In this document: positions 1 to 62,144 of the stretch, piece by piece
Position numbering within the stretch: position 1 is the first letter of the stretch
Layout of the letters: the number at the start of each line of letters is the position of its first letter
Origin: a phage
Reading direction: 5' to 3' (one strand)
Length of the DNA: 62,144 nucleotides
Sequence record: PX021331.1
The notes under the pieces: model-generated
Seen by the model: the letters and a program-made list of their open reading frames with translations, nothing else
Told to the model about the DNA's origin: nothing
The model's database searches: none
Translations under genes and position numbers: made by a program

Positions 1-111
1 TTGCACACCGTTTCGCCAGTAGACAGGTTATCCGTTGGACTATGTCACCTCACCCATCCTAAACTTACCCCGTACCTTACACATCCACCCATAAATACTC
101 GAGAGATCACT

Positions 112-333
112 ATGTATATTCCAATGGGCTTTATTTACATCGCGTTTCTGTATGTTATCTTCCAGAGCGTGTTCATTGCGTTCAGCGTTGGTTCCGTGGC
201 TGCGTTTGTCGTCTATGCGGTGCTTGCAATGCTTACCCGTAATAACACACGGGATATGTGGAACGGTTTCGTTCTGTTAGCGACCAGCATTGTAGCAGTC
301 TGGACAGTGGTAGACTTCTACGCGACTCGCTAA
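112..333 (+). CDS. small hydrophobic protein, two predicted transmembrane helices
   Basis: First in-frame ATG of track ORF 1..333 (the track start at nt 1 is a window-edge TTG). Hydrophobic stretches IYIAFLYVIFQSVFIAF and VAAFVVYAVLAML. Weak SD. Confidence 0.4.
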   Translation: MYIPMGFIYIAFLYVIFQSVFIAFSVGSVAAFVVYAVLAMLTRNNTRDMWNGFVLLATSIVAVWTVVDFYATR

Positions 334-422
334 TGTGGTCACCAGAATCAACTTGCTAGCTATTTAAATCCGTCCTAGCTCCCTGCTATATTAGCTCTAC
401 GACAACAAAGGGGAGTAAAAGA

Positions 423-803
423 ATGGCCAGATTTACGAAGGATGTTTGGACGAGCCTACGCTCGCACTCTAAGCCGACGCGCACTATGTTAATCGTTGTG
501 CCGTCACGGTCGTATATGGTGGAGCTGTTGGCTCACATGTTCGACGATAAAGAGTCGACAGGTATGCGTCACCAAAGTATGTTCTGCGTTAAGGTTCAGT
601 TCCTTAATTTTAACGCCATTGTTATGGTGCAGAACTACCACGGCGAAGGCATGGTCCAGCGTGTCCACGAGATGACGATTGGGCGCTGCGATATTGACCT
701 TTGGCTGGTGGACGTTGTGAACGTTGGTGCTAACGACCGCCGCGCTTTGCAGCAGGTTATGTCGGCTCGGATGGGTACAGTCAACGCGCTGGAGTCCAAA
801 TGA
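423..803 (+). CDS. hypothetical protein
   Basis: 126-aa ORF; SD-like AAAGGGGAG upstream of ATG; no recognisable motif. Confidence 0.6.
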   Translation: MARFTKDVWTSLRSHSKPTRTMLIVVPSRSYMVELLAHMFDDKESTGMRHQSMFCVKVQFLNFNAIVMVQNYHGEGMVQRVHEMTIGRCDIDLWLVDVVNVGANDRRALQQVMSARMGTVNALESK

Positions 804-1138
804 AAGACATTAACTTGCCTAAACTGTACACCTCGCTCCGCGATACCCTTCTCCAGGCCGATTGGGTCACCACACATACGAATCCCGAGGACACGTTTGT
901 AGTTCTGGTGTCGCCTGACAATGTGCTGCGCTGCGTGTTGCACTATATGCCGGAGTGCTCCAACGTGTACCCTGACGGCTCCTGGACACTCAAGCTCAAC
1001 ACGGACGAAGGGACGTGGCAAGTCGAAACGGCCACCCGTCCGATCTGTAACGACACGACACTCTTTATGGCGGACTTCCGTCGTCTCACATCAATCAGTG
1101 TCATCCTCAAAGACCAAATCAGCAAGGATCCATTCTAA
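800..1138 (+). CDS. hypothetical protein
   Basis: 112-aa ORF; start overlaps upstream stop (ATGA coupling). Confidence 0.6.
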   Translation: MKDINLPKLYTSLRDTLLQADWVTTHTNPEDTFVVLVSPDNVLRCVLHYMPECSNVYPDGSWTLKLNTDEGTWQVETATRPICNDTTLFMADFRRLTSISVILKDQISKDPF

Positions 1139-1599
1139 TGCGTGCAATCGAACATCAGACACAACCTACGGGCTTGGCGTGCATCGCGACGTGCCTGGCA
1201 ATGCTCACCCGCCGTAAAGCGAAGTTCGTGGACGAGGAGTTCACTCCGAAGTACGTCCGTAATCAGGCGGACATCCCAATGTGGCTGGCAACTTACGGCA
1301 TCCGCTGCATCCCTCACCTGACTTCCGGGATCCACCAGTTGCATCAGGGAAAGTTATACCTCGCAACCGTACCGTCGCTGATGACTGCTGGGCTGTTCCA
1401 TCAGGTTATTATCGATACTCGCTTGGGAACCGTTGCGGTCTATGACCCTGCTGAGGGTTTCAGCAAGACAACGCAGTTCTACATCGATCCGGATCACAAC
1501 CGTCTGAAGATGGATCACCCGGATTACGATCGTTTGGCGTTCCCGCTGAAGAGCTGGATCATTGATTACGAGTTGGAGTATCTGGAAGATGGCGAATAG
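1138..1599 (+). CDS. C39-like (papain-fold) cysteine peptidase domain protein
   Basis: N-terminal HQTQPTGLACIATCLAMLT resembles the Gln/Cys motif of C39 peptidases; later HQVIID...VAVYDPAEG resembles the C39 His/Asp region. Start overlaps upstream stop. Confidence 0.5.
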   Translation: MRAIEHQTQPTGLACIATCLAMLTRRKAKFVDEEFTPKYVRNQADIPMWLATYGIRCIPHLTSGIHQLHQGKLYLATVPSLMTAGLFHQVIIDTRLGTVAVYDPAEGFSKTTQFYIDPDHNRLKMDHPDYDRLAFPLKSWIIDYELEYLEDGE

Positions 1600-1740
1600 T
1601 AGACCGGCGCACTTTACGTCGTATGAAGCGGCGTATAAATATGCAAAGGATCTCGCATTTCGCCAGGGTGCTGTACGCGCTGTGGGCTGTTTAAGCCGGG
1701 CGAGTGGCTCGTTGGTACTGTAAGGCAGCTAGGGGAAGAA

Positions 1741-1923
1741 ATGGGCCTGGAGCCGCTGGTGCGCGTGGGTACTGCGAGGCAGGTGCGCCGCACGCTGGAG
1801 GAGCGTAAGCAGATTTTCACCTACGTTAACAACACGGGAGACGTCAAGAAGACTGCTAAGAAGTTCGGCTGTTCGGAAAGCAACGTCTATCGAATCATTC
1901 AAGAAATGAGGAATAAGAAATGA
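1741..1923 (+). CDS. small helix-turn-helix DNA-binding protein
   Basis: 60 aa; C-terminal KKFGCSESNVYRIIQEM looks like an HTH; SD GGGGAAG before ATG. Confidence 0.55.
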   Translation: MGLEPLVRVGTARQVRRTLEERKQIFTYVNNTGDVKKTAKKFGCSESNVYRIIQEMRNKK

Positions 1924-2441
1924 CAGCTATTGCATGGGACGGTACTACTTTAGCAGTGGATCGAGCTACCTTCGGCGCAGACCAGATGATGGAGTGTTGT
2001 AAACTTCACATAATCTACAAGAAGGATACTCCGATGATGTATGCTTCTTGCGGTTCGACCTATAACATCAATCAGATTGTTCGCTGGTTTGAGAACGGGT
2101 GTGAGGGTAAGCCTGACATCGACAAGGAAGCGGATACGATCGGAGCGTCCTTTGGGATCATGGTTGATGGCTGGGGTACTGCGTGGACCGTGTTCGGCAA
2201 CGGGACGCTGGAACGCATTATACCGCCCTTTGCAGCGGATGGAGCTGCAACGCCTTTCCTGTACGGTGCGCTGGCGGCTGGTGCAAGTGCCGATAAAGCA
2301 GTACAGTTAGCGGTACAGATGCGCGGGGACGCGGGTATTGGTGTCGACGCCTTTGAATGGAAAGGTCTGTCGAGCATTGAACTCCGCATGGCTGCGATTG
2401 CCCACTTTAAAAAGTCAATCTTAAGAGGAGAACGATCTTGA
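1920..2441 (+). CDS. hypothetical protein
   Basis: 173-aa ORF; start overlaps upstream stop (ATGA). Confidence 0.6.
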   Translation: MTAIAWDGTTLAVDRATFGADQMMECCKLHIIYKKDTPMMYASCGSTYNINQIVRWFENGCEGKPDIDKEADTIGASFGIMVDGWGTAWTVFGNGTLERIIPPFAADGAATPFLYGALAAGASADKAVQLAVQMRGDAGIGVDAFEWKGLSSIELRMAAIAHFKKSILRGERS

Positions 2442-2833
2442 CAACATGTGATGGCGGTGCGTGTTTCGACAACGTGATACCGAACATCTTGTATCTGGCG
2501 CGGGCTATTAAGACGTGCCATTTCGAAGAGACGCCGCTTGGCGTACATGTGGTTATTAACGATGAATTGCACTTGTGTCAAAGCGAAGACCTTGCAATCG
2601 CAGTCTTAGACAGTAATACTAAGTGCAATGAAGAGTTATACGTGTATTGCGCGGAAACTGAAACCCTCGTTCTACATGGCATCGGTGTTGTCATGGGGAT
2701 CGCGGATTGTGCTTACCACATACGGGAGATCCTGGATGACCAGATTAAAGCTCGCGAGGCCGATCAAGCCAAGGGGCAAGGTAACGCGGACAACCCTCGT
2801 GACGGCTCTTTTAACCAGGCCTACGAAGGGTAA
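2438..2833 (+). CDS. hypothetical protein (TTG start)
   Basis: 131-aa ORF with no in-frame ATG near the 5' end; TTG preceded by AAGAGGAG; overlaps upstream stop. Confidence 0.45.
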   Translation: MTTCDGGACFDNVIPNILYLARAIKTCHFEETPLGVHVVINDELHLCQSEDLAIAVLDSNTKCNEELYVYCAETETLVLHGIGVVMGIADCAYHIREILDDQIKAREADQAKGQGNADNPRDGSFNQAYEG

Positions 2834-2846
2834 GAAGCGGAAGTTT

Positions 2847-3014
2847 ATGTGTCTCGGCGGGCCGTTTGATGGAAAGAAGATTGCCCTATGGGACGAAATG
2901 CCAGGTAACACTGGCACAATGGAATTCAGCATACCCAGCTTTAACAACGGTGAGAAAGGGATGTATAAACCGGATGCAGAGTTTGCTGATTCCGTCGTCT
3001 GGAGACCTGTATGA
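2847..3014 (+). CDS. small hypothetical protein (55 aa)
   Basis: Internal ATG of track ORF 2628..3014, chosen because it lies just after the upstream gene's stop; stop overlaps start of Rz-like gene. Confidence 0.3.
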   Translation: MCLGGPFDGKKIALWDEMPGNTGTMEFSIPSFNNGEKGMYKPDAEFADSVVWRPV

Positions 3015-3550
3015 ATTGGATCCCTGCATGGGTTCCAAAGTGGGTTATCAGTGCCCTACCATATCTGGTAGTGGCGCTGATTATCGCTTTGGGTGTCTGG
3101 AAGTATAACCACGACGTAGAGAAAGCCCGGACTGGAGGTTTCAATGACGGTGTCGCGTACCAAAAAGGCATTGAGGTCCAGGATACTCTACGCACACGAC
3201 AGGAGCGAGAAGATGAGAAGAAGCGAATTGAAGGGCAGGCGGCTGCTCGTGTTGCTGATGCTGATCGCGATCGTGCTCTTGCTTTGTCTCAGCTTGATGG
3301 GCTGCACAAAGAACTCGAGCGGATACGTGCAATCGGACAGCGCTATACCGGACCTCAGTCCGCTGGCACGTCAACCGGAGAGATCATCAATATGCTTGCC
3401 GACTTGTACGAAGCGAGCGAACGAGACTACAATGCAGCGGCAGCAGAAGCTGACAAGTATTACAACGCCGGACTCACCTGTGAAGTCCAATACGACTCCT
3501 TAAAGGCCAAATATGATGAAGCAAAAGGTCGCCAGACGACAAACCGATAA
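3011..3550 (+). CDS. Rz: i-spanin (Rz-like)
   Basis: N-terminal TM helix (ISALPYLVVALIIALGVW), long charged coiled-coil region, C-terminal ERDY-containing segment as in Rz-family spanins; a lipoprotein ORF is embedded in another frame. Confidence 0.6.
   Translation: MNWIPAWVPKWVISALPYLVVALIIALGVWKYNHDVEKARTGGFNDGVAYQKGIEVQDTLRTRQEREDEKKRIEGQAAARVADADRDRALALSQLDGLHKELERIRAIGQRYTGPQSAGTSTGEIINMLADLYEASERDYNAAAAEADKYYNAGLTCEVQYDSLKAKYDEAKGRQTTNR
3213..3503 (+). CDS. Rz1: o-spanin (Rz1-like outer-membrane lipoprotein), embedded in Rz
   Basis: Internal ATG of track ORF 3144..3503 preceded by AGGAGCGAG; signal peptide MRRSELKGRRLLVLLMLIAIVLLLCLSLMGC with lipobox-like LMGC; Pro-rich mature part; lies wholly inside 3011..3550. 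Confidence 0.45.
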   Translation: MRRSELKGRRLLVLLMLIAIVLLLCLSLMGCTKNSSGYVQSDSAIPDLSPLARQPERSSICLPTCTKRANETTMQRQQKLTSITTPDSPVKSNTTP

Positions 3551-3734
3551 AGAAATCCACGCCAACGCCACAAAGGTGGGGCCGGAGTGTGTTGAGCAGT
3601 ATGAGAAACACTTGAAGGTACTCACTATGATGCTGGAGGACGTGACCGATGAAGGTGGTGAAGCATTGGCTGGATTCATGTTTGCCTTTGCCAGTCTTGG
3701 TAATGAAATCGCACGGCGCAATAATATTAAGTAA
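3513..3734 (+). CDS. hypothetical small protein
   Basis: 73-aa ORF beginning inside the 3' end of the Rz-like gene; AAAGG upstream; followed by a terminator. Confidence 0.35.
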   Translation: MMKQKVARRQTDKEIHANATKVGPECVEQYEKHLKVLTMMLEDVTDEGGEALAGFMFAFASLGNEIARRNNIK

Positions 3735-3765
3735 CATTGCGCAAACAATTATCACGTCTTACCCT

Positions 3766-3794
3766 GCTCCTGCCTAATCAACAGGAGCTTTTTT
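3766..3794 (+). terminator. rho-independent terminator (stem GCTCCTG/CAGGAGC, T6)
   Basis: Inverted repeat followed directly by TTTTTT; the 3' arm also supplies the SD (AGGAG) for the next ATG at 3795. Confidence 0.5.
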
Positions 3795-4232
3795 ATGGCA
3801 ACTCAACCTCGCGGTATCCGCAACAACAACCCCGGCAATATTCGCTGGGGCGACGACTGGAAGGGACTTGTCCCTCAAGCCAAGAGAACGGATAAATCGT
3901 TCTGTCAATTTATTGAGATCAAATGGGGGATTCGCGCACTGGTGAAAGTGCTGTTAAACTACCGTAAGCGGCCGGGGATGCCAGGAGTTGGCAATTCAGG
4001 GATCGATACGGTGAGGGAAATCATCTCTCGTTGGGCTCCGCCTAATGAGAACAACACCGAAGCATATATCCAATCGGTCGCGAAAGCATGTGGTGTGAAG
4101 CCGGACGCCCCAATTGACCTCATGGATAAAAATCTTATGCTGGCAATGGTGAAAGCCATTATCTCGCACGAGAACGGGGTTCAGCCTTACACAGACGCAG
4201 TTCTGTTGAATGGCATTGGACTCGCATACTAA
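3795..4232 (+). CDS. hypothetical protein; positional candidate for endolysin
   Basis: 145-aa ORF with strong SD, between spanin and holin-like genes; no hydrolase motif I can name (N-terminal GIRNNNPGNIRWGDDW). Confidence 0.6.
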   Translation: MATQPRGIRNNNPGNIRWGDDWKGLVPQAKRTDKSFCQFIEIKWGIRALVKVLLNYRKRPGMPGVGNSGIDTVREIISRWAPPNENNTEAYIQSVAKACGVKPDAPIDLMDKNLMLAMVKAIISHENGVQPYTDAVLLNGIGLAY

Positions 4233-4247
4233 AAAGGAGCCACAAAG

Positions 4248-4586
4248 ATGGATCCAATTAAAGTTGACTGGGATTGGTTTAAGGTCGCAGTCTTTACGAT
4301 TATTGCCGTAGTAGGCGGCTGTCTGGGCTACACAGCGCGTAAGCTGGACGCAAAAGAGAAGTTTAGTCTTGGTGTCTTTTTCTTTGAGGGCATCTCTGCT
4401 GGCTTCTTTGGATTCCTTGTAGGAGTCATCGGCATGGAGCATAATGCGTCCTTAGGATGGGGCGGTTCTGCGATTGGCGTGTTATCCTGGTTCGGGTCCA
4501 GATCCATGGTGGCATTATTGAAACCGATCGTAGTCAAGCGCCTCGGTACTATCTTCGGAGTAAACACTGATGAGAAATCTTCGTGA
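4248..4586 (+). CDS. putative holin (three TM segments)
   Basis: 112 aa; three hydrophobic helices then a charged C-terminus (KPIVVKRLG...DEKSS); position in lysis block. Confidence 0.5.
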   Translation: MDPIKVDWDWFKVAVFTIIAVVGGCLGYTARKLDAKEKFSLGVFFFEGISAGFFGFLVGVIGMEHNASLGWGGSAIGVLSWFGSRSMVALLKPIVVKRLGTIFGVNTDEKSS

Positions 4587-4872
4587 TACCCGCGGATGGC
4601 TGCCTAGCCCGACTCTAATACTGCATTACGCCATGATTGCTTGTTTTCTGACAGCATTGAGTGGCGCATCAGTATACTATTTTCACGTGGAGAAGGCGAT
4701 GGCAGTCGTGGACGGTACTGCAAAACAGGTCGCAGGTATTGCAGAACGGTTGAAAGGGGAACTCCCTGACAGCCCGGAAGCAGAAGCTAAAGTCGTAAGA
4801 CTTCAAGTGAAGGCCGATCAATTGCAAAGTACCGCTCAGTCCGTAGCGCCAACGGTGCAAGCCGTCAACTGA
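4570..4872 (+). CDS. membrane-anchored protein (single N-terminal TM), lysis-associated by position
   Basis: 100 aa; TM segment LILHYAMIACFLTALSGASVYYF then helical soluble part; SD GGAG; overlaps end of holin candidate. Confidence 0.5.
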   Translation: MRNLRDTRGWLPSPTLILHYAMIACFLTALSGASVYYFHVEKAMAVVDGTAKQVAGIAERLKGELPDSPEAEAKVVRLQVKADQLQSTAQSVAPTVQAVN

Positions 4873-4878
4873 CCGCAA

Positions 4879-4910
4879 GCCCACCCATCTCATTCGGGGT
4901 GGGCTTTTTT
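4879..4910 (+). terminator. rho-independent terminator (stem GCCCACCC/GGGTGGGC, T6)
   Basis: 8-bp GC-rich inverted repeat followed by TTTTTTATT just after the stop at 4872. Confidence 0.65.
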
Positions 4911-5002
4911 ATTCCCTCCTGTATCAATCTACTTGCTTTAGCTTGCGTTTTGTGTATCCAGCACTTATATTCCTGTCATATGTGATATGGGGATACAGCG
5001 CA

Positions 5003-5554
5003 ATGGCCAACACACCTTTACCGTGGGATCGAAGCATCGAGTACGAGAATGATCTCACTCCAGACGAGATGATGCTGCGTGACGCTGTCGTTACGGAATA
5101 CCGCTTTGACCACAATTGGGTGAACGCTTGCAAACGTTTGGGCATGAACTCACAAATGGCTCACGAGTACGCCCAGCGATTCGCGTCTGATTCTTACGTC
5201 CAGAAACGTCTTAAAGACTTTGAACTTGCTGAAGCTGCGAAGCCTGAGGCTAACAAGAAAGCCGAGTTCGACCAGAAGAAGCAACGCATTATCGAGCAGC
5301 TCGAGGAACAAGCTGTTTACAACGGTCCAGGCGCGTCCCATGCTGCGCGTGTTGCTGCGCTCAAGCAGCTAGCAGTCATCTATGGCTTCGAAGCACCTAA
5401 GCAGACGAAGGTAGATGTGGGCGTGTCCAGCGGTGTGATGCTTGTTCCAATGACCAGCGATATGGGCTCATGGGAGCAGTCCGCCAAGGACGCACAGAAG
5501 AAACTTCAAGAGGATACGATGAATGGACTCGACATTGACCCGACCGTCCACTAA
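5003..5554 (+). CDS. terS: terminase small subunit (positional)
   Basis: 184-aa ORF (internal ATG of track ORF 4943..5554) directly upstream of and overlapping the large terminase; charged helical protein. Confidence 0.5.
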   Translation: MANTPLPWDRSIEYENDLTPDEMMLRDAVVTEYRFDHNWVNACKRLGMNSQMAHEYAQRFASDSYVQKRLKDFELAEAAKPEANKKAEFDQKKQRIIEQLEEQAVYNGPGASHAARVAALKQLAVIYGFEAPKQTKVDVGVSSGVMLVPMTSDMGSWEQSAKDAQKKLQEDTMNGLDIDPTVH

Positions 5555-7121
5555 GATCGTTTGGAAGCCACATCCAGGGTCACAGGTGCTGGCCCTGAGT
5601 TGCCCGGCTGACGAAATCCTCTATCACGGTACTCGTGGCCCTGGCAAGACTGACGCCCAGCTAATGCGTTTCCGCCGATACGTTGGTATGGGGTACGGGA
5701 AGCACTGGCGCGGCATTATCTTTGACCGCGAATATAAGAACTTGGATGACTTAGTAGCCAAATCCCAACGTTGGTTCCCTGAGTTTAACGATGGGTGTAA
5801 ATTCCTGTCATCCAAGTCAGATTATAAATGGGTATGGCCTACTGGCGAAGAGCTTATGTTCCGTGTTGCTAAGAAGCGCAAGGACTACTGGCTCTATCAC
5901 GGTCAGGAATTCCCGTTCATTGGCTGGAACGAATTAACCAAATACCCTGACGGTGATTTGTACGAAGCAATGAAGTCTTGTAACCGTACATCGTTCATCG
6001 CAGAAGAGAACCCAATCATTATTGACGGGGATATCTACCATGAGACGGGCCAGCTTGTACTGGTTCAACCGGACCACTATGCGGCGCAGAAGTTTATCCT
6101 TCCTGAGCTTCCATTGCAAATCTTTGCCACGACGAACCCCTTTGGTGTGGGCCACAACTGGGTCAAGAAATACTTCATTAACATGAGCCCGCTGGGCAGC
6201 ATGTATAAAGAGACAACGAACGTATTCAACCCACGAACGCAAAGTTATGTCGATGTTGTGCGCACGCGCTGCCACATCTTTGGGAGCTACCGCGAGAACC
6301 GCAACCTGACGCCAGAGTACGTCGCGCAACTGGTCAACATTGATGACCCGAACTTAAAGCTCGCCTGGTTGGGCGGGAGCTGGGACATTACTGCGGGCGG
6401 TATGTTTGATGACCTGTGGCGCAGAGCTGTACATGTGGTCACACCATTCCGTATCCCTGATAGCTGGAAGATAGATAGAACGTTCGACTGGGGCTCAAGT
6501 AAACCGTTCTCTGTAGGCTGGTGGGCACGCTCAGACGGGTCCGATGTCATCCTGGGTGACGGTACTCGAATGTCTACGGTGCGAGGTGACCTGTTCCGAA
6601 TCATGGAGTGGTACGGTACAAACGGGAAACCGAACGAAGGGCTGCGAATGTTGGATTCACAGATCACTCGTGGTATTATCCTGAAAGAACTTGAAGCGGG
6701 CATCTACGGCAGGGTTATGCCAGGGGCAGCGGATAATAGCATATGGGACGTCAAGGACGGTAACAGTACGGCAGCGACAATGGCGAAGCCTATTGAGATC
6801 AACGGAAAGAAATATCCTGGAGTCCAATGGAAGCGGTCTGACAAGACTGCTGGTTCCCGTAAAGCTGGCTGGAAGCGGATGCGTGAATACCTTGCTGCTC
6901 CGCTTCGTAAACCAGGCGACACAATCATTCGTGAGAAGCCTGGCATCTTTGTATTCGAAAACTGTACACACTTTATAGACCTTGTTCCATCGCTACCACG
7001 TGATGAGGAAGATCTGGATGACGTCGATACTGACGCTGAAGATCACATCGGTGACGAAACTCGTTATCGTGTTCTGGATGAAGCGCGTGGCGGTGGTACT
7101 GGTAAGACAACAGGCACATAA
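5523..7121 (+). CDS. terL: terminase large subunit
   Basis: 532 aa; Walker A-like GTRGPGKT near N-terminus, nuclease-sized C-terminal half; followed by portal. Confidence 0.85.
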   Translation: MDSTLTRPSTKIVWKPHPGSQVLALSCPADEILYHGTRGPGKTDAQLMRFRRYVGMGYGKHWRGIIFDREYKNLDDLVAKSQRWFPEFNDGCKFLSSKSDYKWVWPTGEELMFRVAKKRKDYWLYHGQEFPFIGWNELTKYPDGDLYEAMKSCNRTSFIAEENPIIIDGDIYHETGQLVLVQPDHYAAQKFILPELPLQIFATTNPFGVGHNWVKKYFINMSPLGSMYKETTNVFNPRTQSYVDVVRTRCHIFGSYRENRNLTPEYVAQLVNIDDPNLKLAWLGGSWDITAGGMFDDLWRRAVHVVTPFRIPDSWKIDRTFDWGSSKPFSVGWWARSDGSDVILGDGTRMSTVRGDLFRIMEWYGTNGKPNEGLRMLDSQITRGIILKELEAGIYGRVMPGAADNSIWDVKDGNSTAATMAKPIEINGKKYPGVQWKRSDKTAGSRKAGWKRMREYLAAPLRKPGDTIIREKPGIFVFENCTHFIDLVPSLPRDEEDLDDVDTDAEDHIGDETRYRVLDEARGGGTGKTTGT

Positions 7122-7133
7122 GGAGCGGCTCAG

Positions 7134-8663
7134 ATGGCTGTCACTACTGTTCACCCGCAATACGAGATCTTCCGCCCCTTATGGGAGAAGATGTTGGATT
7201 GCTTTAAGGGTGCGGATCATATCAAGACGCTGGGGACTAAATACCTGCCAGCGTTACCGTCAATGGACTATGACGGTATGGGCACGGGCGAAGATGGATA
7301 TAAGCGTTATCAGGCGTACTTAGCACGCGCTCGCTTCCCTGAGTACGTGACAGACGCAGTCCTCAACCACGGCGGCACGTTGCACCGCAAACCGGCCGTA
7401 ATTAACTTACCCGAGGGGATGGAATTTCTGCGTGAGAAAGCCACCAGTAAGGGTGAGGGGCTGGATCAGCTGCTACGCCGCATAAACGAGCTACAGCTTC
7501 GCGATGGCCGCTTGGGGCTTCTGGTAGACCTGCCAGCGGGCGAGAGTCGCGGCACAATGCCGTACATTGCCGTATACGAGGCTCTGTCCGTGCGAAATTG
7601 GGATGACGGGGAGCATACACTTGGCTCAACGAACCTCAATCTGGTAGTATTGGACGAAAGTAAAGACGTCCTGGATCACAACTCTATGGGCTGGTCCTGG
7701 AAGACCCGCTATCGTATTCTTTCGCTGGGTGCTATTGCTACAGACGAACCGGAGGAAAGCGGAGCAGTGTACCGTCAGCGTATGTCCGAAGTGATTGGTA
7801 CTGACGGTTCCGAAAGTGAAGAGCCGGATACGGTTGAGTGGATTACTCCAATGTTCAACGGTAAAACGATGGAGCGTATTCCGTTCGTTTTCTGTAACGC
7901 AATGGACCTCGTAACCGAACCAGACCGTCCGCCACTGCTTACCCTTGCGAACGCATCCATCGGTATTTACCAGGGCGAAGCAGATTATCGTCAGTCGCTG
8001 TTTATGCAGAGCCAGGACACCCTCATCGTTAAGGGCGGCATGACGAACGGTAATCAGGTGGACGATAAAGCTCCTGTCCGTGTTGGTGCTGGTGCTCGTA
8101 TTGACGTAAGCCCAGAGGGTGACGCTAAATACATTGGCACGAACTCACAGGGTATTCCAGAGCAGCGTAAGGCGCTGGAGGCTGACCACACTGACGCAGC
8201 AGCACGCTCAGGGCAGCTTACCAGCAGCGAAAGCGCGTCGCAGGAGTCCGGTGATGCACTGCGCATTCGTACCGCTACCAAAACGGCGTCACTGGTGGGT
8301 ATTGCACACACCGGCGCGGCCGCACTGGAAGAAGCTCTGCGTATGATTGCTGAGTGGATGGGCTTTGATCCTAAGGCTGTCAAAGTTACACCTAACGTTG
8401 ACTTCAGCAAGTCCGTAATGTTGGGCCAGGACTTCGTGCAGATCATGACCGCTAAGAACCTTGGAGCTCCGCTGTCCTACCAGTCTGTTCACACGTGGCT
8501 GGAAGATAACGGTATGACTAACTTGTCGTTCGAGGACGAAATGAAAGTCATTACGTCAGAGCGCGATAAGTATAAAGAGGTTCTGGCTCCGGTGGGTACA
8601 GCAGACCAAAACGGCCTCCAACAAGGCGGTAACAAGGACACCAAAACGCCTCCTAAAGAATAG
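7134..8663 (+). CDS. portal protein
   Basis: 509-aa ORF immediately after terL and before scaffold/capsid; size and position typical of portal. Confidence 0.7.
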   Translation: MAVTTVHPQYEIFRPLWEKMLDCFKGADHIKTLGTKYLPALPSMDYDGMGTGEDGYKRYQAYLARARFPEYVTDAVLNHGGTLHRKPAVINLPEGMEFLREKATSKGEGLDQLLRRINELQLRDGRLGLLVDLPAGESRGTMPYIAVYEALSVRNWDDGEHTLGSTNLNLVVLDESKDVLDHNSMGWSWKTRYRILSLGAIATDEPEESGAVYRQRMSEVIGTDGSESEEPDTVEWITPMFNGKTMERIPFVFCNAMDLVTEPDRPPLLTLANASIGIYQGEADYRQSLFMQSQDTLIVKGGMTNGNQVDDKAPVRVGAGARIDVSPEGDAKYIGTNSQGIPEQRKALEADHTDAAARSGQLTSSESASQESGDALRIRTATKTASLVGIAHTGAAALEEALRMIAEWMGFDPKAVKVTPNVDFSKSVMLGQDFVQIMTAKNLGAPLSYQSVHTWLEDNGMTNLSFEDEMKVITSERDKYKEVLAPVGTADQNGLQQGGNKDTKTPPKE

Positions 8664-8753
8664 TTTGCATCAACCTTCTTAATGTCTTAACTTTACAACG
8701 TGCGGGGACGGCCTCGCACGTTTCGTGACACGGGTCACACAATGGAGATTATT

Positions 8754-9638
8754 ATGCGTAAGAACTTAATTACAGTCGCACTGGCTCACTTCGGTGCTAT
8801 CGCCTTTGCTTTACCTCGTTTCGGCGGTATTGCATTGGAGTACAGCTCCGAGGACGATGTCCCGGAAGCCCACAAAGAACTGTATACCGAACGAGACGGT
8901 AAATGGGTCCTCACTGGTGTTGACGGTGGCGGCTATGATAACGTTCGCCGTTTGGAAGGCTCCCTGGAAAAGGAGCGCAAGGACCACAAGGACACGAAAG
9001 GTAAGTATTCCAAGTTGAGCGGCAAGAACATTGACGAGCTGCTGGAACGCGATTCCCAATTCGACGAACTGAAGATCCGCGCTGAAAGTAACAAGCTCGA
9101 CGACAGCAAGATCGAAGAGATGGTTTCGATCCGTCTGAAGCAGAAGCTGGCGCCGATTGAGCGTGAGCGTGATGAGTGGAAGGGTAAAGCTACTACCTTT
9201 GAAACTCAGGTGAGCGAGCTGACTGGCAAAGAGAAGTCCCGCGCTATCCGCGACAGCATCCGTAAGGCGGCAAGCACGCATAAAGCACTCGACACCGCAA
9301 TCGAAGATATCGAAGTGCTGGGTGAGCGCCTGTTTGAGATTGACGACTCCGGCCGCATCGTTGCGAAAGAGAACGTCGGTATCACTCCAGGGATCGACCC
9401 TGCAATGTGGTTAGGTGACCAGCGTGACAAGAAACCGCACTGGTTCCCGGGCAACGTCGGCGGTGGCTCCGGTGGCGGTAAAGGTAACGGCGGTGGCGGT
9501 GTCAACCCGTGGAGTCACGACGGTTGGAACCTGACCGAGCAGGGTAAAATCCTGCGTGAAAACAAAGAGAAAGCGACCCGCATGGCTTCCATGCACGGCG
9601 TGGATATTAACAACCCGAAACGTCCTGCTAAAAAATAA
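8754..9638 (+). CDS. scaffolding protein (positional)
   Basis: Internal ATG with GGAG 6 nt upstream; highly charged Lys/Glu/Asp-rich protein with Gly-rich C-terminus, between portal and major capsid. Confidence 0.55.
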   Translation: MRKNLITVALAHFGAIAFALPRFGGIALEYSSEDDVPEAHKELYTERDGKWVLTGVDGGGYDNVRRLEGSLEKERKDHKDTKGKYSKLSGKNIDELLERDSQFDELKIRAESNKLDDSKIEEMVSIRLKQKLAPIERERDEWKGKATTFETQVSELTGKEKSRAIRDSIRKAASTHKALDTAIEDIEVLGERLFEIDDSGRIVAKENVGITPGIDPAMWLGDQRDKKPHWFPGNVGGGSGGGKGNGGGGVNPWSHDGWNLTEQGKILRENKEKATRMASMHGVDINNPKRPAKK

Positions 9639-9657
9639 TTTGTAGATGTTGCAAGGC

Positions 9658-9692
9658 GCTCCTGTTGGTGTTACTTTTACATCAACAGGAGC
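9658..9692 (+). promoter_or_regulatory. RNA hairpin between scaffold and capsid genes (10-bp stem GCTCCTGTTG/CAACAGGAGC), no U-tract
   Basis: Perfect 10-bp inverted repeat with ~15-nt loop, not followed by a T-run; possible processing or attenuation element. Confidence 0.3.
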
Positions 9693-9774
9693 ACGGGCTC
9701 CAGTTCATATAGGAAATTTGGAGCCGTCCACGGGGATATGGCGCCATTAACTTAAATCGTTTGTGGAGACGACC

Positions 9775-10890
9775 ATGTCTAAAATCATCTTGGGAGCGCC
9801 GATGCTGAACCTTCGCGCAACCAATTCCGTTATCCGTGATGCCGTCCGTCGTGGTGCTATCGCGGAACTGTCAAGCATCATTGTTCCTGAGATCTTCGTG
9901 CCGTACGTGCAAAACCGTACCACTGAGAAATCCCGTCTGGTTCAGTCCGGCGCCTTACAGGTTTCCGAACGTCTGAACGCCGCGCTCCAGGGCGAAGGTA
10001 CTACCTTCAACCAGCGCTTCTTCCGTGATCTGGATCGCAGCGACGAAGAGAACGTATCCTCTGCGTCCAACCCTGCTGATTCTACTCCGGACGGTATCAG
10101 CTCTGGCAACGAAGTTCAGGTTCGCCTGTCTCGAAACAACTCTTGGGGCTCCGCTGACCTGCTGGACTCCCTGATCTCCGTCGACCCGATGGATGCTATT
10201 GCCAACCTCGTAGCTGGCTGGCGTGCCGGTCGTTTGCAGCGTGCATTCGTTGCAACCGTTAAGGGTGTATTCGCAATGAACGCCGCGGCGCCTGTTACCA
10301 CTGGTGACAAAGCGTCTACGCACACTCAGAACGATATGTCCCATAACATCTCCGGTGCTTCGTTCATCGACGGTACTACCAACTTCAACCCGGCCGCAGT
10401 AATTCTGGCGTCTGGTACGATGGGTGACTCCCTGAACGAGCTGACCATGATGATGGTCCACTCCGTAGTCTACCAGCGTATGCAGTTGCTGAACCTGATC
10501 GACTACATCCCGGATTCGCGCGGTGAGACAATGATCTCCACCTACATGGGCCGTGAAGTTATCGTTGATGACTCCATGCCTGCGTCGAACGGTGTGTTCG
10601 AAACCTGGCTGGTCGGTGCTGGTGCATTCCAGCTCGGTAGCGGTTCCCCGAAAGTTCCGCTGGAGATCGAGCGTAAGCCTGCCTCCTATAACGGTGGTGG
10701 TTCTGAAGTTATGTACCATCGCTGGGAAAACATCATTCACCCTGTTGGACATGCGTGGGTCGGTACTGCTGCTGAAGGCGGCCCGAACAACGCCGGTCTG
10801 GCAACTGGTGCGAACTGGGCGCGTAAGTTCCCTGAGCGCAAACAGATCAAAGTCGCGCGTCTGGTCACCCGCGAATTTGCAGGGTCTTAA
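9775..10890 (+). CDS. major capsid protein
   Basis: 371 aa from ATG with GGAG 6 nt upstream (track start 9763 is a GTG); biased highly-expressed-type codon use; after scaffold; followed by a strong terminator. Confidence 0.7.
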   Translation: MSKIILGAPMLNLRATNSVIRDAVRRGAIAELSSIIVPEIFVPYVQNRTTEKSRLVQSGALQVSERLNAALQGEGTTFNQRFFRDLDRSDEENVSSASNPADSTPDGISSGNEVQVRLSRNNSWGSADLLDSLISVDPMDAIANLVAGWRAGRLQRAFVATVKGVFAMNAAAPVTTGDKASTHTQNDMSHNISGASFIDGTTNFNPAAVILASGTMGDSLNELTMMMVHSVVYQRMQLLNLIDYIPDSRGETMISTYMGREVIVDDSMPASNGVFETWLVGAGAFQLGSGSPKVPLEIERKPASYNGGGSEVMYHRWENIIHPVGHAWVGTAAEGGPNNAGLATGANWARKFPERKQIKVARLVTREFAGS

Positions 10891-10910
10891 TATCCGGTGT
10901 CAGTGTAATC

Positions 10911-10932
10911 AAAGGGCCTTCGGGCCCTTTTT
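10911..10932 (+). terminator. rho-independent terminator (stem AAAGGGCC/GGCCCTTT, TTCG loop)
   Basis: GC stem with tetraloop and T-run directly after the capsid stop. Confidence 0.6.
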
Positions 10933-10958
10933 CGTAAGCAACTAAGAAGGGGATAAAA

Positions 10959-11300
10959 ATGCGATACGGCCGACATCTTCGTCACAGACGACATAGCAGA
11001 CATGAACGCTGGGGCTTTAAGCTCCGTGAGAATGCGGCTGGTCCGTTGACGGTGTCACTCCCTGCGACGTTATCCGTTGCCACTGGTGCGGCGATTAACA
11101 TTGCAGGGACTATCACGGGTGGCGTTGCACCTCTGAGCTACGCATGGAAGAAAGGGTCTACGGCTGTAGGTGGCAACACGCCGACTTATAACGTACCGAC
11201 CGCGGCAGCAGGTAACGCTGGCAGCTATACGTTGACAGTCACTGATGCTACAGGGAAGTCCGTGACTTCCAACGCCTGCGCTGTTACAGTAACCGCATGA
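10959..11300 (+). CDS. Ig-like domain protein (possible capsid decoration protein)
   Basis: 113 aa; strong SD AAGAAGGGGA; C-terminal PLSYAWKKGSTAVGGNTPTYNVPTAAAGNAGSYTLTVTDATGKSVTSNACAVTVTA is an Ig-like repeat also found at the C-terminus of the major tail protein; basic His/Arg-rich N-terminus. Confidence 0.55.
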   Translation: MRYGRHLRHRRHSRHERWGFKLRENAAGPLTVSLPATLSVATGAAINIAGTITGGVAPLSYAWKKGSTAVGGNTPTYNVPTAAAGNAGSYTLTVTDATGKSVTSNACAVTVTA

Positions 11301-11336
11301 TCACAGCCTTACGGTAAGGTTGTGACATTTGATAGA

Positions 11337-11374
11337 GGGGTGCTACACTTCAGACTGTAGTACCCCTTTTATTT
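11337..11374 (+). terminator. rho-independent terminator (stem GGGGTGCTAC/GTAGTACCCC, T-run)
   Basis: 10-bp stem with one G-U pair followed by TTTTATTT. Confidence 0.5.
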
Positions 11375-11387
11375 AGAGGATAGGACA

Positions 11388-12179
11388 ATGAAACAGAAGA
11401 TTGTAGAAGCGTTGCAGAAACTGGATCCGCAGAACGACAACCAGTGGACTCAGGATGGTCTTCCGAAGCTGGACGCACTGAAGTTCCTGGTTGGCGATAC
11501 CGTGACCCGTGAGCAGGTGCAAGAAGCCGCTCCGGACTTCACCCGTACCAACACGACTATCGGGGAGAAGGCTAACGATGGTTCTAATGACCGCGCAGTC
11601 GACAATGCTGCCGTCCAGGTCTCTACGGACGAGCAAAAGAACTCCATCTCTCCTGATGGCACCGTTGCTGGCGCTGCCGCAGAGCTGGGTAAAGAGACCC
11701 AATCGCACGAGATCCCTTACAATGAACCTGTATCGGATCCAGGAAAAGTGGGCCTCAACGCACCAGACCCGGCAACCGTGGAAGAAGTGAAAGCCAGCGG
11801 TAATGTGGTCACCATGTCTGTAGGCGTCAACGTTGAGCTGTCAGATGTGCTGAAGAACTTCATCGGTGACTTCCATGAGAAACCGATCTCTGAGCTGTCT
11901 GACGAAGAGCTGCTGAAACTGCATGAAGCTCACAATGACATCGTATCCGCTGACAACGAGTTCCAGTCCGCGGTGAACGAGTTCATTCGTAAGCGTGCGT
12001 TCTACCTGAACGACGTTGCAACTGCTGTTCACGATCGCGTTCTGCAGGAAACGACTATGGATCAGCTGGCAGCGTTCCGCGCTCAGGTTGGTTCTGGTAA
12101 AGACCTGCCGGTGAACCGTCCGCAGCAAGTTCAGCGCCGCGGACCTCAGTTCCTGGGCCACGGTAAGAAAGAGGATTAA
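11388..12179 (+). CDS. hypothetical structural protein
   Basis: 263-aa acidic ORF with SD GAGGA, in the head module. Confidence 0.6.
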   Translation: MKQKIVEALQKLDPQNDNQWTQDGLPKLDALKFLVGDTVTREQVQEAAPDFTRTNTTIGEKANDGSNDRAVDNAAVQVSTDEQKNSISPDGTVAGAAAELGKETQSHEIPYNEPVSDPGKVGLNAPDPATVEEVKASGNVVTMSVGVNVELSDVLKNFIGDFHEKPISELSDEELLKLHEAHNDIVSADNEFQSAVNEFIRKRAFYLNDVATAVHDRVLQETTMDQLAAFRAQVGSGKDLPVNRPQQVQRRGPQFLGHGKKED

Positions 12180-12182
12180 TCC

Positions 12183-12296
12183 ATGAAGGCGCCGCTTTCT
12201 AAAGCCCAAGTTTTATGGTTTCTGCGTCAGCAGAAGAAACGGCGCCAGGATCCTGTACCCCTGGCGCAGGGCGTAACTTTCGAACCAAAGCAATAG
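12183..12296 (+). CDS. very small basic ORF (37 aa), tentative
   Basis: ATG 3 nt after upstream stop with AGAGGA upstream; Lys/Arg-rich; below track length cut-off. Confidence 0.25.
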   Translation: MKAPLSKAQVLWFLRQQKKRRQDPVPLAQGVTFEPKQ

Positions 12297-12307
12297 GACG
12301 GTGACAA

Positions 12308-12817
12308 ATGGCTGCGACATTGATTGTGGAGACTGGTACGGGCAACCCTGATGCCAACTCTTACGTCACAGCTGATTTCGTCCGCAACTACCTCGAAGGA
12401 CGCGGGGTAGTTGCTCCGGCGGATGATAAGCTAATCCCCATGATCATTCAGGCAGCTGACTTCATGGAGTGTATCCCGCGCTATGCGGGCCGTAAGACCA
12501 ACTACGACCAGGCCTTGCAGTACCCGCGCACAGGCGTTCGTATTGATCGCCAACCCATACCCATTGACGGCGTGCCGGTAGCGCTACAGCGTGCCCAGGC
12601 GCAGCTTGTTATGGATCAGGTGCAGAGCGGTAAACCGCTTTTATCTAGCAAGACCGAATACGCGCTCAAGCGTCGTACGCTGGGCCCGTTGACCCAAGAG
12701 TGGGCAGTGGGTAGCAACCAGCAAGTCCAGGGCGCTACACCTCACCCGCGCTTCTGGTCATATATGAACCTGTTCTTGCTGGGTGGAGGTAACAGCAACG
12801 GTGGAGTGATACGATGA
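12308..12817 (+). CDS. head-tail connector/adaptor-like protein (positional)
   Basis: 169-aa ORF in head-completion block. Confidence 0.55.
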   Translation: MAATLIVETGTGNPDANSYVTADFVRNYLEGRGVVAPADDKLIPMIIQAADFMECIPRYAGRKTNYDQALQYPRTGVRIDRQPIPIDGVPVALQRAQAQLVMDQVQSGKPLLSSKTEYALKRRTLGPLTQEWAVGSNQQVQGATPHPRFWSYMNLFLLGGGNSNGGVIR

Positions 12818-13185
12818 CCATCGCTAGCGAATTTTATGACATGGCTGTAGAGATGTTGTCTGACCCTGAGATTGGGTTTGACGGCACTTTGCAACTGAAG
12901 GTAACAACGCCTAACCCTGCGAAGCCTTGGGATCCTACTGTAACGACCGAAAACGTTGCTATCCGTCTGTTCTACACAGACCAGAAAGCGGGGTTCGTTA
13001 ACGGTAGCCCAATCGCTAAAGGTGAAAAGGTGTTTCTTTGCTATGCACCGCAAGGCTACGACTTCGGTACTATCGAAGGTGCGAGCTTCACTGACCACAA
13101 GAACCGCAAATGGAAAGTGAACGCCGTAGAGGTAATCGGTGCGGGTAACGTCGACATCGTTTATTATCTGAAGATAGGTGTATAA
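12814..13185 (+). CDS. head-tail joining protein (positional)
   Basis: 123-aa ORF, ATGA-coupled to neighbours. Confidence 0.6.
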   Translation: MTIASEFYDMAVEMLSDPEIGFDGTLQLKVTTPNPAKPWDPTVTTENVAIRLFYTDQKAGFVNGSPIAKGEKVFLCYAPQGYDFGTIEGASFTDHKNRKWKVNAVEVIGAGNVDIVYYLKIGV

Positions 13186-13598
13186 TGGCTAGACCTCGTT
13201 TCCGTGACCAGTTCACTAAAGCGCAGTTGAACGCAATGCAGGCAGCGGCCAAGCAGGTCAAGCAGCGAGCCTATGGCTTCGTTGCTGCCGTAGTGGATGA
13301 CACACCTGTAGATACTGGCGCAGCTAAAGGCGGGTGGCAGATTGTTAAGTCACCAGACCAGATCACGGAGGATACTCCGCTTGATCCAACTGGCGCAGAA
13401 ACGAAGGCAATGCTGATTAAGAAGATCCGCTATCTCCCTATTCACATGGACTGGGATATCTACTTCGGTAACGGTAAACCGTATATCTCCCGCCTGGAGT
13501 ACGAAGGTTATTCCAAGCAGGCTCCGAATGGTATGCTTCGCAAGAACATTGCACGCGGCGGTGAAGCCTTCAACGGATTTAAATTGGGAGACTTCTAA
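13185..13598 (+). CDS. HK97 gp10-like neck/tail-completion protein
   Basis: 137 aa; DTPVDTGAAKGGW resembles the VDTG motif I recall for the HK97 gp10 family; coupled starts. Confidence 0.5.
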   Translation: MARPRFRDQFTKAQLNAMQAAAKQVKQRAYGFVAAVVDDTPVDTGAAKGGWQIVKSPDQITEDTPLDPTGAETKAMLIKKIRYLPIHMDWDIYFGNGKPYISRLEYEGYSKQAPNGMLRKNIARGGEAFNGFKLGDF

Positions 13599-14071
13599 TG
13601 AGCTATCCATTCGATTGGGTGGAAGATCTTGTCAAGTCACATCTGGCAGCAGCTATCCCTGACCTAATTGCGTCGAATAGCGTTGCCTGGAAGAACTGGA
13701 CATTTGACCCCGCTGGCCGTACAGTGTGGTTAAAAGTTATCAATACGCCCGTCACTGAAGAAGGTGTCACATTAGGTCCGACTGGCGATAACGAACTCCG
13801 CGGTTACTTGCAGGTTGGCGTCTACTCGGAGCTTAACACTGGTACAGCGGAAAGTAACGAAGTCTATGGGCGCGTCAGTAAGGCTTTTGACGTACCCTTT
13901 AGATTAGCAGGCCCTGCGACAGATAGCTTCTTAAGGTTTACCAGTAAGGGATATTCACAAGGTGGACAGACCTCAATTGGTGACTTTACACGGGGTGGCA
14001 CAGAAGGCGTCTGGGATGCGAATTACATTACGATATACTGGCTCGCACGTGAGCCTAAACAGAGGACATAA
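13598..14071 (+). CDS. tail terminator-like protein (positional)
   Basis: 157-aa ORF immediately before the major tail protein. Confidence 0.55.
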   Translation: MSYPFDWVEDLVKSHLAAAIPDLIASNSVAWKNWTFDPAGRTVWLKVINTPVTEEGVTLGPTGDNELRGYLQVGVYSELNTGTAESNEVYGRVSKAFDVPFRLAGPATDSFLRFTSKGYSQGGQTSIGDFTRGGTEGVWDANYITIYWLAREPKQRT

Positions 14072-14073
14072 AG

Positions 14074-15246
14074 ATGGCTGAAGGTTCACGCTACAGTAGC
14101 TATTTTATCAAGGAGGCGTCTTCCGGTGTCACCCCTGCAACGGGGCAACTGAAGATCTTCCGTGCTACCAAATCGGGGCTGGATATCAACATCGCAACTT
14201 TGCAGTCTGAAGAGATCCGCGACGATGCGGAAATCGCAGACTTCCGCCTGGGCACCCGCCACGTTGAAGGCACGGCGTCAGCTGAACTGTCCTACGAGAC
14301 GTTCGATGACCTGTTGGCCGCAGCGTTGCGCTCTACCTTTGTGGGTAACGTTGTGAAGGGTGGCATCCTGCGTCAATCCTTTACCTTTATCGACTACAAC
14401 GCCGACATCACTGACTTCCCGTATACCATCTACAAAGGTTGCGAGATTAACACTGTAGCGATTACCGTTGCAGCGTCTGCGATGGTTGGTATTGAGTTCG
14501 GTATCGTTGGTCGCTCCATGGAGCCGCTGGCAGCACTTCCGGCAGGTCTGACGGTGGGTTCCCGTACCACTACCAGCCCGATGGATGGCTTCTCCGGTGC
14601 GCTGAAGATGGGTTCTACGGTGGTGGATGTTATCACCGAGATGGCTATCAACCTCGAGAACGGCATTGAGCCGCGCTTCGTTGTTGGTTCCAAATACTCC
14701 ATCAAGCCTGGTGCGAAACGCCGTAACGTCAGCGGTACACTGACAGCATACTACGAAGACAACGCGCTCCGTAGCAAGTTCCTCAATGAGGAAGAAAGCA
14801 TTCTGTCAATTGACATCCTGGACGGTACTACTGGCGCGGGCTACCGCTTCGAACTTCCACGCATTAAGATCACTGAAGCACCTCGTCCGATTGATGGCGA
14901 AGGTGACATCATGCTCAACATGAGCTATCAGGGTCTGCTGGATCAGTCTAAAGGTTACAGCGTGCAGATCACGAAGCTGACTCCGATCACCTTCACTACC
15001 AACTTGACTCCAACTAAGTCGGTAGCAACGGGTGACGCGCTGACTATGACTGTTGCAGTTAGCGGCGGGACTACGCCTTACACCTACGTCTGGAAGAAAG
15101 GCGGCGTAGTTGTATCAGGCCAAACTACCGCCACCTTCAACAAGGCGAGCGCAGCGGCAGGAGATGCAGGGAGTTACGTCTGTGAAGTTACCGACGCAAC
15201 TGGTCGCACCGTGTCAAGTGTTGCATGTCTGGTGAACGTAACTTAA
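14074..15246 (+). CDS. major tail (tube) protein with C-terminal Ig-like domain
   Basis: 390 aa; before chaperone and tape measure; C-terminal ~70 aa is an Ig-like domain (PYTYVWKKGGVVVSGQ...AAAGDAGSYVCEVTDATGRTVSSVACLVNVT); strong terminator follows. Confidence 0.75.
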   Translation: MAEGSRYSSYFIKEASSGVTPATGQLKIFRATKSGLDINIATLQSEEIRDDAEIADFRLGTRHVEGTASAELSYETFDDLLAAALRSTFVGNVVKGGILRQSFTFIDYNADITDFPYTIYKGCEINTVAITVAASAMVGIEFGIVGRSMEPLAALPAGLTVGSRTTTSPMDGFSGALKMGSTVVDVITEMAINLENGIEPRFVVGSKYSIKPGAKRRNVSGTLTAYYEDNALRSKFLNEEESILSIDILDGTTGAGYRFELPRIKITEAPRPIDGEGDIMLNMSYQGLLDQSKGYSVQITKLTPITFTTNLTPTKSVATGDALTMTVAVSGGTTPYTYVWKKGGVVVSGQTTATFNKASAAAGDAGSYVCEVTDATGRTVSSVACLVNVT

Positions 15247-15269
15247 TATAGCGTTACCAGTTACCAAAA

Positions 15270-15291
15270 GGGGTCACTGGACCCCTTTTTT
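15270..15291 (+). terminator. rho-independent terminator (stem GGGGTC/GACCCC, T6)
   Basis: AAAAGGGGTCACTGGACCCCTTTTTT after the major tail stop; likely partial to allow read-through. Confidence 0.65.
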
Positions 15292-15305
15292 ATTGAGGAT
15301 TGTAC

Positions 15306-15797
15306 ATGGCCCGCGCACCAAAGAATAAACCTGCAACCGCACCACGCGAACCGGAGACCTCTAGTGTGGTCACTACCGAAGCCGGTAAAGAAGCAGTCGT
15401 TAAGTCGTTCCGCGACTTCAACATGAAGAAAGATCTGGAAAAGGATCCCACTGTCATTTATCCGTTTGTGTACCCTGGGCAGGGTGACACGGGTTACTGG
15501 CTTAAGATCCGTAGCCAGTACAGTAAGGCGTACCGCGATGCGGACCTGAAAGCACAGCGTCAGATCAGTGCAATGATTATCGCTGCTGGCGGTAAAGTGG
15601 AAGAGGTCGATCCGGAACTGATGGCTGACATCCGTCTGCGTGCTTTCACTAAGCTGATCGCAGAATGGAACTTCCCTGACGAGATGACTGAAGACAACCT
15701 CGTTGAGTTCCTGACTACTAACGAAATCGCATACGACGAGATCAATAACCTGGCAGCTCAGGATTCCCTTTTTTTCTCGAAGAGCGCGAACGCTTAA
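15306..15797 (+). CDS. tail assembly chaperone (gpG-like)
   Basis: 163 aa from ATG with GAGGA 7 nt upstream; acidic; directly upstream of tape measure; contains a slippery heptamer near its 3' end. Confidence 0.65.
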   Translation: MARAPKNKPATAPREPETSSVVTTEAGKEAVVKSFRDFNMKKDLEKDPTVIYPFVYPGQGDTGYWLKIRSQYSKAYRDADLKAQRQISAMIIAAGGKVEEVDPELMADIRLRAFTKLIAEWNFPDEMTEDNLVEFLTTNEIAYDEINNLAAQDSLFFSKSANA

Positions 15798-16159
15798 TTA
15801 AATTCCTGCTGCTCGAGTGGAAGCTGAAAAGCTGTCCGCTCGGCAGCACTACCCCCACACTGACGCACCTCAAACAAGTCCGCAAAGTTACTGGCAAGAC
15901 TCCATCACAGCTAGCGGAGTACGAAGCTAACTCCATACCACAGTCACTCAGATACATTTACAACTTCTTTCTTGACTTCTATAATGGTGATAAGTTCAGC
16001 TATACCGAGCTCCAGTCCTGGCAACAATACATGGGCGTGGAACTAGATTACAGGGAAGCGGAACTCATTCGCCAGATCTGTCTTGAACGTCAAGCGTTTG
16101 ATTACAAGCGCCAACAAGCAGAGCTAGAATACATGAAGTCCAAGAAGCCCAAGAGGTAG
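15306..16159 (+). CDS. tail assembly chaperone frameshift product (gpGT-like), via -1 frameshift at 15770-15776
   Basis: The -1 frame is open from the slippery site to a TAG at 16157-16159, 3 nt before the tape-measure ATG; no ATG-initiated ORF covers this 390-nt gap. Confidence 0.5.
15770..15776 (+). other. candidate -1 programmed ribosomal frameshift slippery heptamer T_TTT_TTC
   Basis: Codons CTT TTT TTC in the zero frame (X_XXY_YYZ with X=Y=T, Z=C) 7 codons before the G stop. Confidence 0.5.
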
Positions 16160-16162
16160 TCC

Positions 16163-19100
16163 ATGGCTGATGCAGCTGATATCGTCATCCGAGTTAGAAC
16201 AGACGGGGTCTCTGGTGCAGACGCTGCATTGCGCCGTCTTGAACAAACGGGTGTACGAGTTGAGACTGTTAGCTCTCGAGTAGAGAACGGCTTCCGTCGT
16301 ACCGCACAGAGCGCAGAATTCTTTCACCAATCCGTAGCCGCAGTCAACACCGTAATGACTGCGACTGCAATGCTTGCCTATGTGGGCGGGCTTGCTAAAC
16401 TGTCCGACGCATGGACAGACGTAACAAACAAACTTGCGAACGCCAACAGCGCACACGAAAGCATGGCGGTCATCCAGGAAAGGGTGTTCGGTATCGCACA
16501 GCGTACCCGTACCAGCCTGGAGGGAACCTCGACGTTGTATGCGCGTATGGAGCGTTCGCTTGCTCAGTATGGCGTGACTGGTAAGCAGGTCGCGCAGGTC
16601 ACTGAAACCATCAACAAATCCATGATCGTTTCCGGTGCTACAACTGCGGAAGCGACAGCGGCCATTATCCAGTTCTCACAGGGCTTGCAATCAGGTGTCC
16701 TGCGCGGTGATGAATTCCGTTCCGTTATGGAACAGGCTCCGCGTCTTGGTAAGATGATTGCAGACGGTCTTGGCGTTGGTACTGCTGGTCTGCGCGAGAT
16801 GGCGAACAACGGCAAGCTGACAGCTGATGTGGTCATCAACGCAATCTCCAAGGCAGCGTCTACTATCGATGAAGAGTTCGGTCGTACGATGCCAACCTTT
16901 GCGCAGCGCTGGGCAATGGCTACCAACAACGTCGAGCGCTTTGCTGGTACGTCTGTTCAGGTGCAAACGCTTGTTAAGGCAATGGGAGACGGTGTTGAGT
17001 TCCTGTCTAACAACCTTAACGGTCTGTCTACGATAATCACTGGTGTTGCTGCTGTTCTTGGCGGTCGAATGCTCACTGCATTGGCTGGTCAGGTTGCTGC
17101 AATGATCCAGTATAACGCAGTGCAGGCAAGTAGTTCAAGACTGAACATTGCCACAATTGACGCGCTGACCCGCTCCAGTGTTGCACGCTACAACGAAGCA
17201 CAGGCAACCTTACAGCAAGTCGCAGCAGAACGCACGCGGATCCAGGCTGCTTTAGCTGCCAACCAGCAATATTATAAAGGCATAGCGACAACGAACGCGC
17301 TTATGCAGAACACCCGCCAGGCTCGGGAGGCTACGGTCGCAGCAACGGCGGCGCAGGCCGCGATGTCTACCGCGATGGGTACTGCTGCCACTGCTAGCCG
17401 CGTGCTTACCATAGGCCTTACAGGCCTGCGTACAGTGATCGGTGTAATGGGTGGCCCGCTGGGCTTAGTGTTGCTCGCTGCGACTGCATGGTACACCTAC
17501 AGCCAGAACGCGAAGCAAGCGGTACAGGATTCCAAAGAACTTGCATCCTCGCAGGAAGATCTTAAGACTAAGCTGGAAGGATTGAACCTTGTACAGCAGA
17601 GAGCGCTTGAGGTCCAGCTCCAACGTGCGCAGGTAACGTTGGCAGACCAGATCAAGGAAGAACAGAACGCCCTGGCAGAGCTTAATAACCGTCTTAGCAC
17701 GACTAACACGGTTATGGAGAATAACAAAGAGGGCACTGACGCCTGGAACAGTGCATACGAAGCTCACAAACAGCTTGCGGGTGACGTTGCAATTAAACAG
17801 GCGGAATTGTCAGGTCTCCAGGAGAAAGCTGCTCAGGTACAAAGTAACCTCACGACCGTTCAGGATAACCTCCGCGCGGCGGTGATGGGTCTTACTGGTG
17901 CTATCGTTGCACAGAACCAGGCAATGAACATTAACATCAGCGCAGCGGCGGGACGTTCTAAAGAACTCCAGTCTGCTCTGCAAGCGCAGAACGCTGAGAT
18001 GGACATTGCTAACCTACGCCTGTCAGGTAACGCGCGAGGTGCGTCAATCCTCCAGGATGCACAGAACCGCCTTGGCAAGCAGTACGGGGTGAACGAGAAG
18101 TTCATTAAGAACTATATTAGCGGCCACCGTGACGCGACTGCTGTACTTAGTGATGAGCAGCAAGGCCTTGTTGACTTCTTAGACGCAGCGGGTAAAGCGT
18201 ATGACGCTCAGGAGCAACTGCGTCAGAATAAGAAAGACGATGCACAAGCTAAACGCGACGCTAAGGCTGCCGCTAGTTATGCGGAGCAGTGGGACAAGGC
18301 TTATGAGCGCGTAGAAGCGCGGGGCGCTACTGGTATTCAGCGTCTTAAGATCCAGCAGGATGCTGAAATCCGTATCATTAAGGACAAGGCAGCTAAGGCC
18401 AATGCAACCGAAGAAGAGTTGCAGAACGCCCTCAATGCTATTGATCAGAAGTACGCGCGTCAGCGTGCAGACCTTGCGGGGCAGTACAAGCCTGGCGCCC
18501 AGATGGTGCGTGAATGGCAGATCGCACAGCAGGAACTGAAAGAACTGCGTGAAGGTGGCTTGCTTGACGAAGAGCAGTATAACACCGCGCGGTTGAATCT
18601 TGCGTCCGAGTATTACCAGAAGCGTGCAGAGATGCAAACGCTTAACCCTGAAGGTCGTGCAGAGGACATGAAACGGTCCGAGCTTGACGCATTGCAAGCG
18701 CAGTATGACACGCAGATGGTTATGGCTGAGGGTAACGAACAGCAACTGACAGCCATCAAAGAGAACTACGAGCGGCAGCGCTACGAGATTCAACTCAAGT
18801 ACGCGCAGCAGCAAGCAGTCGCACAGAACCAGACGACCATGTCTTACATCAACAGCGTAAGCACCATGGCGGACTCTATGGCGACCATACTTGCAGCGGC
18901 AGGTGACAAATCTTCCGCAGCGTACAAGACCATGTTTGCGCTGTCTAAAGCCTTTGCGATTGCGAACGCCACGCTCAACTTGACCACAGCTATCAGCCAG
19001 GCAATGGCAGCTCCGGACGCGCTGTCTCCGGTGCAGAAGTTCGCTAACATGGCTGCAATTGCTGCCGCAGGTGGTGCGCTCGTTAGTCAGATTGCAGGTG

Positions 19101-19420
19101 CAACGATGACGGGTATGGCGCACGATGGTATCACAGAGATCCCGCAAGAAGGTACGTGGCTCCTTCAGAAAGGCGAACGTGTTCTGTCCGCACAGCAGAA
19201 CGCCGACTTTACGAACTATATGCGTAACGGTGGCGGTGGTGGTACTGCGGGCGCTGGTGGTGTTACTATACATCAAACAATCCAGGTCTCTGGTAACGGT
19301 GATAAAGCGCTTAGTGATGCAATGCAGCAGGCAGCGCGGGACGGTGCAGAACAAGGCTACAACAAAGTTCTAACCGATACCAAATCCCGCGGACCAGTTA
19401 GTCGCAGCATCGGGAGATAA
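16163..19420 (+). CDS. tape measure protein
   Basis: 1085 aa, Ala/Gln-rich helical, between chaperone and tip genes; Gly-rich segment near C-terminus. Confidence 0.85.
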   Translation: MADAADIVIRVRTDGVSGADAALRRLEQTGVRVETVSSRVENGFRRTAQSAEFFHQSVAAVNTVMTATAMLAYVGGLAKLSDAWTDVTNKLANANSAHESMAVIQERVFGIAQRTRTSLEGTSTLYARMERSLAQYGVTGKQVAQVTETINKSMIVSGATTAEATAAIIQFSQGLQSGVLRGDEFRSVMEQAPRLGKMIADGLGVGTAGLREMANNGKLTADVVINAISKAASTIDEEFGRTMPTFAQRWAMATNNVERFAGTSVQVQTLVKAMGDGVEFLSNNLNGLSTIITGVAAVLGGRMLTALAGQVAAMIQYNAVQASSSRLNIATIDALTRSSVARYNEAQATLQQVAAERTRIQAALAANQQYYKGIATTNALMQNTRQAREATVAATAAQAAMSTAMGTAATASRVLTIGLTGLRTVIGVMGGPLGLVLLAATAWYTYSQNAKQAVQDSKELASSQEDLKTKLEGLNLVQQRALEVQLQRAQVTLADQIKEEQNALAELNNRLSTTNTVMENNKEGTDAWNSAYEAHKQLAGDVAIKQAELSGLQEKAAQVQSNLTTVQDNLRAAVMGLTGAIVAQNQAMNINISAAAGRSKELQSALQAQNAEMDIANLRLSGNARGASILQDAQNRLGKQYGVNEKFIKNYISGHRDATAVLSDEQQGLVDFLDAAGKAYDAQEQLRQNKKDDAQAKRDAKAAASYAEQWDKAYERVEARGATGIQRLKIQQDAEIRIIKDKAAKANATEEELQNALNAIDQKYARQRADLAGQYKPGAQMVREWQIAQQELKELREGGLLDEEQYNTARLNLASEYYQKRAEMQTLNPEGRAEDMKRSELDALQAQYDTQMVMAEGNEQQLTAIKENYERQRYEIQLKYAQQQAVAQNQTTMSYINSVSTMADSMATILAAAGDKSSAAYKTMFALSKAFAIANATLNLTTAISQAMAAPDALSPVQKFANMAAIAAAGGALVSQIAGATMTGMAHDGITEIPQEGTWLLQKGERVLSAQQNADFTNYMRNGGGGGTAGAGGVTIHQTIQVSGNGDKALSDAMQQAARDGAEQGYNKVLTDTKSRGPVSRSIGR

Positions 19421-19422
19421 TT

Positions 19423-20016
19423 ATGGCGGACATTCTTACTTGGCCGGAGGGGTTATACCCCTCTACATTTAAATGGACTCTGAAGTCCAATGGGACATCA
19501 TTTACCAGTCCATTCACAGGCTCAACGCAGACTGTCCGCTGGGTAGGTTCTTCCTGGAGAGCTACCCTCACAATGGACAGACTGGACGAACTGGAAGCTA
19601 TTGCAATGGAAGCTCTCCTGTTTGAAATGGACGGTATTGCAGGTCGTGTGAAGCTGTACGACTTCGGACGGACGCCTAATGTGGTCAGGGGCACACCTCG
19701 CGTTAACGGTGCTAACGTGCTGGGAACTACAATACCGACTGACGGTTGGACTCCTAGCGTTAAGGTTCTTAAGAAAGGTGACTACTTTACCGTGAACAAC
19801 GAGTTGAAGTATGTACTGGCGGACGTAATGTCTAACGCAAGCGGTCAAGCGACTGTTAAGTTTGCACCTCAGCTCCGCGTAGCACCTCCGGACAATGCGT
19901 TGCTGGAGGTTGCGAAACCTTATGCAATCTTCCGTCTTGCAGATAACGAGAACGGTGTGGACCGCAAACCAGCGTTCGATAATGGCTTCTCCCTTGACTT
20001 CATTGAGGCCTTCTAA
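19423..20016 (+). CDS. minor tail protein (lambda M/L region equivalent)
   Basis: 197-aa ORF immediately after tape measure. Confidence 0.6.
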   Translation: MADILTWPEGLYPSTFKWTLKSNGTSFTSPFTGSTQTVRWVGSSWRATLTMDRLDELEAIAMEALLFEMDGIAGRVKLYDFGRTPNVVRGTPRVNGANVLGTTIPTDGWTPSVKVLKKGDYFTVNNELKYVLADVMSNASGQATVKFAPQLRVAPPDNALLEVAKPYAIFRLADNENGVDRKPAFDNGFSLDFIEAF

Positions 20017-20603
20017 TGCTTATTAACCCATTCTCTCAAACGGTAGCGCAAGCAATGATGAGTGATCATCTTGACCTGCTTATCGCTGCTGAACTTGACT
20101 TTGAATCTGGTGTTACCCGTGTGCATAGTGGGACGGGTAACTTCACCATCGCTGGGAATAACTTCATCGGTGTCGGTGCGCTGGGTAGCGTGTCTGAAGT
20201 GAAAGAGCAGAACACTACCAGCCCAACACAGCTCAACTTGACATTGGGCGGGTTGGATACTGCATTGCTGGGTACTGTATTGAATGAGAACTGCGTCGGT
20301 CGCTTCGGTTCGCTCTACATTGGGGTACTAAACGAGAAGGGCGAACTCATTGACTATGACGTGCTGTTTCGTGGTAAAATCAGATCCACGACGTTGGTAA
20401 CGGGTACTAAGGGCGCTATCAACTTAACGCTGTCAAACATCTTTGAGGATTGGTCACGTGGGAAGAGCTGGCGCTACACTGATGAATCCCAACGGAAGCG
20501 TAATGGGGACGATAGAATTTTCCGTTATGTACCACAAATGGCTGACAGAAGCATATATTGGGGATCTAAGAAAGACGCCCCTCCATTCAGGTACATCCGA
20601 TGA
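20016..20603 (+). CDS. minor tail protein
   Basis: 195-aa ORF, overlapping start/stop with neighbours. Confidence 0.6.
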   Translation: MLINPFSQTVAQAMMSDHLDLLIAAELDFESGVTRVHSGTGNFTIAGNNFIGVGALGSVSEVKEQNTTSPTQLNLTLGGLDTALLGTVLNENCVGRFGSLYIGVLNEKGELIDYDVLFRGKIRSTTLVTGTKGAINLTLSNIFEDWSRGKSWRYTDESQRKRNGDDRIFRYVPQMADRSIYWGSKKDAPPFRYIR

Positions 20604-21007
20604 AGAAATTAAACTGGTCAGTAGCGTTCATTCAATTCACACAAACGAACCGCTCGACCCCGTTTGCATGGGGCTCGAACGATTGCGTGATGTTTGCAGC
20701 AGACGCCGTGAAGCTAATGACGGATGTGGATCCTGCGAGGGACTCTCGTGGGAAATATAAAACGGAAACTGGCGCGAAGCGTCATCTGGCTTCGAAATAC
20801 GGCGATCTCTATAAAGCGTGGGATTCGCAACTGGAGCGACTCGAAACTATTCACTTTGTGCAAAACGGTGACGTTGTTCTGTTTGATGGCGCTCTGGGCC
20901 TTACTAGTGGCATTTATTGGAATGGTGGCGTCTTCGCTCCTACATTAGAGGGCGTTCGCTTTATGGATGAGATGCACAATTCGCTCTTAGCGGCGTGGAG
21001 GGTCTAA
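20600..21007 (+). CDS. tail tip assembly protein (lambda K-like position; possible Cys-His peptidase-like)
   Basis: 135 aa; conserved-looking Cys in WGSNDCVMFA; sits just upstream of the J-like protein. Confidence 0.5.
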   Translation: MKKLNWSVAFIQFTQTNRSTPFAWGSNDCVMFAADAVKLMTDVDPARDSRGKYKTETGAKRHLASKYGDLYKAWDSQLERLETIHFVQNGDVVLFDGALGLTSGIYWNGGVFAPTLEGVRFMDEMHNSLLAAWRV

Positions 21008-21010
21008 GCA

Positions 21011-24000
21011 ATGCCACCAGCAATAATTGCAGTCGGTATCGGCCTTGCAGCGTCCGCAGCAGCGGCAGCAGGTTACATCGCTGTATCCGTTGCGCTTGCT
21101 ATTACTATCGGCGCATCCATTGCGGGCGCGTTGTTGACTAAAGCTCCAGCCTTTGGCGGGTACACTTCACAACAAGAACGTAAGCAGGTGCTCCGAACGA
21201 GTACCGCACCCGCCGTGACCATATACGGACGCAGTGTGGTCTCTGGCTTGCTGTTCTTTGCAGAGGAAGAAGCTGGGGACAGTGAAAAGGAATGGGTTCA
21301 CCTTGCTATTTGTCTTGCTGACCACGCTATAGAGGAAGTTGAAAAGGTGTGGCTCGGTGACGACCTCATTGAAGCATATGGTGATCTCGCTCAATACCAG
21401 ATTCATAGTGCTCGCACAACTGTAGACCCGTTTATGCGGTCTAAATGCTCGTCCTGGAAGGATGACATGATTGGCCGTAACATTACGTGGGCGCGTGTGT
21501 CCCTGAAGTTCAATCAGGACAAGTTCCCAGCAGGTCTGCCGAACATTAAGTTCCAGATCAAAGGTAAGCGCGTCTATGACCCGCGCAACGGTTCGACCGC
21601 ATGGAGCAATAACGCCGCGCTCTGCATCCTGGACTACTACCGCACTCACTTGCAGGTTCCTGACACCGATATCAACATGGATATGTTTATCCAGGCTGCT
21701 AACGTGTGCGACCAGAACATGAACGATGGCGGTGGTGCTCGTAAGCGTTACACCCTTAACGGTACGTTCGACGCAGACGAGTCTCAGGCTACCGTACTGG
21801 ACGAGCTTCACAAGGCGTGCGCGGGTGAACCTACCTACATGGCGGGCAAACACGGGATCCTGGCTGGTGCGTACTACGGGCCAGCAACTATGGAACTGCA
21901 TTCCTCGCAGATCATTGACGATGTAACCATTACCCCTGAAGCGTCATTTGGCGAGAAGCTGAATATCGTTACAGGTACGTTCCTGGACCCTCAACAGCAG
22001 TACACCGAAGTAGATTACCCGCCTGTAACAGTGCAAGCGTATATCGACGCTGATGGTGGGGAGTACAGCGACGACCTGAAACTCCGCTTTGTTGACAACG
22101 AGTACCAGGCGCAACAACTTGCACAGATCAAGATCAACCGAACCCGTGTCGGTCGTACTGTTAAGTGCAAAGTAAACCTTTCAGGGTACAGCTACCGCCC
22201 AGGTTATTATGTCAATCTGTTCATCCCCGAGATGGGAATCAATGGCGTTGAACATAGGATAACCGAATGGAGCATCGCAGCAACAGAAGGCGTTGAGCTT
22301 ACCCTGCGTCAAGAGACTCCTGCTGTATGGGGTGACGCAATTGGTAAGCCTATCGAACGTCCGGATATTACTGACTTCCCGTCTGTTGGCGTGGCGCAGC
22401 CTGCGAACCTTGCGTTTACCCCTACAACGATTGGCGACGTTGTCCAAGGTATCTTCAGCTGGACCAACACGGGTCTTTATACTTATAACTTAGTTTACGT
22501 CCGCAAGGACGGCAACCTGATTCGCACTATGCAGGTGCCGGGGCAAAACACCCCGCTGAATGGGCTGCCCCGTGGGGACTACGTGCTCGGCGTAGCCGCT
22601 GTTGGCCCAATGGGGAACCGTAGTGCGGAAGCAACGTTGCCCGTGACCATAGCGGCCCCTGCTGCCCCTACGGGGTGCGACATTATCCAGCAGTTCTTCG
22701 GGTTTACGTTGAAGCCAAGAACGGGTGAGCTGTATAATGTGAACACTCAGTTCGACTTCTGGACGTCAGGTGAGACCCGTCTACCTAACAGCGCGACCGC
22801 AACCGTGGAGCAGTATGCAACACGTAAAGGTCTTGGCCGTCAGATGGCAGACTCAGACCTGAAGAACAATCACACTTATTACTGGTACATCCGCGCCGTT
22901 AACATTTACGGCATGTCCGAGTTCCTGGAAGTAGCTGCATTGTGCTTCACGGAGATTGGCGACCTGATGGACCAAATTGATCAAAACTTCCACAACACGA
23001 CCGCTTATAAAGACCTGTTCAAGCCTATCGAAATGAACTACCTGGCTATCCTCCAGGCTGCGGCGGCAGTGGGTGCGGACGTTGATCACCAGTTCAAACA
23101 GCAGGGTGAATTCCGTGCAGATGTGCTTACCATTAAGACAACGATTGTTGACCAGGATAAAGCACTTGCGGAACTCAACCAGCAGGTAATCGCAGCAGGT
23201 AAAGCTATTGATGAAGTAACCGGCGACGTTATCGACCTGACCTCCACTGTGAGCCAGAAGATGACAAGTGTGGTCTACAGCAATGGCACCGCGAAAGCTA
23301 GTTACGTGCTGAACCTCGGTATCAACCGTGGCGGTGTGTACTACAGCGCAGGGATGGCGATTGCAATCGAGCCTTACAACGGTACGTATCGTTCAACAAC
23401 GCTGTTCAAAGCGGATAGCTTTGGTTTCTACAGTGGCAGCGATCCTGGCGGTTATAAGTTAGCACTGGCAATCTATAACGGGCAAGTGTTTATCGCGGAT
23501 GCAATGATCCGTGACGCTTCCATTACGAACGCTAAGATCGGCAACCAGATTCAGTCTAACAACTGGAACGGTTCCACTGTAGGTTGGATGATTAATAAAG
23601 ACGGTACTGCGTACTTCAACAACGTTGTAGTCCGTGGCACCATCTATGCCAACTATGGTGAACTCAATAACGTTGTGATCCGTGAGAACTGTACTATTCT
23701 GGGCACCCTGAGCGCCAAGAATATCCGCGGTAACTTGGCGGACGTTAAGGTTGTGGATATTAACGGTTTGCCCAATAATGAAAGCCACCAGTGGAACTAT
23801 TATTTCACGCTGAACCCGGATCCAGAGAACGAACGTGTTCTGTATATTACTGTTCCAATGACTGCTAAAGGTTATTACAGCGTAGGGAACAACCATGATA
23901 CATCTGGTTCTGCTTCGATTTGGTTACGTCTCTATATTAATGGAGTGCAGCAACCAGAACGCCAAGTCTCATCCGGTAGTAACGGATCTGACTCAAGCAC

Positions 24001-24151
24001 TGTTGCAGCGTATGCAGTTAACGTCGGTGTCAACCAGACTATACAGATACGTTTCCAGATTTATAAATGGGTCTACGGTCGTGGGGCAGCCGCAATCATT
24101 GAACCGGCGTCTATGCTTGTAACGGCCCGCGCCAACTCTAAATGGCAATGA
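21011..24151 (+). CDS. tip attachment / host-specificity protein (lambda gpJ-like)
   Basis: 1046 aa; segments PVTIAAPAAP...FDFWTSGE...YYWYIRAVNIYGMSEFLE and NVVIRENCTILGTLSAKNIRG match, by eye, lambda J (RIAAPAAPS...FEFWFSEKQ...YYFYIRSVNTVGKSAFVE; NVTIAENCTINGTLRAEKIVG). N-terminal 45 aa is a Gly/Ala-rich hydrophobic segment. Confidence 0.8.
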   Translation: MPPAIIAVGIGLAASAAAAAGYIAVSVALAITIGASIAGALLTKAPAFGGYTSQQERKQVLRTSTAPAVTIYGRSVVSGLLFFAEEEAGDSEKEWVHLAICLADHAIEEVEKVWLGDDLIEAYGDLAQYQIHSARTTVDPFMRSKCSSWKDDMIGRNITWARVSLKFNQDKFPAGLPNIKFQIKGKRVYDPRNGSTAWSNNAALCILDYYRTHLQVPDTDINMDMFIQAANVCDQNMNDGGGARKRYTLNGTFDADESQATVLDELHKACAGEPTYMAGKHGILAGAYYGPATMELHSSQIIDDVTITPEASFGEKLNIVTGTFLDPQQQYTEVDYPPVTVQAYIDADGGEYSDDLKLRFVDNEYQAQQLAQIKINRTRVGRTVKCKVNLSGYSYRPGYYVNLFIPEMGINGVEHRITEWSIAATEGVELTLRQETPAVWGDAIGKPIERPDITDFPSVGVAQPANLAFTPTTIGDVVQGIFSWTNTGLYTYNLVYVRKDGNLIRTMQVPGQNTPLNGLPRGDYVLGVAAVGPMGNRSAEATLPVTIAAPAAPTGCDIIQQFFGFTLKPRTGELYNVNTQFDFWTSGETRLPNSATATVEQYATRKGLGRQMADSDLKNNHTYYWYIRAVNIYGMSEFLEVAALCFTEIGDLMDQIDQNFHNTTAYKDLFKPIEMNYLAILQAAAAVGADVDHQFKQQGEFRADVLTIKTTIVDQDKALAELNQQVIAAGKAIDEVTGDVIDLTSTVSQKMTSVVYSNGTAKASYVLNLGINRGGVYYSAGMAIAIEPYNGTYRSTTLFKADSFGFYSGSDPGGYKLALAIYNGQVFIADAMIRDASITNAKIGNQIQSNNWNGSTVGWMINKDGTAYFNNVVVRGTIYANYGELNNVVIRENCTILGTLSAKNIRGNLADVKVVDINGLPNNESHQWNYYFTLNPDPENERVLYITVPMTAKGYYSVGNNHDTSGSASIWLRLYINGVQQPERQVSSGSNGSDSSTVAAYAVNVGVNQTIQIRFQIYKWVYGRGAAAIIEPASMLVTARANSKWQ

Positions 24152-24161
24152 GGATAAGAAC

Positions 24162-24947
24162 ATGCCAGCAGGAACAATATTACTGACAGAAAACTCTACG
24201 GCGGTTCTTGGTGCGGGTACAACCTTCACGACTGACGTCGTAGCAGGTAACGTCATTGCAGCAACCGCCAACGGTATTACCTACGCGCTACAGGTTAAAA
24301 GCGTAACGTCGAACACTGCCTTAGTTCTGGAGAAGCCCTACGTGGGCTTCACCGCTTCTAACCTTGCTTATAACGTCATGCCTGCGAGCCTGCTTATGCA
24401 GGTTCCCGCGCAACTGTCTTACGACGTTCAATATCTCATGCGTGCATTTATTTATGAGAAGGACGCATGGACTAAACTGTTAACTGAGTCACAGAACGAA
24501 GTTACCATTAAAGCACCTGACGGGACTGAAGTAAAAGGTCCAACGTGGAAGTATCTGGTAGAGCTTGTTGAGCAGGCGACCAGCGTTGATCCTAACCCGC
24601 CACCGACTACTGCATTCGGCTTGTATAAGGCCAGGGCGTTGTCGGTGACCACAACGGCAGCTCTTGATCTGAGCCTTGCTTCCTCGTGGGTATTGACCCT
24701 CAACTCCCCTAACTGTACAATTTCGTTCAGTAAGCCGAGTACGCTCACCGATGTCACGCAAGAGATTTCTATTAAGCTCAAGCAGGGTAACGGGACGAAC
24801 AAGGTTACATGGCCGAGCAATATTAAATGGCCAAACGGGATCCCTCCGACTCTGTCTTACACAGCAAACAAGATCGATGTGATCACGCTGGTAAGCGACG
24901 ACAAGGGTGTCACATGGTATGGGTTCTTTGCTGGAGCTTCCTTCTAA
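24162..24947 (+). CDS. tail/fibre-associated protein
   Basis: 261-aa ORF between J-like protein and large fibre. Confidence 0.6.
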   Translation: MPAGTILLTENSTAVLGAGTTFTTDVVAGNVIAATANGITYALQVKSVTSNTALVLEKPYVGFTASNLAYNVMPASLLMQVPAQLSYDVQYLMRAFIYEKDAWTKLLTESQNEVTIKAPDGTEVKGPTWKYLVELVEQATSVDPNPPPTTAFGLYKARALSVTTTAALDLSLASSWVLTLNSPNCTISFSKPSTLTDVTQEISIKLKQGNGTNKVTWPSNIKWPNGIPPTLSYTANKIDVITLVSDDKGVTWYGFFAGASF

Positions 24948-27900
24948 TGAATATACAACTGCTCGCGACGCGACGCAGTGCCATCACGCAGGCCATAGCG
25001 CTTGCGTATGGTCACGAGGACTTTTTGCAGCGTAATACAGGGCTGACGATTGACGCACACGTCCAGCACTATCTCATCAACCCTGACGGGGTGTTGTCTA
25101 ACAACCGTCACTTCATTGCGGACACGATGGCCGAGTACCAGCCTAACGGCGACGGTACTACGGAAGGGCAGGCTCTGCTGATCATCGGTCACTGCCATAT
25201 GTATCTGGCGACCAAAGATGAAACGTTCCTTAACCTTGCGAAGCAAGCCTGGGACGCTTACATCAACTATTTCTATGCTGGGCAAGCGATACCAACTACG
25301 CCGCAACGCTTCATCTGCAACTGGCTGGTAAACAGCAAAGAGCCGGTGTTGGCTAACTACCCCGTAAACCCCACAGAACCGACGCAGGGCGGTTTTAAGA
25401 GCGTACCCCTCGTCTTTATTAACGGTACGGCGCAAATCCCCCACGGTGCCCCGTTTTGGGGCGAATATTTGGACACTGCAACCATTGCACACCGCGGCCA
25501 TATGACGTGGGAAGCAATCAACGCATCTGTTCAAAAGATCAAGGAAGACGTGGACGGCCTTATTGACTGGAACGTCGTGTACAACAACTGGCGCATCACA
25601 ACGGGTGTGACAGAACCGTGGAACTCACAGGCGTGGATCAATTGGGTGGGCTACCTGGGCGACACTTATACTCCGGTATGGGGTGGCACTGACCCGAAAG
25701 CTAAAGAGTATCCAGTAGAGACCATCGTTGCATGGACTGGTAACAAAATCGATCCTGACTCTGGTGATATTATACAGAGCGGTTTACCGGAAGCCGATAA
25801 AGGTAAGATCGTGCTCCGCGACAAGACCATCAACGGGGTATGGCTGTTCAACTACGCGACTAAGAACCCTGTAAGCGCAGGCGGTTACTTGTTCGCACGT
25901 AATGAACCGTGGCACAACCGCCCAGTCCATACCCCGTTCATGGCGCTCAAGAATAACCCGCCAAGCTATAACCAGCTAGGCAACGCAGCGGACGCTGAAT
26001 TGTGGTTTATTGACGCCTGTTACCTGCTTTGGCGTATTACTGGTGAGACTAAGTACAAGCGAGCGCTCGATTGCTGCTTCTACACCGCTCACGAATACAC
26101 CTATATCGACTCAACGGATAAATATTTCCGTCAGAGTAAGGCAGCTACTACCCCATTCACGGATGGTATCTCGTACGACTTTACTTATCCGAACACCACA
26201 CTGATCGAGTACGGTCGTGACGCGAACGGTTACATCACTGTCGCAGCTAATGCTGAATCACAGCACTTCCTGGAGCAGCAATCCGTCTGGTTCCGTGTTG
26301 ACCAGAACGCAAAACTGCGAACTGTCTACGGTGGGCTGGGTAACGCTGGGGCGCTGGTAGGTTGCAAGGTTATGCTCGACGTTAGTGCGACTAAGACTGA
26401 GGTCACGAACCCTACATGGTACGGGATTTCACTTCCTAAGTCCTCCAGCATGACACCAGTTCAACGCGACGTGTCTATCACTTCGCTTGCACTGATGACT
26501 AACCCTATCACGAACGACGACTACCTCGTAGCTGACGCACGCGCTGCAACCGATTACGGTGGATGTGTATGGGTTGAAGCATTCGAGAGCGGTGTTAACG
26601 GTGACCGTGAAGGAACCATCATTAAAGCAACCTTCCCGAACGAAGATGCTGGTTTCATTATCGGGTTCTGGCTAACTCAGGACGAACTGGTGAACCCTGT
26701 CTCCATTACCTATCGCGCGGATGCACAGTTCAACATGCGTGTAACGGATGACAATCTGTGGCGCTGGTATTGGATGCTACCTGCAACGAACGGTCAATGG
26801 GCGACCGTGTCCGTCAGTAAAGCGAGCGCAACGCTGTCAGGCTACCAGCCGGATCACCCTACTGATCCAGCACCGAGCGCACCAGCTTACAGCCGACTGA
26901 CGCAGATTACAATCGTGCAGGACGGTAACGTAGCGAACGCGCATTTCGATTACTACTGCGTTAACGATATTCCACCTCTGTTTAATATCTCCAATGGTTG
27001 GACGATGACGTATCGTATGATGCTCAACTCCAGCGAACCGTGGAAAGCAGTGGTTGGCGACTGTACGATTATTGATTACCGTCTGGACTCCCTTGCGTAT
27101 ACGCCTGGAACCATACCGTTCTCAAACATCTACTCAGAAGGGTCAGACCAGATTGGCGCTTGGCATGGTATGCCTTACCCTGGCTATCAATACCCGTTCA
27201 TGTACACCATTCACAAGCATCCGGAGAACTATGCCTGGTGGTTCCAGAACCAGATAGACTTCATGTTTGAGAGCCAGGCGGCGTATGCAAGCAAGGTAGG
27301 CCAGCTGGGCCCAGGGTGTGCCGCTTACATCTGGAACCGTTGGGATAACTATAAATACGGAAAAGCGGATACGTGGGTCAACTACCATTGGGGCGACGGG
27401 CACCCGTGGGCCGGCTACCAGCCGCGCGCATACAACGCCGCTGCTCGTGCATGGTACGAGCTCAAAGTCCGCGGACAAGCCGTACCAGTGCGCCTACAGC
27501 AGTACGTAGAAAACTGGGCTGTATGGCTGGTAGACTTTGCACGCCGTTACCCTGGCAAAACGCCTAACGACTTCCCGTCCGGTGACGTTCCTGCTGTATG
27601 GGTGGCAGACGATTTCACCGCTCACATGTGTGCATTGTGGTTAGCAGGTAGCGCCTTTGCACTTATGGCAGGTTGCGAGGTCGAAGGGCTGGAGCAGCTT
27701 TGCGAATATGCAGTTAAAGAACTAAGTGAAGGGTACACCGTAACCAGCACACCAGGCGCAGGGATCAACGGTGCATGGTCACCAGCAGCGCGTGAAGGTA
27801 CGGACAATGGTATGGCCTTCGGGTTCTACACTGGTGAGATTTACCGTGGGCTGGGCATGTACATGATGTACAAAGAGTTCGGTCCTGGTTATAACATCTA

Positions 27901-30010
27901 CGCGAACACCGCTATCCCGGCGCACGCGAACGCAGTTATTGACCAGAACAGCGGTATCGTAGACCCTACTTCACTGTCCATTAGCCCTATCAATAAGAAG
28001 GTCTACTATCGGGGTGTAACGCACCGACTGAACCTTATTATTACGCCTTCCATGCAGCAGGTAAAAGGGACGTGGAGCTTTACCCGCACCTCGGGCAGTG
28101 GCGCAGGCCCAATTCAGCTTAACGCCACCACAGGTGAGTTCACTGTCGTTGGGAGTGGAAACTTTAGCGTCAAGTTTGAAGGGACAGACACCAAAGGCGT
28201 GGCAGTAAGCGCGACGCAGACGGGCGGGGTTGCTAATGGTTATCAGGTGACCACAGTTAATCCGTCGGTCTACCCTGTCATTCCTGCTGGTGAAGCAACT
28301 TCCGTGAAGGTTAATCCTGGAGCTGAGTTCCTTGCGCAGCCTGGTCTCCGTATTGGGTTCAGCAGCAACGCACCTGATAGCAGAGCGACCGTTGATGGTA
28401 CGACTGGTGAGATCCTTACCCTGCCAGGTGGTACGTACCCGTCATCAGCTTACACTATCACGGTGAAGGTGTTCGCGTACCAGGATTTAATCTTTAGCGA
28501 GCAAGTTACTTTCCAGGTCGGGAAACCGCTTACAGGTCTTAATATTGCATGGCAACCGGCAGCGGACGCAACCTTTGACGGGAACACGTTAACAATGAAG
28601 TATCTGGAGGACTTTGCAAACTCACAGATTAACTTCGTTGTCACACCAGTGCCTAGCGATGCAGTGCGCGGAGACATTACAGTTACGTCCGCGGCACCAA
28701 CGAAGGCGAAGGTTGCAGCAAGTAGCCCAGCTGACTTTGGTGTCACGCCTGTTGCAGTGGACGTCACTGGTACAGTGTTCACGGTACGCGCGTTCAGCAA
28801 GGCTAAGACTATTACGGTCAAGACGCTGGAAGCGAGTCGCCCAACTGGCCCGGTTCCTGCTACCAGCATCCAGATCTACGAGGGTGAGACCATCAGTATG
28901 GACTACACTGGTGGGGGTGAGGACTACACCCTTCACGCGCAGGTGTTGCCTGTTGGTGCAACGGACACAAGCTATACGTGGAACTCGTCAGACACTACCG
29001 TCCTTGAAATTGCATTCGACGGTAAAGTAACGTTGAAGAAAGGTGGCACCGCTACCGTGACAGCAACGTCTACGGATGGAGGTTTCACTGACTCTATCGT
29101 TGTTACCGTTATTGACCGGACGCTCCCTGTTCCTGCGACTGGTGTTACTATAGACGAAGGTGCGTCTATTAGCTACAACTGGACTGGCGTTGCTGGTACT
29201 AACGTTCTTCATGCAACGGTTGCACCGTCCAACGCAGCTAATAAGGCGGTTACATGGTCGTCCAGCAATACATCGGTTCTGACTATCGACGCAACAACTG
29301 GCGCCGTAACCCTCGTTAAGTATGGGTCTGCGACGGTGACAGTAACTACCGCCGACGGTGGGTTTACGGACACTATTGCGGTGACGGTTGTAGACAAACG
29401 ACCTGTAACGGATGTCAGTACCGCGTCGAACTACGATTATGTCGTAGGTGGAACCAACATGCCAGCTCTGCCAATCCAGATCACACCGGCGGACGCGCAG
29501 GGTTACACCTTGGCTTACTCACTGGTCGACAGCGTGGGCGTGCCTACTACCATTGCGGGGATTACAATCAACGCCACTACAGGCGCAGTGACCATCGCAA
29601 GCGGTACAGCAGACAACAACTTCCGCGTGAAGGTACAGTTGACGGACAGCTCAGGTAATGTGGTCAGTGATTACAGCGAGGTTAAACTCTACAACCTCAG
29701 CATCACTACTGACACCATCCCGAACTCCCGTACACTGAAAGTCGGTCAAACTTATACGTTGGGCTTCACTTATGACAACGCGATTGACTTTAAATACGAC
29801 TTCGGCGGGGCTTCGATCAACGGGCCACAACCAACGTTGAGCTCTACAGCAGGTGGATCAGCTGCTAGCATGGTAACTATTAACGCTGACGGGTCTGTAA
29901 CTATCAAGTCAGACGCAACCGTCGGGACAGGTGGGAACCTTGGCAGAACGGTCACCTACTACGGGGCAACCGCGTCGGACACATCATCGTTTACGATAGT
30001 GGCGGCGTAG
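24947..30010 (+). CDS. large tail fibre protein with tandem Ig-like (Big_2-type) domains
   Basis: 1687 aa from ATG overlapping upstream stop (track start 24827 lies inside the upstream gene); large Trp/Tyr-rich N-terminal domain, then repeated Ig-like units (e.g. ...KKGGTATVTATSTDGGFTDSIVVTVID and ...KYGSATVTVTTADGGFTDTIAVTVVD). Confidence 0.7.
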   Translation: MNIQLLATRRSAITQAIALAYGHEDFLQRNTGLTIDAHVQHYLINPDGVLSNNRHFIADTMAEYQPNGDGTTEGQALLIIGHCHMYLATKDETFLNLAKQAWDAYINYFYAGQAIPTTPQRFICNWLVNSKEPVLANYPVNPTEPTQGGFKSVPLVFINGTAQIPHGAPFWGEYLDTATIAHRGHMTWEAINASVQKIKEDVDGLIDWNVVYNNWRITTGVTEPWNSQAWINWVGYLGDTYTPVWGGTDPKAKEYPVETIVAWTGNKIDPDSGDIIQSGLPEADKGKIVLRDKTINGVWLFNYATKNPVSAGGYLFARNEPWHNRPVHTPFMALKNNPPSYNQLGNAADAELWFIDACYLLWRITGETKYKRALDCCFYTAHEYTYIDSTDKYFRQSKAATTPFTDGISYDFTYPNTTLIEYGRDANGYITVAANAESQHFLEQQSVWFRVDQNAKLRTVYGGLGNAGALVGCKVMLDVSATKTEVTNPTWYGISLPKSSSMTPVQRDVSITSLALMTNPITNDDYLVADARAATDYGGCVWVEAFESGVNGDREGTIIKATFPNEDAGFIIGFWLTQDELVNPVSITYRADAQFNMRVTDDNLWRWYWMLPATNGQWATVSVSKASATLSGYQPDHPTDPAPSAPAYSRLTQITIVQDGNVANAHFDYYCVNDIPPLFNISNGWTMTYRMMLNSSEPWKAVVGDCTIIDYRLDSLAYTPGTIPFSNIYSEGSDQIGAWHGMPYPGYQYPFMYTIHKHPENYAWWFQNQIDFMFESQAAYASKVGQLGPGCAAYIWNRWDNYKYGKADTWVNYHWGDGHPWAGYQPRAYNAAARAWYELKVRGQAVPVRLQQYVENWAVWLVDFARRYPGKTPNDFPSGDVPAVWVADDFTAHMCALWLAGSAFALMAGCEVEGLEQLCEYAVKELSEGYTVTSTPGAGINGAWSPAAREGTDNGMAFGFYTGEIYRGLGMYMMYKEFGPGYNIYANTAIPAHANAVIDQNSGIVDPTSLSISPINKKVYYRGVTHRLNLIITPSMQQVKGTWSFTRTSGSGAGPIQLNATTGEFTVVGSGNFSVKFEGTDTKGVAVSATQTGGVANGYQVTTVNPSVYPVIPAGEATSVKVNPGAEFLAQPGLRIGFSSNAPDSRATVDGTTGEILTLPGGTYPSSAYTITVKVFAYQDLIFSEQVTFQVGKPLTGLNIAWQPAADATFDGNTLTMKYLEDFANSQINFVVTPVPSDAVRGDITVTSAAPTKAKVAASSPADFGVTPVAVDVTGTVFTVRAFSKAKTITVKTLEASRPTGPVPATSIQIYEGETISMDYTGGGEDYTLHAQVLPVGATDTSYTWNSSDTTVLEIAFDGKVTLKKGGTATVTATSTDGGFTDSIVVTVIDRTLPVPATGVTIDEGASISYNWTGVAGTNVLHATVAPSNAANKAVTWSSSNTSVLTIDATTGAVTLVKYGSATVTVTTADGGFTDTIAVTVVDKRPVTDVSTASNYDYVVGGTNMPALPIQITPADAQGYTLAYSLVDSVGVPTTIAGITINATTGAVTIASGTADNNFRVKVQLTDSSGNVVSDYSEVKLYNLSITTDTIPNSRTLKVGQTYTLGFTYDNAIDFKYDFGGASINGPQPTLSSTAGGSAASMVTINADGSVTIKSDATVGTGGNLGRTVTYYGATASDTSSFTIVAA
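28853..29400 (+). repeat. tandem duplicated Ig-like coding unit (~270 nt x 2, diverged) inside the fibre gene
   Basis: Two adjacent ~90-aa units with the same pattern (VPATxxxIxEGxxIS...TW(N/S)SS(D/N)T(T/S)VL(E/T)I...GGFTD(S/T)I(V/A)VTV(I/V)D). Confidence 0.5.
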
Positions 30011-30016
30011 TGCAAA

Positions 30017-30048
30017 CAAAAAGGGGGCTTCGGCCCCCTTACTTTTAG
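30017..30048. terminator. bidirectional terminator at the convergence of the two arms (stem AAGGGGGC/GCCCCCTT, TTCG loop)
   Basis: GC stem flanked by A-run on one side and T-rich run on the other, between the last plus gene (stop 30010) and the last minus gene (stop 30045). Confidence 0.6.
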
Positions 30049-30380
30049 AGTTTTGGTATTCCCTGAAACTGTTGTAAACCTGGAGCATAAGTGCGTTCCT
30101 GTCTTAGCTCAACCAACGTTTCCCGCCAGTCGTAACCTTCCAGATCACACTCACCCGCGCAACGTATTCGCCCACCAGCTACAGCCATCCACTCTTCGTC
30201 GTAATCGGTTGGACCCGTTTCAAAGATGTAGATCTTACCGTCGGGGTCAATAACAACGTAGTCCGCCCACTCTTCCACAGGTACAGGGAAACCGTACAGC
30301 TCTACGAACTGCATGTGCGGGCCTTCAACGTTAGGAATGTCATCGTCGTGACGTTCTTTATCCATACCAAGATATAACAT
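30045..30380 (-). CDS. hypothetical protein
   Basis: Internal ATG of track ORF 30045..30395 with GGGAG 8 nt upstream; acidic 111-aa protein. Confidence 0.5.
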   Translation of the reverse strand: MLYLGMDKERHDDDIPNVEGPHMQFVELYGFPVPVEEWADYVVIDPDGKIYIFETGPTDYDEEWMAVAGGRIRCAGECDLEGYDWRETLVELRQERTYAPGLQQFQGIPKL

Positions 30381-30382
30381 AG

Positions 30383-30646
30383 TCACTCCCACCATGTGAA
30401 AATGAAAGTTTCGTCTCTACGGTTCTTAACCGTTTCAACAAACGTATCCAACGGGATATTATGCTCACGCAAAAAGTTCTTGCGGAACTCAACTTGCAGA
30501 GCCCATTGGCGCTGGTACTCTTTGAAATCTTCTTCCGTCCCCAATGGGTCACGGAACGCACGTTGGCGGGCATAATGGGCTTTACCCATAAACTCCTCGA
30601 TCCCAATGTATTCTTTAAACGGTACTATAAGGACTTTACGTTGCAT
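30383..30646 (-). CDS. hypothetical protein
   Basis: ATG 6 nt inside the GTG-initiated track ORF 30383..30652, with GGAG upstream. Confidence 0.55.
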   Translation of the reverse strand: MQRKVLIVPFKEYIGIEEFMGKAHYARQRAFRDPLGTEEDFKEYQRQWALQVEFRKNFLREHNIPLDTFVETVKNRRDETFIFTWWE

Positions 30647-30648
30647 GT

Positions 30649-30825
30649 TCACTCCAGATACGTGTCGTAAATAGTAAGAGTTTGGTGTTCTTCGTGATCT
30701 CGTTTACTATAGATGACAATGTCACCGTGTTCTTCAACGAATGCAAGAAGCTCTTCCATCGTGTTTATTTCAATTGGTTCTTCCCTTTGCCAATTGGATG
30801 CCTGTTTTAACGTAAATACAGCCAT
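30649..30825 (-). CDS. small hypothetical protein (58 aa), not in ORF track
   Basis: ATG preceded by GGAGAACTAAT; encodes MAVFTLKQASNWQREEPIEINTMEELLAFVEEHGDIVIYSKRDHEEHQTLTIYDTYLE; stop overlaps the next start. Confidence 0.4.
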   Translation of the reverse strand: MAVFTLKQASNWQREEPIEINTMEELLAFVEEHGDIVIYSKRDHEEHQTLTIYDTYLE

Positions 30826-30965
30826 ATTAGTTCTCCTCTTAGGTATGAACTAACTTTAAGGGAATGCAACTAGGAATGCAAGCGGGTAATGGCGGGGCAA
30901 TATGCGGCGATTTGCGGGGTTGTGTACCCTGGCCAATGGGTATGTATTGGCCAGGGTATTTGCGC

Positions 30966-32951
30966 TTAACTGTACCCGAGTTTCTCGAGCAATTTTTCGG
31001 CTTTAGCAATGTAAGTGTCGTAGTCAATGTCGCTGGGTAGCTGGTCAACCAGTTCCATCATCGGTTTACCGCCCAAAGACTTGCCTACACGGTTGCCAGA
31101 CTTAACGATCTGGATTTCTTCCTGTGGCTCACTGCTCCAGTACCATCGCACAACTTTACCGAGCGGGACGCCACCTTGCGCAGCGCCACCCGATACTGCT
31201 TTGATACAAATGAACTTGCGAACGTCCTTACATTCTGTGATCGTTTTAGCAACTGGTGTTCCATCGATAAGGGTTTTAACGACCGCATCCATAATGATCT
31301 CACCCTCAGCGTTCTTCTGGAGACCAGTTTCGCCAAACCATCCTTTACGCTTAACCTCAATCTTACCCTTCTCGTCCGGTGCTTTGATTGCGATATAGTT
31401 GTTAACGTTTGCAGCATTAAGGCGCAGGTAGTGTGACACTTCCATCTCGAAGCGTGTCTGACCTTCCCACCACTGAATAATCTGCTCGAACAACTGTTTC
31501 TGAGCTTTCTTGTACTTAACAACGATGCCGTCCGTGTTCGCGCTGACCACATGTATTCCGTTCAGCTCGAAGGTCTCGATAAGCATAAGCAGCGAAAGCT
31601 GACCTGTCAGTGTTACCTGAATGATCAAGTGCGGTGCGTACAGGATAGAGTAAGGGTTCCCGAACTTACCATACGAACCGTTGATAACGATCTTAAGGCT
31701 GTTGGCTTTCTTTTTGTCCCCTGCACGCTTCGCAGCGATACGGGTGTCAACAATCTTCTTAAACACGTCCAGGAAGCGAATCCCGAGGTGCTCAGGGTAG
31801 AGCTGCTGGTTGATGATCGCAATCGGGTAGTAAGACGTGACGTCCGCGTCCACCATTTCTTCATCGTCATCGACAAGCTGCTGCATGGTGCTTTCACAGG
31901 AGTGCAATCCCCCGATGCCCATGTTGTAGGTTGTACCGTTGATCGTGAAGTTCAGGGTGTCCATTGTGTGCGGTTGCTTAACGTACCCGTCGTCACCAAT
32001 CTTAAACACCGCATCCCGTACAATGTCGAACACGGAATTCATTAGCGGTGTCTGGAAGCGCAGGAACGTTGGCGGGTGGAAGCGGAAACGACGTCCAACC
32101 TCTACAACTGCTTTCTGCGGCTGGTAGCCCAGGATCGCTTTCATCTCGTGCTTGATTACATCTTCTGCAATCTGCGCATCAGAGCGTGAACGCAAGTCCA
32201 CCTGATACTCCAGGCTCATTTGCTCGCGTAGCGCTATCTGCTCGTCCAGTGACAGGAACAGCTCAATAGTTGTATCCAAGTCGTTAATACAGTAGAAGCG
32301 TACGATTGCAGCTTGCTCGCGGGACAGCGCCCAGTGAGGTGGGAACGGTAAATCCTGGAGCTTCTTCATGTGCATACGGCCACCGTATTGTTTCAGTGAA
32401 CCGAAGCCAGGCGCCACCTCCTGAATATCAATGTGGTCATGCCACCACTTCTTAACCCCTACGCTCTGCAACACGTCCCACGGTGCCCACTCCTCAACGA
32501 TCATACGGTCAGCAGCGGTCTTGAGGGCGTCACATGGAGCACCAGCGCACGCCATGTAAGTTAACGTGTTATCGAAGTTCCTGGAGTTGAACCCTACGGT
32601 GCGGAAGTTTTTCATTATCCATTCGTATTTAGCGGTGTCGATGGTTTCACCCGCAAACATTTCAAGATAATAAACCTTCCTGGACTTAACCCCTTTAAAA
32701 CCGACCAGGAAATAGTTCTTATAGATTTCGATATCGTATATGAACGTTTCTTGTGCGAGGTACAGCTCAATGAGCTCACCATCGGTCATTCGTGGGTCGT
32801 TGCAAGCGAAGGCAATCGCCTCCGCTAGTCCTGGCAGGTAGTCCGGTCGCTCCCAGACCTTTTCAACTGGTTGACGCTTGATCTTTTCTTTCTTGGGTTT
32901 AGCTGCTGGTGGCAGGTCTTCCCAAAAGAAACCTATGGCGTCTTTTCTCAT
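30966..32951 (-). CDS. DNA polymerase, family A-like with 3'-5' exonuclease motif
   Basis: 661 aa; Exo I-like FIYDIEIY; motif-B-like KKKANSLKIVINGSYGKFG; motif-C-like HVVSANTDGIVV. Confidence 0.75.
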   Translation of the reverse strand: MRKDAIGFFWEDLPPAAKPKKEKIKRQPVEKVWERPDYLPGLAEAIAFACNDPRMTDGELIELYLAQETFIYDIEIYKNYFLVGFKGVKSRKVYYLEMFAGETIDTAKYEWIMKNFRTVGFNSRNFDNTLTYMACAGAPCDALKTAADRMIVEEWAPWDVLQSVGVKKWWHDHIDIQEVAPGFGSLKQYGGRMHMKKLQDLPFPPHWALSREQAAIVRFYCINDLDTTIELFLSLDEQIALREQMSLEYQVDLRSRSDAQIAEDVIKHEMKAILGYQPQKAVVEVGRRFRFHPPTFLRFQTPLMNSVFDIVRDAVFKIGDDGYVKQPHTMDTLNFTINGTTYNMGIGGLHSCESTMQQLVDDDEEMVDADVTSYYPIAIINQQLYPEHLGIRFLDVFKKIVDTRIAAKRAGDKKKANSLKIVINGSYGKFGNPYSILYAPHLIIQVTLTGQLSLLMLIETFELNGIHVVSANTDGIVVKYKKAQKQLFEQIIQWWEGQTRFEMEVSHYLRLNAANVNNYIAIKAPDEKGKIEVKRKGWFGETGLQKNAEGEIIMDAVVKTLIDGTPVAKTITECKDVRKFICIKAVSGGAAQGGVPLGKVVRWYWSSEPQEEIQIVKSGNRVGKSLGGKPMMELVDQLPSDIDYDTYIAKAEKLLEKLGYS

Positions 32952-33940
32952 ATCTTGAACCCTGCAATAACCCCGCGCATATTCTCGCCATAGAATATGA
33001 TGGGCGTGTTCATGTTTCTTGCATCCATCTCGTTAAAGCGGGATGCGTCCCATTCGGTTGCCAGACCTTTAAGTTGCAGTAAAAGATCTATGTTGTAAAC
33101 CCCGACCGTCTGGAATTCTTTAAACATAGCAGAAGCACCATCAAGCTCCACATAGTGGGTTCGAGCGAGCGCGTTCTCGATGTAGACCTTACCCATCTTA
33201 TCCGCGAACGGTTTGATCTTTTCGAGGGAATTAAATAACTCGGGGTCGATAGGGTAGCATTTTGCACCCGTCTCGGTGCGTTCAATGATCGTATCAATGT
33301 TAGGCCACTCCAGAGCTAAGAGCTGGGTACGCAACCAGCACCCGTCCGCATAGTGGAACGTCATGCTGTTAGTCGCTGCGCTGATGTGCGTAGGCGCCTT
33401 TTTAATGCGCAGAAGCTCTTTGATTGCCATGCGTGGAACAACACAATCCACAGGGAACACAGCACCGAACCAGTATTGCACGATGCTAGCGTTGTTGGTC
33501 GCGTACATGCTGCCGGCTTTCACCAGCACCCCACAAGACCATGGGCGGGACGCATCGTCGCTTATAAACGGCTGTACGCGCTCTAAACCGCTGAGGAACG
33601 CATCGCCGTTAATCTCGTACATTTCACCTTCAGGTTCAACGTGTACAGTTGGCCCCGTTAAGGTGTCCACACTAACCTTAAACCCTCCAGACTTGATGTT
33701 TAACTTCCCGTTTGCAAGCATGGTCATTTGCACCGCATCTTCACAGGCTGCGATTGCTTTGAGCATGGGCTCCGCTTTAGGAGTACAGTCAATCTGGAGA
33801 CCGATTGGGGCGCAGAGTGCTATCGTACCGTTGAACCCGCGCACGTATCCATTCTCGATACGGAAGTGGGTGAGCCCCTCCTGGAGCTCTTTACGGGCGA
33901 TAGAACCCTGCACGAAACGCAGTGCGCCAAGTAATTCCAT
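32948..33940 (-). CDS. hypothetical protein coupled to DNA polymerase (speculatively clamp-like)
   Basis: 330-aa ORF, ATGA-overlapped with polymerase start; N-terminal pattern vaguely like sliding-clamp N-termini; weak basis. Confidence 0.55.
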   Translation of the reverse strand: MELLGALRFVQGSIARKELQEGLTHFRIENGYVRGFNGTIALCAPIGLQIDCTPKAEPMLKAIAACEDAVQMTMLANGKLNIKSGGFKVSVDTLTGPTVHVEPEGEMYEINGDAFLSGLERVQPFISDDASRPWSCGVLVKAGSMYATNNASIVQYWFGAVFPVDCVVPRMAIKELLRIKKAPTHISAATNSMTFHYADGCWLRTQLLALEWPNIDTIIERTETGAKCYPIDPELFNSLEKIKPFADKMGKVYIENALARTHYVELDGASAMFKEFQTVGVYNIDLLLQLKGLATEWDASRFNEMDARNMNTPIIFYGENMRGVIAGFKI

Positions 33941-34146
33941 TATTCACCCGCGTCGATGCGACGTTGCAGTTCGTTGTCGATTTCCATCATGGTGTGGACG
34001 TAAGCGCTGGAGGCTTGACTTAAATTCTGACGCAGGGTTGCCGCCGGTGCTTCGTTTTGCAGTGCTGCCGCAAGGTTGTCACAAGCTGCTTTCAGACGTT
34101 CATACATCTCTTTAGTTGTCATAGTTGTCATAATTACCTCAGTCAA
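33940..34146 (-). CDS. small hypothetical protein (68 aa)
   Basis: ORF overlapping both neighbours; helical, acidic. Confidence 0.5.
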   Translation of the reverse strand: MTEVIMTTMTTKEMYERLKAACDNLAAALQNEAPAATLRQNLSQASSAYVHTMMEIDNELQRRIDAGE

Positions 34147-35089
34147 ATAGGTCGTGAAGACGTTCGTTGAATTTCCCGTTGTGGTTAGCTAAGATCATAG
34201 CGTTGACCACACCATACGCCCACAAGTTATACGCCGCACGACTTTCATATATGGTCGATAAGCGCTCGTAGGTGAAACCGTTCTCTTCCAAATACCTTAA
34301 AACGTTGTCTTGCTCGGTTTCCGAAAGATTACAAATGTGCTGCCCTTGGGCGTGTCTTGAAGGAGATTTTTCAGAGACTTGCATTGGTCCCCATCGAGGT
34401 GTCTCAATAGCACCGAAAGCAGCGCTTTGAATCCATGAGGATGAGTCGCAGGAATACCATGGATATCTTTCCATAAGAGGTCGGGAGGTAATACCAAATC
34501 CATGGACTTTGATTTTAGCTCGTCCGCTTCCGTCCACCAGATGTTTATCCCATACTCGATCCAACCATACCTGGAGCTGTTGCGTAGACGCGCCAACAAG
34601 CCCTCCAAGAGTGATATAGTCATAGTTGGCGACGTAGTGATCGAGGTACTCAAATGGCTCATTGGCGTGGAAGCAAGGGAGGGGTCTAACTCCTCGAAGT
34701 TCCATTTCCTGCTGGTTACGCCAAGTTTGCAAGGGGTCTCCGATTCCATCAAGGACTGACGCCATAACGTTTCCATCTTCAATCCTAATGATGTCGCGGT
34801 TTCGTTCGATGTAAGCGCAATACTCTTTAACGGAGAGGGTAACTCCCAATGTATAGGCGGAGAAGGCTCCACTATCGAGGAATATCTGTGCCCCATCAGC
34901 TCGCATGGCGTCAACGAAAGACTGCTTTCCGACGTAATGCCACGATTCGAGGATGTTGGGAATATTGCGCACGAGATTTTGTTCATGCTCAGTGAGTTTG
35001 ACATAACGGTTCATGCCCGGTTTGTAGCTGTTCGTATAAACAGCAGCCATATAGATTTGGAAGGTGTAATCACATTCCGCTTTATACAT
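34139..35089 (-). CDS. dpdA: DpdA-like 7-deazaguanine DNA transglycosylase (TGT superfamily)
   Basis: 316 aa from ATG with GGAG upstream (track ORF extends to 35137); FLDSGAFS motif at the position of the TGT/DpdA catalytic Asp; adjacent to folE/queD/queE/queC. Confidence 0.7.
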   Translation of the reverse strand: MYKAECDYTFQIYMAAVYTNSYKPGMNRYVKLTEHEQNLVRNIPNILESWHYVGKQSFVDAMRADGAQIFLDSGAFSAYTLGVTLSVKEYCAYIERNRDIIRIEDGNVMASVLDGIGDPLQTWRNQQEMELRGVRPLPCFHANEPFEYLDHYVANYDYITLGGLVGASTQQLQVWLDRVWDKHLVDGSGRAKIKVHGFGITSRPLMERYPWYSCDSSSWIQSAAFGAIETPRWGPMQVSEKSPSRHAQGQHICNLSETEQDNVLRYLEENGFTYERLSTIYESRAAYNLWAYGVVNAMILANHNGKFNERLHDLFD

Positions 35090-35417
35090 CTTTCTGCTCC
35101 GGTTGCTTGACATGTTTCTCAAGTTCGGAGTGATCAAACTCAGCTTCGCTATCGCTGGTGATCAGACCGGCGTTCTTTAACCATTTCAGCATCACACGCT
35201 GACCAATGCTGATCGCATCCACCGGAGTAGGCCACTTAACCTGCTTCGCTTTGATACCGGGCACCAGCATCACAATCTTATATCGGTTCGGGTCGTCCTT
35301 GCGCCCCATACCATCGAAGGCAACGAACGCAACCTTAACAGTTCCCATCATCAGGGAATAGCTAGGTTGAGACCAGCCCTGAGCCGGGCTATAAATCCAC
35401 TTCAGTTTAACTAACAT
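35082..35417 (-). CDS. hypothetical protein inside the deazaguanine cluster
   Basis: 111 aa from ATG with GGAG 8 nt upstream (track ORF 35082..35498); stop overlaps dpdA start. Confidence 0.55.
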   Translation of the reverse strand: MLVKLKWIYSPAQGWSQPSYSLMMGTVKVAFVAFDGMGRKDDPNRYKIVMLVPGIKAKQVKWPTPVDAISIGQRVMLKWLKNAGLITSDSEAEFDHSELEKHVKQPEQKDV

Positions 35418-35475
35418 TGGAAATCTCCAAATACGAAAGCACCCCGCTATTATAACGAGCGAGGTGCTTTGATTG

Positions 35476-35598
35476 CTACAGTACGAGCCACGCGACAACC
35501 GCTACAGCAGCGATCCACCGAACGGCTTTCCACATCTTAGCGCCTTCGGTATAAGCCGGATTAACGGTCGTGTACTCTACAACGTATTTATTAGACAT
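35476..35598 (-). CDS. very small membrane-anchored ORF (40 aa), tentative
   Basis: ATG preceded by GGAGG; encodes MSNKYVVEYTTVNPAYTEGAKMWKAVRWIAAVAVVAWLVL (C-terminal TM helix); coordinates hand-counted. Confidence 0.3.
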   Translation of the reverse strand: MSNKYVVEYTTVNPAYTEGAKMWKAVRWIAAVAVVAWLVL

Positions 35599-35662
35599 GT
35601 TAAAGTCCTCCAGTGGGTATAAATTAACTATACACTAGAGGACTTTTAATGCAACTAGATAA

Positions 35663-36259
35663 TTACGCCTTGTGGCACAGGGCCAGGAACTCCGCGCGGG
35701 TCTGCGGCTCGTCCTTTATCGCGCCGCGGAGAGCAGTCGTAACAGTGTGGTGACCGTGTTGACACACTCCGCGAGACTCCATGCACATATGACGAGCTGT
35801 AATATACACCCCAACCCCAACAGGCTCGAGATGTTCCTGAATTGCATCTGCGATATTGTTGGTAAGCCGCTCTTGAACCTGTAGACGTCGTGCAAAGGCA
35901 TCCACAACACGATTGAGCTTACTAAGGCCGACAATGCGCCCGGATGGAATGTAGGCAACAGTAGCGTGGCCAAAAATGTCGGCCATGTGATGCTCACATT
36001 TGCTATAAAAAGGAATACGTACAACCGCCACCATCTGATCCGCACCTTCTGCCCCATCTTCGAACACCTTAAAGAGCCCAGGGATATCAACAGCGTAACC
36101 GCCAAACCAGTGTTCAAACGCTTTCGCAACACGGATTGGAGTTTCAAGCAAGCCCGGGCGCAGTGGGGCATCGCTATCGCCAGATTCAATAATACCCAGG
36201 ATCTCTTCCATGCGATTTGCAATCTGGGCGCGGTTCAATGCTTTATCCGTTTCGTTCAT
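35663..36259 (-). CDS. folE: GTP cyclohydrolase I
   Basis: Conserved FYSKCEHHMADIFGHATVAYIP (CEHH zinc motif) and family-typical length; start set at ATG that is ATGA-coupled to the queD stop (track start 36280 is an alternative). Confidence 0.85.
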   Translation of the reverse strand: MNETDKALNRAQIANRMEEILGIIESGDSDAPLRPGLLETPIRVAKAFEHWFGGYAVDIPGLFKVFEDGAEGADQMVAVVRIPFYSKCEHHMADIFGHATVAYIPSGRIVGLSKLNRVVDAFARRLQVQERLTNNIADAIQEHLEPVGVGVYITARHMCMESRGVCQHGHHTVTTALRGAIKDEPQTRAEFLALCHKA

Positions 36260-36756
36260 TTCGTGTATCCTACGTGACATTTAGAGGTTTCTTCAATGAC
36301 GCATTTTACCAGCTTCACACCATGTTCGGCAAGAAGCTGAGGGCCGACAACTTCGACCATATGCGCCGCCAGGTTTTCAGCGGTAGGATTGAACGGCAGT
36401 GAGACCATAGACGAGAACCAGTGCGGGCTTTCATCAATTTCGTTCGGTTCGTTTGCAATCAACATACCGATAGCGCGGATCAGCTCGTCCTCTTCCCAAT
36501 GCAAGAACTTATGATCCCAATTGTCTTCCAGCCACTGGCAGAGCGTAGTCTTAACCACACTGAAGTCAATCACGCGGCCAACATCGTCCAGGTCGGTTTC
36601 TTTGAACCCGTCTTTAGCGTGCTGGTGGATCTGGTCCGCTTCAACATGGAAGTGGAATTTGTAGTTGTGTCCGTGCAGGTGACGGCACTTGCTCTCATGG
36701 CCAACTACACGGTGGCCAGCGCAGATTTCATGCGAACGGATTACTTCATACGGCAT
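36256..36756 (-). CDS. queD: 6-carboxy-5,6,7,8-tetrahydropterin synthase (QueD-like)
   Basis: 166 aa from ATG with GGAG upstream; CxxxHGH motif (CRHLHGHNY) of the PTPS/QueD family. Confidence 0.8.
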   Translation of the reverse strand: MPYEVIRSHEICAGHRVVGHESKCRHLHGHNYKFHFHVEADQIHQHAKDGFKETDLDDVGRVIDFSVVKTTLCQWLEDNWDHKFLHWEEDELIRAIGMLIANEPNEIDESPHWFSSMVSLPFNPTAENLAAHMVEVVGPQLLAEHGVKLVKCVIEETSKCHVGYTK

Positions 36757-37147
36757 TGGATTTCTCCGCTTCAATAGCAGCTTTAATGTCACGCAGTGCG
36801 CGGATTTCATGTGCAATATATCCGTCACTGTCAGCTACTGTTTTGTTTTCAAGGATTTGGATAAGCGTATCAACATGTGTTGACATCATATCCGCAAGGT
36901 TGGAATGACCTTTGTAAATGTCTTTCCCACTAATGCGATTATACAACGCAGCCGACGCTGATTGGTACTCCGGCCAGTCATTGGCGATAAAGATACCTTC
37001 GATAACACCTTTGCCCTCGGCCACACGGCCCAGCACAACGATGTCAGTCAGGTCTTCGATCGCTTCACGCTGGTCGCGGGTAAGGTACTGTTTCACGTCC
37101 GCGTGTTTCAGCACCAGATAACGGTTCTCGAAACGTTTGTCACGCAT
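36746..37147 (-). CDS. hypothetical protein inside the deazaguanine cluster
   Basis: 133 aa from internal ATG with GGAG upstream; overlaps queD start by ~10 nt. Confidence 0.5.
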   Translation of the reverse strand: MRDKRFENRYLVLKHADVKQYLTRDQREAIEDLTDIVVLGRVAEGKGVIEGIFIANDWPEYQSASAALYNRISGKDIYKGHSNLADMMSTHVDTLIQILENKTVADSDGYIAHEIRALRDIKAAIEAEKSNAV

Positions 37148-37406
37148 TTGCTTGCTCCATAAATTCACGATATTTGCGGACGCACTCGTCTTTACTACGG
37201 GACGCAAAACAGCGCCAACCGTTGTCCAGCTTGTACGACCAGTAAAAGGCGCCAAAGCGTTTTTTCATCTGCTTAGTTACGCAGACGCTCTGTTTCAGCA
37301 TTGGGTTTTGAGACTTGATAAAGGCAGCACGTTCAGCGGCAGGTAACATCTCATAGGCCTCCTTCTGCATACTGGCATAAACCATCTCACGAAAGTTCGG
37401 TTTCAT
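37140..37406 (-). CDS. hypothetical protein inside the deazaguanine cluster
   Basis: 88 aa from internal ATG with AGGAG upstream; basic C-terminus. Confidence 0.5.
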   Translation of the reverse strand: MKPNFREMVYASMQKEAYEMLPAAERAAFIKSQNPMLKQSVCVTKQMKKRFGAFYWSYKLDNGWRCFASRSKDECVRKYREFMEQANA

Positions 37407-37437
37407 AGGTCTCTCCTGGACGTCCCTGTCCGCGGTG

Positions 37438-38853
37438 TTAGTCATTCAGATAATTAATTACTTCTGCTGCGTTATTAATACTAAACGCAGTCTTACGCAT
37501 CATGCAAGGGCCGCACGTACCGCAATGCAGATCGCCGTTCTTGTAACAGCTCCACGTATGGGCCAACGGTGCTCCCTGCTCGAGCCCCAGGGCCACGATC
37601 TCGTGCTTCATTAAGTTACCCACGGGCATGAGCACCCGCACGCGCTTGCCGTCGCCTACAGCGAACGGTAATATCGCATTAAAGCGGTTAACGAACTCGG
37701 GTTCGTTATCGGGGTAGGCGCCCGCTTCTTCCAGGTTGTTACCCAGCACGATATAATCAAACCCTTTCGCTTCTGCGTAGGCAGTGGCGACAGACAGCAT
37801 AACAAGGTTACGAGCAGGAACCCACTCATGAGCGAACTCCGCACCGGCTTCACCTCCGGCGATGGTGGAATTGTGGTCAAAGAGGGGACTATCTGTTGGA
37901 TCGTAAATGGGAATCGGGAAAAGGACAAGCGGCACCCCCATCTCTTCAGAGATTTCTTTAATCGCTTTCAGCTCGTGCTCTTCAGCACGGCAACCATATT
38001 GGAAGTTAATCAGAGTGACGTCCATACCCTGATTCTTACACACCTGCGCGGCAACGGTGCTATCCAGCCCACCACTGGCGACGACCAGTGCGCGAGGTGC
38101 GCGGGCTTCACCGTGACTAAAAAGGCTGACGCGATGGTTGCTGGAGCTGTACTTGTCGATCAGTTGACAGGTGTAAGGCTCTTGCATGTAAGGAACGCAG
38201 TTATGCGGAAGCATACTGCGCTCACTTGCTAACCACATACCTGAGTCGTTCTTACCAATCCAGATCGGACGGTAGTTGCACGCAGTGAAGATCACACCTT
38301 TAAAGGATTCATGCGTCGCCAGGATTGCGTAGCTACCTTTCAGCTCTTCAATAACACCGATAAAGATCCCGTAGGCTTCGTCCAGTGTGCGGATACCGTC
38401 TTCCGGTTCGCGCTTGGCTAACATCTCAACGATCGCAGAGCTATCAATAGCCGTTTCCAGTTTATTGGTGCGCAGCTCTTTATCATTGGCGATAGTACCG
38501 TTATGCACGATTGCCCACTTGCCCATGACATACGGTTGCTGATCGTACCCGTGTTTTTCTTTCACCCATTCGGTAGTCGGTTCAGCGCGGGCATTACCGA
38601 TCATTGTGAGCTCTTCACGGTGGATGGTTGCGTGCGTAACGATGTCGTTAATGGTTTCGTTATGCAGGTAAGAACCAGCTTTTTCCGTTGTCATGCACTG
38701 ATATGACACGTAAGGCGCTGGCAGATGGGTGATACGCGCACCAATACCATCGCGTCCGCGGTTGACAGCGTTGCGAACCATGTCGTCAACCATAACACGC
38801 AGGCGTTCTTTATCTACAACGCCGTTAGTAACAAATCCGAAGATTGAACACAT
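37438..38853 (-). CDS. queC: glutamine amidotransferase-QueC fusion (Gat-QueC)
   Basis: 471 aa; N-terminal MCSIFG (class II Ntn glutaminase, Cys2), central PP-loop ALVVASGGLDSTV, C-terminal zinc cluster CYKNGDLHCGTCGPC as in QueC. Confidence 0.8.
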   Translation of the reverse strand: MCSIFGFVTNGVVDKERLRVMVDDMVRNAVNRGRDGIGARITHLPAPYVSYQCMTTEKAGSYLHNETINDIVTHATIHREELTMIGNARAEPTTEWVKEKHGYDQQPYVMGKWAIVHNGTIANDKELRTNKLETAIDSSAIVEMLAKREPEDGIRTLDEAYGIFIGVIEELKGSYAILATHESFKGVIFTACNYRPIWIGKNDSGMWLASERSMLPHNCVPYMQEPYTCQLIDKYSSSNHRVSLFSHGEARAPRALVVASGGLDSTVAAQVCKNQGMDVTLINFQYGCRAEEHELKAIKEISEEMGVPLVLFPIPIYDPTDSPLFDHNSTIAGGEAGAEFAHEWVPARNLVMLSVATAYAEAKGFDYIVLGNNLEEAGAYPDNEPEFVNRFNAILPFAVGDGKRVRVLMPVGNLMKHEIVALGLEQGAPLAHTWSCYKNGDLHCGTCGPCMMRKTAFSINNAAEVINYLND

Positions 38854-39182
38854 TAGTTAATTCCTTCATCTGGTGAATACGGACGCCACTGAACAATTGC
38901 ATTGCGCGGCGGTGTCACAGTGGGGTTGTAGACCAGTTTAACACGGGCGTCGTTGACATTGCTATTACGGATCGTGGAACCATCCTGCAAGCGCAGATCA
39001 ACCGTGTAACCGGCGCGAAGCACTTTGAGCATCGCAAGAATCGACTCTTCCTGGCCCAGGATATCTTTCTTGTGTACTACGCATACAGAGCCAAGGAATA
39101 AGCGCTTGCGCTCGACATCAGTAAACAGCTCTTCAACGATCTCAATTGATCGTTTAGGGCATGGAGAGAACGGCGTATACAT
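38853..39182 (-). CDS. hypothetical protein between queE and gat-queC
   Basis: 110 aa from internal ATG with AGAGGTGG upstream; start abuts queE stop. Confidence 0.5.
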   Translation of the reverse strand: MYTPFSPCPKRSIEIVEELFTDVERKRLFLGSVCVVHKKDILGQEESILAMLKVLRAGYTVDLRLQDGSTIRNSNVNDARVKLVYNPTVTPPRNAIVQWRPYSPDEGIN

Positions 39183-39883
39183 TATTCCACCTCTAAGTAT
39201 TTGTGAACCTGCAATTGCACAATATACCCGTGGAACTGGCATGAAGCAACAACCGCCTGAATATTTCGTTTGTTAGCCGCCGGGTCTTGCTCGTCCATTG
39301 GTTGCAGGTAAATCGGGCCACGGTAATGAGCGGGCGGACGGGCGATGTGTGGTGTAGCGCGGTGCATAAGCGCCTGCAACGGTAAACCGTCTTCCTCGCG
39401 CATGTTGCCGGCCTGTAGCACGTATTTAAAGGCGTTTGCGCGGGCTGCTACGCTGGGATGGATCTTAGCTGCTTTTGGACTGCAAACGACGGTCGCTTCA
39501 TGGTGAAGCTCCAGCGGGATCTGCATGGTGCCGTTCGTTTCAATTTGCACCTTCAACCCTTTAATATCGATCAACCAGTTAATCAGTTGAACGACTTCAG
39601 GTTGACGGAACGGCTCGCCACCAGTGATAACGATCAAGCTCGTTTTCGCTTCACCTGTTACGCGCACAACTTCGTCCCAGATTTGATAGTGCATCATGCG
39701 CTGGCGGCCTTTAGTGTATTCCGTATCACAACCAGGACACTGAAGGTTGCAGCCAGCTAAACGGATGAACACGGCGGGGTGACCACAGTACGGGCCTTCA
39801 CCTTGGATCGTGTGGAAAATGGAATGAACATCCAAATGACGGTCACGATCAATCTTCTCAGGTTCCTGAGTATTTAGTTTCAT
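39182..39883 (-). CDS. queE: 7-carboxy-7-deazaguanine synthase (radical SAM, QueE-like)
   Basis: 233 aa from internal ATG; CNLQCPGC (CxxxCxxC) cluster and ITGGEPF motif. Confidence 0.75.
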   Translation of the reverse strand: MKLNTQEPEKIDRDRHLDVHSIFHTIQGEGPYCGHPAVFIRLAGCNLQCPGCDTEYTKGRQRMMHYQIWDEVVRVTGEAKTSLIVITGGEPFRQPEVVQLINWLIDIKGLKVQIETNGTMQIPLELHHEATVVCSPKAAKIHPSVAARANAFKYVLQAGNMREEDGLPLQALMHRATPHIARPPAHYRGPIYLQPMDEQDPAANKRNIQAVVASCQFHGYIVQLQVHKYLEVE

Positions 39884-39960
39884 AGTGTGTTCTCTGTGAA
39901 TGATGCGTAATGCTTGAAGGTATGACAAATGAAGGATAGCGGACATATGAACCTCGGGGT

Positions 39961-39991
39961 AAAGATAACAAAGGGGCCGTTAAGACCCCTT
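39961..39991 (-). terminator. rho-independent terminator for the Ala/Lys-rich gene (stem AAGGGG/CCCCTT)
   Basis: Hairpin 25-50 nt downstream of the stop at 40015, followed on the minus strand by a T-rich run. Confidence 0.5.
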
Positions 39992-40014
39992 CTGAGTTGC
40001 CGAGTTTTTACTGC

Positions 40015-40902
40015 TTACTCTGCGGACTGGTTGCCGTCCTGCGCCGTTTCAGGCTGCTGGTTTGCGCCAGCTTCCGGTGCTGGTTGGCCAGCGGTCGGAA
40101 TACTTACGCTTGCGGCCGCTGCTGCGATGTTAGCCGGAACCGGAACAGCTACACGACCGCTGATACCGTTGTATTTCTTCCAGCGAGCGTATTCAGCTTT
40201 CACGTTCGCTTCGTTCAGGCCTTTTTCCAGCGCTACCGGCAGCACGTAGGAGATCGGTGCGGTTTGACCCATCGTTGCAGAGATAGCGTCAAACAGATCC
40301 CACGCAGCGCGGCACAGGGTGCCAACGGACGGTTTACGGATACCGTTCTGCTCAGGTTCTTTCTTAGACTCGCGCTCCTGGCGTTTGCGTTCCGCTTCAG
40401 CTTCGCGGTCAGCTTTTTCCTGCGCCTTTTTAGCGTCGCGGTCTTTCTTGTCCTGCTCGGCCTGGGCTTTCTTAACTTCGCCCAGCTTGTCTTTCAGACC
40501 TTTGCCAGCGGTTTCAATCGCAGCAACCAGGCCTTCAGACTCAGTAACAGCCTGTTTCAGCGCTTCGCTGTCTTTCGCTTTGCGACCGGCAGCTTTAACA
40601 ACTTTCAGACCGTCTTTAGCGGTTTTCAGGTTGTCAGCTACAGCAGTCTGAGCGGCTTTGACGTCGTCAGCGGTAGAAGTTTCGTTCAGCGCACCGATCA
40701 CAGCGTCAACGTTGCCTTTAGCAGCGGTGATGGAGTTGTAACCGTTAGTCGCTTCGGTGATAGCAGCCTGCTCTTTAGCAGCAGCGTCGTCTTTCGCTTT
40801 CTGCTCAGCGGCAGCTTTTTTGTCTGCTTCTGCTTTGTCAGCTGCTTTCTTTGCTGCTGCTTCAGCTGCGAGTTGCTCTTTAGTTTTTTCTTTACCAGCC
40901 AT
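40015..40902 (-). CDS. Ala/Lys/Glu-rich low-complexity protein with C-terminal globular domain
   Basis: 295 aa; first ~180 aa almost entirely A/K/E/D/Q; GGAG upstream; own promoter-like element and terminator; the opposite-strand ORF 39997..40908 is Phe/Ser/Leu-rich junk. Confidence 0.65.
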   Translation of the reverse strand: MAGKEKTKEQLAAEAAAKKAADKAEADKKAAAEQKAKDDAAAKEQAAITEATNGYNSITAAKGNVDAVIGALNETSTADDVKAAQTAVADNLKTAKDGLKVVKAAGRKAKDSEALKQAVTESEGLVAAIETAGKGLKDKLGEVKKAQAEQDKKDRDAKKAQEKADREAEAERKRQERESKKEPEQNGIRKPSVGTLCRAAWDLFDAISATMGQTAPISYVLPVALEKGLNEANVKAEYARWKKYNGISGRVAVPVPANIAAAAASVSIPTAGQPAPEAGANQQPETAQDGNQSAE

Positions 40903-40958
40903 TTGTAACGCTCCGTTTAGTCAGTTTGGGTGTCAGTGAACTGCTTTAATGTGTTTGC

Positions 40959-40987
40959 AGCATAGCTAATCATAAGCTGATACGCAA
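40959..40987 (-). promoter_or_regulatory. candidate sigma70-type promoter (TTGCGT-17-TATGCT) for the Ala/Lys-rich gene
   Basis: Hexamers read on the minus strand in the 100-nt gap upstream of 40902. Confidence 0.3.
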
Positions 40988-41002
40988 CTATTTAAAAGAC
41001 GA

Positions 41003-41737
41003 TTATACAATTCGCTCTTTCTGCCATGCCCCGAGCGTGTTGCTGGATGTATTACGCTTCACACCTTGCGCTTCCAATGCGTTCATAATCTCCTTACGCA
41101 GAGCGAGAACAACTTTCGGGTCTGTAGGTTTACCAGCAGCTTCCCACATATTGTCCGCAACCTCGAAGATAACGTCGCGTGTGCCGCTTGCGCGCGGCGC
41201 TGTACTGCGTTCGCCGCTGCTCGGTGCTGCTGTACTGCTGGTATCCCTGCCAGGCCTCCAAGCCGGCTGGGTGCCCGGTGTCACGGGTACGGGCGCTCCC
41301 GCCTCAATGGCAGACTCTCCAGCGTGATCTGGTAGGGTTTTGAAGAAAGGAGCCTCGCCATCATGCACAATAGGATAAGGAGCGGAACTGCTATACAAGC
41401 AAGAACCTTGCCTATCAGAGTCAATAGCCCACTGGGCTTGTGAATCACTATTCTCACCAATTTGTGTCTCCTGCATTTTGTTGAAGTAGTAGACCAGGAT
41501 TTGACATACCACATTACGCGCGTAACCTGCGCCGTCCATGTTTCCGGTCGTGTTGATGTACAGGAGCTGAAGCTGGGTATCGTCGAACTCACTTTTAAAT
41601 GCGTCCGGTTCCAGCGGCAGCACAATAGAGCACTCGCTACAGGTCAAGATCCCGTAGTCGTGCAACCGTTGCCAGTTAGGGTGCTTGGCGAGGGCACGCA
41701 TATTATCGCCATCAATTAGAATGTACATTATCACCAT
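41003..41737 (-). CDS. hypothetical protein
   Basis: 244-aa ORF; N-terminal domain, Ser/Thr/Pro-rich linker, helical C-terminus; alternative start 41728. Confidence 0.6.
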   Translation of the reverse strand: MVIMYILIDGDNMRALAKHPNWQRLHDYGILTCSECSIVLPLEPDAFKSEFDDTQLQLLYINTTGNMDGAGYARNVVCQILVYYFNKMQETQIGENSDSQAQWAIDSDRQGSCLYSSSAPYPIVHDGEAPFFKTLPDHAGESAIEAGAPVPVTPGTQPAWRPGRDTSSTAAPSSGERSTAPRASGTRDVIFEVADNMWEAAGKPTDPKVVLALRKEIMNALEAQGVKRNTSSNTLGAWQKERIV

Positions 41738-41970
41738 CCATTACATTCGTGAGCCATAGCCCAGATTTCGTCGTACGGATCAAAGTCACCATCGTCGCTT
41801 GAAGGCATGTACGCGACTTGTGATTCGTGGAACACTGCAACCCCGTGAACGAAGCGGCGAGCCTTCTCACCTTTTAGAACTCCAAAGTTAAGCTCTCGCC
41901 ACTGCCGAAACGTGCGCCACTGGCCTTCCTCTGGAGTGTGGTCATCAGCTCTAAATGTTATCTTTGCCAT
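41731..41970 (-). CDS. hypothetical protein
   Basis: 79-aa ORF overlapping the downstream gene start. Confidence 0.55.
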   Translation of the reverse strand: MAKITFRADDHTPEEGQWRTFRQWRELNFGVLKGEKARRFVHGVAVFHESQVAYMPSSDDGDFDPYDEIWAMAHECNGW

Positions 41971-41978
41971 ACGTTACC

Positions 41979-43994
41979 TCAAAACGGGATGTCGTCATCA
42001 AAGTCCATAGGCACTGGTTCACCTTTACCATTTAGCATATGGGTATTGGCGTTGAACTGCAAACTGGTAGGCTTTGCAGGTTCATCATCTTCGTCGTATT
42101 TGTTGGTGTAAGTGCCAGCACTCTTGAAGACGCTATTTTCTGCAACGACTTGCACTTCAGGGACATGCTCGCTCTTCGCTTCTTTACCGAATGCTGTACC
42201 GTCGTAACATGCGTTAAGCACATCCGGGAACTTCTTAGACATGTCAACGTAGATGTGCGTTGGTACTTTCAGTTGAGCGACAACTTCCAGCGCCTGGTCA
42301 ATACTGGTAGGAACGGGCATCGTAGTATGCTCACGCCACCAGCGACGCGCCTTGTTACCAGCGAATCCATCATGCAGTAAACAAATCCATTGGCTGATAG
42401 CGCGACCGTTGTTTCCGTCTACATGGTAGTCGACACGCAGTGTAGGCGGTTTGCTTGCGTCCCCTCTGTTGTAGTGCGCATAGTAGCTCACCAGGCTAAC
42501 GCGGAACACCTCAGTCACCGGAAGGTCATTCTTGATAATCTGTTTGGTACTTGCGCTGGCCATAAGTTTCTTCTCGAACGTAAACTCATGTCCGCAGAAG
42601 TCTTTTGCGGTAGCAATACCGTTCTTACCGCGCACGAAGTACCCGCGCAGGATAAGCTCGTTAACCTCACCGAAGGTCATGCCAGTTGTGTCGATAGGAG
42701 GTAGACCCCCACAATAACGGACTGACGCATGGTTCCACGATGAGCAGGTTGGGCACATCTTAACAGGTGCGGTGGACTTGCCTTTCTGCCCTGGACGCTT
42801 AGGCATAACAGGGTCGTTGATTGGGCCAAGGCGGCGGGTGTTACCGGAATAGTCCAGTACCAGACAGTTCTGCTTGTGTGACGCGGCTATGGCTTGCAGA
42901 CGGCCAGCAGTAGTAGACAGGTCAAACCCATCAGCATAGTCTGGGCGAGTCCCACGGCCAAGAATCTGTACCCACAACCGTGAGGATTCAGACGGTCTAA
43001 GAACGACGATAAGATCCAGGCCAGGATGGTCAAAGCCAGTAGTGAGAACGTTGTTGTTGACAACGGCGGTGATCCTTCCAGACTTAAAATCATTTATTAT
43101 TGTATCTCGTTCTTTCTTCGGGGTGTCCCCCGTCACCATTGCGCAGCTAACGCCGTGCATCTTCAGCACGCGGATAATATCTTTACAGTGCTCAACACCA
43201 GACCCAAAGATCAACCAGGATTCGCGGTTGTCCTCGCGTGCAATGTTAATCGCGTCTTCAACAAGGTACTCAGTAACCTCAGGATTGTTAACAACCTTCT
43301 GAAGCTCACTCTCAATGAATTCACCTCCGCGCTTATGTACACCGCTGACATCCAATTCTTTCTTTGTTGCCTTTGGTACTACCGGCAGCAGGTAGCCTTC
43401 ATTAATGAACCAGTTGAAGCATTCCATCGTACAAGCGTCAAACACAATTTCATCAAACATTGCGTTAGGCGCGTCATCATCCTTAACGATAGAACCGTAA
43501 CCAAGACGCCAACCTGTTGCAGTTAAGCCGATTACTTTCAAGTGTGGGTTATGCTTACGAATCTCAGCAAAGAACTTTTGATAGCTGGTCTGCTGGTTAG
43601 GACTGATCAGGTCACATTCGTCAACGATAATAATATCAACGTCTTTGAATGCTTCCGCTTTCTTAGCGACAGACTGGATGCCCGCAAATGTAATCATTGC
43701 GTTAACATCTTTACGACCGATGCCCGCGCTGTAAATACCAGCAGGAGCACCGGGCCACAGCTTCTGGAACTTATCATGGTTCTGCTCGATAAGCTCCTTA
43801 ACGTGTGTAACAACCATGGAGCGAACGCTGCCCCAATTTTCGTTGATGAACTTTAACAGACCTGCAATAACGAGGGACTTACCCGTACCCGTTGGCAGTT
43901 GGATGAGCGGGTTCCCCGACTTGTCACCATGCTTGATAAAATAACGAATGGTGGAGTCAACTGCTTCTTGTTGGTAGTCGCGGAGTTTAAACAT
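41979..43994 (-). CDS. SF2 (DEAD/DEAH-type) helicase
   Basis: 671 aa; motif I QLPTGTGKS, motif II DECD, motif III TATGWR; C-terminal Cys pair CPTCSSWNH. Confidence 0.75.
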   Translation of the reverse strand: MFKLRDYQQEAVDSTIRYFIKHGDKSGNPLIQLPTGTGKSLVIAGLLKFINENWGSVRSMVVTHVKELIEQNHDKFQKLWPGAPAGIYSAGIGRKDVNAMITFAGIQSVAKKAEAFKDVDIIIVDECDLISPNQQTSYQKFFAEIRKHNPHLKVIGLTATGWRLGYGSIVKDDDAPNAMFDEIVFDACTMECFNWFINEGYLLPVVPKATKKELDVSGVHKRGGEFIESELQKVVNNPEVTEYLVEDAINIAREDNRESWLIFGSGVEHCKDIIRVLKMHGVSCAMVTGDTPKKERDTIINDFKSGRITAVVNNNVLTTGFDHPGLDLIVVLRPSESSRLWVQILGRGTRPDYADGFDLSTTAGRLQAIAASHKQNCLVLDYSGNTRRLGPINDPVMPKRPGQKGKSTAPVKMCPTCSSWNHASVRYCGGLPPIDTTGMTFGEVNELILRGYFVRGKNGIATAKDFCGHEFTFEKKLMASASTKQIIKNDLPVTEVFRVSLVSYYAHYNRGDASKPPTLRVDYHVDGNNGRAISQWICLLHDGFAGNKARRWWREHTTMPVPTSIDQALEVVAQLKVPTHIYVDMSKKFPDVLNACYDGTAFGKEAKSEHVPEVQVVAENSVFKSAGTYTNKYDEDDEPAKPTSLQFNANTHMLNGKGEPVPMDFDDDIPF

Positions 43995-43999
43995 GTTTC

Positions 44000-44947
44000 T
44001 TATCCGTAGTAATCAGCGGCTTCGTATTTGTCGCAACCGGCAAGCTGATCTTCTTTACTCAGTGTGCCTTCGCTACCGTCGGTGATGGTGTTTGCGCAGA
44101 GTGCTACCTGCAAACCACATCTCCAGGTTCCGTCTTCCTGCGCATAGCTATGCTTACAGGTTCGGCAGTTTACTTCTGGCATCTCACCAAGATGGCAGAC
44201 GGGACGGTGATCGCACCATTTGCATTTCCAGAAGGTTTTATCACGGGACATCTTTGGTGGAGGTGCATCCGCAAGTACGATAACGTGTCCGCGGTCTTTA
44301 TACCGCTCTGCAACGTCACGCTCAAACGGAACAATCTCAGCCCAGAGCTCATCCGTGTTTTTGTTCACTGCAAGGTACAGCGCTGCTGGCAGACCGTAGT
44401 ACAACATATACTCTTGCATCTGAACAAAGTGTTCATATTTACTTTCACGCACACCGTCAGTCTTGAGCTTGGCAAAAGACTTGTCGTTGTGTGTTTTCAT
44501 CTCAGTAAGGATAGGTGTTGATGGAACTGGCATATCCGGGCAGCCAATGATGACGCCATCAATAGCTGAACCGAAGTGTCCGTTGAGATAGCTGATGCGA
44601 TACTGTCCGCCAGTTTCGTCTTGTTGAACAATCTGCATACCGGAAGCGAGTATGAGCGCAACGAAGCGTCCTTCCTCAAGATGCCCACGGTTGAATAAAC
44701 GGATAGTCTGTCCGCTAAACTTGGGTTTAGTAGCCCAGCGCCAACCGTAAAAGATCTTGGCAGAGCATTCATCGCCGATAAGGCTGATACCGAGGTGCGT
44801 GCGAAAGCCGCCATCGCCTTCTCGATATGCGTCCTCAATGTGTGGTAAGACTTTTCCGAGCCAAACGCGGAATGCAGATCCTTGATCTCGTTCAATACAC
44901 TCATTGAAGAGCTCCATTGTTTTTACTGCTGGATAGAAGTGTCCCAT
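44000..44947 (-). CDS. PD-(D/E)xK-type nuclease with C-terminal Cys cluster (Cas4/RecB-nuclease-like)
   Basis: 315 aa; acidic/Lys-containing core; C-terminal CKWCDHRPVCHLGEMPEVNCRTCKH...WRCG; sits in the recombination block. Confidence 0.5.
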   Translation of the reverse strand: MGHFYPAVKTMELFNECIERDQGSAFRVWLGKVLPHIEDAYREGDGGFRTHLGISLIGDECSAKIFYGWRWATKPKFSGQTIRLFNRGHLEEGRFVALILASGMQIVQQDETGGQYRISYLNGHFGSAIDGVIIGCPDMPVPSTPILTEMKTHNDKSFAKLKTDGVRESKYEHFVQMQEYMLYYGLPAALYLAVNKNTDELWAEIVPFERDVAERYKDRGHVIVLADAPPPKMSRDKTFWKCKWCDHRPVCHLGEMPEVNCRTCKHSYAQEDGTWRCGLQVALCANTITDGSEGTLSKEDQLAGCDKYEAADYYG

Positions 44948-45011
44948 GATACCCTCAGCTTAGAAAAATACAGCGCCCTGAGGCGCTGTATGTAATTGTA
45001 AGACCTTTTTA

Positions 45012-46028
45012 TTATTCCTGCGCAGGTTTTTTCCACGGAGGCGTCTGGGACTGCGCGGCTTGCGCAATATCATCTGCCGGTTCCTGGACCTGCTGTTGCT
45101 GAGTGTTCACCTGCTGCTGGGGTTGCTCGGCGCCAGGCTGAACTTGCTGCTGTGCCCAGGTAGGTTGGCCGCCCTGCTGTTGTTCCGGCTGTTGCTGCTG
45201 TACCGGCTGCTGTTGCGGTTGCTCCTGCTGGGGTTGCTGCTGTACAGGCTGCTCCTGTTGCACCGGCTGCTGGGCCGTTTGCTGCGGCTGCTGTACCGGC
45301 TGTTCCTGCGCTGGCTGCTGGGTGTTACCGTTCTGACCCCACGGCTGAGTCTGCGCAGCCTGAGTGAAGTTCACGTTACCCTGCTGTTGAGGCTGCTGAA
45401 CGGGCTGCTGTTGCTGTACCGGCTGTTGAGCTGGCTGCTGGGTCTGCTGCGGAGCTGCCCAGCCAGGCTGAGAACTCTGCGCCGGTTGCTGCTGCGGCTG
45501 CTGGGTGAAACCCTGCTGCGGCTGCTGGACCGGTTGCTGGCCGCCGAATGCGCTGCCCGGTGCTGCCGGACCTTTGTTGATGTCCGCTTTGGTTGCGTAC
45601 ACAACGTTCGCCATATCGGAGATCGGTTTGTACTGGACCGGCTCGTTGTTGTCGTTGTAGCCTTCCTGCTTACGGATTTTGATTTTCAGGTTCAGCGGGA
45701 TTGCGTGAAGTTCCTGAGTATCGTTCCAGATCGGCTTACCAACTGCGCGAGACAGTTCCGCCAGCTCTTCCATCGCGATTTGCACCGCTACCGGATTGGA
45801 GTTCTGCACGTTGTAACCGCCGAAGATTACACGCCCAGCGAAGTCACCGGACAGCACTTTAAACTGAAGGTTCAGTCGTGCGCCGCCAGGGGTTTTGGTA
45901 GGCTTCACTTCAGAGTTAACAATCTGCACCGGATACCAGCCAGCGGGCAGTGCGTCGATCTGGCGTTCGTTGTGATCACCAGCGTTGAAGGAGAAGCCCA
46001 GTCCAGCCATTGCGAGAAGCATAGTCAT
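45012..46028 (-). CDS. ssDNA-binding-like protein with Gln/Pro-rich tail (speculative function)
   Basis: 338 aa; ~150-aa N-terminal domain, then ~180 aa of QQPxQQ-type repeats with acidic end. Confidence 0.5.
   Translation of the reverse strand: MTMLLAMAGLGFSFNAGDHNERQIDALPAGWYPVQIVNSEVKPTKTPGGARLNLQFKVLSGDFAGRVIFGGYNVQNSNPVAVQIAMEELAELSRAVGKPIWNDTQELHAIPLNLKIKIRKQEGYNDNNEPVQYKPISDMANVVYATKADINKGPAAPGSAFGGQQPVQQPQQGFTQQPQQQPAQSSQPGWAAPQQTQQPAQQPVQQQQPVQQPQQQGNVNFTQAAQTQPWGQNGNTQQPAQEQPVQQPQQTAQQPVQQEQPVQQQPQQEQPQQQPVQQQQPEQQQGGQPTWAQQQVQPGAEQPQQQVNTQQQQVQEPADDIAQAAQSQTPPWKKPAQE
45038..45578 (-). repeat. low-complexity Gln/Pro codon repeat tract inside the SSB-like gene
   Basis: Plus strand shows CTGCTG/TTGCTG-rich imperfect tandem repeats over ~540 nt. 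Confidence 0.5.
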
Positions 46029-46759
46029 TATGCGATACCTTTAATCTTATTGATAATCATACCCAAATGCGGATATTCCATTTGTGCCAGCATACCAGAA
46101 CGATCTTTAGCGACGTTCTGCAGATCTGGCTGTGTCAGCAGGTAGCGGAAATCCTGCTGGGTGTTCTGGTCTTTACCGATACTTAATTTAAATACTTCAT
46201 CAAAGAAGTACGGTAATTCCGGACCGAGCTTCGCACCAGGCATGGACGGACCATACGCTGTAATGCCTGTCAGCTCATCTTTATTACGCGACATCTTTGC
46301 AGACATGTAAACGTTGAAGCCTGCGATATCACGGAATGCACGTACCAGCGTCTGCATCTTTTCGATCAGCTCGCCGTAAGCCTGGCGCGGGTCTTTAACC
46401 GAGCGTTTGGCGTTGTTCAGGCACTGCTCTGCAATCTCGGTCAAGGAGTCCAGCGCGATAGAATCGAACTGCTCTTTGATGCCGTTTGCAGGGTTAGTAA
46501 TGTACAGGAACGCCTGCTCAACATCCTGGATCGTGCTGACCTTAATGGTCGGGATGTCGTAGCAGATATTTGCCTGATCCACACCGTACACGCGCTCAAT
46601 GTTTGCGCGGGTAAGTGACAGCAGACCAGATTCAGCAGAGATCAACAACGGGCGCGGTAACGTTGCAGCGAGCATCGTTTTACCGTAACCCGCTTCACCA
46701 AAGACCAGGAGCTTAACACCTGTGTCCAGTACCGCTTGTGACGTAGTAGTGAATTCCAT
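46028..46759 (-). CDS. RecA-fold ATPase (Sak4-like recombination ATPase)
   Basis: 243 aa from internal ATG with AGAGG upstream; Walker A LLVFGEAGYGKT near N-terminus. Confidence 0.65.
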   Translation of the reverse strand: MEFTTTSQAVLDTGVKLLVFGEAGYGKTMLAATLPRPLLISAESGLLSLTRANIERVYGVDQANICYDIPTIKVSTIQDVEQAFLYITNPANGIKEQFDSIALDSLTEIAEQCLNNAKRSVKDPRQAYGELIEKMQTLVRAFRDIAGFNVYMSAKMSRNKDELTGITAYGPSMPGAKLGPELPYFFDEVFKLSIGKDQNTQQDFRYLLTQPDLQNVAKDRSGMLAQMEYPHLGMIINKIKGIA

Positions 46760-46824
46760 TTGGAACCTCTTAAGTGGTGAGGGGTGCATATTACCCCTCG
46801 GGGTTAACGGATGTAAACGGTCAA

Positions 46825-47772
46825 CTAGCTCATATCCACTGGATCACGGAAAGACTGGTGCGTAGGGATCCGCAGCTTGTCTTTCATACCGTGGAGGAAG
46901 AACTTAAACTTAGAAATCCGTCCCAGGAACTTATCCGGGTTCTGGAAGTAGTAAAGTCGTTCCTCATGGGTAAGTTTACCCGCGCCAACCGTCATTTCAT
47001 CACCGACCTTCAACTTAATGTGGTCAGGTAGATTTTCGGGTACGGTCAGAAGTGTGACCACATATGACCCGATCATTCCGTTCGGCACCATGTTGTCCTG
47101 ATGCGTACTGCGGAACGTTTGTCCCAGCTCGTTGATCTGAGCTTCGTTCTGGTTGGACATACCTTCATTAATGCGGACAATAACACCTTCCCCATCAGTG
47201 AAGCGTTTGATGCGACCGTACCCGCCTTCGCGCGAAGTGGCGCGTCCGCGTTTGCACGGCTTGCCGGGTTTGCGGGTAATGACACCCTCGTAACCCATTT
47301 CAATCCAGATTGCTTCCTGCTCCAGCAGCTCGTTCATGTTGTTAACGAGTACCATTGGCACAACCTTCAGATCCATTAAGCGACCTTCCAATTGTTCCTG
47401 TTCTACGTACTCGCTTAACATAGCATGACGTTTTTCGTATGGCAAGTGTTGAACACTGTCCGCGCACAAATCAAAAACGTGCCACGTCCAGAAGAACTCG
47501 CCTTCGATAGTGCTACTCGCAGAGCTGGTCTTACGACACAGATCCGGATCACACTCATCACCAGCAGCAAGCTCACCATCAAAACCCTCATAACAAGGTT
47601 TAGAGAATAAGCGTGTCAGGTGTTTGTTCGCAAACGGTTTCAAGCTACGACCCGTCAGCGTACCGTCATAGTTAAGACCGCGCACACCGTCAATCTTAGG
47701 CAGTGCGTACAGTGGGAACGAATCAGGCCGCTCCTCAAAGTCACACGCCAGGAAAGGTTTAAACTTACTCAT
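46825..47772 (-). CDS. ATP-dependent DNA ligase
   Basis: 315 aa from internal ATG with GAGGAA upstream; adenylation motif I KIDGVRG. Confidence 0.8.
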   Translation of the reverse strand: MSKFKPFLACDFEERPDSFPLYALPKIDGVRGLNYDGTLTGRSLKPFANKHLTRLFSKPCYEGFDGELAAGDECDPDLCRKTSSASSTIEGEFFWTWHVFDLCADSVQHLPYEKRHAMLSEYVEQEQLEGRLMDLKVVPMVLVNNMNELLEQEAIWIEMGYEGVITRKPGKPCKRGRATSREGGYGRIKRFTDGEGVIVRINEGMSNQNEAQINELGQTFRSTHQDNMVPNGMIGSYVVTLLTVPENLPDHIKLKVGDEMTVGAGKLTHEERLYYFQNPDKFLGRISKFKFFLHGMKDKLRIPTHQSFRDPVDMS

Positions 47773-48383
47773 TAACTGTTCCTCAGACGAATAGAGGTTG
47801 TGTCCACCAGTAGCTGACGAAACTTGCGTTTCCAATACTCTACGCTGTTTTCGTCGTTCACCTTTGCGACTGGTGTGACCTTCTTTGCACTCGCAGGCTT
47901 AGAGTCTTGTATCTGTTTCTTTAAACCTGCGCAGTGGATCTTCTGACGCTCCATCCGCATGTACTTGCCCGCAGTTTCATCACATCTGTTTTGGGCTTTG
48001 GTGCGGTTCTGGTCACAGCGATTATTGTGCCCTTTAATATGCTTGAACTGCAATGTGAGGTCGTTTGCTTTAGCAATACGCTCCATCCAGTCCAGCGCTT
48101 CTTTCTCTGCGCGGCGTGCGGGACGCTTGCGCGTAAACATATCGATTGCTGGCATACAATCCATTTGAAGCAGAATACGGTCACCCCGCATTACGTAGCC
48201 GTTTGTGATAGCATGGTGCAATCCGTTGCACGCGGCTTTAGCTTCCGCTTCACCGCTATCCTTTGTGCCAGTTAACGGCCCGCCGAATGTACCCCTGCCG
48301 CGGTTCGACGCAACCCACACGCCATATCCGCCAGCAAGGGTATTCGGGCAGAATGACGCATCAGTAATGATGGTCACTAACAT
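47772..48383 (-). CDS. ribonuclease H
   Basis: 203 aa; IITDASF...GGYGV and later KGHNNRCD resemble RNase HI motifs (TDGS...GGxG, KGH...CD). Confidence 0.7.
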   Translation of the reverse strand: MLVTIITDASFCPNTLAGGYGVWVASNRGRGTFGGPLTGTKDSGEAEAKAACNGLHHAITNGYVMRGDRILLQMDCMPAIDMFTRKRPARRAEKEALDWMERIAKANDLTLQFKHIKGHNNRCDQNRTKAQNRCDETAGKYMRMERQKIHCAGLKKQIQDSKPASAKKVTPVAKVNDENSVEYWKRKFRQLLVDTTSIRLRNS

Positions 48384-48386
48384 CTG

Positions 48387-48812
48387 TTAACCCTTAATCT
48401 TAATAGAAACCTGAGGCGAACCCCATTTGGACGTGACACATTCGTCCATCACGTTGCGCTGCTCTTCGGTCAACTTCTTATAGTTGCCTACGCGGAGTTC
48501 AACTTTGGTCTCAACAACCTCGTTGACGTCAACACCTTTCTCCATCAGCTCCTGCACGATGTTAGAGAAGATCGCCTTGTCAACTTTGCGGTCAATACCG
48601 CAAACGATTTTCAGCTCATCGCCGGTAGGAAGTTTGACGGTGTTAGTCCCTTCCTTCTTCTGGTCTTCCGGCAGGTAAATACTGACCACAGTATCACGCA
48701 GAGCACGCTCTTGCGCCTGTACGGTCTGGAGCTCTTGCTTTTTGTTATACCAGTTGAACAGCAGCTCCAGCTTGGCTTCCGGAGTCATTTCGGTCTTTGG
48801 TAACTGAACCAT
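48387..48812 (-). CDS. hypothetical protein
   Basis: 141-aa ORF with good spacing from neighbours. Confidence 0.6.
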   Translation of the reverse strand: MVQLPKTEMTPEAKLELLFNWYNKKQELQTVQAQERALRDTVVSIYLPEDQKKEGTNTVKLPTGDELKIVCGIDRKVDKAIFSNIVQELMEKGVDVNEVVETKVELRVGNYKKLTEEQRNVMDECVTSKWGSPQVSIKIKG

Positions 48813-48893
48813 GATGCACCTCGTGCGGTTGTGGGTAGTTGTTAGAGGGTACTTTATAGTGAACTAACTCACTTGTAAATACCCTCTACCGGA

Positions 48894-49481
48894 TTAAAAC
48901 TTCTTACCGCCTTCCAGCTTGCGGTTCTCTAACTTGTGGTCAGCACGGTTGGCGTTATATGCACGTTTATCACCAATGGCAGCAGGAATATCCCAGCCCC
49001 AATTCTCAGCGTGATAAATCATGTCCATAACGATCGCCAGCTCGAATGCAGCAACAGGCAGAGTTGTTTCAATAGCGGCGTCAAGCTGCATGATTTGGTC
49101 TTTGCGAACACCTTCCAGCGCGAAGCCAATGTGAGCGTGAAGGTCTGCGTAATACTTATAGAAGTTTACGTTTTCGTAAGACAGTGGAACCACTTCCGCA
49201 GCGTCCAGGCTGTATACAGCTTGCAGCGCTTTCTCAATGTTCCACCCTTTGTGACCAAAGAAGTCGTAGATGCGAATTGCAGCATCCGCCAGCTCAACGA
49301 CTGCGTTTTGGTACTGTGGCAGGTGATGATCAGGAATGTCCTGCTCAAACCCCACATAGGACTCAACTACTTCTGAATGGATCAGAGCAATGGTAGTCCC
49401 GTCTGGGCGGCCATCCGCCCACCAGCCAGCCTTGACGTTATGGTCGTAGATAGCTTTTACCAGTTCATTAGTGATGTTCAT
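48894..49481 (-). CDS. MazG-like nucleoside triphosphate pyrophosphohydrolase (putative)
   Basis: 195 aa; all-alpha NTP-PPase-like acidic motifs ALIHSEVVESYVGF and AVVELADAAIRIYDFF. Confidence 0.5.
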   Translation of the reverse strand: MNITNELVKAIYDHNVKAGWWADGRPDGTTIALIHSEVVESYVGFEQDIPDHHLPQYQNAVVELADAAIRIYDFFGHKGWNIEKALQAVYSLDAAEVVPLSYENVNFYKYYADLHAHIGFALEGVRKDQIMQLDAAIETTLPVAAFELAIVMDMIYHAENWGWDIPAAIGDKRAYNANRADHKLENRKLEGGKKF

Positions 49482-49942
49482 GTTGCGCTTCCGTTACGTT
49501 TGATATATTCAAGGGCGTGCGCTTTAAAGATTACACGGAAATCATCCAGTGAGATCTCGCAGCGCGGGGGATCATCTGCGTGATGGTGCTTCTCATCAGC
49601 AAACAGTATGATAGGATTCATAAACAGAATGACTTTCCACTTCTGTTTATTCTGACGATAGATAAGTACGGGAAACTTATTAACTTCGAGCGCACTTACT
49701 AAACACTGGCGCCACCATGTGTTTATTGAGAGCGCTTCTTGTCTCTTAACTTCGACAGCATAGAAACAAGTATTGGAAATATCACAACCGCCAACAGCCG
49801 ACTGGTTCTGATTTCGTTGGGCGATAGGCTTAGGTGGGAGCGGCATGTGTAGCGCTGCATATACTTCTGCATAGATGCTATTAAAGAAGTCACAAATTTC
49901 TCTTTCACCAGTTTGCCCCTTAGTTCTTACGTTGATTGCCAT
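49478..49942 (-). CDS. PD-(D/E)xK-like endonuclease (possible resolvase)
   Basis: 154 aa; GGCDIS...YAVEVKRQ fits a D...E-x-K pattern. Confidence 0.45.
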   Translation of the reverse strand: MAINVRTKGQTGEREICDFFNSIYAEVYAALHMPLPPKPIAQRNQNQSAVGGCDISNTCFYAVEVKRQEALSINTWWRQCLVSALEVNKFPVLIYRQNKQKWKVILFMNPIILFADEKHHHADDPPRCEISLDDFRVIFKAHALEYIKRNGSAT

Positions 49943-49953
49943 GTCTGACTCCA

Positions 49954-49983
49954 GTTAAAAAAATGGGGCGCATCAAGCGCCCC
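49954..49983 (-). terminator. rho-independent terminator (stem GGGGCGC/GCGCCCC)
   Basis: Hairpin followed on the minus strand by TTTTTTTAACT, between genes ending at 50049 and starting at 49942. Confidence 0.6.
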
Positions 49984-50048
49984 GAAATACGTCACAGCAA
50001 TTAAAATTCCGATGGTTGCAGTTGACGGCGCCCACTTTCGAAAAGGGG

Positions 50049-50399
50049 TTAACTACTCGTGCCACCGTCCCCCTGCAAAGTAAATTTTAATTGCTTCTGC
50101 ACTCGATTGTAAACTATGAGATCCAGATAATACACATTATCAGGCATATCCTTTGCAACTTCGAATGGCTCGCCAAGGATAGTCTCTTTGCAGTCTTCAG
50201 TGACTGACGCAACGTCGTAATAGTTGGTAACGCAACTAATTATCTCGGAGCGAGTCCGCGGACTGACAGTTATACGAACGACCAGATCGTTGGGACTGAT
50301 AGCATGGTCTGTCAGATACTGGATCTTCTGACGGTAGACCGTGTCCTTGACCTGCTCTAGCGCGTTCATCGGGCTATCTCCCAATGTCCGAAGCCCCAT
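50049..50399 (-). CDS. hypothetical protein
   Basis: 116-aa ORF. Confidence 0.55.
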   Translation of the reverse strand: MGLRTLGDSPMNALEQVKDTVYRQKIQYLTDHAISPNDLVVRITVSPRTRSEIISCVTNYYDVASVTEDCKETILGEPFEVAKDMPDNVYYLDLIVYNRVQKQLKFTLQGDGGTSS

Positions 50400-50656
50400 G
50401 CGGTAGACGGGATCACACGCTCCGCACCGTTGTTATCGCGCACTACTGCCAGCGCTACGCCGCCGCGTACAGGGTGCGCCATGCGCTCAATACGGTAGCG
50501 CTGCATATAGGAAAAGTCGCTAGCGTTCGCGTTGGTGCAACGTAACACCTGGCCTGGAAACACCAGCGGGCAAGGCATCTTCACAGCGTCAACAACTGCC
50601 TTTTCCTTCTTGGTGTGGGGACGGACTACAACTGCGCTAATGATGGACATAATCAT
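50366..50656 (-). CDS. hypothetical protein
   Basis: 96-aa ORF; start ATGA-overlaps the stop of the small HTH ORF. Confidence 0.5.
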   Translation of the reverse strand: MIMSIISAVVVRPHTKKEKAVVDAVKMPCPLVFPGQVLRCTNANASDFSYMQRYRIERMAHPVRGGVALAVVRDNNGAERVIPSTAWGFGHWEIAR

Positions 50657-50826
50657 TCCTCTTTCAGTGAGTTGAGGCGTTCGCCACGCTCTACAGCGGA
50701 CTTCACCTGATGGGGTTGATAGTTCAGGGTGGACGCGATTTCGTTGGTCGTGTAACCCTCTAAGCGCATTTTATACGCAGTGACCGCACGATTGCGAGCG
50801 TGAATTACTTGACGTTTAGTTGCCAC
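50653..50826 (-). CDS. small HTH protein (sigma-70 region 4 / LuxR-type), GTG start, not in ORF track
   Basis: 57 aa: VATKRQVIHARNRAVTAYKMRLEGYTTNEIASTLNYQPHQVKSAVERGERLNSLKEE; GAGG ~10 nt upstream of GTG. Confidence 0.3.
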   Translation of the reverse strand: MATKRQVIHARNRAVTAYKMRLEGYTTNEIASTLNYQPHQVKSAVERGERLNSLKEE

Positions 50827-51215
50827 GGGCAGAACCTCACAGGTTGTGGTAAAGCGAGTTCGGTCTTAGTACCGTACAGATGAGAGTGCATTTCACGCAA
50901 CATGTTCACCTGATCGAGGGTAAGATCATTCCGTTGCATCAATTCAGCCATCAGGTGGCAAATAGATGTCTTAAGGTACTCATCCGAATGGGATGGACCG
51001 AATTGATAGAGCCTTACAGAACCGACGCGCATATGTGCCGGCATTTTGTTATTCCAGATCATCTTGACCACATTAAACAGGTGGCCAGTCCGCATCTCGC
51101 TTGGACGTAAATGATCACCGCCATTGACTGCGGCCATCTTCCAACGGTAGTTCGGATCAACCTGAACTCCCATCTGCTTTGCCAGTTGGCAAGCTACTGT
51201 CAATTCTCTGCTCAT
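50805..51215 (-). CDS. hypothetical protein
   Basis: 136-aa ORF. Confidence 0.55.
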   Translation of the reverse strand: MSRELTVACQLAKQMGVQVDPNYRWKMAAVNGGDHLRPSEMRTGHLFNVVKMIWNNKMPAHMRVGSVRLYQFGPSHSDEYLKTSICHLMAELMQRNDLTLDQVNMLREMHSHLYGTKTELALPQPVRFCPWQLNVK

Positions 51216-51421
51216 AACTTTCTCCCAGCATATTCTTCAACGACTTTAGTAATGGCCTTGCATACATCTGAATTTAACCAGTATGCTTCAGCAAAGTCAG
51301 GGTCTACGTCTGAAGACTGGTCCGCTGCTGCGCGGTAGCCTTCAAGGAATGCTTTCTTGGACGTGTCTGCAAGCGCCAACAGACCCGCTTCATAAATCTT
51401 TTGTTCCTGTTCTTTAGACAT
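51212..51421 (-). CDS. hypothetical small protein
   Basis: 69 aa from internal ATG with GGAG upstream, just after a terminator-like hairpin. Confidence 0.5.
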   Translation of the reverse strand: MSKEQEQKIYEAGLLALADTSKKAFLEGYRAAADQSSDVDPDFAEAYWLNSDVCKAITKVVEEYAGRKL

Positions 51422-51430
51422 TTCTCGCTC

Positions 51431-51471
51431 CAAATAAAAAGGGTGTACAACTATATTAGCTGCACACCCTT
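51431..51471 (-). terminator. terminator-like hairpin (AAGGGTGT.CA / TG.ACACCCTT) with U-run on minus strand
   Basis: Imperfect 10-bp stem followed on the minus strand by TTTTATTTGGAG. Confidence 0.4.
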
Positions 51472-51490
51472 TATACTGCAACGTTGACCA

Positions 51491-51814
51491 TTAAACGTCG
51501 GACTTATACTGCCTCGCGAATACCCTAGCAGCTTCCAGAACGGGTTCACCGTGATGATCCCACATATCTAAAGGTGAGTGCCCGCAGTTATAACCAGGAT
51601 CGTGACCCTGCATGTTATCTCCACAGCAACAGACACCCGTTTCAATGTGTGCATGGTCCAGCACGTAAAGCAGGTCACACAGCTTCTCGATTGCTTCGTC
51701 AGCGCGGGCTTGCTCTACCTCTGCTTTGTGCTCCAGCACCATTGCAACGACCATAAGGCTAACAACGAACATAATTAACCCGAAGATTATCCACTCTGCT
51801 TGTGAGCCTATCAT
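51491..51814 (-). CDS. membrane-anchored Cys/His-rich protein
   Basis: 107 aa; N-terminal TM (WIIFGLIMFVVSLMVVAMVL) then HAHIETGVCCCGDNMQGHDPGYNCGHSPLDMWDHHG. Confidence 0.55.
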   Translation of the reverse strand: MIGSQAEWIIFGLIMFVVSLMVVAMVLEHKAEVEQARADEAIEKLCDLLYVLDHAHIETGVCCCGDNMQGHDPGYNCGHSPLDMWDHHGEPVLEAARVFARQYKSDV

Positions 51815-52143
51815 TTCTGCACCTTAACGCGCACATGGCGACCAATTAGTTGGGTGAAGCAACCATTGGGAATAGCTTTACAGCTCGCATTGTGCCGCAC
51901 TGTAAGGCGTGCAAGGTCGCGCTCGAATATAACGTGGCGCAGTTGCGTCGCAAGGCGCTCATAATAGCCTGCGTTGCCTACGTCGTTGTCGCTGATCGCT
52001 GTAGCGTAGGTAAGCAGGTCATTCAGATCGTGCGGACGCTTTACACTAAGGTCAATCATCGCGACGTCTGGATGTGGGAATTCGTTAGCAGGAAAAACCG
52101 CCTCATAGACGATCCGCACTGCTGCGACTGTAACACGGTTCAT
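51811..52143 (-). CDS. hypothetical protein
   Basis: 110-aa ORF with AGGAG upstream. Confidence 0.55.
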   Translation of the reverse strand: MNRVTVAAVRIVYEAVFPANEFPHPDVAMIDLSVKRPHDLNDLLTYATAISDNDVGNAGYYERLATQLRHVIFERDLARLTVRHNASCKAIPNGCFTQLIGRHVRVKVQK

Positions 52144-52180
52144 ACTGCACTCCTGGGATTAAATTTAGTTCCGAGTCCTA

Positions 52181-52208
52181 TTGCAAACGGTCCAATAGTG
52201 TTTATACT
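52181..52208 (+). promoter_or_regulatory. candidate sigma70 promoter (TTGCAA-16-TATACT) with overlapping inverted repeat CTATTG...CAATAG
   Basis: Hexamers ~35 nt upstream of the plus-strand ORF at 52243; a 6-bp inverted repeat overlaps the -35. Confidence 0.35.
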
Positions 52209-52242
52209 GTAATTATACAAACAAGGCACAGAGGATTACAAA

Positions 52243-52530
52243 ATGAACACACTGGCAATTAACATCGACAACATCAAACGCGCGATGACTAAAGACGAAC
52301 AGTATTCCGACACCGACGCCTACGGTAACTACAAGATCACCTTCGGTGCATACGGTCGTCAGATTACTGTTACTGCAACCGCACTGACACAACCTACTGT
52401 AGAGCAACTGGAAGACGGTGACTTCCCTGTACGCTACACCGCACCAATGGATCCAGACTTTAATACTACCGACTATGACGAAATGTTTGACTTCGTTGCA
52501 GACGTGTTCATGTCGTACTACCAGGATTAA
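52243..52530 (+). CDS. acidic small protein encoded opposite to the surrounding arm (moron-like)
   Basis: 95 aa; SD GAGGA; about 17 Asp/Glu versus 6 Lys/Arg; own promoter-like element and a terminator 14 nt after the stop. Confidence 0.6.
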   Translation: MNTLAINIDNIKRAMTKDEQYSDTDAYGNYKITFGAYGRQITVTATALTQPTVEQLEDGDFPVRYTAPMDPDFNTTDYDEMFDFVADVFMSYYQD

Positions 52531-52543
52531 GCCACTGCATAAC

Positions 52544-52568
52544 AAAAAGGGCCCAGCGGGCCCTTTTT
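52544..52568. terminator. bidirectional rho-independent terminator (stem GGGCCC/GGGCCC, A5 and T5 flanks)
   Basis: AAAAAGGGCCCAGCGGGCCCTTTTT between the plus-strand acidic gene and the minus-strand primase-helicase stop. Confidence 0.7.
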
Positions 52569-55108
52569 CATGAGTTTTCAAGGAGTTCGTTGACCTTGTC
52601 TATTGCTACAAGGTAAGCAGCACCCCTGAAAGGTTTGTGCTCATCGTCACAATAAGGCGGTTGACTTAACTCCGCACTCCCCATAGGTTTCAACGCGCCG
52701 AGGCTACATAGTGCCCTCAGTGTATCGTCAAACGCCTTCACGTTGTCCTTAGTTGCACGGAACGCGGAAAGGTTGACCGTGTTTGTACGGATATCGCTAT
52801 ACGTATATACAAAGTTATCCGTAAGAAGTTTATATCGTTTCTGATCTCTTCCACTGCGTTTTTCAAACAAAGTGTTAATCTTGGCCAGAACGAGTTTCTC
52901 ACGTTTCACGCCATCGATACCAATTTGCCCTTCCTTGTGCTTTTTGATAATACGTTCGTTACTGGTATTAATGAACGTGGATGCCCATTCAAAGTGCTTC
53001 ATAGTCACTTCAGGGTTGTAGCAGTTATCCGCAACCGCCAACAGACATGCAATCTTTAATGTCTTAAACGCGCGACGGCTATGCGCTTGTCGAATAACTT
53101 CATCCTTCTCTTCGTTACCGTCTACACCATTTAACAGCGCATTAATTTCTACGTCAAGGCTGTCATACCAGTCCATTGCATCCGGCTGCATACGTACGAT
53201 GCAAGGTGCTGTCCCTGCGTGCAGCTTAACAGCCTGCGTGATTAACTCGCCCAGCCCACGCAATAAAGGCTCAGGCATTTGCTGGTTCGCGTTCTTGTTC
53301 TCCAGTGGCCGCTGTACACTACAATCCCAAATAGTAAGGCGCGACACAAAACCGCTTGACAGCATGTCTTCTGTCATTGTCGAATAAAAATCATCCGGTG
53401 TACATTCACCCGCGAAACTGTAAGCAGCAACGCGCCCACCAGCGTGGTTATTCTCTTTGTTGGAATACTTAAAACCATCCGCACGAGAATAGAAGTCACT
53501 GAGGTTGTACATCATCAACATCGCGTGTGCAATCTCAGGGGCCTTACCGTATCCAGTTGCAAGACCTTTAAATAACTTACTCACTTCATCCATGTAGTGA
53601 ATAAAGGATAAGCGTTCCATAGACCCATCTGGTACAGTTACGGACTTCATTAATGCTTGCTCGGAACCATAACTAGCAGTATCGATAAAACTACCAGCAC
53701 CGAACAACTGAGTACCGTCTTTCCCACCAAACATTTCAACAGTTCTTAACACTTTCTGAATGTTAGAACGGAACGCGTCTTTACCCAGCCCGGATCGTGC
53801 AACAAGAACAAAGTAATTGTTTAGGCCGCCATTGGTATGGGTGTTCCACGCTTTACCACATATACCGCTCAGGAGTGACAGCGCAGACAGTATTGCAATG
53901 TCCTTCACCGGACGCAAGCTAATGCTGAACATGTAACGTGCAAGCTCACCAGCAGCACCAGGCGGCCAGTCTAGCCCACCGTCGTCCTCGATTGTATAGT
54001 TACCGTCAGTGGCTAAGAATTCGCTCGGTGCTGGAGCAGGTAGCGACGCTTCATACTGCTTTGCTTTCATCTCTAACGTGCGTTGGATGTTAGCCTTCAT
54101 AATGGCTTCACGTTCCATGTTGGACACTTGCTCGTCCATACGGCGACGTTTAATCATACGGTCTAAATGGTAGGGCTTCTTGATCTTGTCGTCATGCTTG
54201 CGACGGTCATCAAAGTAGCGGTCACCCATCTTAGACATATAGAACATACGTCTAACCTGGAAATTATACTTCGTATAGAATGCCAGGATGTCCACCAGCG
54301 CGAACTCTGCTTCCGACTGCGACGGGAACCCGCGCTCACCTAATGTGTAGTTGACATCCGCTACATCAAAGCGCCCATCCCATAGCTGACGGAATAACGC
54401 ACCGTTTGCAGCTTCGCACGCTTTTACATACAGGTCTTCATCGCGTAGGGAATACGGGTCATTCTCATATTCCTCTTCGGTAAGTTCCACCATGTCAAAG
54501 GATTCAAGCAACGACACACCGTTCATCTGGCTGCGCATGTTGTACAGCAGCTCCGCGATGTATGCTTCGCTTTCGTGCCCAGGCGCACCGGACAGCGTTA
54601 AAGGGGAAATATCCCAATGCTGACCAGTACAAATCATAAACCGGTATTGTGTGTAGATTTCAACCCCGTCGCGACGCTTGCCTTCTTGTGGTAAAGCGTA
54701 GATCCACAAGTGCAGACCGTTACCGCTACGGGAAACTTCAGTATAACTATGGAAGGATTTTACTATCTGCTCGTAACGAGCACCAGCTTTCTGAATTGTT
54801 TCAGCATCCCACTCCTGTTTGATATCCATATCAATACAGCAGAACGGGTCAGACGGCATAAGGTAGAACCCCGCCATTAACGTGTGCCCGTTCATATTAT
54901 AATATTTGATGCACTGCTGGACGCTGTCAAAGTCCATAAGCAGATGCAAGTTGGAAGGATGCTTATCGTTGCCGTCTTTACGAAGTGGAACCATGTTACC
55001 AACTTCATTATCCCAGACATACGGTTGTTTTTCGGAAGACCCGTTATTCTTAAATCCGCAGACGGCCCACTGTGGCACATCTTTTATCGCTTGCGGGAAC
55101 TTGTCCAT
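52568..55108 (-). CDS. primase-helicase (AEP prim-pol domain + SF3-type helicase)
   Basis: 846 aa; AEP-like motifs CCIDMDIK (DxD) and SRSGNGLHLWIYA (SGxGxH); central Walker A VLVARSGLGKD. Confidence 0.75.
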   Translation of the reverse strand: MDKFPQAIKDVPQWAVCGFKNNGSSEKQPYVWDNEVGNMVPLRKDGNDKHPSNLHLLMDFDSVQQCIKYYNMNGHTLMAGFYLMPSDPFCCIDMDIKQEWDAETIQKAGARYEQIVKSFHSYTEVSRSGNGLHLWIYALPQEGKRRDGVEIYTQYRFMICTGQHWDISPLTLSGAPGHESEAYIAELLYNMRSQMNGVSLLESFDMVELTEEEYENDPYSLRDEDLYVKACEAANGALFRQLWDGRFDVADVNYTLGERGFPSQSEAEFALVDILAFYTKYNFQVRRMFYMSKMGDRYFDDRRKHDDKIKKPYHLDRMIKRRRMDEQVSNMEREAIMKANIQRTLEMKAKQYEASLPAPAPSEFLATDGNYTIEDDGGLDWPPGAAGELARYMFSISLRPVKDIAILSALSLLSGICGKAWNTHTNGGLNNYFVLVARSGLGKDAFRSNIQKVLRTVEMFGGKDGTQLFGAGSFIDTASYGSEQALMKSVTVPDGSMERLSFIHYMDEVSKLFKGLATGYGKAPEIAHAMLMMYNLSDFYSRADGFKYSNKENNHAGGRVAAYSFAGECTPDDFYSTMTEDMLSSGFVSRLTIWDCSVQRPLENKNANQQMPEPLLRGLGELITQAVKLHAGTAPCIVRMQPDAMDWYDSLDVEINALLNGVDGNEEKDEVIRQAHSRRAFKTLKIACLLAVADNCYNPEVTMKHFEWASTFINTSNERIIKKHKEGQIGIDGVKREKLVLAKINTLFEKRSGRDQKRYKLLTDNFVYTYSDIRTNTVNLSAFRATKDNVKAFDDTLRALCSLGALKPMGSAELSQPPYCDDEHKPFRGAAYLVAIDKVNELLENS

Positions 55109-55195
55109 TCACTACCCCTTTATGAAACAGGCCCCACAAGGTGAGGCCGTAGACGCGCAGTTATACAGTGACAGCGCCACTTCATGCAAATTATG

Positions 55196-55735
55196 CTACT
55201 TTTCCCAGCGGATGAATTCTCTTGTAAGCTGCGCCCACGGTAGAGGGCGCTCGAACGGAGTTACCGGACGGTCGTCAATAATTAACATCTGAGTCTTGAC
55301 GTGTACCTCGCGACCGTTCGGACCGTTTGCAGTATCGGTCTCAGTAATTACAGCAGCATACGTCTGACCGTTACCTTCAGAACGGCCCATGAAACGGCGC
55401 CCAGGGACAATAGCGTCCATGAGAAGCGGTTCCCTTTTAGGCGCATGTGCAGGAGAGATCGGCATAATGGAAAGAGGGTTGTTCAGCGTTCCATACGCAC
55501 GTTCCGCACCTTCTTTCGCTGCGACCGTTATCGCTTGCTGGATTTCCACATCGCCTGTGTATTCTTCCGCTTCTTTAGCCAACAACTCGCAATCAGCGAC
55601 AAGGTTGTTGAACTCCGAAGTTTCGAAGTGGTACGGGCCACCGTCACGCGCTTGCGCGTTCGCATCCGCCATTTTAAGCGCTTCGATCATCAGCGCGTTG
55701 CTACGGATAAGCATTGCAATCAATTTACCGTTCAT
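55196..55735 (-). CDS. hypothetical protein
   Basis: 179-aa ORF. Confidence 0.6.
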   Translation of the reverse strand: MNGKLIAMLIRSNALMIEALKMADANAQARDGGPYHFETSEFNNLVADCELLAKEAEEYTGDVEIQQAITVAAKEGAERAYGTLNNPLSIMPISPAHAPKREPLLMDAIVPGRRFMGRSEGNGQTYAAVITETDTANGPNGREVHVKTQMLIIDDRPVTPFERPLPWAQLTREFIRWEK

Positions 55736-55739
55736 ATCT

Positions 55740-55949
55740 TTACCTGAAAGGTTTATCTAACTGGCTAGCGGGAACCATGCGGATTACAGTATCATAATCC
55801 TCATAGCGGGATGGATCAAAGAGAGGCATTGCATCTGCCGCTTGATCCTGGTTGTCGAAGACCTGGAGCACCTTGCGCACCTTGCACAACGTACCGTCAA
55901 ACTCTTCGTCAAAGAACTGCTCTACTTCGCAGATGCAGAACTTTTCCAT
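55740..55949 (-). CDS. small acidic protein
   Basis: 69 aa, rich in Asp/Glu/Phe (EVEQFFDEEFDG). Confidence 0.5.
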   Translation of the reverse strand: MEKFCICEVEQFFDEEFDGTLCKVRKVLQVFDNQDQAADAMPLFDPSRYEDYDTVIRMVPASQLDKPFR

Positions 55950-56369
55950 TTAGAACTCCTTGAGCTGGATGTAAGCGTCAAGAGTGAGTACGTAGTGACC
56001 GATCAGCCATTCGTACTCCGCCACCTCGTTGCACTGGTTGCCCTTGGCGAGGGTCACATGTGGTTTAAAGTCGTAGCCCGTATAGGTAAGGCCCAGGCGG
56101 TCGTACACGTGACGCGCTTCGGCCCAGTCGCGCGGGTTAAGCACTGCAACGGTAACGTCCGCGCCTTCCCAATACTCGATTGACATTACAGGCGAGCGTG
56201 ACGGTAACGGGCCAGTAAGCGAATCACACGGAATGTAAGTCGTACCAGCAGCGTCCAGGAATGCCATAGTCACGTGCAGCTTGCTTTGATCAAAGCCAAT
56301 CAAGTCCAGTACAGACGGGCAATCGTCGAACGCTACGCGAACGCCCACAATCATTTTCAGTTTAGACAT
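55950..56369 (-). CDS. 2H phosphoesterase superfamily protein (two H-x-T motifs)
   Basis: 139 aa from internal ATG with AAGGA upstream (track ORF extends to 56447); KLHVTMAF at residues 30-37 and KPHVTLAK at 102-109, 72 aa apart. Confidence 0.55.
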   Translation of the reverse strand: MSKLKMIVGVRVAFDDCPSVLDLIGFDQSKLHVTMAFLDAAGTTYIPCDSLTGPLPSRSPVMSIEYWEGADVTVAVLNPRDWAEARHVYDRLGLTYTGYDFKPHVTLAKGNQCNEVAEYEWLIGHYVLTLDAYIQLKEF

Positions 56370-56712
56370 CTTCTTTGTCCTTCTGATGGAACGTTGGTTC
56401 CATGGTGTAAGTATAGCGACCGTTCGGTGTTGCTGTACGGTTGCCAATGATTGCTACAATACGTTCCAGTTCTTGAAGTTTAGGAAGGATTTCCCTTGCA
56501 GAGCTATACTTCTTATCTTCAATTGCGGACTGGAGCTCTTCGATTGTCTTATCACGATAGTCACAAAGAGCACAGAAAAGAACGCCGGAATCCACTGTAA
56601 TTGTGTCTTCCTTTTTGTATGGCCCGTGGAACGGGTCGTACAACATAGTGCCGCCAAAAGGCGGTTCGCTAAACACGGGTTGATTAAACGCGTCAGGAAT
56701 TTTGTCAGCCAT
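56362..56712 (-). CDS. hypothetical protein
   Basis: 116 aa from internal ATG with GGAG upstream. Confidence 0.5.
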   Translation of the reverse strand: MADKIPDAFNQPVFSEPPFGGTMLYDPFHGPYKKEDTITVDSGVLFCALCDYRDKTIEELQSAIEDKKYSSAREILPKLQELERIVAIIGNRTATPNGRYTYTMEPTFHQKDKEDV

Positions 56713-57161
56713 TAGTAAGCTCCAGACAGGTTCATGATTTGACGGATGCACTTCATAATTGAAGGGCCTTTGATACTACGACGACGTTTAGGACGCCCAA
56801 GGTGATCCAGCTTAGGTGGGTTCTCCAGGCGCCATTGCTCCAGCTTGCGGGTCTCCGCTTGCTGCATAACCTGCGCCTGATGTTTAATGCTTGACCACAT
56901 TGTGTCGGTCAAGACTTCGTTTGATTGGAGTAGCATATCCCAGGCGAGCGTCGGACGTCGCTGGTCAATATTGTAGGCTTCGATGATTCCGGAGTACCAC
57001 TTGATATGGCTGTACGAACCCTGGAAAATAGTGATGCGCCCAAGCGTAACGCCCGCAGCGTCCAGCACATAAACACGCGCATAGTCGGCGTGACCCGTTG
57101 TCTGGAACTTACCCTTCAGACCGATCAGCGCCAGTTTGGCGATGGTTTCATTTACGTTCAT
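56712..57161 (-). CDS. hypothetical protein
   Basis: 149 aa from internal ATG with GGAG upstream; basic C-terminal patch RPKRRRSIKG. Confidence 0.5.
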   Translation of the reverse strand: MNVNETIAKLALIGLKGKFQTTGHADYARVYVLDAAGVTLGRITIFQGSYSHIKWYSGIIEAYNIDQRRPTLAWDMLLQSNEVLTDTMWSSIKHQAQVMQQAETRKLEQWRLENPPKLDHLGRPKRRRSIKGPSIMKCIRQIMNLSGAY

Positions 57162-57393
57162 TTCGTTCTCCAAGATACACTTCGAGGTACACACCCTCAG
57201 TCGCCCACCCTCTGTGGGCACATATATTATACGACCGAGAATACATGAATTTCCATACCTTCTGCCCTTGATACCAGCCCTCTTGGACAGCGTCGCTTTC
57301 CGCAACCATATGCCCGCCGTGAAGCTGGTCATAAATGACGTCGCCTTTCACGATGTGCTGGATGCGTTTCAGTTTATAATGAGGCTTGCCCAT
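57148..57393 (-). CDS. hypothetical protein
   Basis: 81 aa from internal ATG with GGAGG upstream. Confidence 0.5.
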   Translation of the reverse strand: MGKPHYKLKRIQHIVKGDVIYDQLHGGHMVAESDAVQEGWYQGQKVWKFMYSRSYNICAHRGWATEGVYLEVYLGERNERK

Positions 57394-57394
57394 G

Positions 57395-57637
57395 TTACCT
57401 CCAGCGCGGGTAATCGTCGCAGGTGTATTGATACTCCGTGTCCCATACAGGGTACATGGATTGGATGTTGCCCTTGGAATCGTAGATATAATTCCAGTGC
57501 ATGGTTTCGCGCGTGTTCCCGTTGCGCTTGCAATGCTGCTTTTCCATCTCCTTGGCGTCCAGGATGCAGACCCAAATGACCGCAATGACAGCAACGACGA
57601 ACAGGAACGGAATGATCCAGGCTTTACGTTCGCTCAT
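57395..57637 (-). CDS. small membrane protein (one TM)
   Basis: 80 aa from second ATG (GGAG upstream); TM IIPFLFVVAVIAVIWVCIL. Confidence 0.5.
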   Translation of the reverse strand: MSERKAWIIPFLFVVAVIAVIWVCILDAKEMEKQHCKRNGNTRETMHWNYIYDSKGNIQSMYPVWDTEYQYTCDDYPRWR

Positions 57638-57718
57638 AGGATACTCCATATCTGAAGGATAAGATTCAGACCAGAAAACACAACAGCGAACACGGAGAAC
57701 CAGAATACACGGCCCATA

Positions 57719-57904
57719 TTACACCCCGTAAACACAATAGATGATTGCATCACGCAGAGACTTGTGATACATGGTGCAAGCGTACCATCCTTCAGGTTTC
57801 TTCTTGATGGTAAGAGTTTGCTTACCTCTTTGAATCACGTAGTAGCAGTGATTCGCGATGTCCCGCTTAACAATATACGGGACTTGACGGAAGCGCTTCT
57901 GCAT
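57719..57904 (-). CDS. hypothetical small protein
   Basis: 61-aa ORF, basic. Confidence 0.4.
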   Translation of the reverse strand: MQKRFRQVPYIVKRDIANHCYYVIQRGKQTLTIKKKPEGWYACTMYHKSLRDAIIYCVYGV

Positions 57905-58215
57905 TATTTGTGCCCTTTAAGTTTAGCAACGATTGCATCCAGCTTCTCATTGTTGTTGACACCCAGCACCTCGCCCAGGAAGTGCAGCTCCAGGAGCATC
58001 TCTGCCATCTCCGCAGCGCACTCAATAGCGCGAAGGTTAGCAGCCAGCTCCGCCTCTTTAGCGACACGCTTGCTGTCCTGCGTTGTGTAGTCGCCGTCCA
58101 TCTTAACCAGCACGTGAGCGATAGCACCATGCAGCGGAGCGTCGATGCTAGCGTGGTTGGTGTAGAACGATTCGCCCGACTTCCACGGGCCTTTAGTGCC
58201 TTTGAAGAATTGCAT
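57904..58215 (-). CDS. hypothetical protein
   Basis: 103 aa from internal ATG with GAGGAG upstream. Confidence 0.5.
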   Translation of the reverse strand: MQFFKGTKGPWKSGESFYTNHASIDAPLHGAIAHVLVKMDGDYTTQDSKRVAKEAELAANLRAIECAAEMAEMLLELHFLGEVLGVNNNEKLDAIVAKLKGHK

Positions 58216-58266
58216 ATTGTTACTCCTCTGTTGAACTAAATACATAGTACAACGTTCGGACTTGAT

Positions 58267-58740
58267 TTACAACTGGTTCCCGTTCGTGTCGAACACACGA
58301 TTGCCCACGGTTGTGATTACATACATGTTCTCGTCGTGCGGCCCTTGCTGGTACGCAACGATAAGCATATCGCCGCCCGTTTGCTTATCCTTCACTTTCC
58401 ACGGATCACATTGCACATACCTCATCTTGATGCAGTGCGACTGAAGCGACACGCCTGTATTTTTAAGGCACTTGCTGACAATACCACTCTGCGAAACCGT
58501 ATACCGTCCCGTGTCCAAGTCGACACGATGCGTGGCCTTGTTTTGAACGAACCAGTTCGGTTTGACGACATACCCAGCAGCGACCAGCCGCGCCACGATG
58601 CCCACCGTATAGCGGTCTCGGCCCTGACGCATGTTACGCGGAGCGTCAGCCAACACCTCCTCGAACTTGAGCGCCACCGCTTCGTTGCGTGGATCCACAC
58701 CGAACATATCATACAGCTGAACATTGTTTATAACTGTCAT
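58267..58740 (-). CDS. hypothetical protein (first gene after the iteron region)
   Basis: 157 aa from internal ATG with GAGGAG upstream; a TATAAT hexamer lies ~40 nt upstream on the minus strand. Confidence 0.55.
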   Translation of the reverse strand: MTVINNVQLYDMFGVDPRNEAVALKFEEVLADAPRNMRQGRDRYTVGIVARLVAAGYVVKPNWFVQNKATHRVDLDTGRYTVSQSGIVSKCLKNTGVSLQSHCIKMRYVQCDPWKVKDKQTGGDMLIVAYQQGPHDENMYVITTVGNRVFDTNGNQL

Positions 58741-58897
58741 ACGACTCTCCTCGCCGGCCGCCGCAATAGAGGTGACCACATTATAAGGTTGTGCAGTGTG
58801 GTCAGCCTACCGAGCCTCACCCATACTCCACGCCTGTTGAGATTTGCAAATGGGATTTTAACAGTTTTTATAAACGGATTTAAATTTGATTGTTTGT

Positions 58898-59156
58898 AAA
58901 CTGCGATCACTAGACGATTCGCAGTTTTGCATTTGGCGGTATGCTGATCGCAGTTTTTGCAATGATCGCAGTTTGCTGATCGCAGTTTGCTAGTTTTTGC
59001 ATTTCTTGCATTGCGTTGCATTTTATGAACGAAATGCAGGTTTGGGAACCGCGAATCCCGCGGCTGGTGCGGGTTTTAGCGCGATGCCACCTCAGGCAAT
59101 GCGTGGCTATGGTACGTTAACCTCTAAAATCTTAAACCGCGATCAGATCGCAGTTT
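58898..59156. repeat. iteron cluster: 11-mer GATCGCAGTTT (4 direct perfect, 1 inverted perfect, 1 imperfect) plus TTGCAT repeats
   Basis: Copies at ~58946, 58964, 58978, 59146 (direct), 58898 (inverted, AAACTGCGATC), 58917 (GATTCGCAGTTT); TTGCAT repeated at least 5 times at 58926-59024; each 11-mer contains a GATC. Confidence 0.6.
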
Positions 59157-59157
59157 C

Positions 59158-59300
59158 ATTAAAAACATAAAAAAATAAAATACAAACAATACAACTACTT
59201 ACTAACTACTACTTTTACCTTTATTTTCAAGCACTTACAGCACTAATTTTTTGCATTTCATCAAAGAAATACAAGCAAAATACACCAATGCAAGAATTTT
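59158..59300. other. AT-rich tract next to the iterons (possible DNA unwinding element)
   Basis: ~140 nt dominated by A/T (ATTAAAAACATAAAAAAATAAAATACAAACAATACAACTACTTACTAACTACTAC...). Confidence 0.45.
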
Positions 59301-59308
59301 GACATGTC

Positions 59309-59350
59309 CGCGCGTGCATGGATGCGCGTAGCGCCTGCGTGCGTGTGCGC
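59309..59350. other. GC-rich alternating purine-pyrimidine tracts (Z-DNA-prone)
   Basis: CGCGCGTGCATG and TGCGTGCGTGTGCGC are strictly alternating Py/Pu runs of 12 and 15 nt. Confidence 0.35.
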
Positions 59351-59414
59351 CCGCGTTATTAGCACAAAAATTGCAGCCTGTAAACGATTCTTTTTCGGAT
59401 AGCGTTTCGGTGTA

Positions 59415-59623
59415 GCGAAATGGATTTTTGTGGAGGCAAAACGATTCTATTTTGGAGTGAAAATCGGAAAACGGTTCGGGAAAACGCCGTTTATCAGCGT
59501 TTGCCAGGGCTAAAAGGGTCGCAAAGGTGGGCGAAAATCGCGAAAATAGGCCGGGTTTTCGGGGTGTACAGGCCGCGCTGTAGGCTCGCCAGTAGGGTAG
59601 CCAGGGTATGGGGGTGAAAATCG
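59415..59623. repeat. array of ~8 short A-tract motifs G(N)GAAAA(T)CG
   Basis: GCGAAATGG, GGCAAAACG, GTGAAAATCGG, GGAAAACGG, GGGAAAACG, GCGAAAATCG, GCGAAAATAGG, GTGAAAATCG over ~210 nt; consistent with bent DNA or a protein-binding array. Confidence 0.45.
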
Positions 59624-59792
59624 CTTAAACTCGCGCATATTGGCCCACCAGCGGGGTCGCTGTAAGCCGATATAAGCCGGCGTTATTTGGGTCTGTATAT
59701 TAGTATAGAGTGAAGGTTGGGCGTGTTATAGGGCGATACAGCGAGGATTTACCGTGGTCAAGCTGGTGCGGTAGGTGTTTTGCGGGTGCTAT

Positions 59793-59826
59793 AAACGATA
59801 AAAACCCGTTGGATATCAACGGGTTA
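59793..59826 (-). terminator. rho-independent terminator of the right-end early unit (stem AACCCGTTG/CAACGGGTT)
   Basis: 9-bp stem with GATATC loop followed on the minus strand by TTTTATCG, 25-50 nt after the stop at 59849. Confidence 0.55.
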
Positions 59827-59848
59827 TGGGGTGTATAATGCAGTTGAA

Positions 59849-60094
59849 CTATTTAACTGCTAACAATACCGCAATGGTACTATCAGGAAGCGTACCAGTT
59901 CCCAGCAGCTTAAAGTGGCGCGTGTTTGCGCTGTTGTAGCGGTCGAGCAGCTCTTGCGCAGCGTATGCAGCGTTGCCCTCATCGGTGAGAGCATGGTCTT
60001 GCCCGGTAATAACACACAGGTCGAGACCCATAGCTTTAAAGCGAGTACCCTTGCGTTCGGAGGGTGCAAGTTTCTTCACGTGGATAGCTTTCAT
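59849..60094 (-). CDS. hypothetical protein
   Basis: 81 aa from internal ATG with GGAGGG upstream. Confidence 0.5.
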   Translation of the reverse strand: MKAIHVKKLAPSERKGTRFKAMGLDLCVITGQDHALTDEGNAAYAAQELLDRYNSANTRHFKLLGTGTLPDSTIAVLLAVK

Positions 60095-60375
60095 TGCTGA
60101 CCCTCCGCCCAGCGCTTGCAATTCTTTAGCAGGCTAATGAAACCCACCAGCGTCGAAGCGCTTACAGCGAGGCGGCCGAAGGTCCAAAGTTCAGCATGGA
60201 CGCGACCGTTCTCGTAGATGTATAAATATACATTATAGTCGGCGCAGCGAACACGGTACTTCCGGAACATGTTACCGAAAGTTTCCACTTCGGCGGTAAT
60301 GGTGGCACCGAGCTTGAACATACGCTTGCCGATAATGCGACGGGTAATGATTGACTGGCTAACGATTGCAGACAT
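60091..60375 (-). CDS. hypothetical protein
   Basis: 94 aa from internal ATG with AAGGAA upstream. Confidence 0.5.
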   Translation of the reverse strand: MSAIVSQSIITRRIIGKRMFKLGATITAEVETFGNMFRKYRVRCADYNVYLYIYENGRVHAELWTFGRLAVSASTLVGFISLLKNCKRWAEGQQ

Positions 60376-60443
60376 AATTAGTTCCTTTGTTAAGTATGCG
60401 GAGTGCATATTATTGCCCACAGTGACTATGGGCAATGTATATG

Positions 60444-60920
60444 TCACTCAGCGTGCTCGAGCAGGTAGATAACCTTTTCGAATGCTTTACGCGCCTCGAT
60501 TAGGGTAGCAACGCAGTCACCGTCGGTTGTAAAGTTTTCGTCGGTCGCTTTCGCCCACGCTAACAGTTCACCGGCGGAAAGCTGTTGGAACACGGTGTAG
60601 AACTGGTCTGGTGTATCGGCAGCTTCTTCGAGCTCCGGAGGGTTGTACCCGTCAACTGTTACACCGTAGTCGAACATGCGCTGGCAGAAGCGCTCGACAA
60701 GTGTGGTCAACGGAAATTCGTCTTTCACGCTCGGCTGTACTGTTAAGGTATACACGCCCGAAATGCTGTCTTGCTGAATGTTAACAGTCTTGAACGTTGC
60801 GTAAACAAACTGGTCACGGAAAAATTCGTGAATGGTAATGTCCGCATTGTAGTTCTCCGCGTGTGCGATAGCCAGGTTGCGGAAAGCAGAGGTCAGTTTC
60901 AGAGTCAGAATAGTTTTCAT
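60444..60920 (-). CDS. hypothetical protein
   Basis: 158 aa from internal ATG with AAGGTG upstream; acidic. Confidence 0.55.
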   Translation of the reverse strand: MKTILTLKLTSAFRNLAIAHAENYNADITIHEFFRDQFVYATFKTVNIQQDSISGVYTLTVQPSVKDEFPLTTLVERFCQRMFDYGVTVDGYNPPELEEAADTPDQFYTVFQQLSAGELLAWAKATDENFTTDGDCVATLIEARKAFEKVIYLLEHAE

Positions 60921-60998
60921 TTTAAGCACCTTATTTTGAGAAGTAGAAGCCCGCGACCAGCGGGCCAGCAAATACGATAAACGCTGCGACGTAGTAAA

Positions 60999-61487
60999 TC
61001 ATTTGTTGTAACCGTGGAATTTGCGCCAGCCGTAGAACTCGATGGTAGCGTTGTTAATGTTCCAACCGTGTGATTCAGCGAGCGCTTTCACTTCGGTAAT
61101 GGTAATCGGCGCATCGGTTTCGCTAGCTTCCTGAACTGCTGTCAGGGTGGCCCAAACTTCTGCGCATTTACCTTTAATTGGTTTGCGCACACCGTTGCGA
61201 ACTTCGGAACGCGCTTTGCTTGCTTTTGGTTCTGCTGGTGCTGGTGCTGCGGCAGGTGCTGGAACCGCAACGGTAGCAACTTTGTCAGCTTCGATAGACG
61301 GGTTAGCAGCGCGGTTAACAGCAGCTTCGGAGAACCAGTAGCGGCCACCATCTTCCAGCGCTTCCATGTTAATAAGGGAATTTGCAACTTCGGTAGAGCA
61401 GTTGAAAACCTTTTTCAGAGCGCGACGCGCGTTAGACATGTTGGTGAAGAATTTAGCGTCTTTAGTTGGTTTGATTACAGTAGTCAT
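60999..61487 (-). CDS. hypothetical protein (first gene of the minus-strand arm)
   Basis: 162 aa; SD AAGGGG; Ala/Pro-rich linker (VAVPAPAAAPAPAEP) between two small domains. Confidence 0.6.
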   Translation of the reverse strand: MTTVIKPTKDAKFFTNMSNARRALKKVFNCSTEVANSLINMEALEDGGRYWFSEAAVNRAANPSIEADKVATVAVPAPAAAPAPAEPKASKARSEVRNGVRKPIKGKCAEVWATLTAVQEASETDAPITITEVKALAESHGWNINNATIEFYGWRKFHGYNK

Positions 61488-62144
61488 TTTAGAACCCCTT
61501 ATTTGGTTTGGGCTCCAGCGGTTGCTGGTCTACCCTGCTTTGCTGCGTTACTACATACTACACTTTTATAATAGCATTTCTAGACATAAACACAATCTAG
61601 ATATTGTAAAGTTCTGTAAAGATAGAATGCGCTTACTAGTGCTCGGGGTCTGCTGCGTGCGGTGTGCTGGTGGACCCCTGCTGGGGTGTAGGGTGCATGT
61701 ATAGGTAACGGGTGCGCGCGGATAGCACATCTATCTATACATAGCAACTACTAATAAAAGAATTCTTGTGCAAAAAGTGCGAAATAGAGATCGGCGCAGA
61801 TCTATGCTAGCGTACAGGGTAGAGGGTAAAACCGCCTACAGGGGCATACAGGGGCCTATAGGCAGGGTGTATGTATATACAGGAACATGCAACAATCATA
61901 CCAATGTGTAGATGCACTATAGTAGTGCATACATGTACACATATCTATACAGACAAAGAACAACAAACAATCTAATCAATGTGCGTAACAGTTAGTGTGC
62001 TAATGTATAGACAAGCACTCAGTCACATGAAGTGACTATCACCTCACCGATCATCACCGATGCAGCTGATAAATCGCCCGGGCGGGCCTTTGAATCGCAT
62101 CTCCGCTTCGTCGTTACAAGATTGTCTTGCCACTAGACACTTTG
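61488..62144. promoter_or_regulatory. divergent non-coding control region (continues into 1-111 if the genome is circular or permuted)
   Basis: ~650 nt with no convincing ORF, between the leftward gene at 61487 and the rightward gene at 112; perfect palindromes TGCACTATAGTAGTGCA and TGTATATACA, inverted repeat AGTCAC-N5-GTGACT, two TCTAGA sites 12 nt apart, repeated TACAGGG and TGTATA(G/C) motifs, TATAAT-like hexamers on both strands. Confidence 0.35.

Follow-up and report, generated by a model that had tools for sequence, protein, structure and literature searches.

Introduction

Phage morons of the lambdoid type are single genes with their own promoter and intrinsic terminator, lying in opposite orientation inside an operon-rich arm. 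The gene analysed here encodes a markedly acidic 95-aa protein and likewise has this layout. Unlike those morons, it is not sporadic: at least two genera and several metagenomic lineages have it fixed at a syntenic site. Its composition is normal, and it is seen in no other genomic context. It lies in the window, the whole ~62-kb stretch of phage DNA that was analysed (PX021331.1).

The closest catalogued family is PHROG 17131, which is uncharacterised and has as its type the 76-aa protein AKA61097.1 of Enterobacteria phage JenK1 (Nonagvirus). The JenK1 gene has the same position, orientation, terminator and promoter (CCTATTGCA...TATAGT) as the window gene, and the two proteins have in common the N-terminal helix, the first hairpin and the C-terminal DYDEMF helix. 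The 76-aa form is without the ~20-residue insertion of the window clade (a short helix and a strand, ~residues 47-66), and identity between the two proteins is only ~35%. A second comparable gene is PHROG 22269 of Seuratvirus. Like the window gene, it is small and acidic, converges with the primase gene, has a bidirectional terminator in common with it and carries its own promoter, and its translation-initiation sequence, GGAGGATTACAAAATG, is nearly identical to that of the window gene. The Seuratvirus protein, however, matches AP2 DNA-binding domains, whereas the window protein does not. The acidic gene is mentioned neither in the genome papers on phages 9g and Vid5 nor in the papers on the AbiA, TAC and retron defences against Queuovirinae.

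Results

Genomic setting of the acidic gene

The plus strand of the window carries the structural genes between ~1 and 30 kb, and a minus-strand arm from ~30.0 kb to at least 61.5 kb (~31 kb) carries genes for replication and nucleotide metabolism. The closest isolates, with ~81-84% DNA identity at the locus, are Klebsiella phages vB_Kpn_K9PH25C2 and vB_Kpn2-P2 and Escherichia phage Ec1-ASingh. vB_Kpn_K9PH25C2 is classified in the Queuovirinae, and the source phage is of the Queuovirinae type. Machinery for 7-deazaguanine DNA modification is typical of this group, and two genes of such a set lie elsewhere in the window (Table 1). The pathway serves restriction evasion (PMC5567051) and is present in this phage.

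The acidic gene is the sole plus-strand gene within the minus arm. Other long plus-strand ORFs in the arm had no PHROG or family support, whereas their minus-strand partners were supported. The original prediction of a lone gene interrupting the minus-strand genes therefore stands, with the correction that the arm measures ~31 kb and not ~28 kb. No Rfam families or tRNAs were found anywhere in the window. Searches for a replication origin at the locus found no iterons and no tandem or AT-rich origin-like repeats nearby, and GC skew showed no local feature except the strand-arm effect.

Table 1. Coordinates of the acidic gene, its signals and its neighbours in the window
Feature	Position	Strand	Remarks
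GATase-QueC fusion gene	37438-38853		7-deazaguanine DNA-modification set
Radical-SAM QueE-like gene	39182-39946		7-deazaguanine DNA-modification set
110-aa gene, PHROG 17339 (label "protease")	51811..52143	-	Divergent neighbour
SD AGGAG of the 110-aa gene	52150-52154	-	
Inverted repeat CTATTG (52178-83)-N9-CAATAG (52193-98)	52178..52198		Overlaps the -35 of P(+)
P(+), predicted: TTGCAA (52181-52186), 16-nt spacer, TATACT (52203-52208)	52181..52208	+	Scan 9/12; sigma70-like
P(-), predicted: TTGTAA (52241-52236), 18-nt spacer, TATAAT (52217-52212)	52212..52241	-	Scan 10/12; divergent, overlapping, sigma70-like
SD GAGGA of the acidic gene	52231..52235	+	7 nt 5' of ATG; clade-invariant GG(A/G)GGATTACAAAATG
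Acidic protein CDS, 95 aa, stop included	52243..52530	+	ORF, homologues, dN/dS, broken antisense ORF, AF2 model
Predicted bidirectional intrinsic terminator, AAAAAGGGCCC-AGC-GGGCCCTTTTT	52544..52568		Common to the acidic gene (+) and the primase gene (-)
Primase, 846 aa, AEP-type with DUF3987 helicase-like domain, PHROG 3022	52568..55108	-	Convergent neighbour; anchors conserved synteny

Coding conservation of the acidic ORF

The predicted protein begins MNTLAINIDNIKRAM and ends FMSYYQD. It contains 13 D, 4 E, 3 K and 3 R, which gives a net charge of -11 and a pI of 4.05, in agreement with the charge of about -11 that had been claimed for a plus-strand ORF of 95 aa. Among 75 crude ORF calls in the window, its pI is the lowest and its acidity per residue ranks third. 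Several other small ORFs of the phage, including neighbours, are comparably or nearly as acidic, and the acidity of the 95-aa protein is thus marked but not unique.

A search of 5.8 billion proteins returned at least 28 homologues at 62-94% identity. All but two of 28 are 95-97 aa long, the exceptions being a 114-aa entry and a 64-aa fragment. Net charge ranges from -4 to -12 and is negative in all close homologues. Across ten loci the median pairwise dN/dS of the acidic gene was 0.18, with synonymous sites near saturation. An antisense ORF of 122 aa (52213..52581, minus strand) stays intact in just the window and a single relative, and is interrupted by 1-4 stops each in 8 of 10 relatives. 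Coding conservation in relatives had been named in the original prediction as a check that could overturn it; the kept homologue lengths, the low dN/dS and the broken antisense frame bear it out on this point. Together these comparisons show that the acidic ORF is a genuine protein-coding gene under purifying selection.

Variability in the protein is highest in the middle segment (residues 48-76). Diversifying selection was considered for this segment and rejected: pN is higher there, yet synonymous sites are saturated and omega is ~0.18. All regions of the gene are under purifying selection and none is under diversifying selection. Frameshifted or split copies of the gene occur in a few contigs (P0050; P0048 plus P0052). 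If real, these copies suggest that the gene is dispensable, an accessory rather than an essential function. Such frameshifted copies may be assembly errors.

Predicted overlapping divergent promoters

The intergenic spacer between the acidic gene and the 110-aa gene is 99 bp in all ten close relatives, and a 98-99-bp spacing of the divergent promoter pair is fixed in most of the family. The 99-bp region is 82% pairwise identical, compared with 56% at third codon positions of the acidic gene, a constraint equal to that of second codon positions. Its conserved blocks are the SD of the minus-strand gene, CTATTGCAAACGGTC (which holds the -35 of P(+)), TATA(C/A)T (its -10), A(T/G)TATA and GG(A/G)GGATTACAAAATG. 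The block CTATTGCAAACGGTC is 15 nt long, invariant in the clade, and reaches past the -35 hexamer. Neither this 15-mer nor the SD block has a second occurrence in the window, and a repeated operator was rejected. Across the whole family, JenK1 included, the invariant positions are TATTGCA, TATA.T, A.TATA and GG..ACAAAATG. The 3' 14 nt of the SD region, AGGATTACAAAATG, are identical in Seuratvirus Skure.

The sigma70-like promoter of the original prediction, TTGCAA-16-TATACT, is present as a predicted site. Promoter-like sites were found 23 times, against 18.4 expected in shuffled sequence, so the match score of P(+) by itself proves nothing, because such sites occur at chance frequency. Both hexamers, however, show no or almost no variation among 10 close relatives, unlike the spacer between them, and they also persist where primase identity is only 48-61%. 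This phylogenetic footprint suggests that P(+) is probably a real sigma70-like promoter, from which transcription would start near 52215.

The inverted repeat that had been noted over the promoter is present. It is kept in 5 of 10 close relatives, its right arm being replaced in the other five. The -35/-10 spacer exists in several versions, two of them common, and the repeat is therefore lost where the version differs. Because only half of the close relatives have it, the repeat is probably incidental to the promoter and not functional.

The divergent P(-) points toward the 110-aa gene, and its -35 overlaps the SD and start of the acidic gene. Its -10, which is the conserved block A(T/G)TATA in minus-strand reading, is kept as TATAAT or TATACT in all relatives and its -35 as TTGT(A/G)(A/T). 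The downstream minus-strand genes would need a promoter of their own because the primase terminator lies upstream of them, and this promoter would have been placed here because the 99-bp region is the only intergenic space available. The 110-aa gene, which starts at 52143, would then be the first gene of a downstream replication/recombination operon driven by P(-). The -10 boxes of P(+) and P(-) are 3 bp apart on opposite strands, so that the predicted transcription starts cross. RNA polymerase probably could not occupy both promoters simultaneously.

A predicted terminator common to the acidic and primase genes

The acidic gene and the primase gene converge on a hairpin with a perfect 11-bp stem, flanked by A and T tracts and perfect on both strands. 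Its fold has a predicted energy of -19.4 kcal/mol (z = -3.0). The last base of the hairpin doubles as the first of the primase stop codon (52568-52570). The hairpin is present in every relative, several of which carry the compensatory change GGGCCC/GGGCCC to GGGCGC/GCGCCC, and is also found in four other genera, in JenK1, Skure, Vid5 and PSTCR7. With a GC-rich stem followed by a U run on each strand, it has the features of an intrinsic bidirectional terminator, and the perfect bidirectional terminator of the original prediction is confirmed at this level.

Inheritance of the locus

All 10 close loci have one and the same layout: primase gene (-), acidic gene (+), 110-aa gene (-). Two metagenomic phages, L017 and L018, which carry 84-aa and 87-aa versions of the acidic protein, have this layout too, as does Nonagvirus JenK1 (76 aa). 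The original prediction had proposed presence or absence in relatives as a check. The gene proved not to be sporadic: it occupies the same site in 10 of 10 close loci and in the branches with the 84-, 87- and 76-aa forms.

Identity to the window proteins in the close clade is 80-85% for the primase, 62-86% for the acidic protein and 71-86% for the 110-aa neighbour. The corresponding values are 61%, 36% and 46% in L017, 48%, 45% and 46% in L018, and 51%, 36% and 47% in JenK1. The three genes thus diverge as a block, with the small acidic protein changing somewhat faster. The GC content of the acidic gene is 0.469, compared with 0.474 for the primase gene and 0.50 for the arm.

When 1.84 billion representative proteins were searched exhaustively with the family profile, full-length relatives (84-95 aa) fell into only 5 clusters; the three remaining matches at E <= 0.001 in this search were short and partial, inside long proteins. 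An extended search brought the family to 45 proteins. Carriers for which a long contig was recorded or fetched are ~50-65-kb phage-sized contigs of this lineage. The comparisons point to an old, vertically inherited and lineage-specific gene in an ancient synteny. Of the autonomous, moron-like cassette that had been proposed, the promoter and terminator layout stands. Its acquisition does not, given the fixed site in all relatives, the parallel divergence and the ordinary GC content.

Recent horizontal capture of a promoter-gene-terminator cassette is contradicted for this lineage and extremely improbable: the layout is autonomous and slot cargo differs between genera, so that replacement took place sometime in deeper history, but the gene is in all clade relatives and Nonagvirus at the same site, diverges in parallel with its neighbours, has normal GC and belongs to a family found in no other genomic context.

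The post-primase slot in other genera

The JenK1 protein matches PHROG 17131 at E = 2e-55. The window protein matches phrog_17131 weakly (E = 8e-5, 24 bits, residues 10-91), and the profile of its family matches the JenK1-type protein P0045 at E = 1e-14. The profile link, the alignment and the identical synteny together indicate that the window protein is homologous to PHROG 17131. The acidic family is accordingly one already catalogued, and the window protein is a longer, diverged member of it.

Three further genera carry a lone small opposite-strand gene directly 3' of an orthologous primase gene, which makes five genera in total. The slot proteins are of 74 aa in Seuratvirus Skure, an Escherichia phage (QBZ71693.1, PHROG 22269; acidic, with an AP2-type domain), 73 aa in Vidquintavirus Vid5 (acidic) and 59 aa in Craquatrovirus PSTCR7 (acidic). 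Each of the three genes has a bidirectional terminator and its own promoter of the TTGCA or a similar type. The genes downstream of the slot differ in Skure and Vid5.

By hhalign, none of the slot proteins of Skure, Vid5 and PSTCR7 matched the window family significantly, and those of Vid5 and PSTCR7 also did not match the Seuratvirus family. The probability for the window family against the AP2-like Seuratvirus family was 0.2%. The Seuratvirus profile matched the AP2 domain of WRI1 at E = 3.8e-6, with ERF096 and AtERF1 weaker, and the Seuratvirus slot protein matched Pfam AP2 at E = 0.006, which is below the curated cutoff. The window protein and its family gave no match to Pfam AP2 (PF00847) even at E <= 10. 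An AP2-like motif was also considered by eye, as VGDFSTPDYDEMF of JenK1 and FFTDYDAAVSAAYD of Vid5 resemble LGTFDTAEEAARAYD of AP2; hhalign did not find this resemblance significant, and the candidate was set aside as unsupported rather than refuted.

The slot thus holds an acidic alpha/beta protein in the window clade and Nonagvirus, an AP2-domain protein in Seuratvirus, and unrelated small acidic proteins in Vid5 and PSTCR7. It is absent in Pseudomonas phage Iggy and Septimatrevirus DLP_1, at a primase identity of 27-28%. As judged from these comparisons, the post-primase slot appears to be old and conserved, with cargo that changed at deep nodes.

Predicted fold of the acidic protein

AlphaFold2 modeling with the family alignment gave a model with pLDDT 90.1 and pTM 0.78. 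The predicted elements are H8-17, E30-36, E39-47, H53-58, E63-67, E70-75 and H78-93, an alpha-beta-beta-alpha-beta-beta-alpha order, and the acidic protein is confidently predicted to be a compact alpha/beta sandwich. The model of the 76-aa JenK1-type protein (pLDDT 85) has a helix, a meander sheet and a C-terminal helix.

The top structure matches are generic two-layer sandwiches (RWD-like FANCL, Spc25, Csm1, Mediator Med14/17, YkuJ and 1ylx). The matches also include small protein-binding inhibitors, namely the TriTu immunity protein, AcrIIA11, PsiB, MmoD and T7 Gp1.2. For small sandwiches, structural scores of this size are background, and Foldseek against BFVD returned only a direct homologue. 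Searches of Pfam, NCBIfam, PADLOC and PDB sequences with the protein and the family profile found nothing meaningful, and the acidic protein has no membership in any characterised family. It has no sequence relation to T7 Ocr, T7 Gp1.2, T7 Gp2, PBS2 Ugi, T4 Arn, plasmid PsiB or AcrIIA11.

Conservation falls mostly on hydrophobic and aromatic core positions, and further on E19 and on DYDEMF, with which the last helix begins. It does not extend, across the family, to the basic residues of the sheet (K31, R39 and R64). Together with the net charge, this would argue against DNA binding and for a protein-protein role.

Discussion

Our leading reading, which we hold tentatively, is that the acidic protein is an early, independently transcribed and lineage-conserved protein that binds and modulates another protein, and that its promoter is interlocked with that of the downstream operon. 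Host RNA polymerase would transcribe the gene separately from the conserved sigma70-type P(+), and transcription would stop at the hairpin that also ends the convergent primase operon. The product would bind another protein stoichiometrically as a modulator or inhibitor. Candidate targets are a host enzyme, a defence factor or RNA polymerase, and less likely a phage replication protein. DNA binding or catalysis by the protein seems improbable, and DNA-mimic action would be one possible version of the protein-binding mode. The cassette may have a second, cis-acting role: as P(+) and P(-) are probably not occupied together, it may set the timing or level of the downstream replication/recombination operon. 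What we infer in this reading is that expression is early, that the product binds a protein, which protein that would be, and that the promoters compete. Conservation of position beside the primase gene and the promoter pair fits a regulatory or a replication role equally well.

A rather doubtful possibility is that the acidic protein regulates the local divergent promoter pair, by autoregulation or by timing the operon, through DNA, RNA polymerase or a sigma factor. It would then be the functional equivalent of the Seuratvirus AP2-domain slot protein. The DNA of the locus speaks on both sides. The overlap of the divergent promoters is conserved at a spacing fixed in most of the family, the intergenic region is constrained like second codon positions, and the invariant block exceeds the -35 hexamer; but no conserved repeat or palindrome offers itself as an operator, half of the relatives have lost the single inverted repeat, and the invariant block recurs nowhere else in the window. 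The protein is similarly divided. Its Seuratvirus slot counterpart matches AP2 DNA-binding domains and the minimal JenK1-type fold is a helix, a beta-sheet and a helix, whereas the window protein has a net charge of -11 and a pI of 4.05, no conserved basic residue on its sheet, no sequence similarity to AP2, HTH or RHH families, and the 0.2% hhalign probability against the Seuratvirus family.

We consider it unlikely that the post-primase site is an ancient, fixed expression slot with exchanged cargo, in which the window cargo would be an early inhibitor, of a new type, of a host defence or enzyme and its promoter would be inversely coupled to the replication/recombination operon. The conserved parts of such a slot may be the promoter, the ribosome-binding site and the bidirectional terminator, and the window cargo could possibly be a new DNA-mimic fold.

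That the protein acts as a DNA mimic in anti-restriction or anti-defence, the specific proposal of the original prediction, is distinctly unlikely. In such a mode, arrays of surface carboxylates would stand in for DNA phosphates and titrate a host DNA-binding defence enzyme (type I R-M, BREX or RecBCD-like). Its charge density (18% D+E) and pI of ~4.05 lie within the range for Ugi-like mimics, and negative charge is kept in all homologues. This acidity is weak evidence for DNA mimicry, because several neighbouring small ORFs are comparably acidic. From the sequence and predicted secondary structure, the exposed side of the C-terminal helix would be acidic (D77, D79, E80, D83 and D87), but E19 is the sole invariant acidic residue and D79 nearly so, and the other acidic positions drift across the wider family. 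Residues 48-76 are the most variable, yet purifying selection acts in all regions and diversifying selection in none. The fold and sequence show no relation to Ocr, ArdA, Ugi, Arn or other solved mimics. An own sigma70 promoter would be compatible with immediate early expression; on the other side, the phage already has its 7-deazaguanine DNA-modification pathway against restriction (PMC5567051).

Less probable still is a replication accessory of the adjacent primase/helicase, such as a loader, an inhibitor or a modulator of origin firing, kept in place by co-regulation or co-inheritance. The acidic gene always adjoins the gene for the 846/847-aa primase, even at 48% primase identity, and has the terminator in common with it, and a small opposite-strand gene follows the primase gene in five genera. 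The slot nevertheless holds unrelated proteins across genera while the primase stays orthologous, and Pseudomonas relatives with the same primase family are without the slot. The locus also shows no iterons or AT-rich origin-like repeats, and apparent frameshifted copies of the gene exist.

The acidic gene is a conserved hypothetical with tidy regulatory signals, a useful result that would not surprise a specialist. The picture shifts from a captured moron to a conserved, core-like cassette in 7-deazaguanine-modified coliphages and Klebsiella phages, some of which are in use in phage collections. A further outcome is a delimited family, PHROG 17131 together with its longer variants, whose small and well-folded proteins lend themselves readily to testing. 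A mis-annotated start in a deposited genome is flagged as well. Should the acidic protein inhibit a host factor, the known phage proteins for counter-defence or host takeover would gain a new fold. If it is a regulator, the overlapping divergent promoters would serve as a compact model of the switch from early to middle expression, in a phage family with a transcription programme that has hardly been studied. The most interesting leads are the interlocked promoters and the exchangeable slot.

Divergent promoter and the start of the acidic gene

A predicted, conserved minus-strand sigma70-like promoter overlaps and diverges from that of the acidic gene, with 3 bp between the two −10 boxes, and probably drives the operon that begins at 52143, past the primase terminator. 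In Klebsiella phage K9PH25C2, the acidic gene homologue (CAK6604329.1; OY979394.1, L001:5153-5653) was deposited with a start 71 codons too early, giving a 166-aa product whose annotation runs into the divergent 'protease' gene. From the conserved start, the homologue is 95 aa (L001:5366-5653). Four other small ORFs in the window are strongly acidic, and acidity is therefore not unique to this gene.

Features of the window and of the related Seuratvirus locus
Feature	Coordinates	Strand	Remarks
Seuratvirus post-primase slot gene (Escherichia phage Skure; family A4)	L012:5364-5588		PHROG 22269, annotated hypothetical
Sigma70-like promoter TTGTAA-18-TATAAT	52212-52241	minus	predicted; conserved
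C-terminus of acidic protein	52510-52527		one of the slot-protein C-termini compared
Acidic ORF	30045-30395	minus	116 aa, net −15
Acidic ORF	30649-30825	minus	58 aa, net −9
Acidic ORF	51491-51814	minus	107 aa, net −11
Acidic ORF	55740-55949	minus	69 aa, net −7
GATase-QueC fusion gene	37438-38853	minus
Radical-SAM QueE-like gene	39182-39946	minus
Tandem repeats TGCTGATCGCAGTT x3.3; TTGCATTGC x2.8	58942-59022 and 59160-59180

Frameshifted and split copies

In some metagenomic relatives, members of the family are frameshifted or split (homologous proteins P0050; P0048 plus P0052), and one such copy, of the 76-aa JenK1 type, has an altered C-terminus. A copy of the 87-aa type is split into pieces of 41 aa and 55 aa; the longest recorded contig is 49,940 bp for each, and both are presumably on one contig. 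They represent natural pseudogenes or else errors of assembly.

Slot proteins of related genera

The PHROG 22269 protein occupying the post-primase slot in Seuratvirus is, as predicted from its sequence, a stand-alone AP2-type domain protein. Its profile matched plant AP2/ERF structures (WRI1, E = 3.8e-6), and its C-terminal tail is acidic and aromatic. Acidic-plus-aromatic C-terminal motifs were observed in otherwise unrelated slot proteins (SYYQD, ETYY, DWWC, DDYYFN and LEYFNN). Such ends may represent a common docking motif or a compositional coincidence.

Other regions of the window

The GATase-QueC fusion and radical-SAM QueE-like genes reveal a phage-encoded pathway of 7-deazaguanine DNA modification. 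The repeat-bearing stretch at ~59022-59848 may be an origin or a regulatory region; it contains no ORF of at least 90 aa, and promoter-like and terminator-like sites lie around 59803-59839. An A-rich run accompanies the tandem repeats there.

The truly variable part of the minus arm lies two to three genes downstream of the acidic gene, at 51212-51481, as compared with L003:2963-3169, L008:2962-3177, L009:2064-3244 and L006:2454-3233 in relatives. There, a Lar_restr_allev (PF14354) gene, a gene of 259-294 aa, or both are found in relatives, and the window has a different acidic ORF of 69-89 aa. This stretch seems to be a genuine hot spot for accessory genes.

Follow-up and report, generated by a model that had tools for sequence, protein, structure and literature searches.

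A compact phage protein distantly related to Acb1 and predicted to be a 2H phosphodiesterase

Introduction

Acb1 is the enzyme by which phages destroy the alarm nucleotides of bacterial CBASS systems. To our knowledge, Acb1-type nucleases are among the few known enzymatic routes that take phages past nucleotide-based immunity. The sequence record PX021331.1, a phage DNA of 62,144 nucleotides (the window), includes a small gene whose translation has the two H-x-T motifs that form the signature of the 2H phosphoesterase superfamily. An initial annotation, made from the sequence alone, had proposed this gene as a candidate for an anti-signalling enzyme, Acb1-like or degrading 2-5A, and had mentioned RNA repair as an alternative role. 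The question raised by this locus is whether its product is an Acb1, a relative of Acb1 with features of its own, or a 2H protein of another kind.

Results and Discussion

The gene and its conserved motifs

The 2H phosphodiesterase coding sequence encompasses nucleotides 55950 to 56369 of the minus strand, stop codon included, and codes for 139 amino acids. The list of open reading frames and the translation place its ATG at 56369-56367 and its TAA stop codon at 55952-55950, and the assignment is backed further by 27 close homologues, the dN/dS ratio and a confident 2H model. A Shine-Dalgarno-like GAAGGA sequence (56378 to 56383, minus strand), read from the sequence and putatively functional, is found 8 nt upstream of the ATG. 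The first 8 nt of the gene are shared with the end of the upstream gene. A longer, TTG-started reading of 165 amino acids was dropped because it would overlap this conserved upstream gene; the equivalent short form is annotated in the related Klebsiella phage vB_Kpn_K9PH25C2 (K9PH25C2). No second 2H-like ORF was found within the window, this gene being the sole one. The initial annotation had described a protein of about 140 amino acids with two H-x-T motifs spaced by about 72 residues, and the ORF agrees in each respect: it has 139 amino acids and both motifs, with exactly 72 residues from His32 to His104.

Conservation was assessed on an alignment of 53 representatives having 24-80% identity to the window protein. 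The first catalytic motif is H32-V33-T34, within KLHVTMAF (56268 to 56276, minus strand), and the second is H104-V105-T106, within KPHVTLAK (56052 to 56060, minus strand), so that both H-x-T motifs of the superfamily signature are present as HVT. The invariant residues in this alignment are H32, T34, V74, P103 (immediately preceding the second motif) and H104, while Y66, W67, T73, G93, Y96, T106 (found in 52 of the 53 representatives), G110 and Y133 are conserved in at least 90% of the sequences. Since the motifs are maintained across such diverse representatives, their occurrence in this ORF is more than a chance observation. The dN/dS ratio of the gene, calculated against two relatives, is 0.13-0.18, as compared to 0.08 for the primase gene, synonymous sites being near saturation in this comparison. 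The gene is therefore real, its motifs are conserved and it is under purifying selection.

These results bear on the possibility that the protein is a non-catalytic binder (a sponge) or a decaying 2H remnant. Nothing specific speaks for it, apart from the small size of the protein and a quickly evolving stretch formed by its first 30 residues. Given that the catalytic histidines and threonines are invariant or nearly so in the 53 diverse representatives, and considering the dN/dS values, we regard this possibility as very improbable.

Distribution of the family

A total of 29 homologues were detected among 5.8 billion proteins, most of them encoded on contigs of 60-62 kb. An exhaustive search of 1.84 billion representatives at 50% identity gave 61 matches at E ≤0.001, of which at least one is spurious (P0034, a repetitive protein of 542 amino acids that was rejected as a family member). 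The short subfamily is found in Queuovirinae-like phages, T5-like Vibrio phages and other phages. Bacterial and archaeal genomes, one for each of 185,579 species, were scanned with a pattern of low sensitivity, which gave a single match, located on a metagenome-assembled contig.

Only three phages in INPHARED are close relatives of the window: Klebsiella phage K9PH25C2 (Queuovirinae), Klebsiella phage vB_Kpn2-P2 and Escherichia phage Ec1-ASingh. The primase of the window shares 80-90% identity with theirs and 51% with that of the next group, Nonagvirus (JenK1). The 2H gene is present in all three, with protein identities of 70-72%. It is absent from the neighboring genus Nonagvirus, where the region upstream of the JenK1 primase gene includes only unrelated small genes. 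The K9PH25C2 record is also annotated with genes for 7-deazaguanine modification, namely QueD, QueE, FolE and a DpdA-like gene.

In two of these relatives the 2H gene is labelled "RNA ligase", and the third record has no annotation. The founding Acb1 gene, T4 gene 57B (13953-14411 of the T4 locus analysed), is itself named "RNA ligase" in RefSeq, and the description of PHROG 755 is the same; the name given to the relatives of the window protein therefore has its origin in this label and is misleading. It is found on short-family genes in GenBank and propagates to newly annotated phages.

Sequence relationship to Acb1

The best Pfam family for the window protein is Acb1 (PF23474), at 19.8 bits and an E value of 7e-4, which is below the gathering cut-off of 27; T4 Acb1 scores 202.7 bits on the same profile. 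Those close relatives that match the profile do so at 18-21 bits, also below the cut-off, and two others show no match at E 0.01. Across the family the relationship is clearer, as 43 of the 53 members match Pfam Acb1 at E ≤0.01, the best of them at 3.3e-13. A search of the PDB with a family profile found Acb1 chains at E values of 4.3e-8 and 1.5e-7, followed by the next, non-Acb1 chain at 0.021. This profile search superseded a single-sequence search of the PDB, which had given only marginal matches including chance ones to NadD. Comparison by hhalign gave a probability of 95.4% to T4 Acb1; with 15 aligned canonical Acb1 proteins the probability was 98.1%, at an E value of 9.5e-14. In addition, the window protein matches phrog_755 at E 2.4e-6, a family that T4 Acb1 matches at 5e-68. 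Pairwise BLASTP against T4 Acb1 aligned only 47 residues.

An HMM built from canonical Acb1 sequences gave the family members scores between 6 and 45 bits, that of the window protein being 14.8; the family thus grades into Acb1, and the window protein lies toward the far end. Taken together, these comparisons indicate that the window protein is homologous to Acb1, distantly, and that it is not a canonical Acb1. It was not filed as such because the curated cut-off, the glutamate equivalent to Glu141 of T4 Acb1 and the C-terminal lid were each checked, and the protein lies below the first and lacks the other two. As judged from its sequence, it can best be described as a member of a sister subfamily of Acb1 that is short, has no lid and forms part of the viral LigT-like phosphodiesterases. 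A census of 273 Acb1 homologues was made by BLASTp with default settings starting from T4 Acb1 (PMC9117128), and for this reason the short family was probably not included; the supplements of that paper do not mention the Vibrio and Shewanella phages that carry relatives. A literature search found no paper testing this subfamily. One canonical Acb1 homologue, P0153, encoded on a 60.5-kb contig, was checked for synteny with the locus and turned out to come from an unrelated phage with ribonucleotide reductase genes.

Predicted structure

A first AlphaFold model, based on the 27 close homologues, was discarded because of a pLDDT of 42.6 and was replaced by a model based on the 53-sequence alignment, with a pLDDT of 92.4 and a pTM of 0.86, in which both HxT motifs are located on beta strands. 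The highest structural-match score was obtained with the Burkholderia phage BCSR5 phosphodiesterase, deposited as Acb1 (10.9), followed by the penguinpox cGAMP phosphodiesterase (10.6) and the phage FBB1 Acb1 with 3'3'-cGAMP (9.6). Lower scores were found for Usb1 (8.9), a 2'-5' RNA ligase, the rotavirus VP3 phosphodiesterase and the bacterial CPDase of Deinococcus (8.8 each), E. coli LigT (8.4), AKAP18 (8.3) and MHV ns2 (8.1). The order at the top agrees with that given by Foldseek, in which the five best matches in the PDB were to the two Acb1 proteins. Against a viral structure library, the close relatives matched best and were followed by several proteins named Acb1. A literature search found no paper for the BCSR5 structure.

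The confident model and these matches lead to the prediction that the window protein has the 2H (LigT-like) fold. On this model, each of the three closest solved structures is that of a viral enzyme degrading cyclic dinucleotide immune signals, the margin over generic 2H enzymes being modest. The initial annotation had suggested structure prediction and comparison to LigT and Acb1 as a check, and the outcome, a predicted 2H fold with Acb1 matches (10.9 and 9.6) above LigT (8.4), together with the conserved HxT motifs, upheld its placement of the protein in the 2H superfamily. Its Acb1-like candidate reading was likewise strengthened, Acb1 being the best relation by both profile and structure.

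Residues of the nucleotide-binding pocket

The four catalytic residues have direct equivalents in T4 Acb1: H32 and T34 correspond to H44 and T46, and H104 and T106 to H113 and T115. The neighboring P103 corresponds to P112, and Y133 to Y139, both conserved, while an aromatic residue is kept at F101, equivalent to Y110. The bases of the Acb1 substrate are stacked by Y12, W74, F107 and W147 (PMC9117128). Of these, W74 is matched by W67 in the pair Y66-W67 (56169 to 56174, minus strand), in a column consisting of Trp in 49 and Phe in 4 of the 53 sequences. Y12 is replaced by I7 in the window protein, this position being Tyr in 42 of the 53 family members. F107 falls in a one-residue insertion and has no clear equivalent. 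The C-terminal end of the protein, I134-Q-L-K-E-F139 (55953 to 55970, minus strand), stands where the Trp147 lid of Acb1 would begin according to the merged alignment; the last residue, F139, aligns with T4 L145, and the lid, which in Acb1 consists of residues 145-152 (PMC9117128), is absent. A K-[DE]-F ending is common in the short family. The Trp147 tail is also missing in three distant Pfam-positive Acb1 proteins (P0153, P0155 and P0156), and the lid is thus a feature of only part of the Acb1 family.

Glu141 of Acb1 reads the adenine N6 and is the reason why the enzyme requires an adenosine and leaves cGG uncut; rings of more than three bases are too big for its pocket (PMC9117128). This glutamate is invariant in the 15 canonical Acb1 sequences. 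The equivalent residue of the window protein is Q135 (55965 to 55967, minus strand), as placed by both the profile and the merged alignments, and the column in the family consists of Arg in 30, Lys in 10, Gln in 7 and Glu in 1 of the sequences. Because of the replacement of Glu141 by Gln and of Tyr12 by Ile, the lack of a clear Phe107 and the absence of the Trp147 lid, substrate recognition may differ from that of Acb1, or the activity on CBASS signals may be weak.

One explanation of these differences is that the protein is an Acb1-type enzyme with a new target, a different nucleotide immune signal which canonical Acb1 is unable to cleave. The candidates are guanine or uracil cyclic dinucleotides (cGG, 3'3'-cUU), 2'-5'-linked rings, cA4 or cA6, and cyclic phosphates derived from ADP-ribose. 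The finding of Arg, Lys or Gln at the Glu141 position in 47 of the 53 family members points in this direction, as do the limits of Acb1 on bases and ring size, the absence of a lid closing the pocket of the window protein, and the known cases of viral LigT-like phosphodiesterases adapted to other messengers (PMC11410667). On the other hand, the basis for this explanation consists of one alignment column and a missing tail, and the tail is missing too from some of the Pfam-positive distant Acb1 proteins. We therefore hold it as an unlikely explanation, and it seems to us similarly doubtful that the short lidless family, with Arg, Lys or Gln in place of Glu141, differs from Acb1 in its substrate range. 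If it did, cleavage 3' of guanosine or uridine might be possible, or rings excluded by Acb1 might be accepted. The family would in that case act on further signals of CBASS or other immune systems: 3'3'-c-di-UMP and 3'2'-cGAMP, neither of which was seen to be degraded by a phage nuclease in a 2022 screen, cGG, which T4 Acb1 leaves uncut, or cA4, for which Acb1 is too closed.

Genomic neighborhood

The 2H gene is one of a series of small genes on the minus strand that lie immediately upstream of the gene for an 846-amino acid primase/helicase, which bore out the earlier remark that it lies among small genes. Ten neighbors were scanned, and only one reached a curated cut-off for a known function, a 61-amino acid ORF at 57719-57904 (minus strand) that scores 77.9 bits (cut-off 25) on Pfam N4_GP8, the family of the inhibitor of host DNA replication from phage N4. 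Situated 1.3 kb upstream of the 2H gene, this ORF resembles a gene for host takeover carried by a Queuovirinae-like phage, and the neighborhood fits a host-takeover region, from which early expression would be expected. A scan for promoters and terminators over 52-62 kb gave counts equal to the shuffled expectation and was uninformative on timing. Rfam gave no match on 55-62 kb, and PADLOC gave none, as expected for an anti-defense gene.

Contig L015 is syntenic and more distant; its 2H protein shares 46% identity with that of the window, its primase 61% and its gp8-like protein 92%, indicating that the 2H gene evolves faster than its neighbors. The genes on either side of it vary. A 116-amino acid ORF directly upstream (56362-56712, minus strand) is present in the window, in K9PH25C2 and in a further locus (L009), and is missing from vB_Kpn2-P2, in which roughly the first 14 codons of this ORF (MANKI...) continue in frame into the 2H ORF (7956-8417 of locus L002). 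This fusion of leader and 2H sequence gives the 153-amino acid forms seen in many homologues, and the ORF appears to be a cassette that was gained or lost via the shared leader sequence. The 69-amino acid ORF downstream (55740-55949, minus strand; phrog_27256) is absent from K9PH25C2 and is found upstream of the 2H gene in L015, which denotes local shuffling of the small genes around the 2H gene.

Further along the window there is an ORF-poor gap of 1.3 kb (about 58800 to 60090), with no ORF of at least 110 amino acids on the minus strand, the direction of the surrounding genes. It includes six copies of TGATCGCAGTTT (four of them exact, on both strands) at 58898-59156, all within 260 bp, when 0.4 would be expected by chance. 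The relatives have a similar gap devoid of annotated genes, and Rfam was empty in the TGATCGCAGTTT region. The array could be an operator array, an iteron array or an early control region. On the replication side, the genes at 46828-47772, 47775-48383, 48390-48812 and 49481-49942 (all minus strand) are part of a set that includes an ATP-dependent DNA ligase of the Chlorella virus type, which matches PDB 7OBN at E 3e-45, along with an RNase H, a DUF7173 protein and an endonuclease assigned to PDDEXK_15.

The neighborhood, together with the profile scores, also bears on the alternative role as an RNA 2',3'-cyclic phosphodiesterase or end-healing enzyme of the LigT/ThpR kind, acting for example in the repair of tRNA cut by host anticodon nucleases. 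The label "RNA ligase" would point to such a role, except that it is the PHROG label that T4 Acb1 carries too. The scores of the window protein on TIGR02258, PF02834 and PF13563 are 15.4, 13.5 and 12.4 bits, against cut-offs of 65.7, 23.3 and 27 bits respectively, and the sequence profiles favor Acb1 by about six orders of magnitude. An enzyme of RNA repair would be expected beside a ligase or a kinase; no RNA ligase or polynucleotide kinase is annotated in the approximately 88% of the K9PH25C2 record examined, and the only ligase found is the DNA ligase of the window. Outside the Queuovirinae-like clade no recurring partner gene family was found across 14 independent locus groups, in a small neighborhood analysis based on a 12-sequence subset of the family that located only 14 loci in three collections. 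We consider the RNA end-healing role decidedly unlikely. The 2H gene is a stand-alone accessory gene.

Proposed function

The reading that we prefer, and to which we assign somewhat better than even confidence, is that the protein belongs to the Acb1 lineage and would be a catalytically competent 2H (HxT/HxT) phosphodiesterase, independent of metal, which would open cyclic oligonucleotide immune signals of the host, possibly with a base specificity altered relative to Acb1. Because of its distant relation to Acb1, it is probably another anti-immunity enzyme. The substrate, chemistry, timing of expression and anti-defense effect are those that we infer for such an enzyme. By analogy with Acb1, the protein would bind a cyclic di- or trinucleotide immune signal of the CBASS type, and the two His/Thr pairs would drive a ribose 2'-OH to attack the 3'-5' phosphodiester next to it. 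Opening of the ring would pass through a 2',3'-cyclic phosphate as the intermediate and end in a linear product with a 3'-phosphate, which could not activate the effector, and abortive infection would be blocked.

If the protein is active, the known range of signal-degrading counter-defense extends to siphophages of Klebsiella and E. coli, including types present in therapy collections, and the family would serve as a natural experiment in how nucleotide specificity is set among 2H enzymes. The altered base-reading residue (Q135) makes for a specific, testable prediction on this specificity.

Comparison with known systems

The kind of enzyme represented by Acb1 is well established; what appears to be new is a compact Acb1-like subfamily in which the catalytic tetrad is kept, the base-reading residue is changed and the lid is absent. 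The reference system is Acb1 itself, known as T4 gp57B and from Erwinia phage FBB1 (PDB 7T26/7T27) and Burkholderia phage BCSR5 (PDB 9Q2G/9Q2Y), and defined in Pfam as PF23474. The window protein shares with it the predicted 2H fold, the HxT/HxT tetrad, the PH(I/V)TL motif, the equivalents of W74 and Y139, the phrog_755 match, the profile homology (98.1%) and the character of a small stand-alone accessory gene of a phage. It differs in its length of 139 amino acids as compared to about 150, in scoring below the Pfam cut-off, in having Gln in place of Glu141 (Arg or Lys in most of the family) and Ile in place of Tyr12, in the absence of the Trp147 lid and in a shorter segment from strand 1 to the first HxT motif. 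The genomes also differ, a Queuovirinae-like siphophage in the case of the window and a T4-like myophage in that of Acb1.

Other 2H proteins are further removed. The LigT/ThpR enzymes and 2'-5' RNA ligases (E. coli LigT, 5LDI; PH0099, 1VGJ) are larger, with 170-190 amino acids, and cellular; their curated cut-offs are missed widely, and their match in sequence and structure is weaker than that of Acb1. The 2-5A phosphodiesterases of RNA viruses (the rotavirus VP3 C-terminal domain, 4RPT; MHV ns2, 4Z5V) act on the 2-5A of the animal OAS-RNase L pathway and match the window protein below Acb1 and the cGAMP phosphodiesterase. The latter, from an avian poxvirus (penguinpox, PDB 9BKQ), has 203 amino acids, an N-terminal lid and 17% identity to the window protein, and belongs to a virus of eukaryotes.

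Follow-up and report, generated by a model that had tools for sequence, protein, structure and literature searches.

Iteron-type origins include lambda ori with its O protein, the origins of pSC101 and F, oriR of P1, and T4 oriE with RepEB. In these systems, short direct repeats accompanied by an inverted copy adjoin the gene of a fast-evolving specificity protein, repeats and gene changing together between relatives. A strand-asymmetric AT-rich tract of minimal stability lies adjacent, and the DNA is bent. T4 oriE, where repEB lies beside iterons of 12 nt, provides an example from a lytic phage. All these traits recur in the non-coding gap of a phage genome described here, where gene, promoter, inverted copy, direct copies and AT tract follow one another as they do in iteron replicons and in lambda ori. 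The likeness has limits, however. No homology to O, Rep or RepEB could be detected for the gene adjoining the repeats (gene A), the region lacks DnaA boxes, the spacing of the repeats is irregular and the module appears to lie exactly at a terminal-repeat boundary. Moreover, lambda ori is located inside the O gene, whereas the candidate origin described here is located outside the putative initiator gene.

The second system to be compared is Repeat Region 3 of T5, which is a candidate for an injection stop signal and is found where the left terminal repeat has its inner end. This untranslated region of 1.2 kb is rich in repeats and spans that inner end, following the pre-early genes (bioRxiv 10.1101/866236). 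Likewise, the present gap is untranslated, rich in repeats and palindromes, bent and about 1.1-1.2 kb long, and by homology to phages HdSG1 and HdK1 it would straddle the inner boundary of a long direct terminal repeat. In both cases the terminal repeat carries the first operon of small early genes, and homing-endonuclease genes are inserted nearby in some relatives. On the other hand, the T5 region is highly conserved group-wide and has paired DnaA boxes in conserved inverted repeats, whereas here no such boxes were found and the left part is lineage-specific; the terminal repeat measures 10 kb in T5 and would measure 3 kb here. In P1 pac, clusters of TGATCA/G hexamers flank the terminase cut and are Dam-regulated. 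The present repeats contain TGATCG, and a cluster and a pair of them lie on either side of the predicted boundary; unlike in P1, the GATC is lost in most repeat copies of two relatives (L016 and L019) and the repeats do not follow the small terminase. Finally, the primary origin of T7 also has an AT-rich unwinding region at the junction of early and replication genes, and phiOL and phiOR, near the terminal repeat, are likewise origin-like elements tied to the processing of direct terminal repeats. T7 origins, however, depend on phage promoters and have no iterons, and the present genome yielded neither a phage RNA polymerase nor a promoter to match.

The Queuovirinae are of interest for their 7-deazaguanine DNA and as therapy candidates, and we found no description of their replication origin or end-forming mechanism in the searchable literature. 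One compact region, which combines an iteron/orphan-protein pair, the best unwinding element of the genome and a terminal-repeat boundary, bears on both questions.

A conserved non-coding gap

The window analysed (sequence record PX021331.1; 62,144 nt) is the whole genome of a new 9g-like phage of the Queuovirinae. The non-coding span extends from 58741 to 59848. An earlier note had found no credible ORF in it, and this holds, since in close relatives frame-shifting indels interrupt the small ORFs; a tRNA and tmRNA scan detected none. The perfect repeats, the TTGCAT cluster, the AT tract, the two alternating GC runs and the phased A-tracts of that note are all present and exceed what chance would give. 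The same gap, about 1.0-1.25 kb long, occurs at the equivalent position in Nonagvirus and in a group of Klebsiella phages. Position and layout are kept across these two groups and metagenomic relatives, which is counted in favor of an origin. The gap divides a terminated immediate-early operon from the replication-protein genes, and gene A is the first gene of the delayed-early unit. The primase-helicase gene is 3.6 kb off, with nine small genes between.

The region is most plausibly a cis-acting DNA hub, composite and conserved, which lies where the unique genome would meet a direct terminal repeat of about 3 kb and which brings together promoter, iterons, unwinding tract, curved DNA and terminator. 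We tentatively favor, at not quite an even chance, an iteron-type origin module at the terminal-repeat junction, with origin function residing mainly in the left and central parts. The replication origin proposed in the earlier note is supported in part, and indirectly, by the concerted iterons, the stability minimum and the skew minimum, but without the primase-helicase as reader of the repeats and without a conserved GATC.

Iterons and their relation to gene A

The five perfect copies of GATCGCAGTTT reported earlier are present, four of them direct (58946, 58964, 58978 and 59146) and one inverted (58898). An inverted copy with one mismatch at 59134 forms a palindrome with the copy at 59146, and degenerate copies are found at 58916 (GATTCGCAGTTT) and 59047 (AACCGCGAATC). 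Iterons are recognized by a repeat of 10-22 bp that occurs at least three times within a short non-coding segment; here, five perfect and three degenerate copies are present. With up to one mismatch, GATCGCAGTTT has a single match elsewhere in the 62 kb, and none of 100 shuffles reached seven matches, so that the repeats are beyond chance. Apart from the copy at 59047, they form an array with the consensus TGATCGCAGTTT at 58898-58988 (inverted copy 58898-58908; variant 58916-58927; direct copies 58946-58956, 58964-58974 and 58978-58988) and a palindromic pair, AAACCGCGATC-A-GATCGCAGTTT, at 59134-59156, which abuts the AT tract and has a DNA hairpin z-score of -2.9. The iteron spacings of 14, 18 and 29 bp show no helical phasing, and this irregularity is counted against an origin.

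Comparison with relatives shows that the repeats change jointly. In L016 and L019, every array copy is swapped for (G/A)AT(T)CGCGA(A)TTT and the palindromic pair co-varies, and L020 has a third type. Nonagvirus and the relatives L007 and L027 have TCG(C/T)CAGTAGACA in place of the pair; no obvious multi-copy iteron was found in L027, which is a point against an origin. Gene A (58267-58740, minus strand), an ORF with a GAGGAG ribosome-binding site, encodes an orphan protein of 157 aa that is a candidate reader of the iterons. The GATCGCAGTTT repeats of this phage, L017 and L018 go with A proteins at 94% identity, the AATCGCGATT-type repeats of L016 and L019 with A at 76% identity, and the third type of L020 with A at 51% identity, which makes at least three types of the iteron-plus-orphan-protein pair among close relatives. 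Similarly, TGCAGCAG and TGTAGTAG repeats go with two A' variants in the Klebsiella group. The repeats behave as iterons bound by a protein would, varying jointly with gene A beside them, and the co-variation is counted for an origin. It should, however, be noted that it is confounded by overall lineage divergence, because the early proteins I, J, K and L differ too, and this confounding weighs against an origin.

Two other proteins were considered as readers and do not track the repeats, which is again counted in favor of an origin. The tail of the primase-helicase appeared promising in a comparison with Kpn2-P2 (36-58% identical), but it was ruled out because it is nearly identical in L016, the C-terminal 125 residues showing three differences despite the differing iterons. 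The small terminase is about 98% identical, by eye from an alignment, between L016-type and L007-type phages, the repeats of which are unrelated. As for gene A itself, no Pfam or PHROG match was found, nor any match in plasmids or deposited phages. Its family is tiny even by profile search, with three relatives among 5.8 billion proteins; five representatives were found among 1.84 billion proteins. No similarity to any known initiator or DNA-binding family was found, which is counted against an origin. The AlphaFold model (pLDDT 56) is too poor to classify and its Foldseek matches are meaningless.

The Dam GATC site noted earlier in each perfect copy is not a fixed part of the repeats, most of which in L016 and L019 are AATCGCGATT or GATTCGCGA, without a GATC. 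Nor is GATC enriched, since its density of six in 300 bp is matched elsewhere in the genome. Regulation by Dam through GATC was rejected on both grounds. In 9g, the DNA resists MboI, so that its GATC sites are probably modified (PMC4276943).

A sigma-70-type promoter of gene A (TTTAAA-18-TAAAAT, with a TG before it) is predicted by consensus scan at 58855-58884 on the minus strand, and both hexamers are retained in close relatives. It lies 14 nt from the first, inverted, repeat. This vicinity would suit a region that acts as a transcriptional switch only, the repeats being operators to which the gene A product or some protein from the first early operon binds. Such a protein would activate or repress the delayed-early promoter beyond the terminator (59803-59825). 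The AT tract and the curved DNA would then be architecture upstream of the promoter, and replication would start elsewhere. Several observations agree with this possibility, which we hold to be somewhat unlikely. The gap separates the two early transcription units as a switch would, co-variation with the adjacent gene is also expected of an autoregulator, and the authors of the 9g study noted a small TetR-like regulator in the homologous early operon. In addition, the gene A leader contains a DNA palindrome, TGACCACA-N16-TGTGGTCA (58773-58804). It is absent from the predicted RNA minimum-energy fold and is kept both in the phage's own clade and in the Klebsiella group, two groups with differing versions of gene A. 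However, the seven or eight sites are spread over 260 bp and none of them overlaps the core promoter, another pair lies 250 bp off by the AT tract, and an operator array leaves unexplained both a conserved 145-bp tract of minimal stability and the GC-skew minimum within it.

Between the array and the palindromic pair, two further elements are found. The repetition of TTGCAT noticed earlier is real, six of the 51 genome copies falling in 58927-59293 where about 0.3 would be expected at the genome-wide rate. Five clade members share the TTGCAT cluster (TTTTTGCATTTCTTGCATTGCGTTGCATTTTATGAACGAAATGCAGG) at 58993-59040 without any change, in contrast to the iterons on its flanks, and Nonagvirus has a TTGCAAT cluster at the equivalent place. 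A role of TTGCAT as a -35 element was rejected, as by eye there is no matching -10 at the proper spacing. The second element is a GC-rich block at 59044-59076, with CCGCGG and the degenerate inverted iteron (59047-59057); a related block is present in the Klebsiella group.

The AT-rich tract and strand composition

The AT-rich stretch described in the earlier note lies at 59152-59301 (25% GC). It is the least stable duplex of the whole genome at window sizes of 50, 100 and 150 nt, and at 150 nt it departs from the mean by about 4.8 sd. The tract proper (59157-59300; A 66, T 43, C 28, G 7) is a candidate DNA-unwinding element, and the stability minimum abuts the iteron pair as such an element should. 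Within the clade the tract is conserved at more than 90%, and its TTTTACCTT.(T/C)TTTTCA.GCACTTAC portion is common to Nonagvirus. Genome-wide, the cumulative GC-skew has its minimum at 59286, inside the tract, and its maximum at 29451. The minimum is 2.5 kb from the point where transcription diverges, and a switch in strand composition is seen here in all lineages: the minus-strand genes left of the gap have a negative skew, and the minus-strand operon to its right has a skew near zero or slightly positive. The two minima, of stability and of skew, and this shift in skew are counted for an origin.

Some of the evidence on composition weighs against it. Part of the skew signal stems from the neighbouring G-rich curved module. 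Tracts that are AT-rich and of low stability also occur in the divergent early/late region, which makes an alternative origin site possible. A search for DnaA boxes (TTWTNCACA) found none in the region, and the sole match to the IHF consensus there is inside the terminator hairpin; both results are counted against an origin. To our knowledge, phage origins that use their own helicase loader need neither DnaA nor IHF sites.

The predicted terminal-repeat boundary

The records of HdSG1 and HdK1 have exact direct terminal repeats of 3,363 and 3,367 bp, respectively. Their right boundary coincides at single-base precision with the physical end that was mapped in 9g (PMC4276943). Their inner (left) boundary falls within the homologous gap, between the iterons and the AT tract. 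The two left boundaries are at homologous positions, about 40 nt left of the AT tract, on a copy of the repeated TTTATAAAGG motif. When these boundaries are aligned to this phage via the Klebsiella group, the inner boundary of its direct terminal repeat is predicted at about 59105-59145, in a conserved block, GCAATGCGTGGCTATGG..TAACCTC..AAATCTTAAA (59095-59145). In HdSG1 and HdK1, sequence rather than a headful mechanism sets the boundary, because the length of the repeat is the same though their unique genomes differ by about 460 bp. A further signal is the CASTAGAC motif, which in Nonagvirus lies 28-43 nt right of both repeat boundaries. In this phage the motif is found near the predicted right boundary and at 58908, but the AT tract has none beside it. 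The latter site (CACTAGAC, 58908-58915, plus strand) is one of only three in the genome, the other two flanking the predicted right end of the terminal repeat, and the chance of one plus-strand site in the gap is estimated at about 0.03.

Since in the relatives the repeat boundary lies between iterons and AT tract, end formation could be the main job of the region, and this is counted against an origin. According to this alternative, the gap would mainly define and process the inner repeat boundary in the manner of T5 Repeat Region 3, with the origin elsewhere. Terminase or nuclease would recognize it, the repeat would be duplicated, and the entry of DNA might pause there. The homologous positions of the boundaries, the constant repeat length, the agreement with the mapped 9g end, the placement of CASTAGAC and the T5 parallel all speak for it. 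Curved DNA, which terminase binding sites typically show (SPP1 pacL and lambda cosB are examples), is counted on the same side. In contrast, the lineage-specific iterons do not follow the small terminase, the DnaA boxes of the T5 kind are missing from the region, and the phage's own clade lacks CASTAGAC at the Nonagvirus position. End formation is, in addition, compatible with an origin. On balance we regard it as unlikely to be the main role. The packaging site that the earlier note had offered as an alternative is supported in part by the repeat boundary inside the gap of HdSG1 and HdK1, but not by the repeats, given their independence of the small terminase.

Two other sources of information on the ends were set aside. 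Three metagenomic contigs stop at the equivalent of 59336; these stops are likeliest to be assembly breaks at a block shared by co-occurring strains and were not taken as termini. The 1,091-bp terminal repeat of phage iggy belongs to a layout too different for transfer.

A possible course of initiation

If the region is an iteron-type origin, the following course can be proposed. The product of gene A, made from the promoter at 58855-58884, would bind the TGATCGCAGTTT repeats in the array (58898-58988) and in the palindromic pair (59134-59156). The bound and bent DNA would then open the adjoining 145-bp AT-rich tract, the easiest-melting DNA of the genome, where the phage's own NrS-1-like primase-helicase and its polymerase would load next, without host DnaA. 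The known recognition sites of the NrS-1 primase (GTG, TTTGGTTA) are too short to be informative. The right half, that is the GC block, the curved DNA and the early-operon terminator, would be inside the terminal repeat and form the first ~700 bp of virion DNA.

The origin may even have been placed on purpose at the inner edge of the repeat. Initiation there would copy the repeat of about 3 kb and regenerate it in concatemers, so that the start of replication would be coupled to the formation of virion ends. We consider this quite improbable; were it true, it would represent a new route to terminal repeats that are long and exact, with the orphan family of gene A as the initiator. Entry of the DNA might, moreover, be halted for a time at this junction, once a pre-early operon like that of T5 is inside. 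The origin module as such, if true, would bring a new family of initiators, account for the separate replication specificities of related phages and offer a compact system in which the delimitation of long direct terminal repeats can be studied.

The right half of the gap

Right of the AT tract, a conserved GC block (59305-59366) contains the two runs of alternating purines and pyrimidines pointed out earlier, CGCGCGTGCATG at 59309-59320 (12 nt) and TGCGTGCGTGTGCGC at 59336-59350 (15 nt). The second run, 73% GC, is the longest among the listed runs with a GC fraction above 0.6. The block is nearly identical in the clade and in L007, and is recognisable in the Klebsiella group, SE1 and HdK1. 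It forms no special DNA hairpin (z-score +1.1), and the DNA and RNA folds of this block and of the gene A leader are no better than those of shuffles.

The GC block is followed by a G-rich, intrinsically curved segment (59380-59640), in which A-tracts are phased at 10.5 bp and GAAAAY(C/A)G is repeated. The phased A-tracts of the earlier note are confirmed here: the 10.5-bp periodicity of AAA words is the strongest in the genome, all windows with a higher or similar score overlapping this same segment, and it is counted for an origin. The about eight GAAAA(T)CG motifs claimed reduce to four exact copies of GAAAAYSG, though these are four of the seven in the genome and all are on the plus strand. 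An invariant core, GGATTTTTGTGGAG.AAAACGATTCTATTTT, lies at 59422-59453. The GC skew of the curved module is +0.23 to +0.40 in all lineages, and in L008 the phasing persists even where the sequence is replaced.

It could be asked whether the right half encodes a structured non-coding RNA. Its nucleotide identity to Klebsiella phages (about 77% over 59310-59850) is similar to that of coding regions, and its alignment folds better than column shuffles. However, an Rfam scan of 58000-60500 found only rne5, at chance level (15 bits against a gathering score of 180). In consensus RNA folding of both strands, the terminator alone is supported, other helices being short and showing no convincing compensatory changes. 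Furthermore, the right half tolerates the insertion of a 100-nt tandem array and of homing-endonuclease genes, and its conserved islands resemble protein sites and A-tracts. Such an RNA is very improbable.

The gap closes with the intrinsic terminator of the upstream, terminal-repeat early operon (59803-59825, minus strand), which has an RNA fold z-score of -3.3 and a stem with compensatory changes in Nonagvirus. Between this terminator and the stop codon of gene J, to which it belongs, an invariant TGTATAATGC is found (59832-59841, plus strand), which reads as a candidate plus-strand promoter (TGGATA-18-TATAAT), antisense to the early operon.

Organization of the non-coding region

The stretch separating gene A, which encodes an orphan 157-aa protein (58267-58740, minus strand), from the early gene J (59849-60096, minus strand) is a genuine and conserved cis-acting hub made up of several parts. 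An earlier note had placed this non-coding gap, a candidate replication origin, at 58780-59850; the gap is real, and its exact span, from the start of gene A to the stop of gene J, is 58741-59848. The sequence observation as a whole is borne out. All five perfect copies of GATCGCAGTTT, four direct and one inverted, are present as described, an additional inverted copy with one mismatch lies at 59134, and two more copies are degenerate. Outside these copies, the genome holds one sole match to GATCGCAGTTT at one mismatch or fewer. The repetition of TTGCAT also stands, with six of the 51 copies in the window packed into 370 bp. The AT-rich stretch (59152-59301) is the least stable duplex of the genome at all window sizes tried. 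Both GC runs of alternating purines and pyrimidines are confirmed, and one is the longest GC-rich run of this kind among those listed. The phased A-tracts correspond to a 10.5-bp periodicity at 59380-59640, the strongest in the genome. About eight GAAAA(T)CG motifs had been reported; the exact count of GAAAAYSG is four. Finally, the view that the gap contains no credible ORF agrees with the disruption of its small ORFs by indels in close relatives.

The 62,144-bp sequence looks like a complete phage genome and is that of a new species. Late genes, including those for the small and large terminases (4943-7121, plus strand), the portal and the tail, occupy the plus strand from ~112 to 30,010, and early genes the minus strand from 30,966 to ~61,500. 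The closest deposited relatives are the Klebsiella phages vB_Kpn2-P2 and vB_Kpn_K9PH25C2 and the Escherichia phage Ec1-ASingh (~80% nucleotide identity); Nonagvirus phages (9g, JenP1, JenP2, JenK1, HdSG1, HdK1, SE1) are remoter, and closer relatives were taken from public assemblies. K9PH25C2 and the Nonagvirus phages are assigned to the subfamily Queuovirinae, and the records of Kpn2-P2 and Ec1-ASingh carry no subfamily. The Gat-QueC gene of the window (37438-38853) is consistent with Queuovirinae.

Conservation of the layout

A gap of ~1.0-1.25 kb is found at the equivalent position in K9PH25C2, Kpn2-P2, 9g, HdSG1, HdK1, SE1, BRET and several metagenomic relatives. In the unannotated record of Ec1-ASingh, the stretch homologous to the gap has no long minus-strand ORFs. 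The gap begins on the left with the gene A leader and a promoter-like site, followed by lineage-specific short repeats, a GC block, the AT-rich tract, a GC block with alternating runs and a G-rich module of ~450 bp with conserved islands; its last element is the terminator of the early operon upstream, whose stem shows compensatory changes between lineages.

Several local features accompany this layout. The gene A leader carries a DNA palindrome, TGACCACA-N16-TGTGGTCA (58773-58780 and 58797-58804), for which no RNA fold is predicted; it is kept in the window clade and the Klebsiella-phage group despite the divergence of gene A beyond recognition. HNH homing-endonuclease genes are inserted in the right module of several relatives, part of which is replaced (L008, L016 and L019, after the equivalent of 59446-59453; JenP1, at 3250-3723 of its own sequence), and the replaced DNA of L008 still shows A-tract phasing. 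The Klebsiella-phage group has an additional insertion at the equivalent of ~59455, a tandem array of some eight units of 14-15 bp each with the pattern GCTAAC.ATTAG (K9PH25C2, ~4830-4960; also in L010 and L011). Between the gene J stop codon and the terminator, TGTATAATGC (59832-59841, plus strand) is near-invariant in the compared relatives and may be read as a plus-strand promoter (TGGATA-18-TATAAT) that would be antisense into the early operon.

Repeats and gene A

To judge from sequence comparisons, the repeats of the gap behave as protein-binding sites co-evolving with gene A. Two of the closer relatives (L017, L018) have the same repeats as the window and 94% identity in A. In two others (L016, L019), A identity is 76% and all repeat copies have jointly switched to (G/A)AT(T)CGCGA(A)TTT; the TTGCAT block, GC block and AT tract beside the changed repeats remain 95-100% identical. 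A further one, L020 (A identity 51%), has a third repeat type. In the Klebsiella group, the counterpart of gene A is scarcely recognizable, LVxxGYxVxPN being the sole common motif, and the repeats are TAGCTGGCTATA and CTG(T/C)AG(T/C)AG. The latter varies with two variants of the counterpart, and its orientation is inverted on either side of the AT tract. Nonagvirus phages combine TTGCAAT and TTTATAAAGR repeats with another version again of gene A.

We tentatively favor the reading that the region is an iteron-type origin module, at a terminal-repeat junction, whose repeats would be read by the product of gene A. Of the two main rival readings, a pure operator array for the delayed-early promoter is rather unlikely. 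Searches of Pfam and PHROG gave no match for gene A, and no relatives turned up among plasmids or deposited phages; its family comprises just five cluster representatives among 1.84 billion proteins, and the quality of its structure model is too low for use. Beside it, and kept there in relatives, a 61-aa protein (57719-57904, minus strand) matches Pfam N4_GP8 (E = 8.5e-22), the phage N4 inhibitor of host DNA replication.

Other candidate readers were rejected. The primase-helicase (52568-55108; NrS-1-like primase domain, helix bundle, DUF3987) is 80-95% identical to that of Kpn2-P2 for most of the protein, as against 36-58% in its C-terminal ~125 residues (52568-52945, minus strand). This tail looks like a variable specificity domain, but one whose partner is not the iterons: only 3 of 125 residues differ between the window and L016, yet the repeats differ. 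Small terminases of the L016-type and L007-type phages are ~98% identical, by eye on an alignment, yet the repeats of the two types are unrelated. A non-coding RNA reading of the region is unsupported. Among the neighboring early genes, a minus-strand ORF (55950-56447) has two H-x-T motifs (HVTMAF, HVTLAK), which suggest a 2H phosphoesterase; its Kpn2-P2 homologue is annotated as RNA ligase.

Strand composition

Over the whole window, cumulative GC skew reaches its lowest value at 59,286, within the AT tract, and its maximum nearly opposite, at 29,451. Since transcription diverges ~2.5 kb to the right of the minimum, near 61.7-62.1 kb, the skew switch does not simply track gene orientation. 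In all 11 phages compared, skew is negative (-0.05 to -0.19) for the minus-strand genes to the left of the gap; in the same phages, the minus-strand operon to the right ranges from -0.04 to +0.07, and the module between the two gene sets is strongly G-rich (+0.23 to +0.40), contributing part of the signal. This correlative pattern fits an origin at the gap, where replication and transcription effects would add on the left and cancel on the right.

The early/late divergent region (61400-62144) gave no sigma-70-type promoter match. It contains repeated ATGTATA(T/G)ACA motifs, along with several AT tracts of low stability, which hints at non-canonical early promoters.

A probable terminal-repeat boundary in the gap

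Exact direct terminal repeats, 3,363 bp long in HdSG1 and 3,367 bp in HdK1, are present in the deposited genomes of these two phages. Their right boundary, ...GGCGGCTC|TTAGATC, is at the same base as the physical end of 9g, mapped by its authors from read starts (PMC4276943). Their left boundary falls within the homologous gap, on a TTTATAAAGG repeat copy ~40 nt left of the AT tract and ~295 bp away from where the A counterpart starts. Because repeat length is the same and the boundaries are homologous despite a ~460 bp difference in unique length, it is the sequence, not headful packaging, that determines the boundary. Transfer by alignment via the Klebsiella group (TTAAAGGGGTATCTCG) predicts a left boundary at ~59,105-59,145, a right end at ~62,088 and a repeat of ~3 kb in the window. 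The gap probably contains a repeat boundary. With this placement, the repeat would exclude the adjoining iteron array, TTGCAT cluster and a GC block but take in the iteron pair, AT tract, a GC block, curved module, terminator and first early operon; ~40 bp would separate the left end of virion DNA from the start of the AT tract.

The GC-rich palindrome CGCCCGGGCG (62075-62089) directly precedes the predicted right end and matches the GCCGCGGGGCGGC hairpin preceding the mapped end in 9g, HdSG1 and HdK1. CASTAGAC occurs three times in 62 kb, always on the plus strand: beside the predicted right end (17-24 and 62131-62138) and inside the iteron array (58908-58915). All three copies fall in the two non-coding regions where relatives have their terminal-repeat boundaries. 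In Nonagvirus and the related phages L007 and L027, a copy of the motif is found left of the AT tract, between it and the known or predicted left boundary; CASTAGAC is possibly a shared recognition site. The second main rival reading, in which the gap is a terminal-repeat boundary or end-formation site and the origin lies elsewhere, we consider quite unlikely. The origin, operator-array and end-formation readings, all of them inferred, are not mutually exclusive.

Comparison with known systems

The window repeats contain TGATCG hexamers, as in P1 pac, but this resemblance fails because GATC is not conserved. The left and central parts of the gap are built like an iteron origin, with a specificity gene, promoter, inverted copy, direct copies and unwinding tract; they have neither DnaA boxes, which were searched for, nor a recognizable initiator. 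Repeat Region 3 of T5 is 1.2 kb long, untranslated, repeat-rich and bent; located behind the pre-early genes, it spans the inner end of the terminal repeat (bioRxiv 10.1101/866236). Although the gap lacks the DnaA-box pairs of T5 and its left part is variable, it shares this topology over the whole region.

Follow-up and report, generated by a model that had tools for sequence, protein, structure and literature searches.

What is the function of the long stretch without gene calls that spans the ends of our window, the whole 62,144 nt of phage DNA analysed here, and does it serve divergent transcription, hold a physical end of the genome, or both? The source is a ~62 kb Queuovirinae-like siphophage, which appears to be virulent. 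On the minus strand the first leftward gene opens with an ATG at 61487, and the first rightward gene begins at 112, exactly where the preliminary description had placed them, and the gap of 657 + 111 nt between them separates the leftward early genes from the rightward late genes, a divergent layout common to Nonagvirus. The ends of the window are contiguous, as had been supposed, since all relatives examined align straight across the 62144/1 junction with small indels nearby only. The leftward early operon comprises four genes, from 61487 down to 59849, and is closed by a terminator at 59803-59825. The genome also encodes a fusion of an AEP-primase with a DUF3987 helicase (an 846-aa primase-helicase at 52568-55108), a Mor-like activator and small HTH-like proteins.

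We propose, with a probability of roughly 60%, that the region is the junction of a ~3 kb direct terminal repeat (~59.13-62.09 kb) with the unique part of a linear Queuovirinae-type genome. It most likely holds one physical end, corresponding to the inner edge of this putative repeat, and most likely combines a leftward sigma-70 promoter, the final ~330 bp of this repeat, including a probable recognition and cut site of the terminase, and a weak rightward promoter. The elements to which we refer below are the following, with the strand given where one applies.

59125-59140: predicted left boundary of the repeat, approximate and uncertain, from homology to the HdK1 left end; it lies outside the region.
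61488-61567, minus strand: stretch between the promoter candidate and the start codon, probably the 5' leader of the early operon.
Just upstream of the ATG at 61487, minus strand: ribosome-binding site AAGGGG, within this leader.
61568-61595, minus strand: early promoter candidate P_L, with -35 TTGTGT (61595-61590), a 16-nt spacer and -10 TATTAT (61573-61568).
61579-61601: a TCTAGA site on either side of the P_L -35 hexamer.
61605-61621, minus strand: TGTAAAG twice (CTTTACA twice on the minus strand, -35-like), conserved in a 6-sequence alignment.
61764-61835: block A (GCAAAAAGTGCnAAATnGAGATCG ... GTACAGGGTAGAGGGTAAAA), which opens the conserved core, with 37 of 72 columns invariant in 10 phages.
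61812-61883, plus strand: iteron-like direct repeats with the core TAC(A)GG, at 61813, 61837, 61847 and 61878.
61913-61929: inverted repeat TGCACTA-TAG-TAGTGCA, of which GCACTATAGT.GTGC is kept in most of 12 relatives.
61936-61980: A-rich near-invariant block ACATATCTATACAGACAAAGAAnnAnAAACAATCTAATCA, with 34 of 45 columns invariant in 10 phages.
62021-62037: inverted repeat AGTCAC-N5-GTGACT, present in the window.
62039-62073, plus strand: box 1 block TCACCTCACCGATcATCAcCGATGCAgCTGATAA, which may be recognised during end formation or packaging.
62076-62087: GC-rich palindrome GCCCGGGC(GGGC), directly preceding the predicted end.
62088-62090 (~62089, +/- 2 nt): right boundary of the terminal repeat and right end of the virion DNA, predicted by homology.
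62127-62139, plus strand: TTGCCACTAGACA, the first of two TCGYCASTAGACA motif copies, located ~40 nt to the right of the predicted boundary.
13-25, plus strand: TCGCCAGTAGACA, second copy of this motif, its sole exact match in the window and conserved in 12 relatives.
36-65, plus strand: rightward promoter candidate P_R, with TGGACT, an 18-nt spacer and TAAACT; box 2 (TCACCTCACC, 45-54) lies inside the spacer.
92-111, plus strand: TAAATACTCGAGAG, conserved leader with the ribosome-binding region of the gene whose ATG is at 112.

In the proposed arrangement the repeat would carry the four-gene leftward early operon with its terminator. Read from left to right, the region would begin with the leader and the host sigma-70 early promoter P_L, followed by a variable G-rich spacer and by ~330 bp of conserved DNA closing the repeat (TACAGG iterons, inverted repeat, A-rich block and box 1); the GC palindrome and the virion DNA end at ~62089 would come next, and the unique DNA beyond the end would carry one or two TCGYCASTAGACA motifs, a second CACCTCACC box and P_R for the first rightward gene.

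The evidence that carries this proposal comes from relatives whose records include the true ends. Nonagvirus HdK1 and HdSG1 (MK373794 and MK373795) and Seuratvirus ECP2304 (OR880647) have exact direct terminal repeats of 3367, 3363 and 3695 bp, respectively, with 0 mismatches. In all three phages the repeat holds the leftward early operon and its right edge lies in the homologous intergenic region, right after the GC palindrome and ~45 nt to the right of the homologue of box 1. The right boundary is identical in HdK1 and HdSG1, where GCGGGGCGGCTC is followed across the boundary by TTAGATC, and it is homologous to ~62089 of the window; the same architecture is present in ECP2304. The window shares with these phages the order CAGTCACA, CACC(T)CAC box, GATCA, GC palindrome, repeat end (predicted in the window), TAGAC motif and second box; HdK1 and ECP2304 retain CAGTCACA at a distance of 69-81 nt from their repeat boundary. 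Furthermore, the independent Logan metagenome contig L141, which belongs to the window's clade (82% identity to the window), stops at exactly the homologous base, ~62089, with the sequence CGCCGCCCGGGCCTC. Thus, the suggestion that the region may hold the physical ends is supported by homology to HdK1, HdSG1 and ECP2304 and by this contig, with the correction that the predicted end lies at ~62089, 55 nt to the left of the junction at which the record was opened. This distance also means that the depositor's cut point is no confirmation of the boundary. Self-comparison of the window gave no self-match and the record carries one copy of the putative repeat; because this copy is single, we infer the repeat of the window phage itself from its relatives.

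Published observations on the termini of this group are few. Phage iggy, from the same subfamily, has terminal repeats of 1091 bp which were determined experimentally (PMC10484667); we left it out of the boundary comparison because its record does not include both repeat copies. The depositors of HdK1 and HdSG1 report abrupt read ends (PMC6563267). The iggy repeats and the HdK1 method statement were all that we found on Queuovirinae termini, and a description of the boundary architecture of HdK1, HdSG1 and ECP2304 was not found in the literature searched. Against the proposal, headful packaging has been argued for related large terminases in Mesyanzhinovviridae (PMC11946847), and Pfam recognised neither the large terminase of the window phage nor the small one, which is encoded at 4943-5554.

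The left boundary of the putative repeat may be placed at 59125-59140, and contig L128 begins at most 12 nt from the HdK1-type left end; a rival position is 59317-59335, where the starts of three other contigs cluster. In a survey of the ends of ~15 whole contigs, one was found exactly at the predicted right boundary, one near the predicted left end and three at 59317-59335, with the rest scattered. The end of L141 falls within the GC-rich palindrome, where technical assembly breaks can occur. An 18-mer scan of metagenomes gave 111 stretches, and among those listed (84 of 111) L012 alone matched the window by BLAST.

The elements beside the predicted boundary are consistent with a role in forming the end. 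Box 1 has 31 of its 35 columns invariant (89%) across 10 phages, and the GC palindrome appears in most relatives as one of the variants GCCGCGGC, GCCCGGGC, GCCGC-GGG-GCGGC and GGGCCC, within a stretch around the boundary (62074-62105) in which 25% of the columns are invariant in the same 10 phages. The TCGYCASTAGACA motif is found in relatives almost solely beside both terminal-repeat boundaries and always on the plus strand; its left-end copy is degenerate in the window and absent from the vB_Kpn2-P2 group. A further candidate for the left-end motif, at 59586, proved to be another conserved element, GTAGGGTAGC.AGGGT. The predicted boundary is flanked by the most conserved elements, the block at 62039-62073 and, at 45-58, a partial copy of it; a role as signals for end formation or packaging therefore suits them better than one as operators. 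The recognition and cut signals of the terminase, in particular of its small subunit, may be represented by box 1, the GC palindrome and the TAGACA motifs. Nonagvirus has one TAGACA motif past the boundary and the window clade has two; with respect to Nonagvirus and Seuratvirus relatives, the iteron-like repeats differ in sequence and spacing, and the terminal repeat, of which the window record has a single copy, is deduced by homology.

A comparison may be made with phage T7, which generates exact ends from concatemers containing one repeat copy per junction and in which the short terminal repeat is followed by the strong early promoters A1-A3 for the host polymerase, within a few hundred bp of the end. 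In a similar manner P_L, at the right-hand copy of the predicted repeat, would read inward from ~500 bp inside the end. The T7 repeat, however, is 160 bp long and gene-free and its end formation depends on T7 RNA polymerase, whereas the putative repeat here carries genes and no phage RNA polymerase was seen.

If the proposal is correct, the virion DNA would be ~65 kb and not 62 kb, the early operon would be present in two copies, and most database records of this phage group would have been opened at arbitrary points and lack the repeat. It would also provide a rule for finding ends in related genomes and metagenome contigs, namely a CACCTCACC box, ~30 nt, a GC palindrome and the end. Ends and packaging signal matter for the engineering and rebooting of Klebsiella and E. 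coli phages that are candidates for therapy, and the ends also bear on early gene dosage and on the assignment of packaging type. The general principles would be unchanged, as terminal repeats, promoters for early genes close to the ends and conserved signals for packaging are all well known; the region is informative for the phage group and is not a new kind of element.

The region is real, conserved and non-coding, and it is divergent, as the preliminary description had stated. Conservation sets in abruptly at ~61764, and the core (61764-62144 plus 1-111) comprises ~500 nt with hardly any indels, its length varying from 493 to 507 nt. In the alignment of 10 phages 57% of the columns in 61764-62089 are invariant, compared with 58% in the adjacent gene. 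Invariance in that gene is 72% for the first two codon positions and 29% for the third, while codon periodicity is absent from the core, where the variable columns number 64, 56 and 55 by phase, and no conserved ORF was found in it. The core is thus truly non-coding and under purifying selection.

The motifs listed in the preliminary description are all present, with one amendment. The palindrome TGTATATACA (10 nt, 61872-61881) is indeed perfect; TGCACTATAGTAGTGCA (61913-61929), described as another, is imperfect and consists of a 7-nt inverted repeat, TGCACTA / TAGTGCA, with a 3-nt spacer. TACAGGG occurs at 61813, 61837 and 61847, 3 of the 11 copies in the genome against 0.14 expected in the region, and TGTATA(G/C) in 4 copies, both strands counted, against 0.19 expected. 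TGTATATACA also belongs to the iteron-like array, which has one more, degenerate copy of the core at 61857. In 500 dinucleotide-preserving shuffles of the region, the observed number of positions in repeated 7-mers (142, against 89 +/- 15) was reached in 2, that of 8-nt palindromes (7, against 3.6) in 43 and that of short hairpin-type inverted repeats (4, against 1.4) in 48. Direct repeats are therefore above chance, and palindromes and inverted repeats are not clearly so. Conservation of the motifs is uneven. GCACTATAGT.GTGC, from which L001 and L128 deviate by one base each, and the TACAG cores are kept among relatives, whereas the exact TGTATATACA and the paired TCTAGA are specific to the window or to few relatives. 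In AGTCAC/GTGACT one pair is broken, in the left arm, in L004 and L012, without a compensating change. At the equivalent place nonagviruses have 3-4 copies of ATACCAGGTAGC in the same orientation with a spacing of 25-27 nt, and phage iggy has ACCAGGGCAAA repeats. The iteron-like repeats may bind a phage early protein. The idea of a G-quadruplex at the G-runs in 61816-61866 was rejected, because relatives keep just two of these runs.

The preliminary description had read the locus mainly as a control region with operator-like sites around early promoters. In a purely transcriptional form of this reading, early promoters for the host RNA polymerase would be governed by a phage repressor or activator bound to the palindromes and repeats, with the ends located elsewhere. 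The divergent genes, the repeats above chance, the TCTAGA dyads beside the -35 of P_L and the Mor-like activator and small HTH-like proteins of the genome are in agreement with it, and so is the positional conservation of promoter candidates on both strands. P_L, with a position-weight score of 10.0 (rank 81 of 621,090 genome positions), is found at this position in 6 of 6 aligned relatives as TAGACA-16-TATTAT or TACTAT (scores of 6.9-11.8); P_R is weak (score 8.2, genome-wide rank 285), occupies the same position in 6 of 6 and is matched in its geometry by JenP2, where CACCTCACC is followed after 5 nt by TATATT. Both fall short of, or barely reach, consensus thresholds, and scanning 58500-62144 and 1-900 for strict sigma-70 promoters and for terminators gave nothing within 61488-62144; the TGTAAAG pair gave weak promoter scores only. 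The motifs proposed as operators, however, are mostly 200-500 nt distant from the promoter candidates, as are the conserved repeats; the conserved core at this distance from P_L is devoid of a good sigma-70 site, and no conserved dyads overlap the promoters. The TCTAGA pair, whose copies at 61579 and 61596 are the sole two in 62 kb and which stands on either side of the -35 of P_L, is the only dyad that overlaps it; one site is left in L004 and none in L001-L003, and because the sites are not conserved an operator role is unsupported. Thus, of the claim of operator-like sites at early promoters, the promoter P_L is supported and the operators are not. Moreover, the conservation reaches its peak on both sides of the physical ends of three relatives' genomes and of one contig end, and a stronger rightward promoter is located outside the region, at 363-392. 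Taking both sides together, we regard a purely transcriptional function as unlikely.

The regulators are candidates only. The protein at 1741-1923, which had been put forward as an HTH protein, turned out to be the C-terminal half of a frameshifted Mor-like gene, and this Mor-like protein is one candidate; the other is the 162-aa protein encoded first in the early operon, at 60999-61487, whose predicted model shows a weak resemblance to a three-helix bundle and for which a PDB sequence search and AlphaFold with Foldseek gave no significant match. PDB sequence searches with the neighbouring 175-aa and 126-aa proteins were empty. Divergent transcription from a short non-coding region with repeated sites recalls the lambdoid OR/OL; here, in contrast, there are no conserved promoter-overlapping dyads and no adjoining repressor gene, the phage seems virulent and the conservation is mostly away from the promoters.

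A replication origin is a rather doubtful explanation of the core, although it is compatible with the terminal repeat. In that case an initiator, for instance the 846-aa primase-helicase, would be bound by the TACAGG iterons, with palindromes and an A-rich stretch prone to unwinding close by. The order of iterons, palindrome and A-rich block (61812-61980) resembles that of iteron-type origins, Nonagvirus keeps an iteron-like motif at regular spacing, the primase-helicase fusion is encoded in the genome, and the strand composition flips sharply from G-rich to C-rich at ~61900-61950, the GC skew inside the region running from plus to minus. In the window, however, the four TAC(A)GG cores are irregularly spaced, at 24, 10 and 31 nt, and the A-rich block is not very AT-rich, because its GC content is 42-44%. 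A single consensus DnaA box, unconserved, was found by the DnaA/IHF scan at 61767-61775 on the minus strand, with two more sites carrying one mismatch. The cumulative GC-skew minimum lies elsewhere, at ~58-59 kb, and the other gap, 59021-59849, with a truly AT-rich tract and GAAAATCG repeats, is at least an equal candidate.

Returning to the terminal repeat, its predicted layout is comparable to that of phage T5, whose earliest genes sit in a long terminal repeat. Most of a conserved untranslated T5 region with abundant repeats and palindromes belongs to that repeat, and the remainder extends into the unique DNA; the conservation of this region exceeds that of many ORFs (bioRxiv 10.1101/866236). 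With the repeat placed by homology, an untranslated repeat-rich region does lie here at the inner edge of a putative repeat holding early genes. It might then act, as in T5, as an injection stop at which entry pauses until early proteins are made, which we consider very improbable. The T5 repeat is ~10 kb and has paired DnaA boxes in 131-bp inverted repeats, and the system needs A1 and A2; here neither an array of paired DnaA boxes nor large inverted repeats of the T5 type were found, and the three early proteins searched had no match to the A1 or A2 families. PHROG and Pfam placed these three of the four early proteins (the set excludes the 90-aa protein at 59849-60121) in families of unknown function only. 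The large terminase groups with other families, no T5-like phage being among the matches listed (40 of 657), and experimental two-step entry in the subfamily was not found in the literature searched. We also give little credit to a broader proposal, quite improbable as well, in which terminal repeat, early operon and inner-edge module would give a 60-kb siphophage a first-step-transfer system of the T5 kind: the module would pause or control entry of the DNA, or its entry by transcription from P_L at the right end, until early proteins act, and the same module (box 1, GC palindrome and TAGACA motifs) would set both ends through one recognition motif to the right of each cut.

That the core gives rise to a small non-coding RNA or a micro-protein is extremely improbable: the ~500 nt conserved with hardly any indels, a GC hairpin (62076-62087) that could terminate a short transcript and an 18-codon ORF (61979-62035) keeping frame and stop in 4 of the 5 relatives compared first would fit it, and against it stand the absence of codon periodicity, folding z-scores mostly above -2.3, only a chance-level Rfam match, and the lack of a T-run after the GC hairpin, where no terminator was called. 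Rfam 15 gave no match in the whole window at the gathering threshold and, at E <= 1 in 61400-62144, one chance-level snoRNA model with 19 bits against a cut-off of 60; a tRNA scan gave nothing. Sliding-window consensus folding of both strands with column shuffles gave one hairpin only: z-scores below -2.5 were restricted to minus-strand windows overlapping 61850-62022 and were driven largely by the inverted repeat 61913-61929, whose mild RNA-fold signal (z about -2.9) is the sole one in the region and which has weak -10-like hexamers on both strands. The A-rich block has no ORF, codon periodicity or predicted structure. The 18-codon ORF was discarded as a candidate, having no ribosome-binding site and losing its start codon in L012 and L128.

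The two leaders at the margins of the region differ in their conservation. The leader of the early operon is weakly conserved, and an extra 61-aa gene is found there in L001-L003 and L012. In the leader at 92-111 the stretch AAATACTCGAGAG is unchanged across 12 relatives, and HdK1 keeps the near-identical stretch AAATACTCGAGA with the downstream gene swapped for an HNH endonuclease.

According to megablast, the phage groups with Queuovirinae-like siphophages; its nearest records, at ~77% nucleotide identity, are Klebsiella phage vB_Kpn2-P2, Escherichia phage Ec1-ASingh and Klebsiella phage vB_Kpn_K9PH25C2, and the nonagviruses 9g, JenP1, JenP2 and HdK1 match it at ~74% in structural genes only. 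The presence of a Gat-QueC fusion and an AEP-primase/DUF3987 helicase is consistent with this placement, and the fusion (37438-38853) suggests that the DNA carries a 7-deazaguanine modification, like that of phage 9g. The junction 62144|1 is contiguous, as every relative aligns across it, with no more than small indels nearby. The genes form two arms, and the stretch 61488-62144 plus 1-111 is therefore the divergent gap that separates them:

112 to ~30 kb, + strand: rightward arm, with small genes, a Mor-like activator, lysis, terminase and structural genes
~30 kb to 61487, - strand: leftward arm
61595-61568, - strand: leftward promoter candidate P_L, TTGTGT-16-TATTAT in the window, found in 6/6 aligned relatives
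36-65, + strand: weaker rightward promoter candidate, TGGACT-18-TAAACT, found in 6/6 aligned relatives
62127-62139 and 13-25: window copies of the motif TCGYCASTAGACA

GenBank records of the same subfamily already contain terminal repeats. Two nonagvirus records exceed the others by 4 kb in length and hold the early gene in two copies; the exact direct terminal repeat measures 3367 bp in HdK1, 3363 bp in HdSG1 and 3695 bp in the Seuratvirus ECP2304. In all three the leftward early operon lies inside the repeat and the right boundary falls within the homologous intergenic region, 2 nt past a GC-rich palindrome and ~45 nt past a CACC(T)CAC box, with a second box 66-100 nt beyond the boundary. 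The Nonagvirus JenP2 displays the same architecture as the window within a 606-nt divergent gap, in the order of three to four ATACCAGGTAGC repeats, a palindrome, an AT-rich stretch, CAGTCACATGACGTAACAATCACCTCAC, a GC hairpin, GCTAGACACTTT, CCTCACCTCACC, 5 nt and TATATT. In phage iggy, a member of the same subfamily, terminal repeats of 1091 bp were determined experimentally (PMC10484667).

Aligning the boundary of these relatives onto the window places it at ...ATAAATCGCCCGGGCGGGCC(T)|TTGAATCGC, that is at ~62089 +/- 2, which we predict to be the right boundary of a terminal repeat. We then surveyed the ends of contigs encoding close homologues of the 162-aa early protein (60999-61487). The Logan contig L141, which is 82% identical to the window and spans unique DNA together with the whole early operon, terminates in ...CTGATAACGCCGCCCGGGCCTC at the exact base homologous to the predicted right boundary, and contig L128 starts 9 nt ahead of TCGTCAGTAGACA, <=12 nt from the HdK1-type left end. 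The remaining contig ends are scattered, and three cluster at the window equivalent of 59317-59335, a GC-rich spot; this cluster renders the left boundary less certain, at either ~59125-59140 or ~59320. The three contigs (L129, L145 and L147) are independent public ones starting within ~20 nt of each other, one with a Nextera adapter remnant, and their starts mark either a different left end of the genome or a point at which assemblies repeatedly break. In these genomes the 13-nt motif TCGYCASTAGACA is almost confined to the flanks of the two repeat boundaries, always on one strand and rightward of the cut; it sits 20-24 nt in from the left end and 40-80 nt past the right boundary. Among related loci it is found as follows:

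L122, positions 24 and 3410
L126, positions 28 and 3406
L128, position 13
L137, position 89
L130, position 2090

At the left end, the window and the vB_Kpn2-P2 group have a degenerate copy or none.

Long terminal repeats carrying early genes (T5), host-type early promoters near a genome end (T7) and conserved packaging signals are already established. What is added is a predicted boundary position for this clade, together with the conserved motif architecture surrounding it, of which no description was found in the papers searched. We propose that concatemers formed by replication would have a single copy of the repeat between successive unit genomes, and that a conserved block (box 1, 62039-62073), the GC palindrome and the TAGACA motifs around ~62089 would position the terminase cut. 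With the terminal repeat, each virion would hold the early operon twice; P_L, which is predicted from conserved sequence and lies ~500 bp inside the boundary, would drive this operon via the host polymerase, the right-hand copy reading inward from the end and the left-hand copy toward the end. The layout also agrees with a T5-like injection-stop role, an unlikely alternative; however, none of the T5-specific features looked for was found.

A strict consensus promoter scan returned nothing within the region, and the promoter candidates come from a position-weight scan combined with positional conservation. Elsewhere among the aligned relatives P_L reads TAGACA-16-TATTAT or TACTAT and scores as high as 11.8. 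Outside the region, between rightward genes 1 and 2, there is a far stronger rightward promoter (363-392, TTTAAA-18-TATATT, TG-extended); it ranks 7 genome-wide, is the best sigma-70-like promoter near the region and sits in a stretch (331-414) of 87% identity to relatives, above the flanking DNA. All the motifs listed in the preliminary description are present at the positions given there, except that TGCACTATAGTAGTGCA, reported as a perfect palindrome, is actually a 7-nt inverted repeat whose arms are 3 nt apart. Both TCTAGA sites bracket the -35 of P_L and are not conserved, so that the reading of the motifs as operators around early promoters is loosely supported, through the presence of promoter candidates only. 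In relatives (L001 2541-2726, L003 3234-3419) the early promoter and the 162-aa gene are separated by an additional leftward gene of 61 aa, which is missing from the window (61498-61560) and the L004/L130 group.

Relative to the rest of the genome the motifs are concentrated in the region: both genome copies of TCTAGA fall in it, as do both of TCACCTCACC and 3 of the 11 of TACAGGG; two TCTAGA sites in 62 kb indicate strong avoidance elsewhere. Repeated 7-mers are enriched (2/500 dinucleotide shuffles reach the observed level), and palindromes and short hairpin repeats are marginal against chance (43/500 and 48/500 as high, respectively). The iteron-like TACAGG repeats are common to the window and Nonagvirus, with changes, and perhaps to phage iggy; their ligand is probably a phage protein.

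The conserved core might alternatively be an origin of replication, but the GC-skew minimum is elsewhere, DnaA boxes are lacking and another non-coding gap, 59021-59849, is a better candidate. This second conserved gap, downstream of the early-operon terminator (59803-59825, - strand), contains an AT-rich tract (59150-59300, GC 0.37) and three spaced GAAAATCG-type repeats (59455-59629), has a very strongly positive GC skew (+0.3) and probably harbours the left end of the terminal repeat.

Conservation, assessed with 6 and then 12 homologous sequences, sets in sharply at ~61764 and extends through the junction up to the start codon at 112, the homologous stretch being 493-507 nt long and almost indel-free. 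Invariant columns amount to 57% in 61764-62089, compared with 58% in the adjacent 162-aa gene (29% at third codon positions); they reach 89% in box 1 and 76% in the A-rich block 61936-61980, and just 25% in the GC-rich patch 62074-62105. This comparison indicates that the non-coding core is under strong selection, in a pattern that fits protein-binding DNA signals rather than RNA or peptide. An RNA or micro-protein product is unlikely, as the core shows neither a conserved ORF nor three-base substitution periodicity, and the region has no consensus RNA structure except the hairpin 61913-61929 and no match in Rfam and tRNA searches. Several relatives preserve the reading frame and stop codon of an 18-codon ORF (61979-62035, MCVTVSVLMYRQALSHMK). 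This ORF lacks a ribosome-binding site and, in the related loci L012 and L128, its start codon, and is probably not a gene.

The 162-aa early protein is modelled as two small helical domains with a disordered linker, and no significant structural match was found for this model; its binding to the iteron-like repeats is therefore speculation. A second gene (40015-40902) and many related phages also encode its C-terminal domain. The shared domain (~65 aa, C-terminal, NG[IV]RKP..G..C...W ... Y..W[RK]K[FY].G; BLASTP E 5e-7) has no Pfam family and occurs widely among related phages, including those of Pseudomonas, Xanthomonas and Providencia; in the longer protein (40015-40902) the N-terminal half is histone-like and rich in Ala, Lys and Glu.

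The Mor-like 'late transcriptional activator' (1599-1923), intact with 114 aa in relatives, is split by a frameshift in the window into an N-terminal part in one frame to ~1723 and a C-terminal HTH (ORF 1741-1923), which could reflect a sequencing error or programmed frameshifting, or mean that the gene is a pseudogene. The DUF669 protein (45012-46028) ends in a Gln/Pro-rich low-complexity tail of ~200 aa encoded by imperfect 30-nt tandem repeats, which account for the local GC of 59%, the AT skew of -0.33 and a long antisense ORF (45060-46145) that is spurious.
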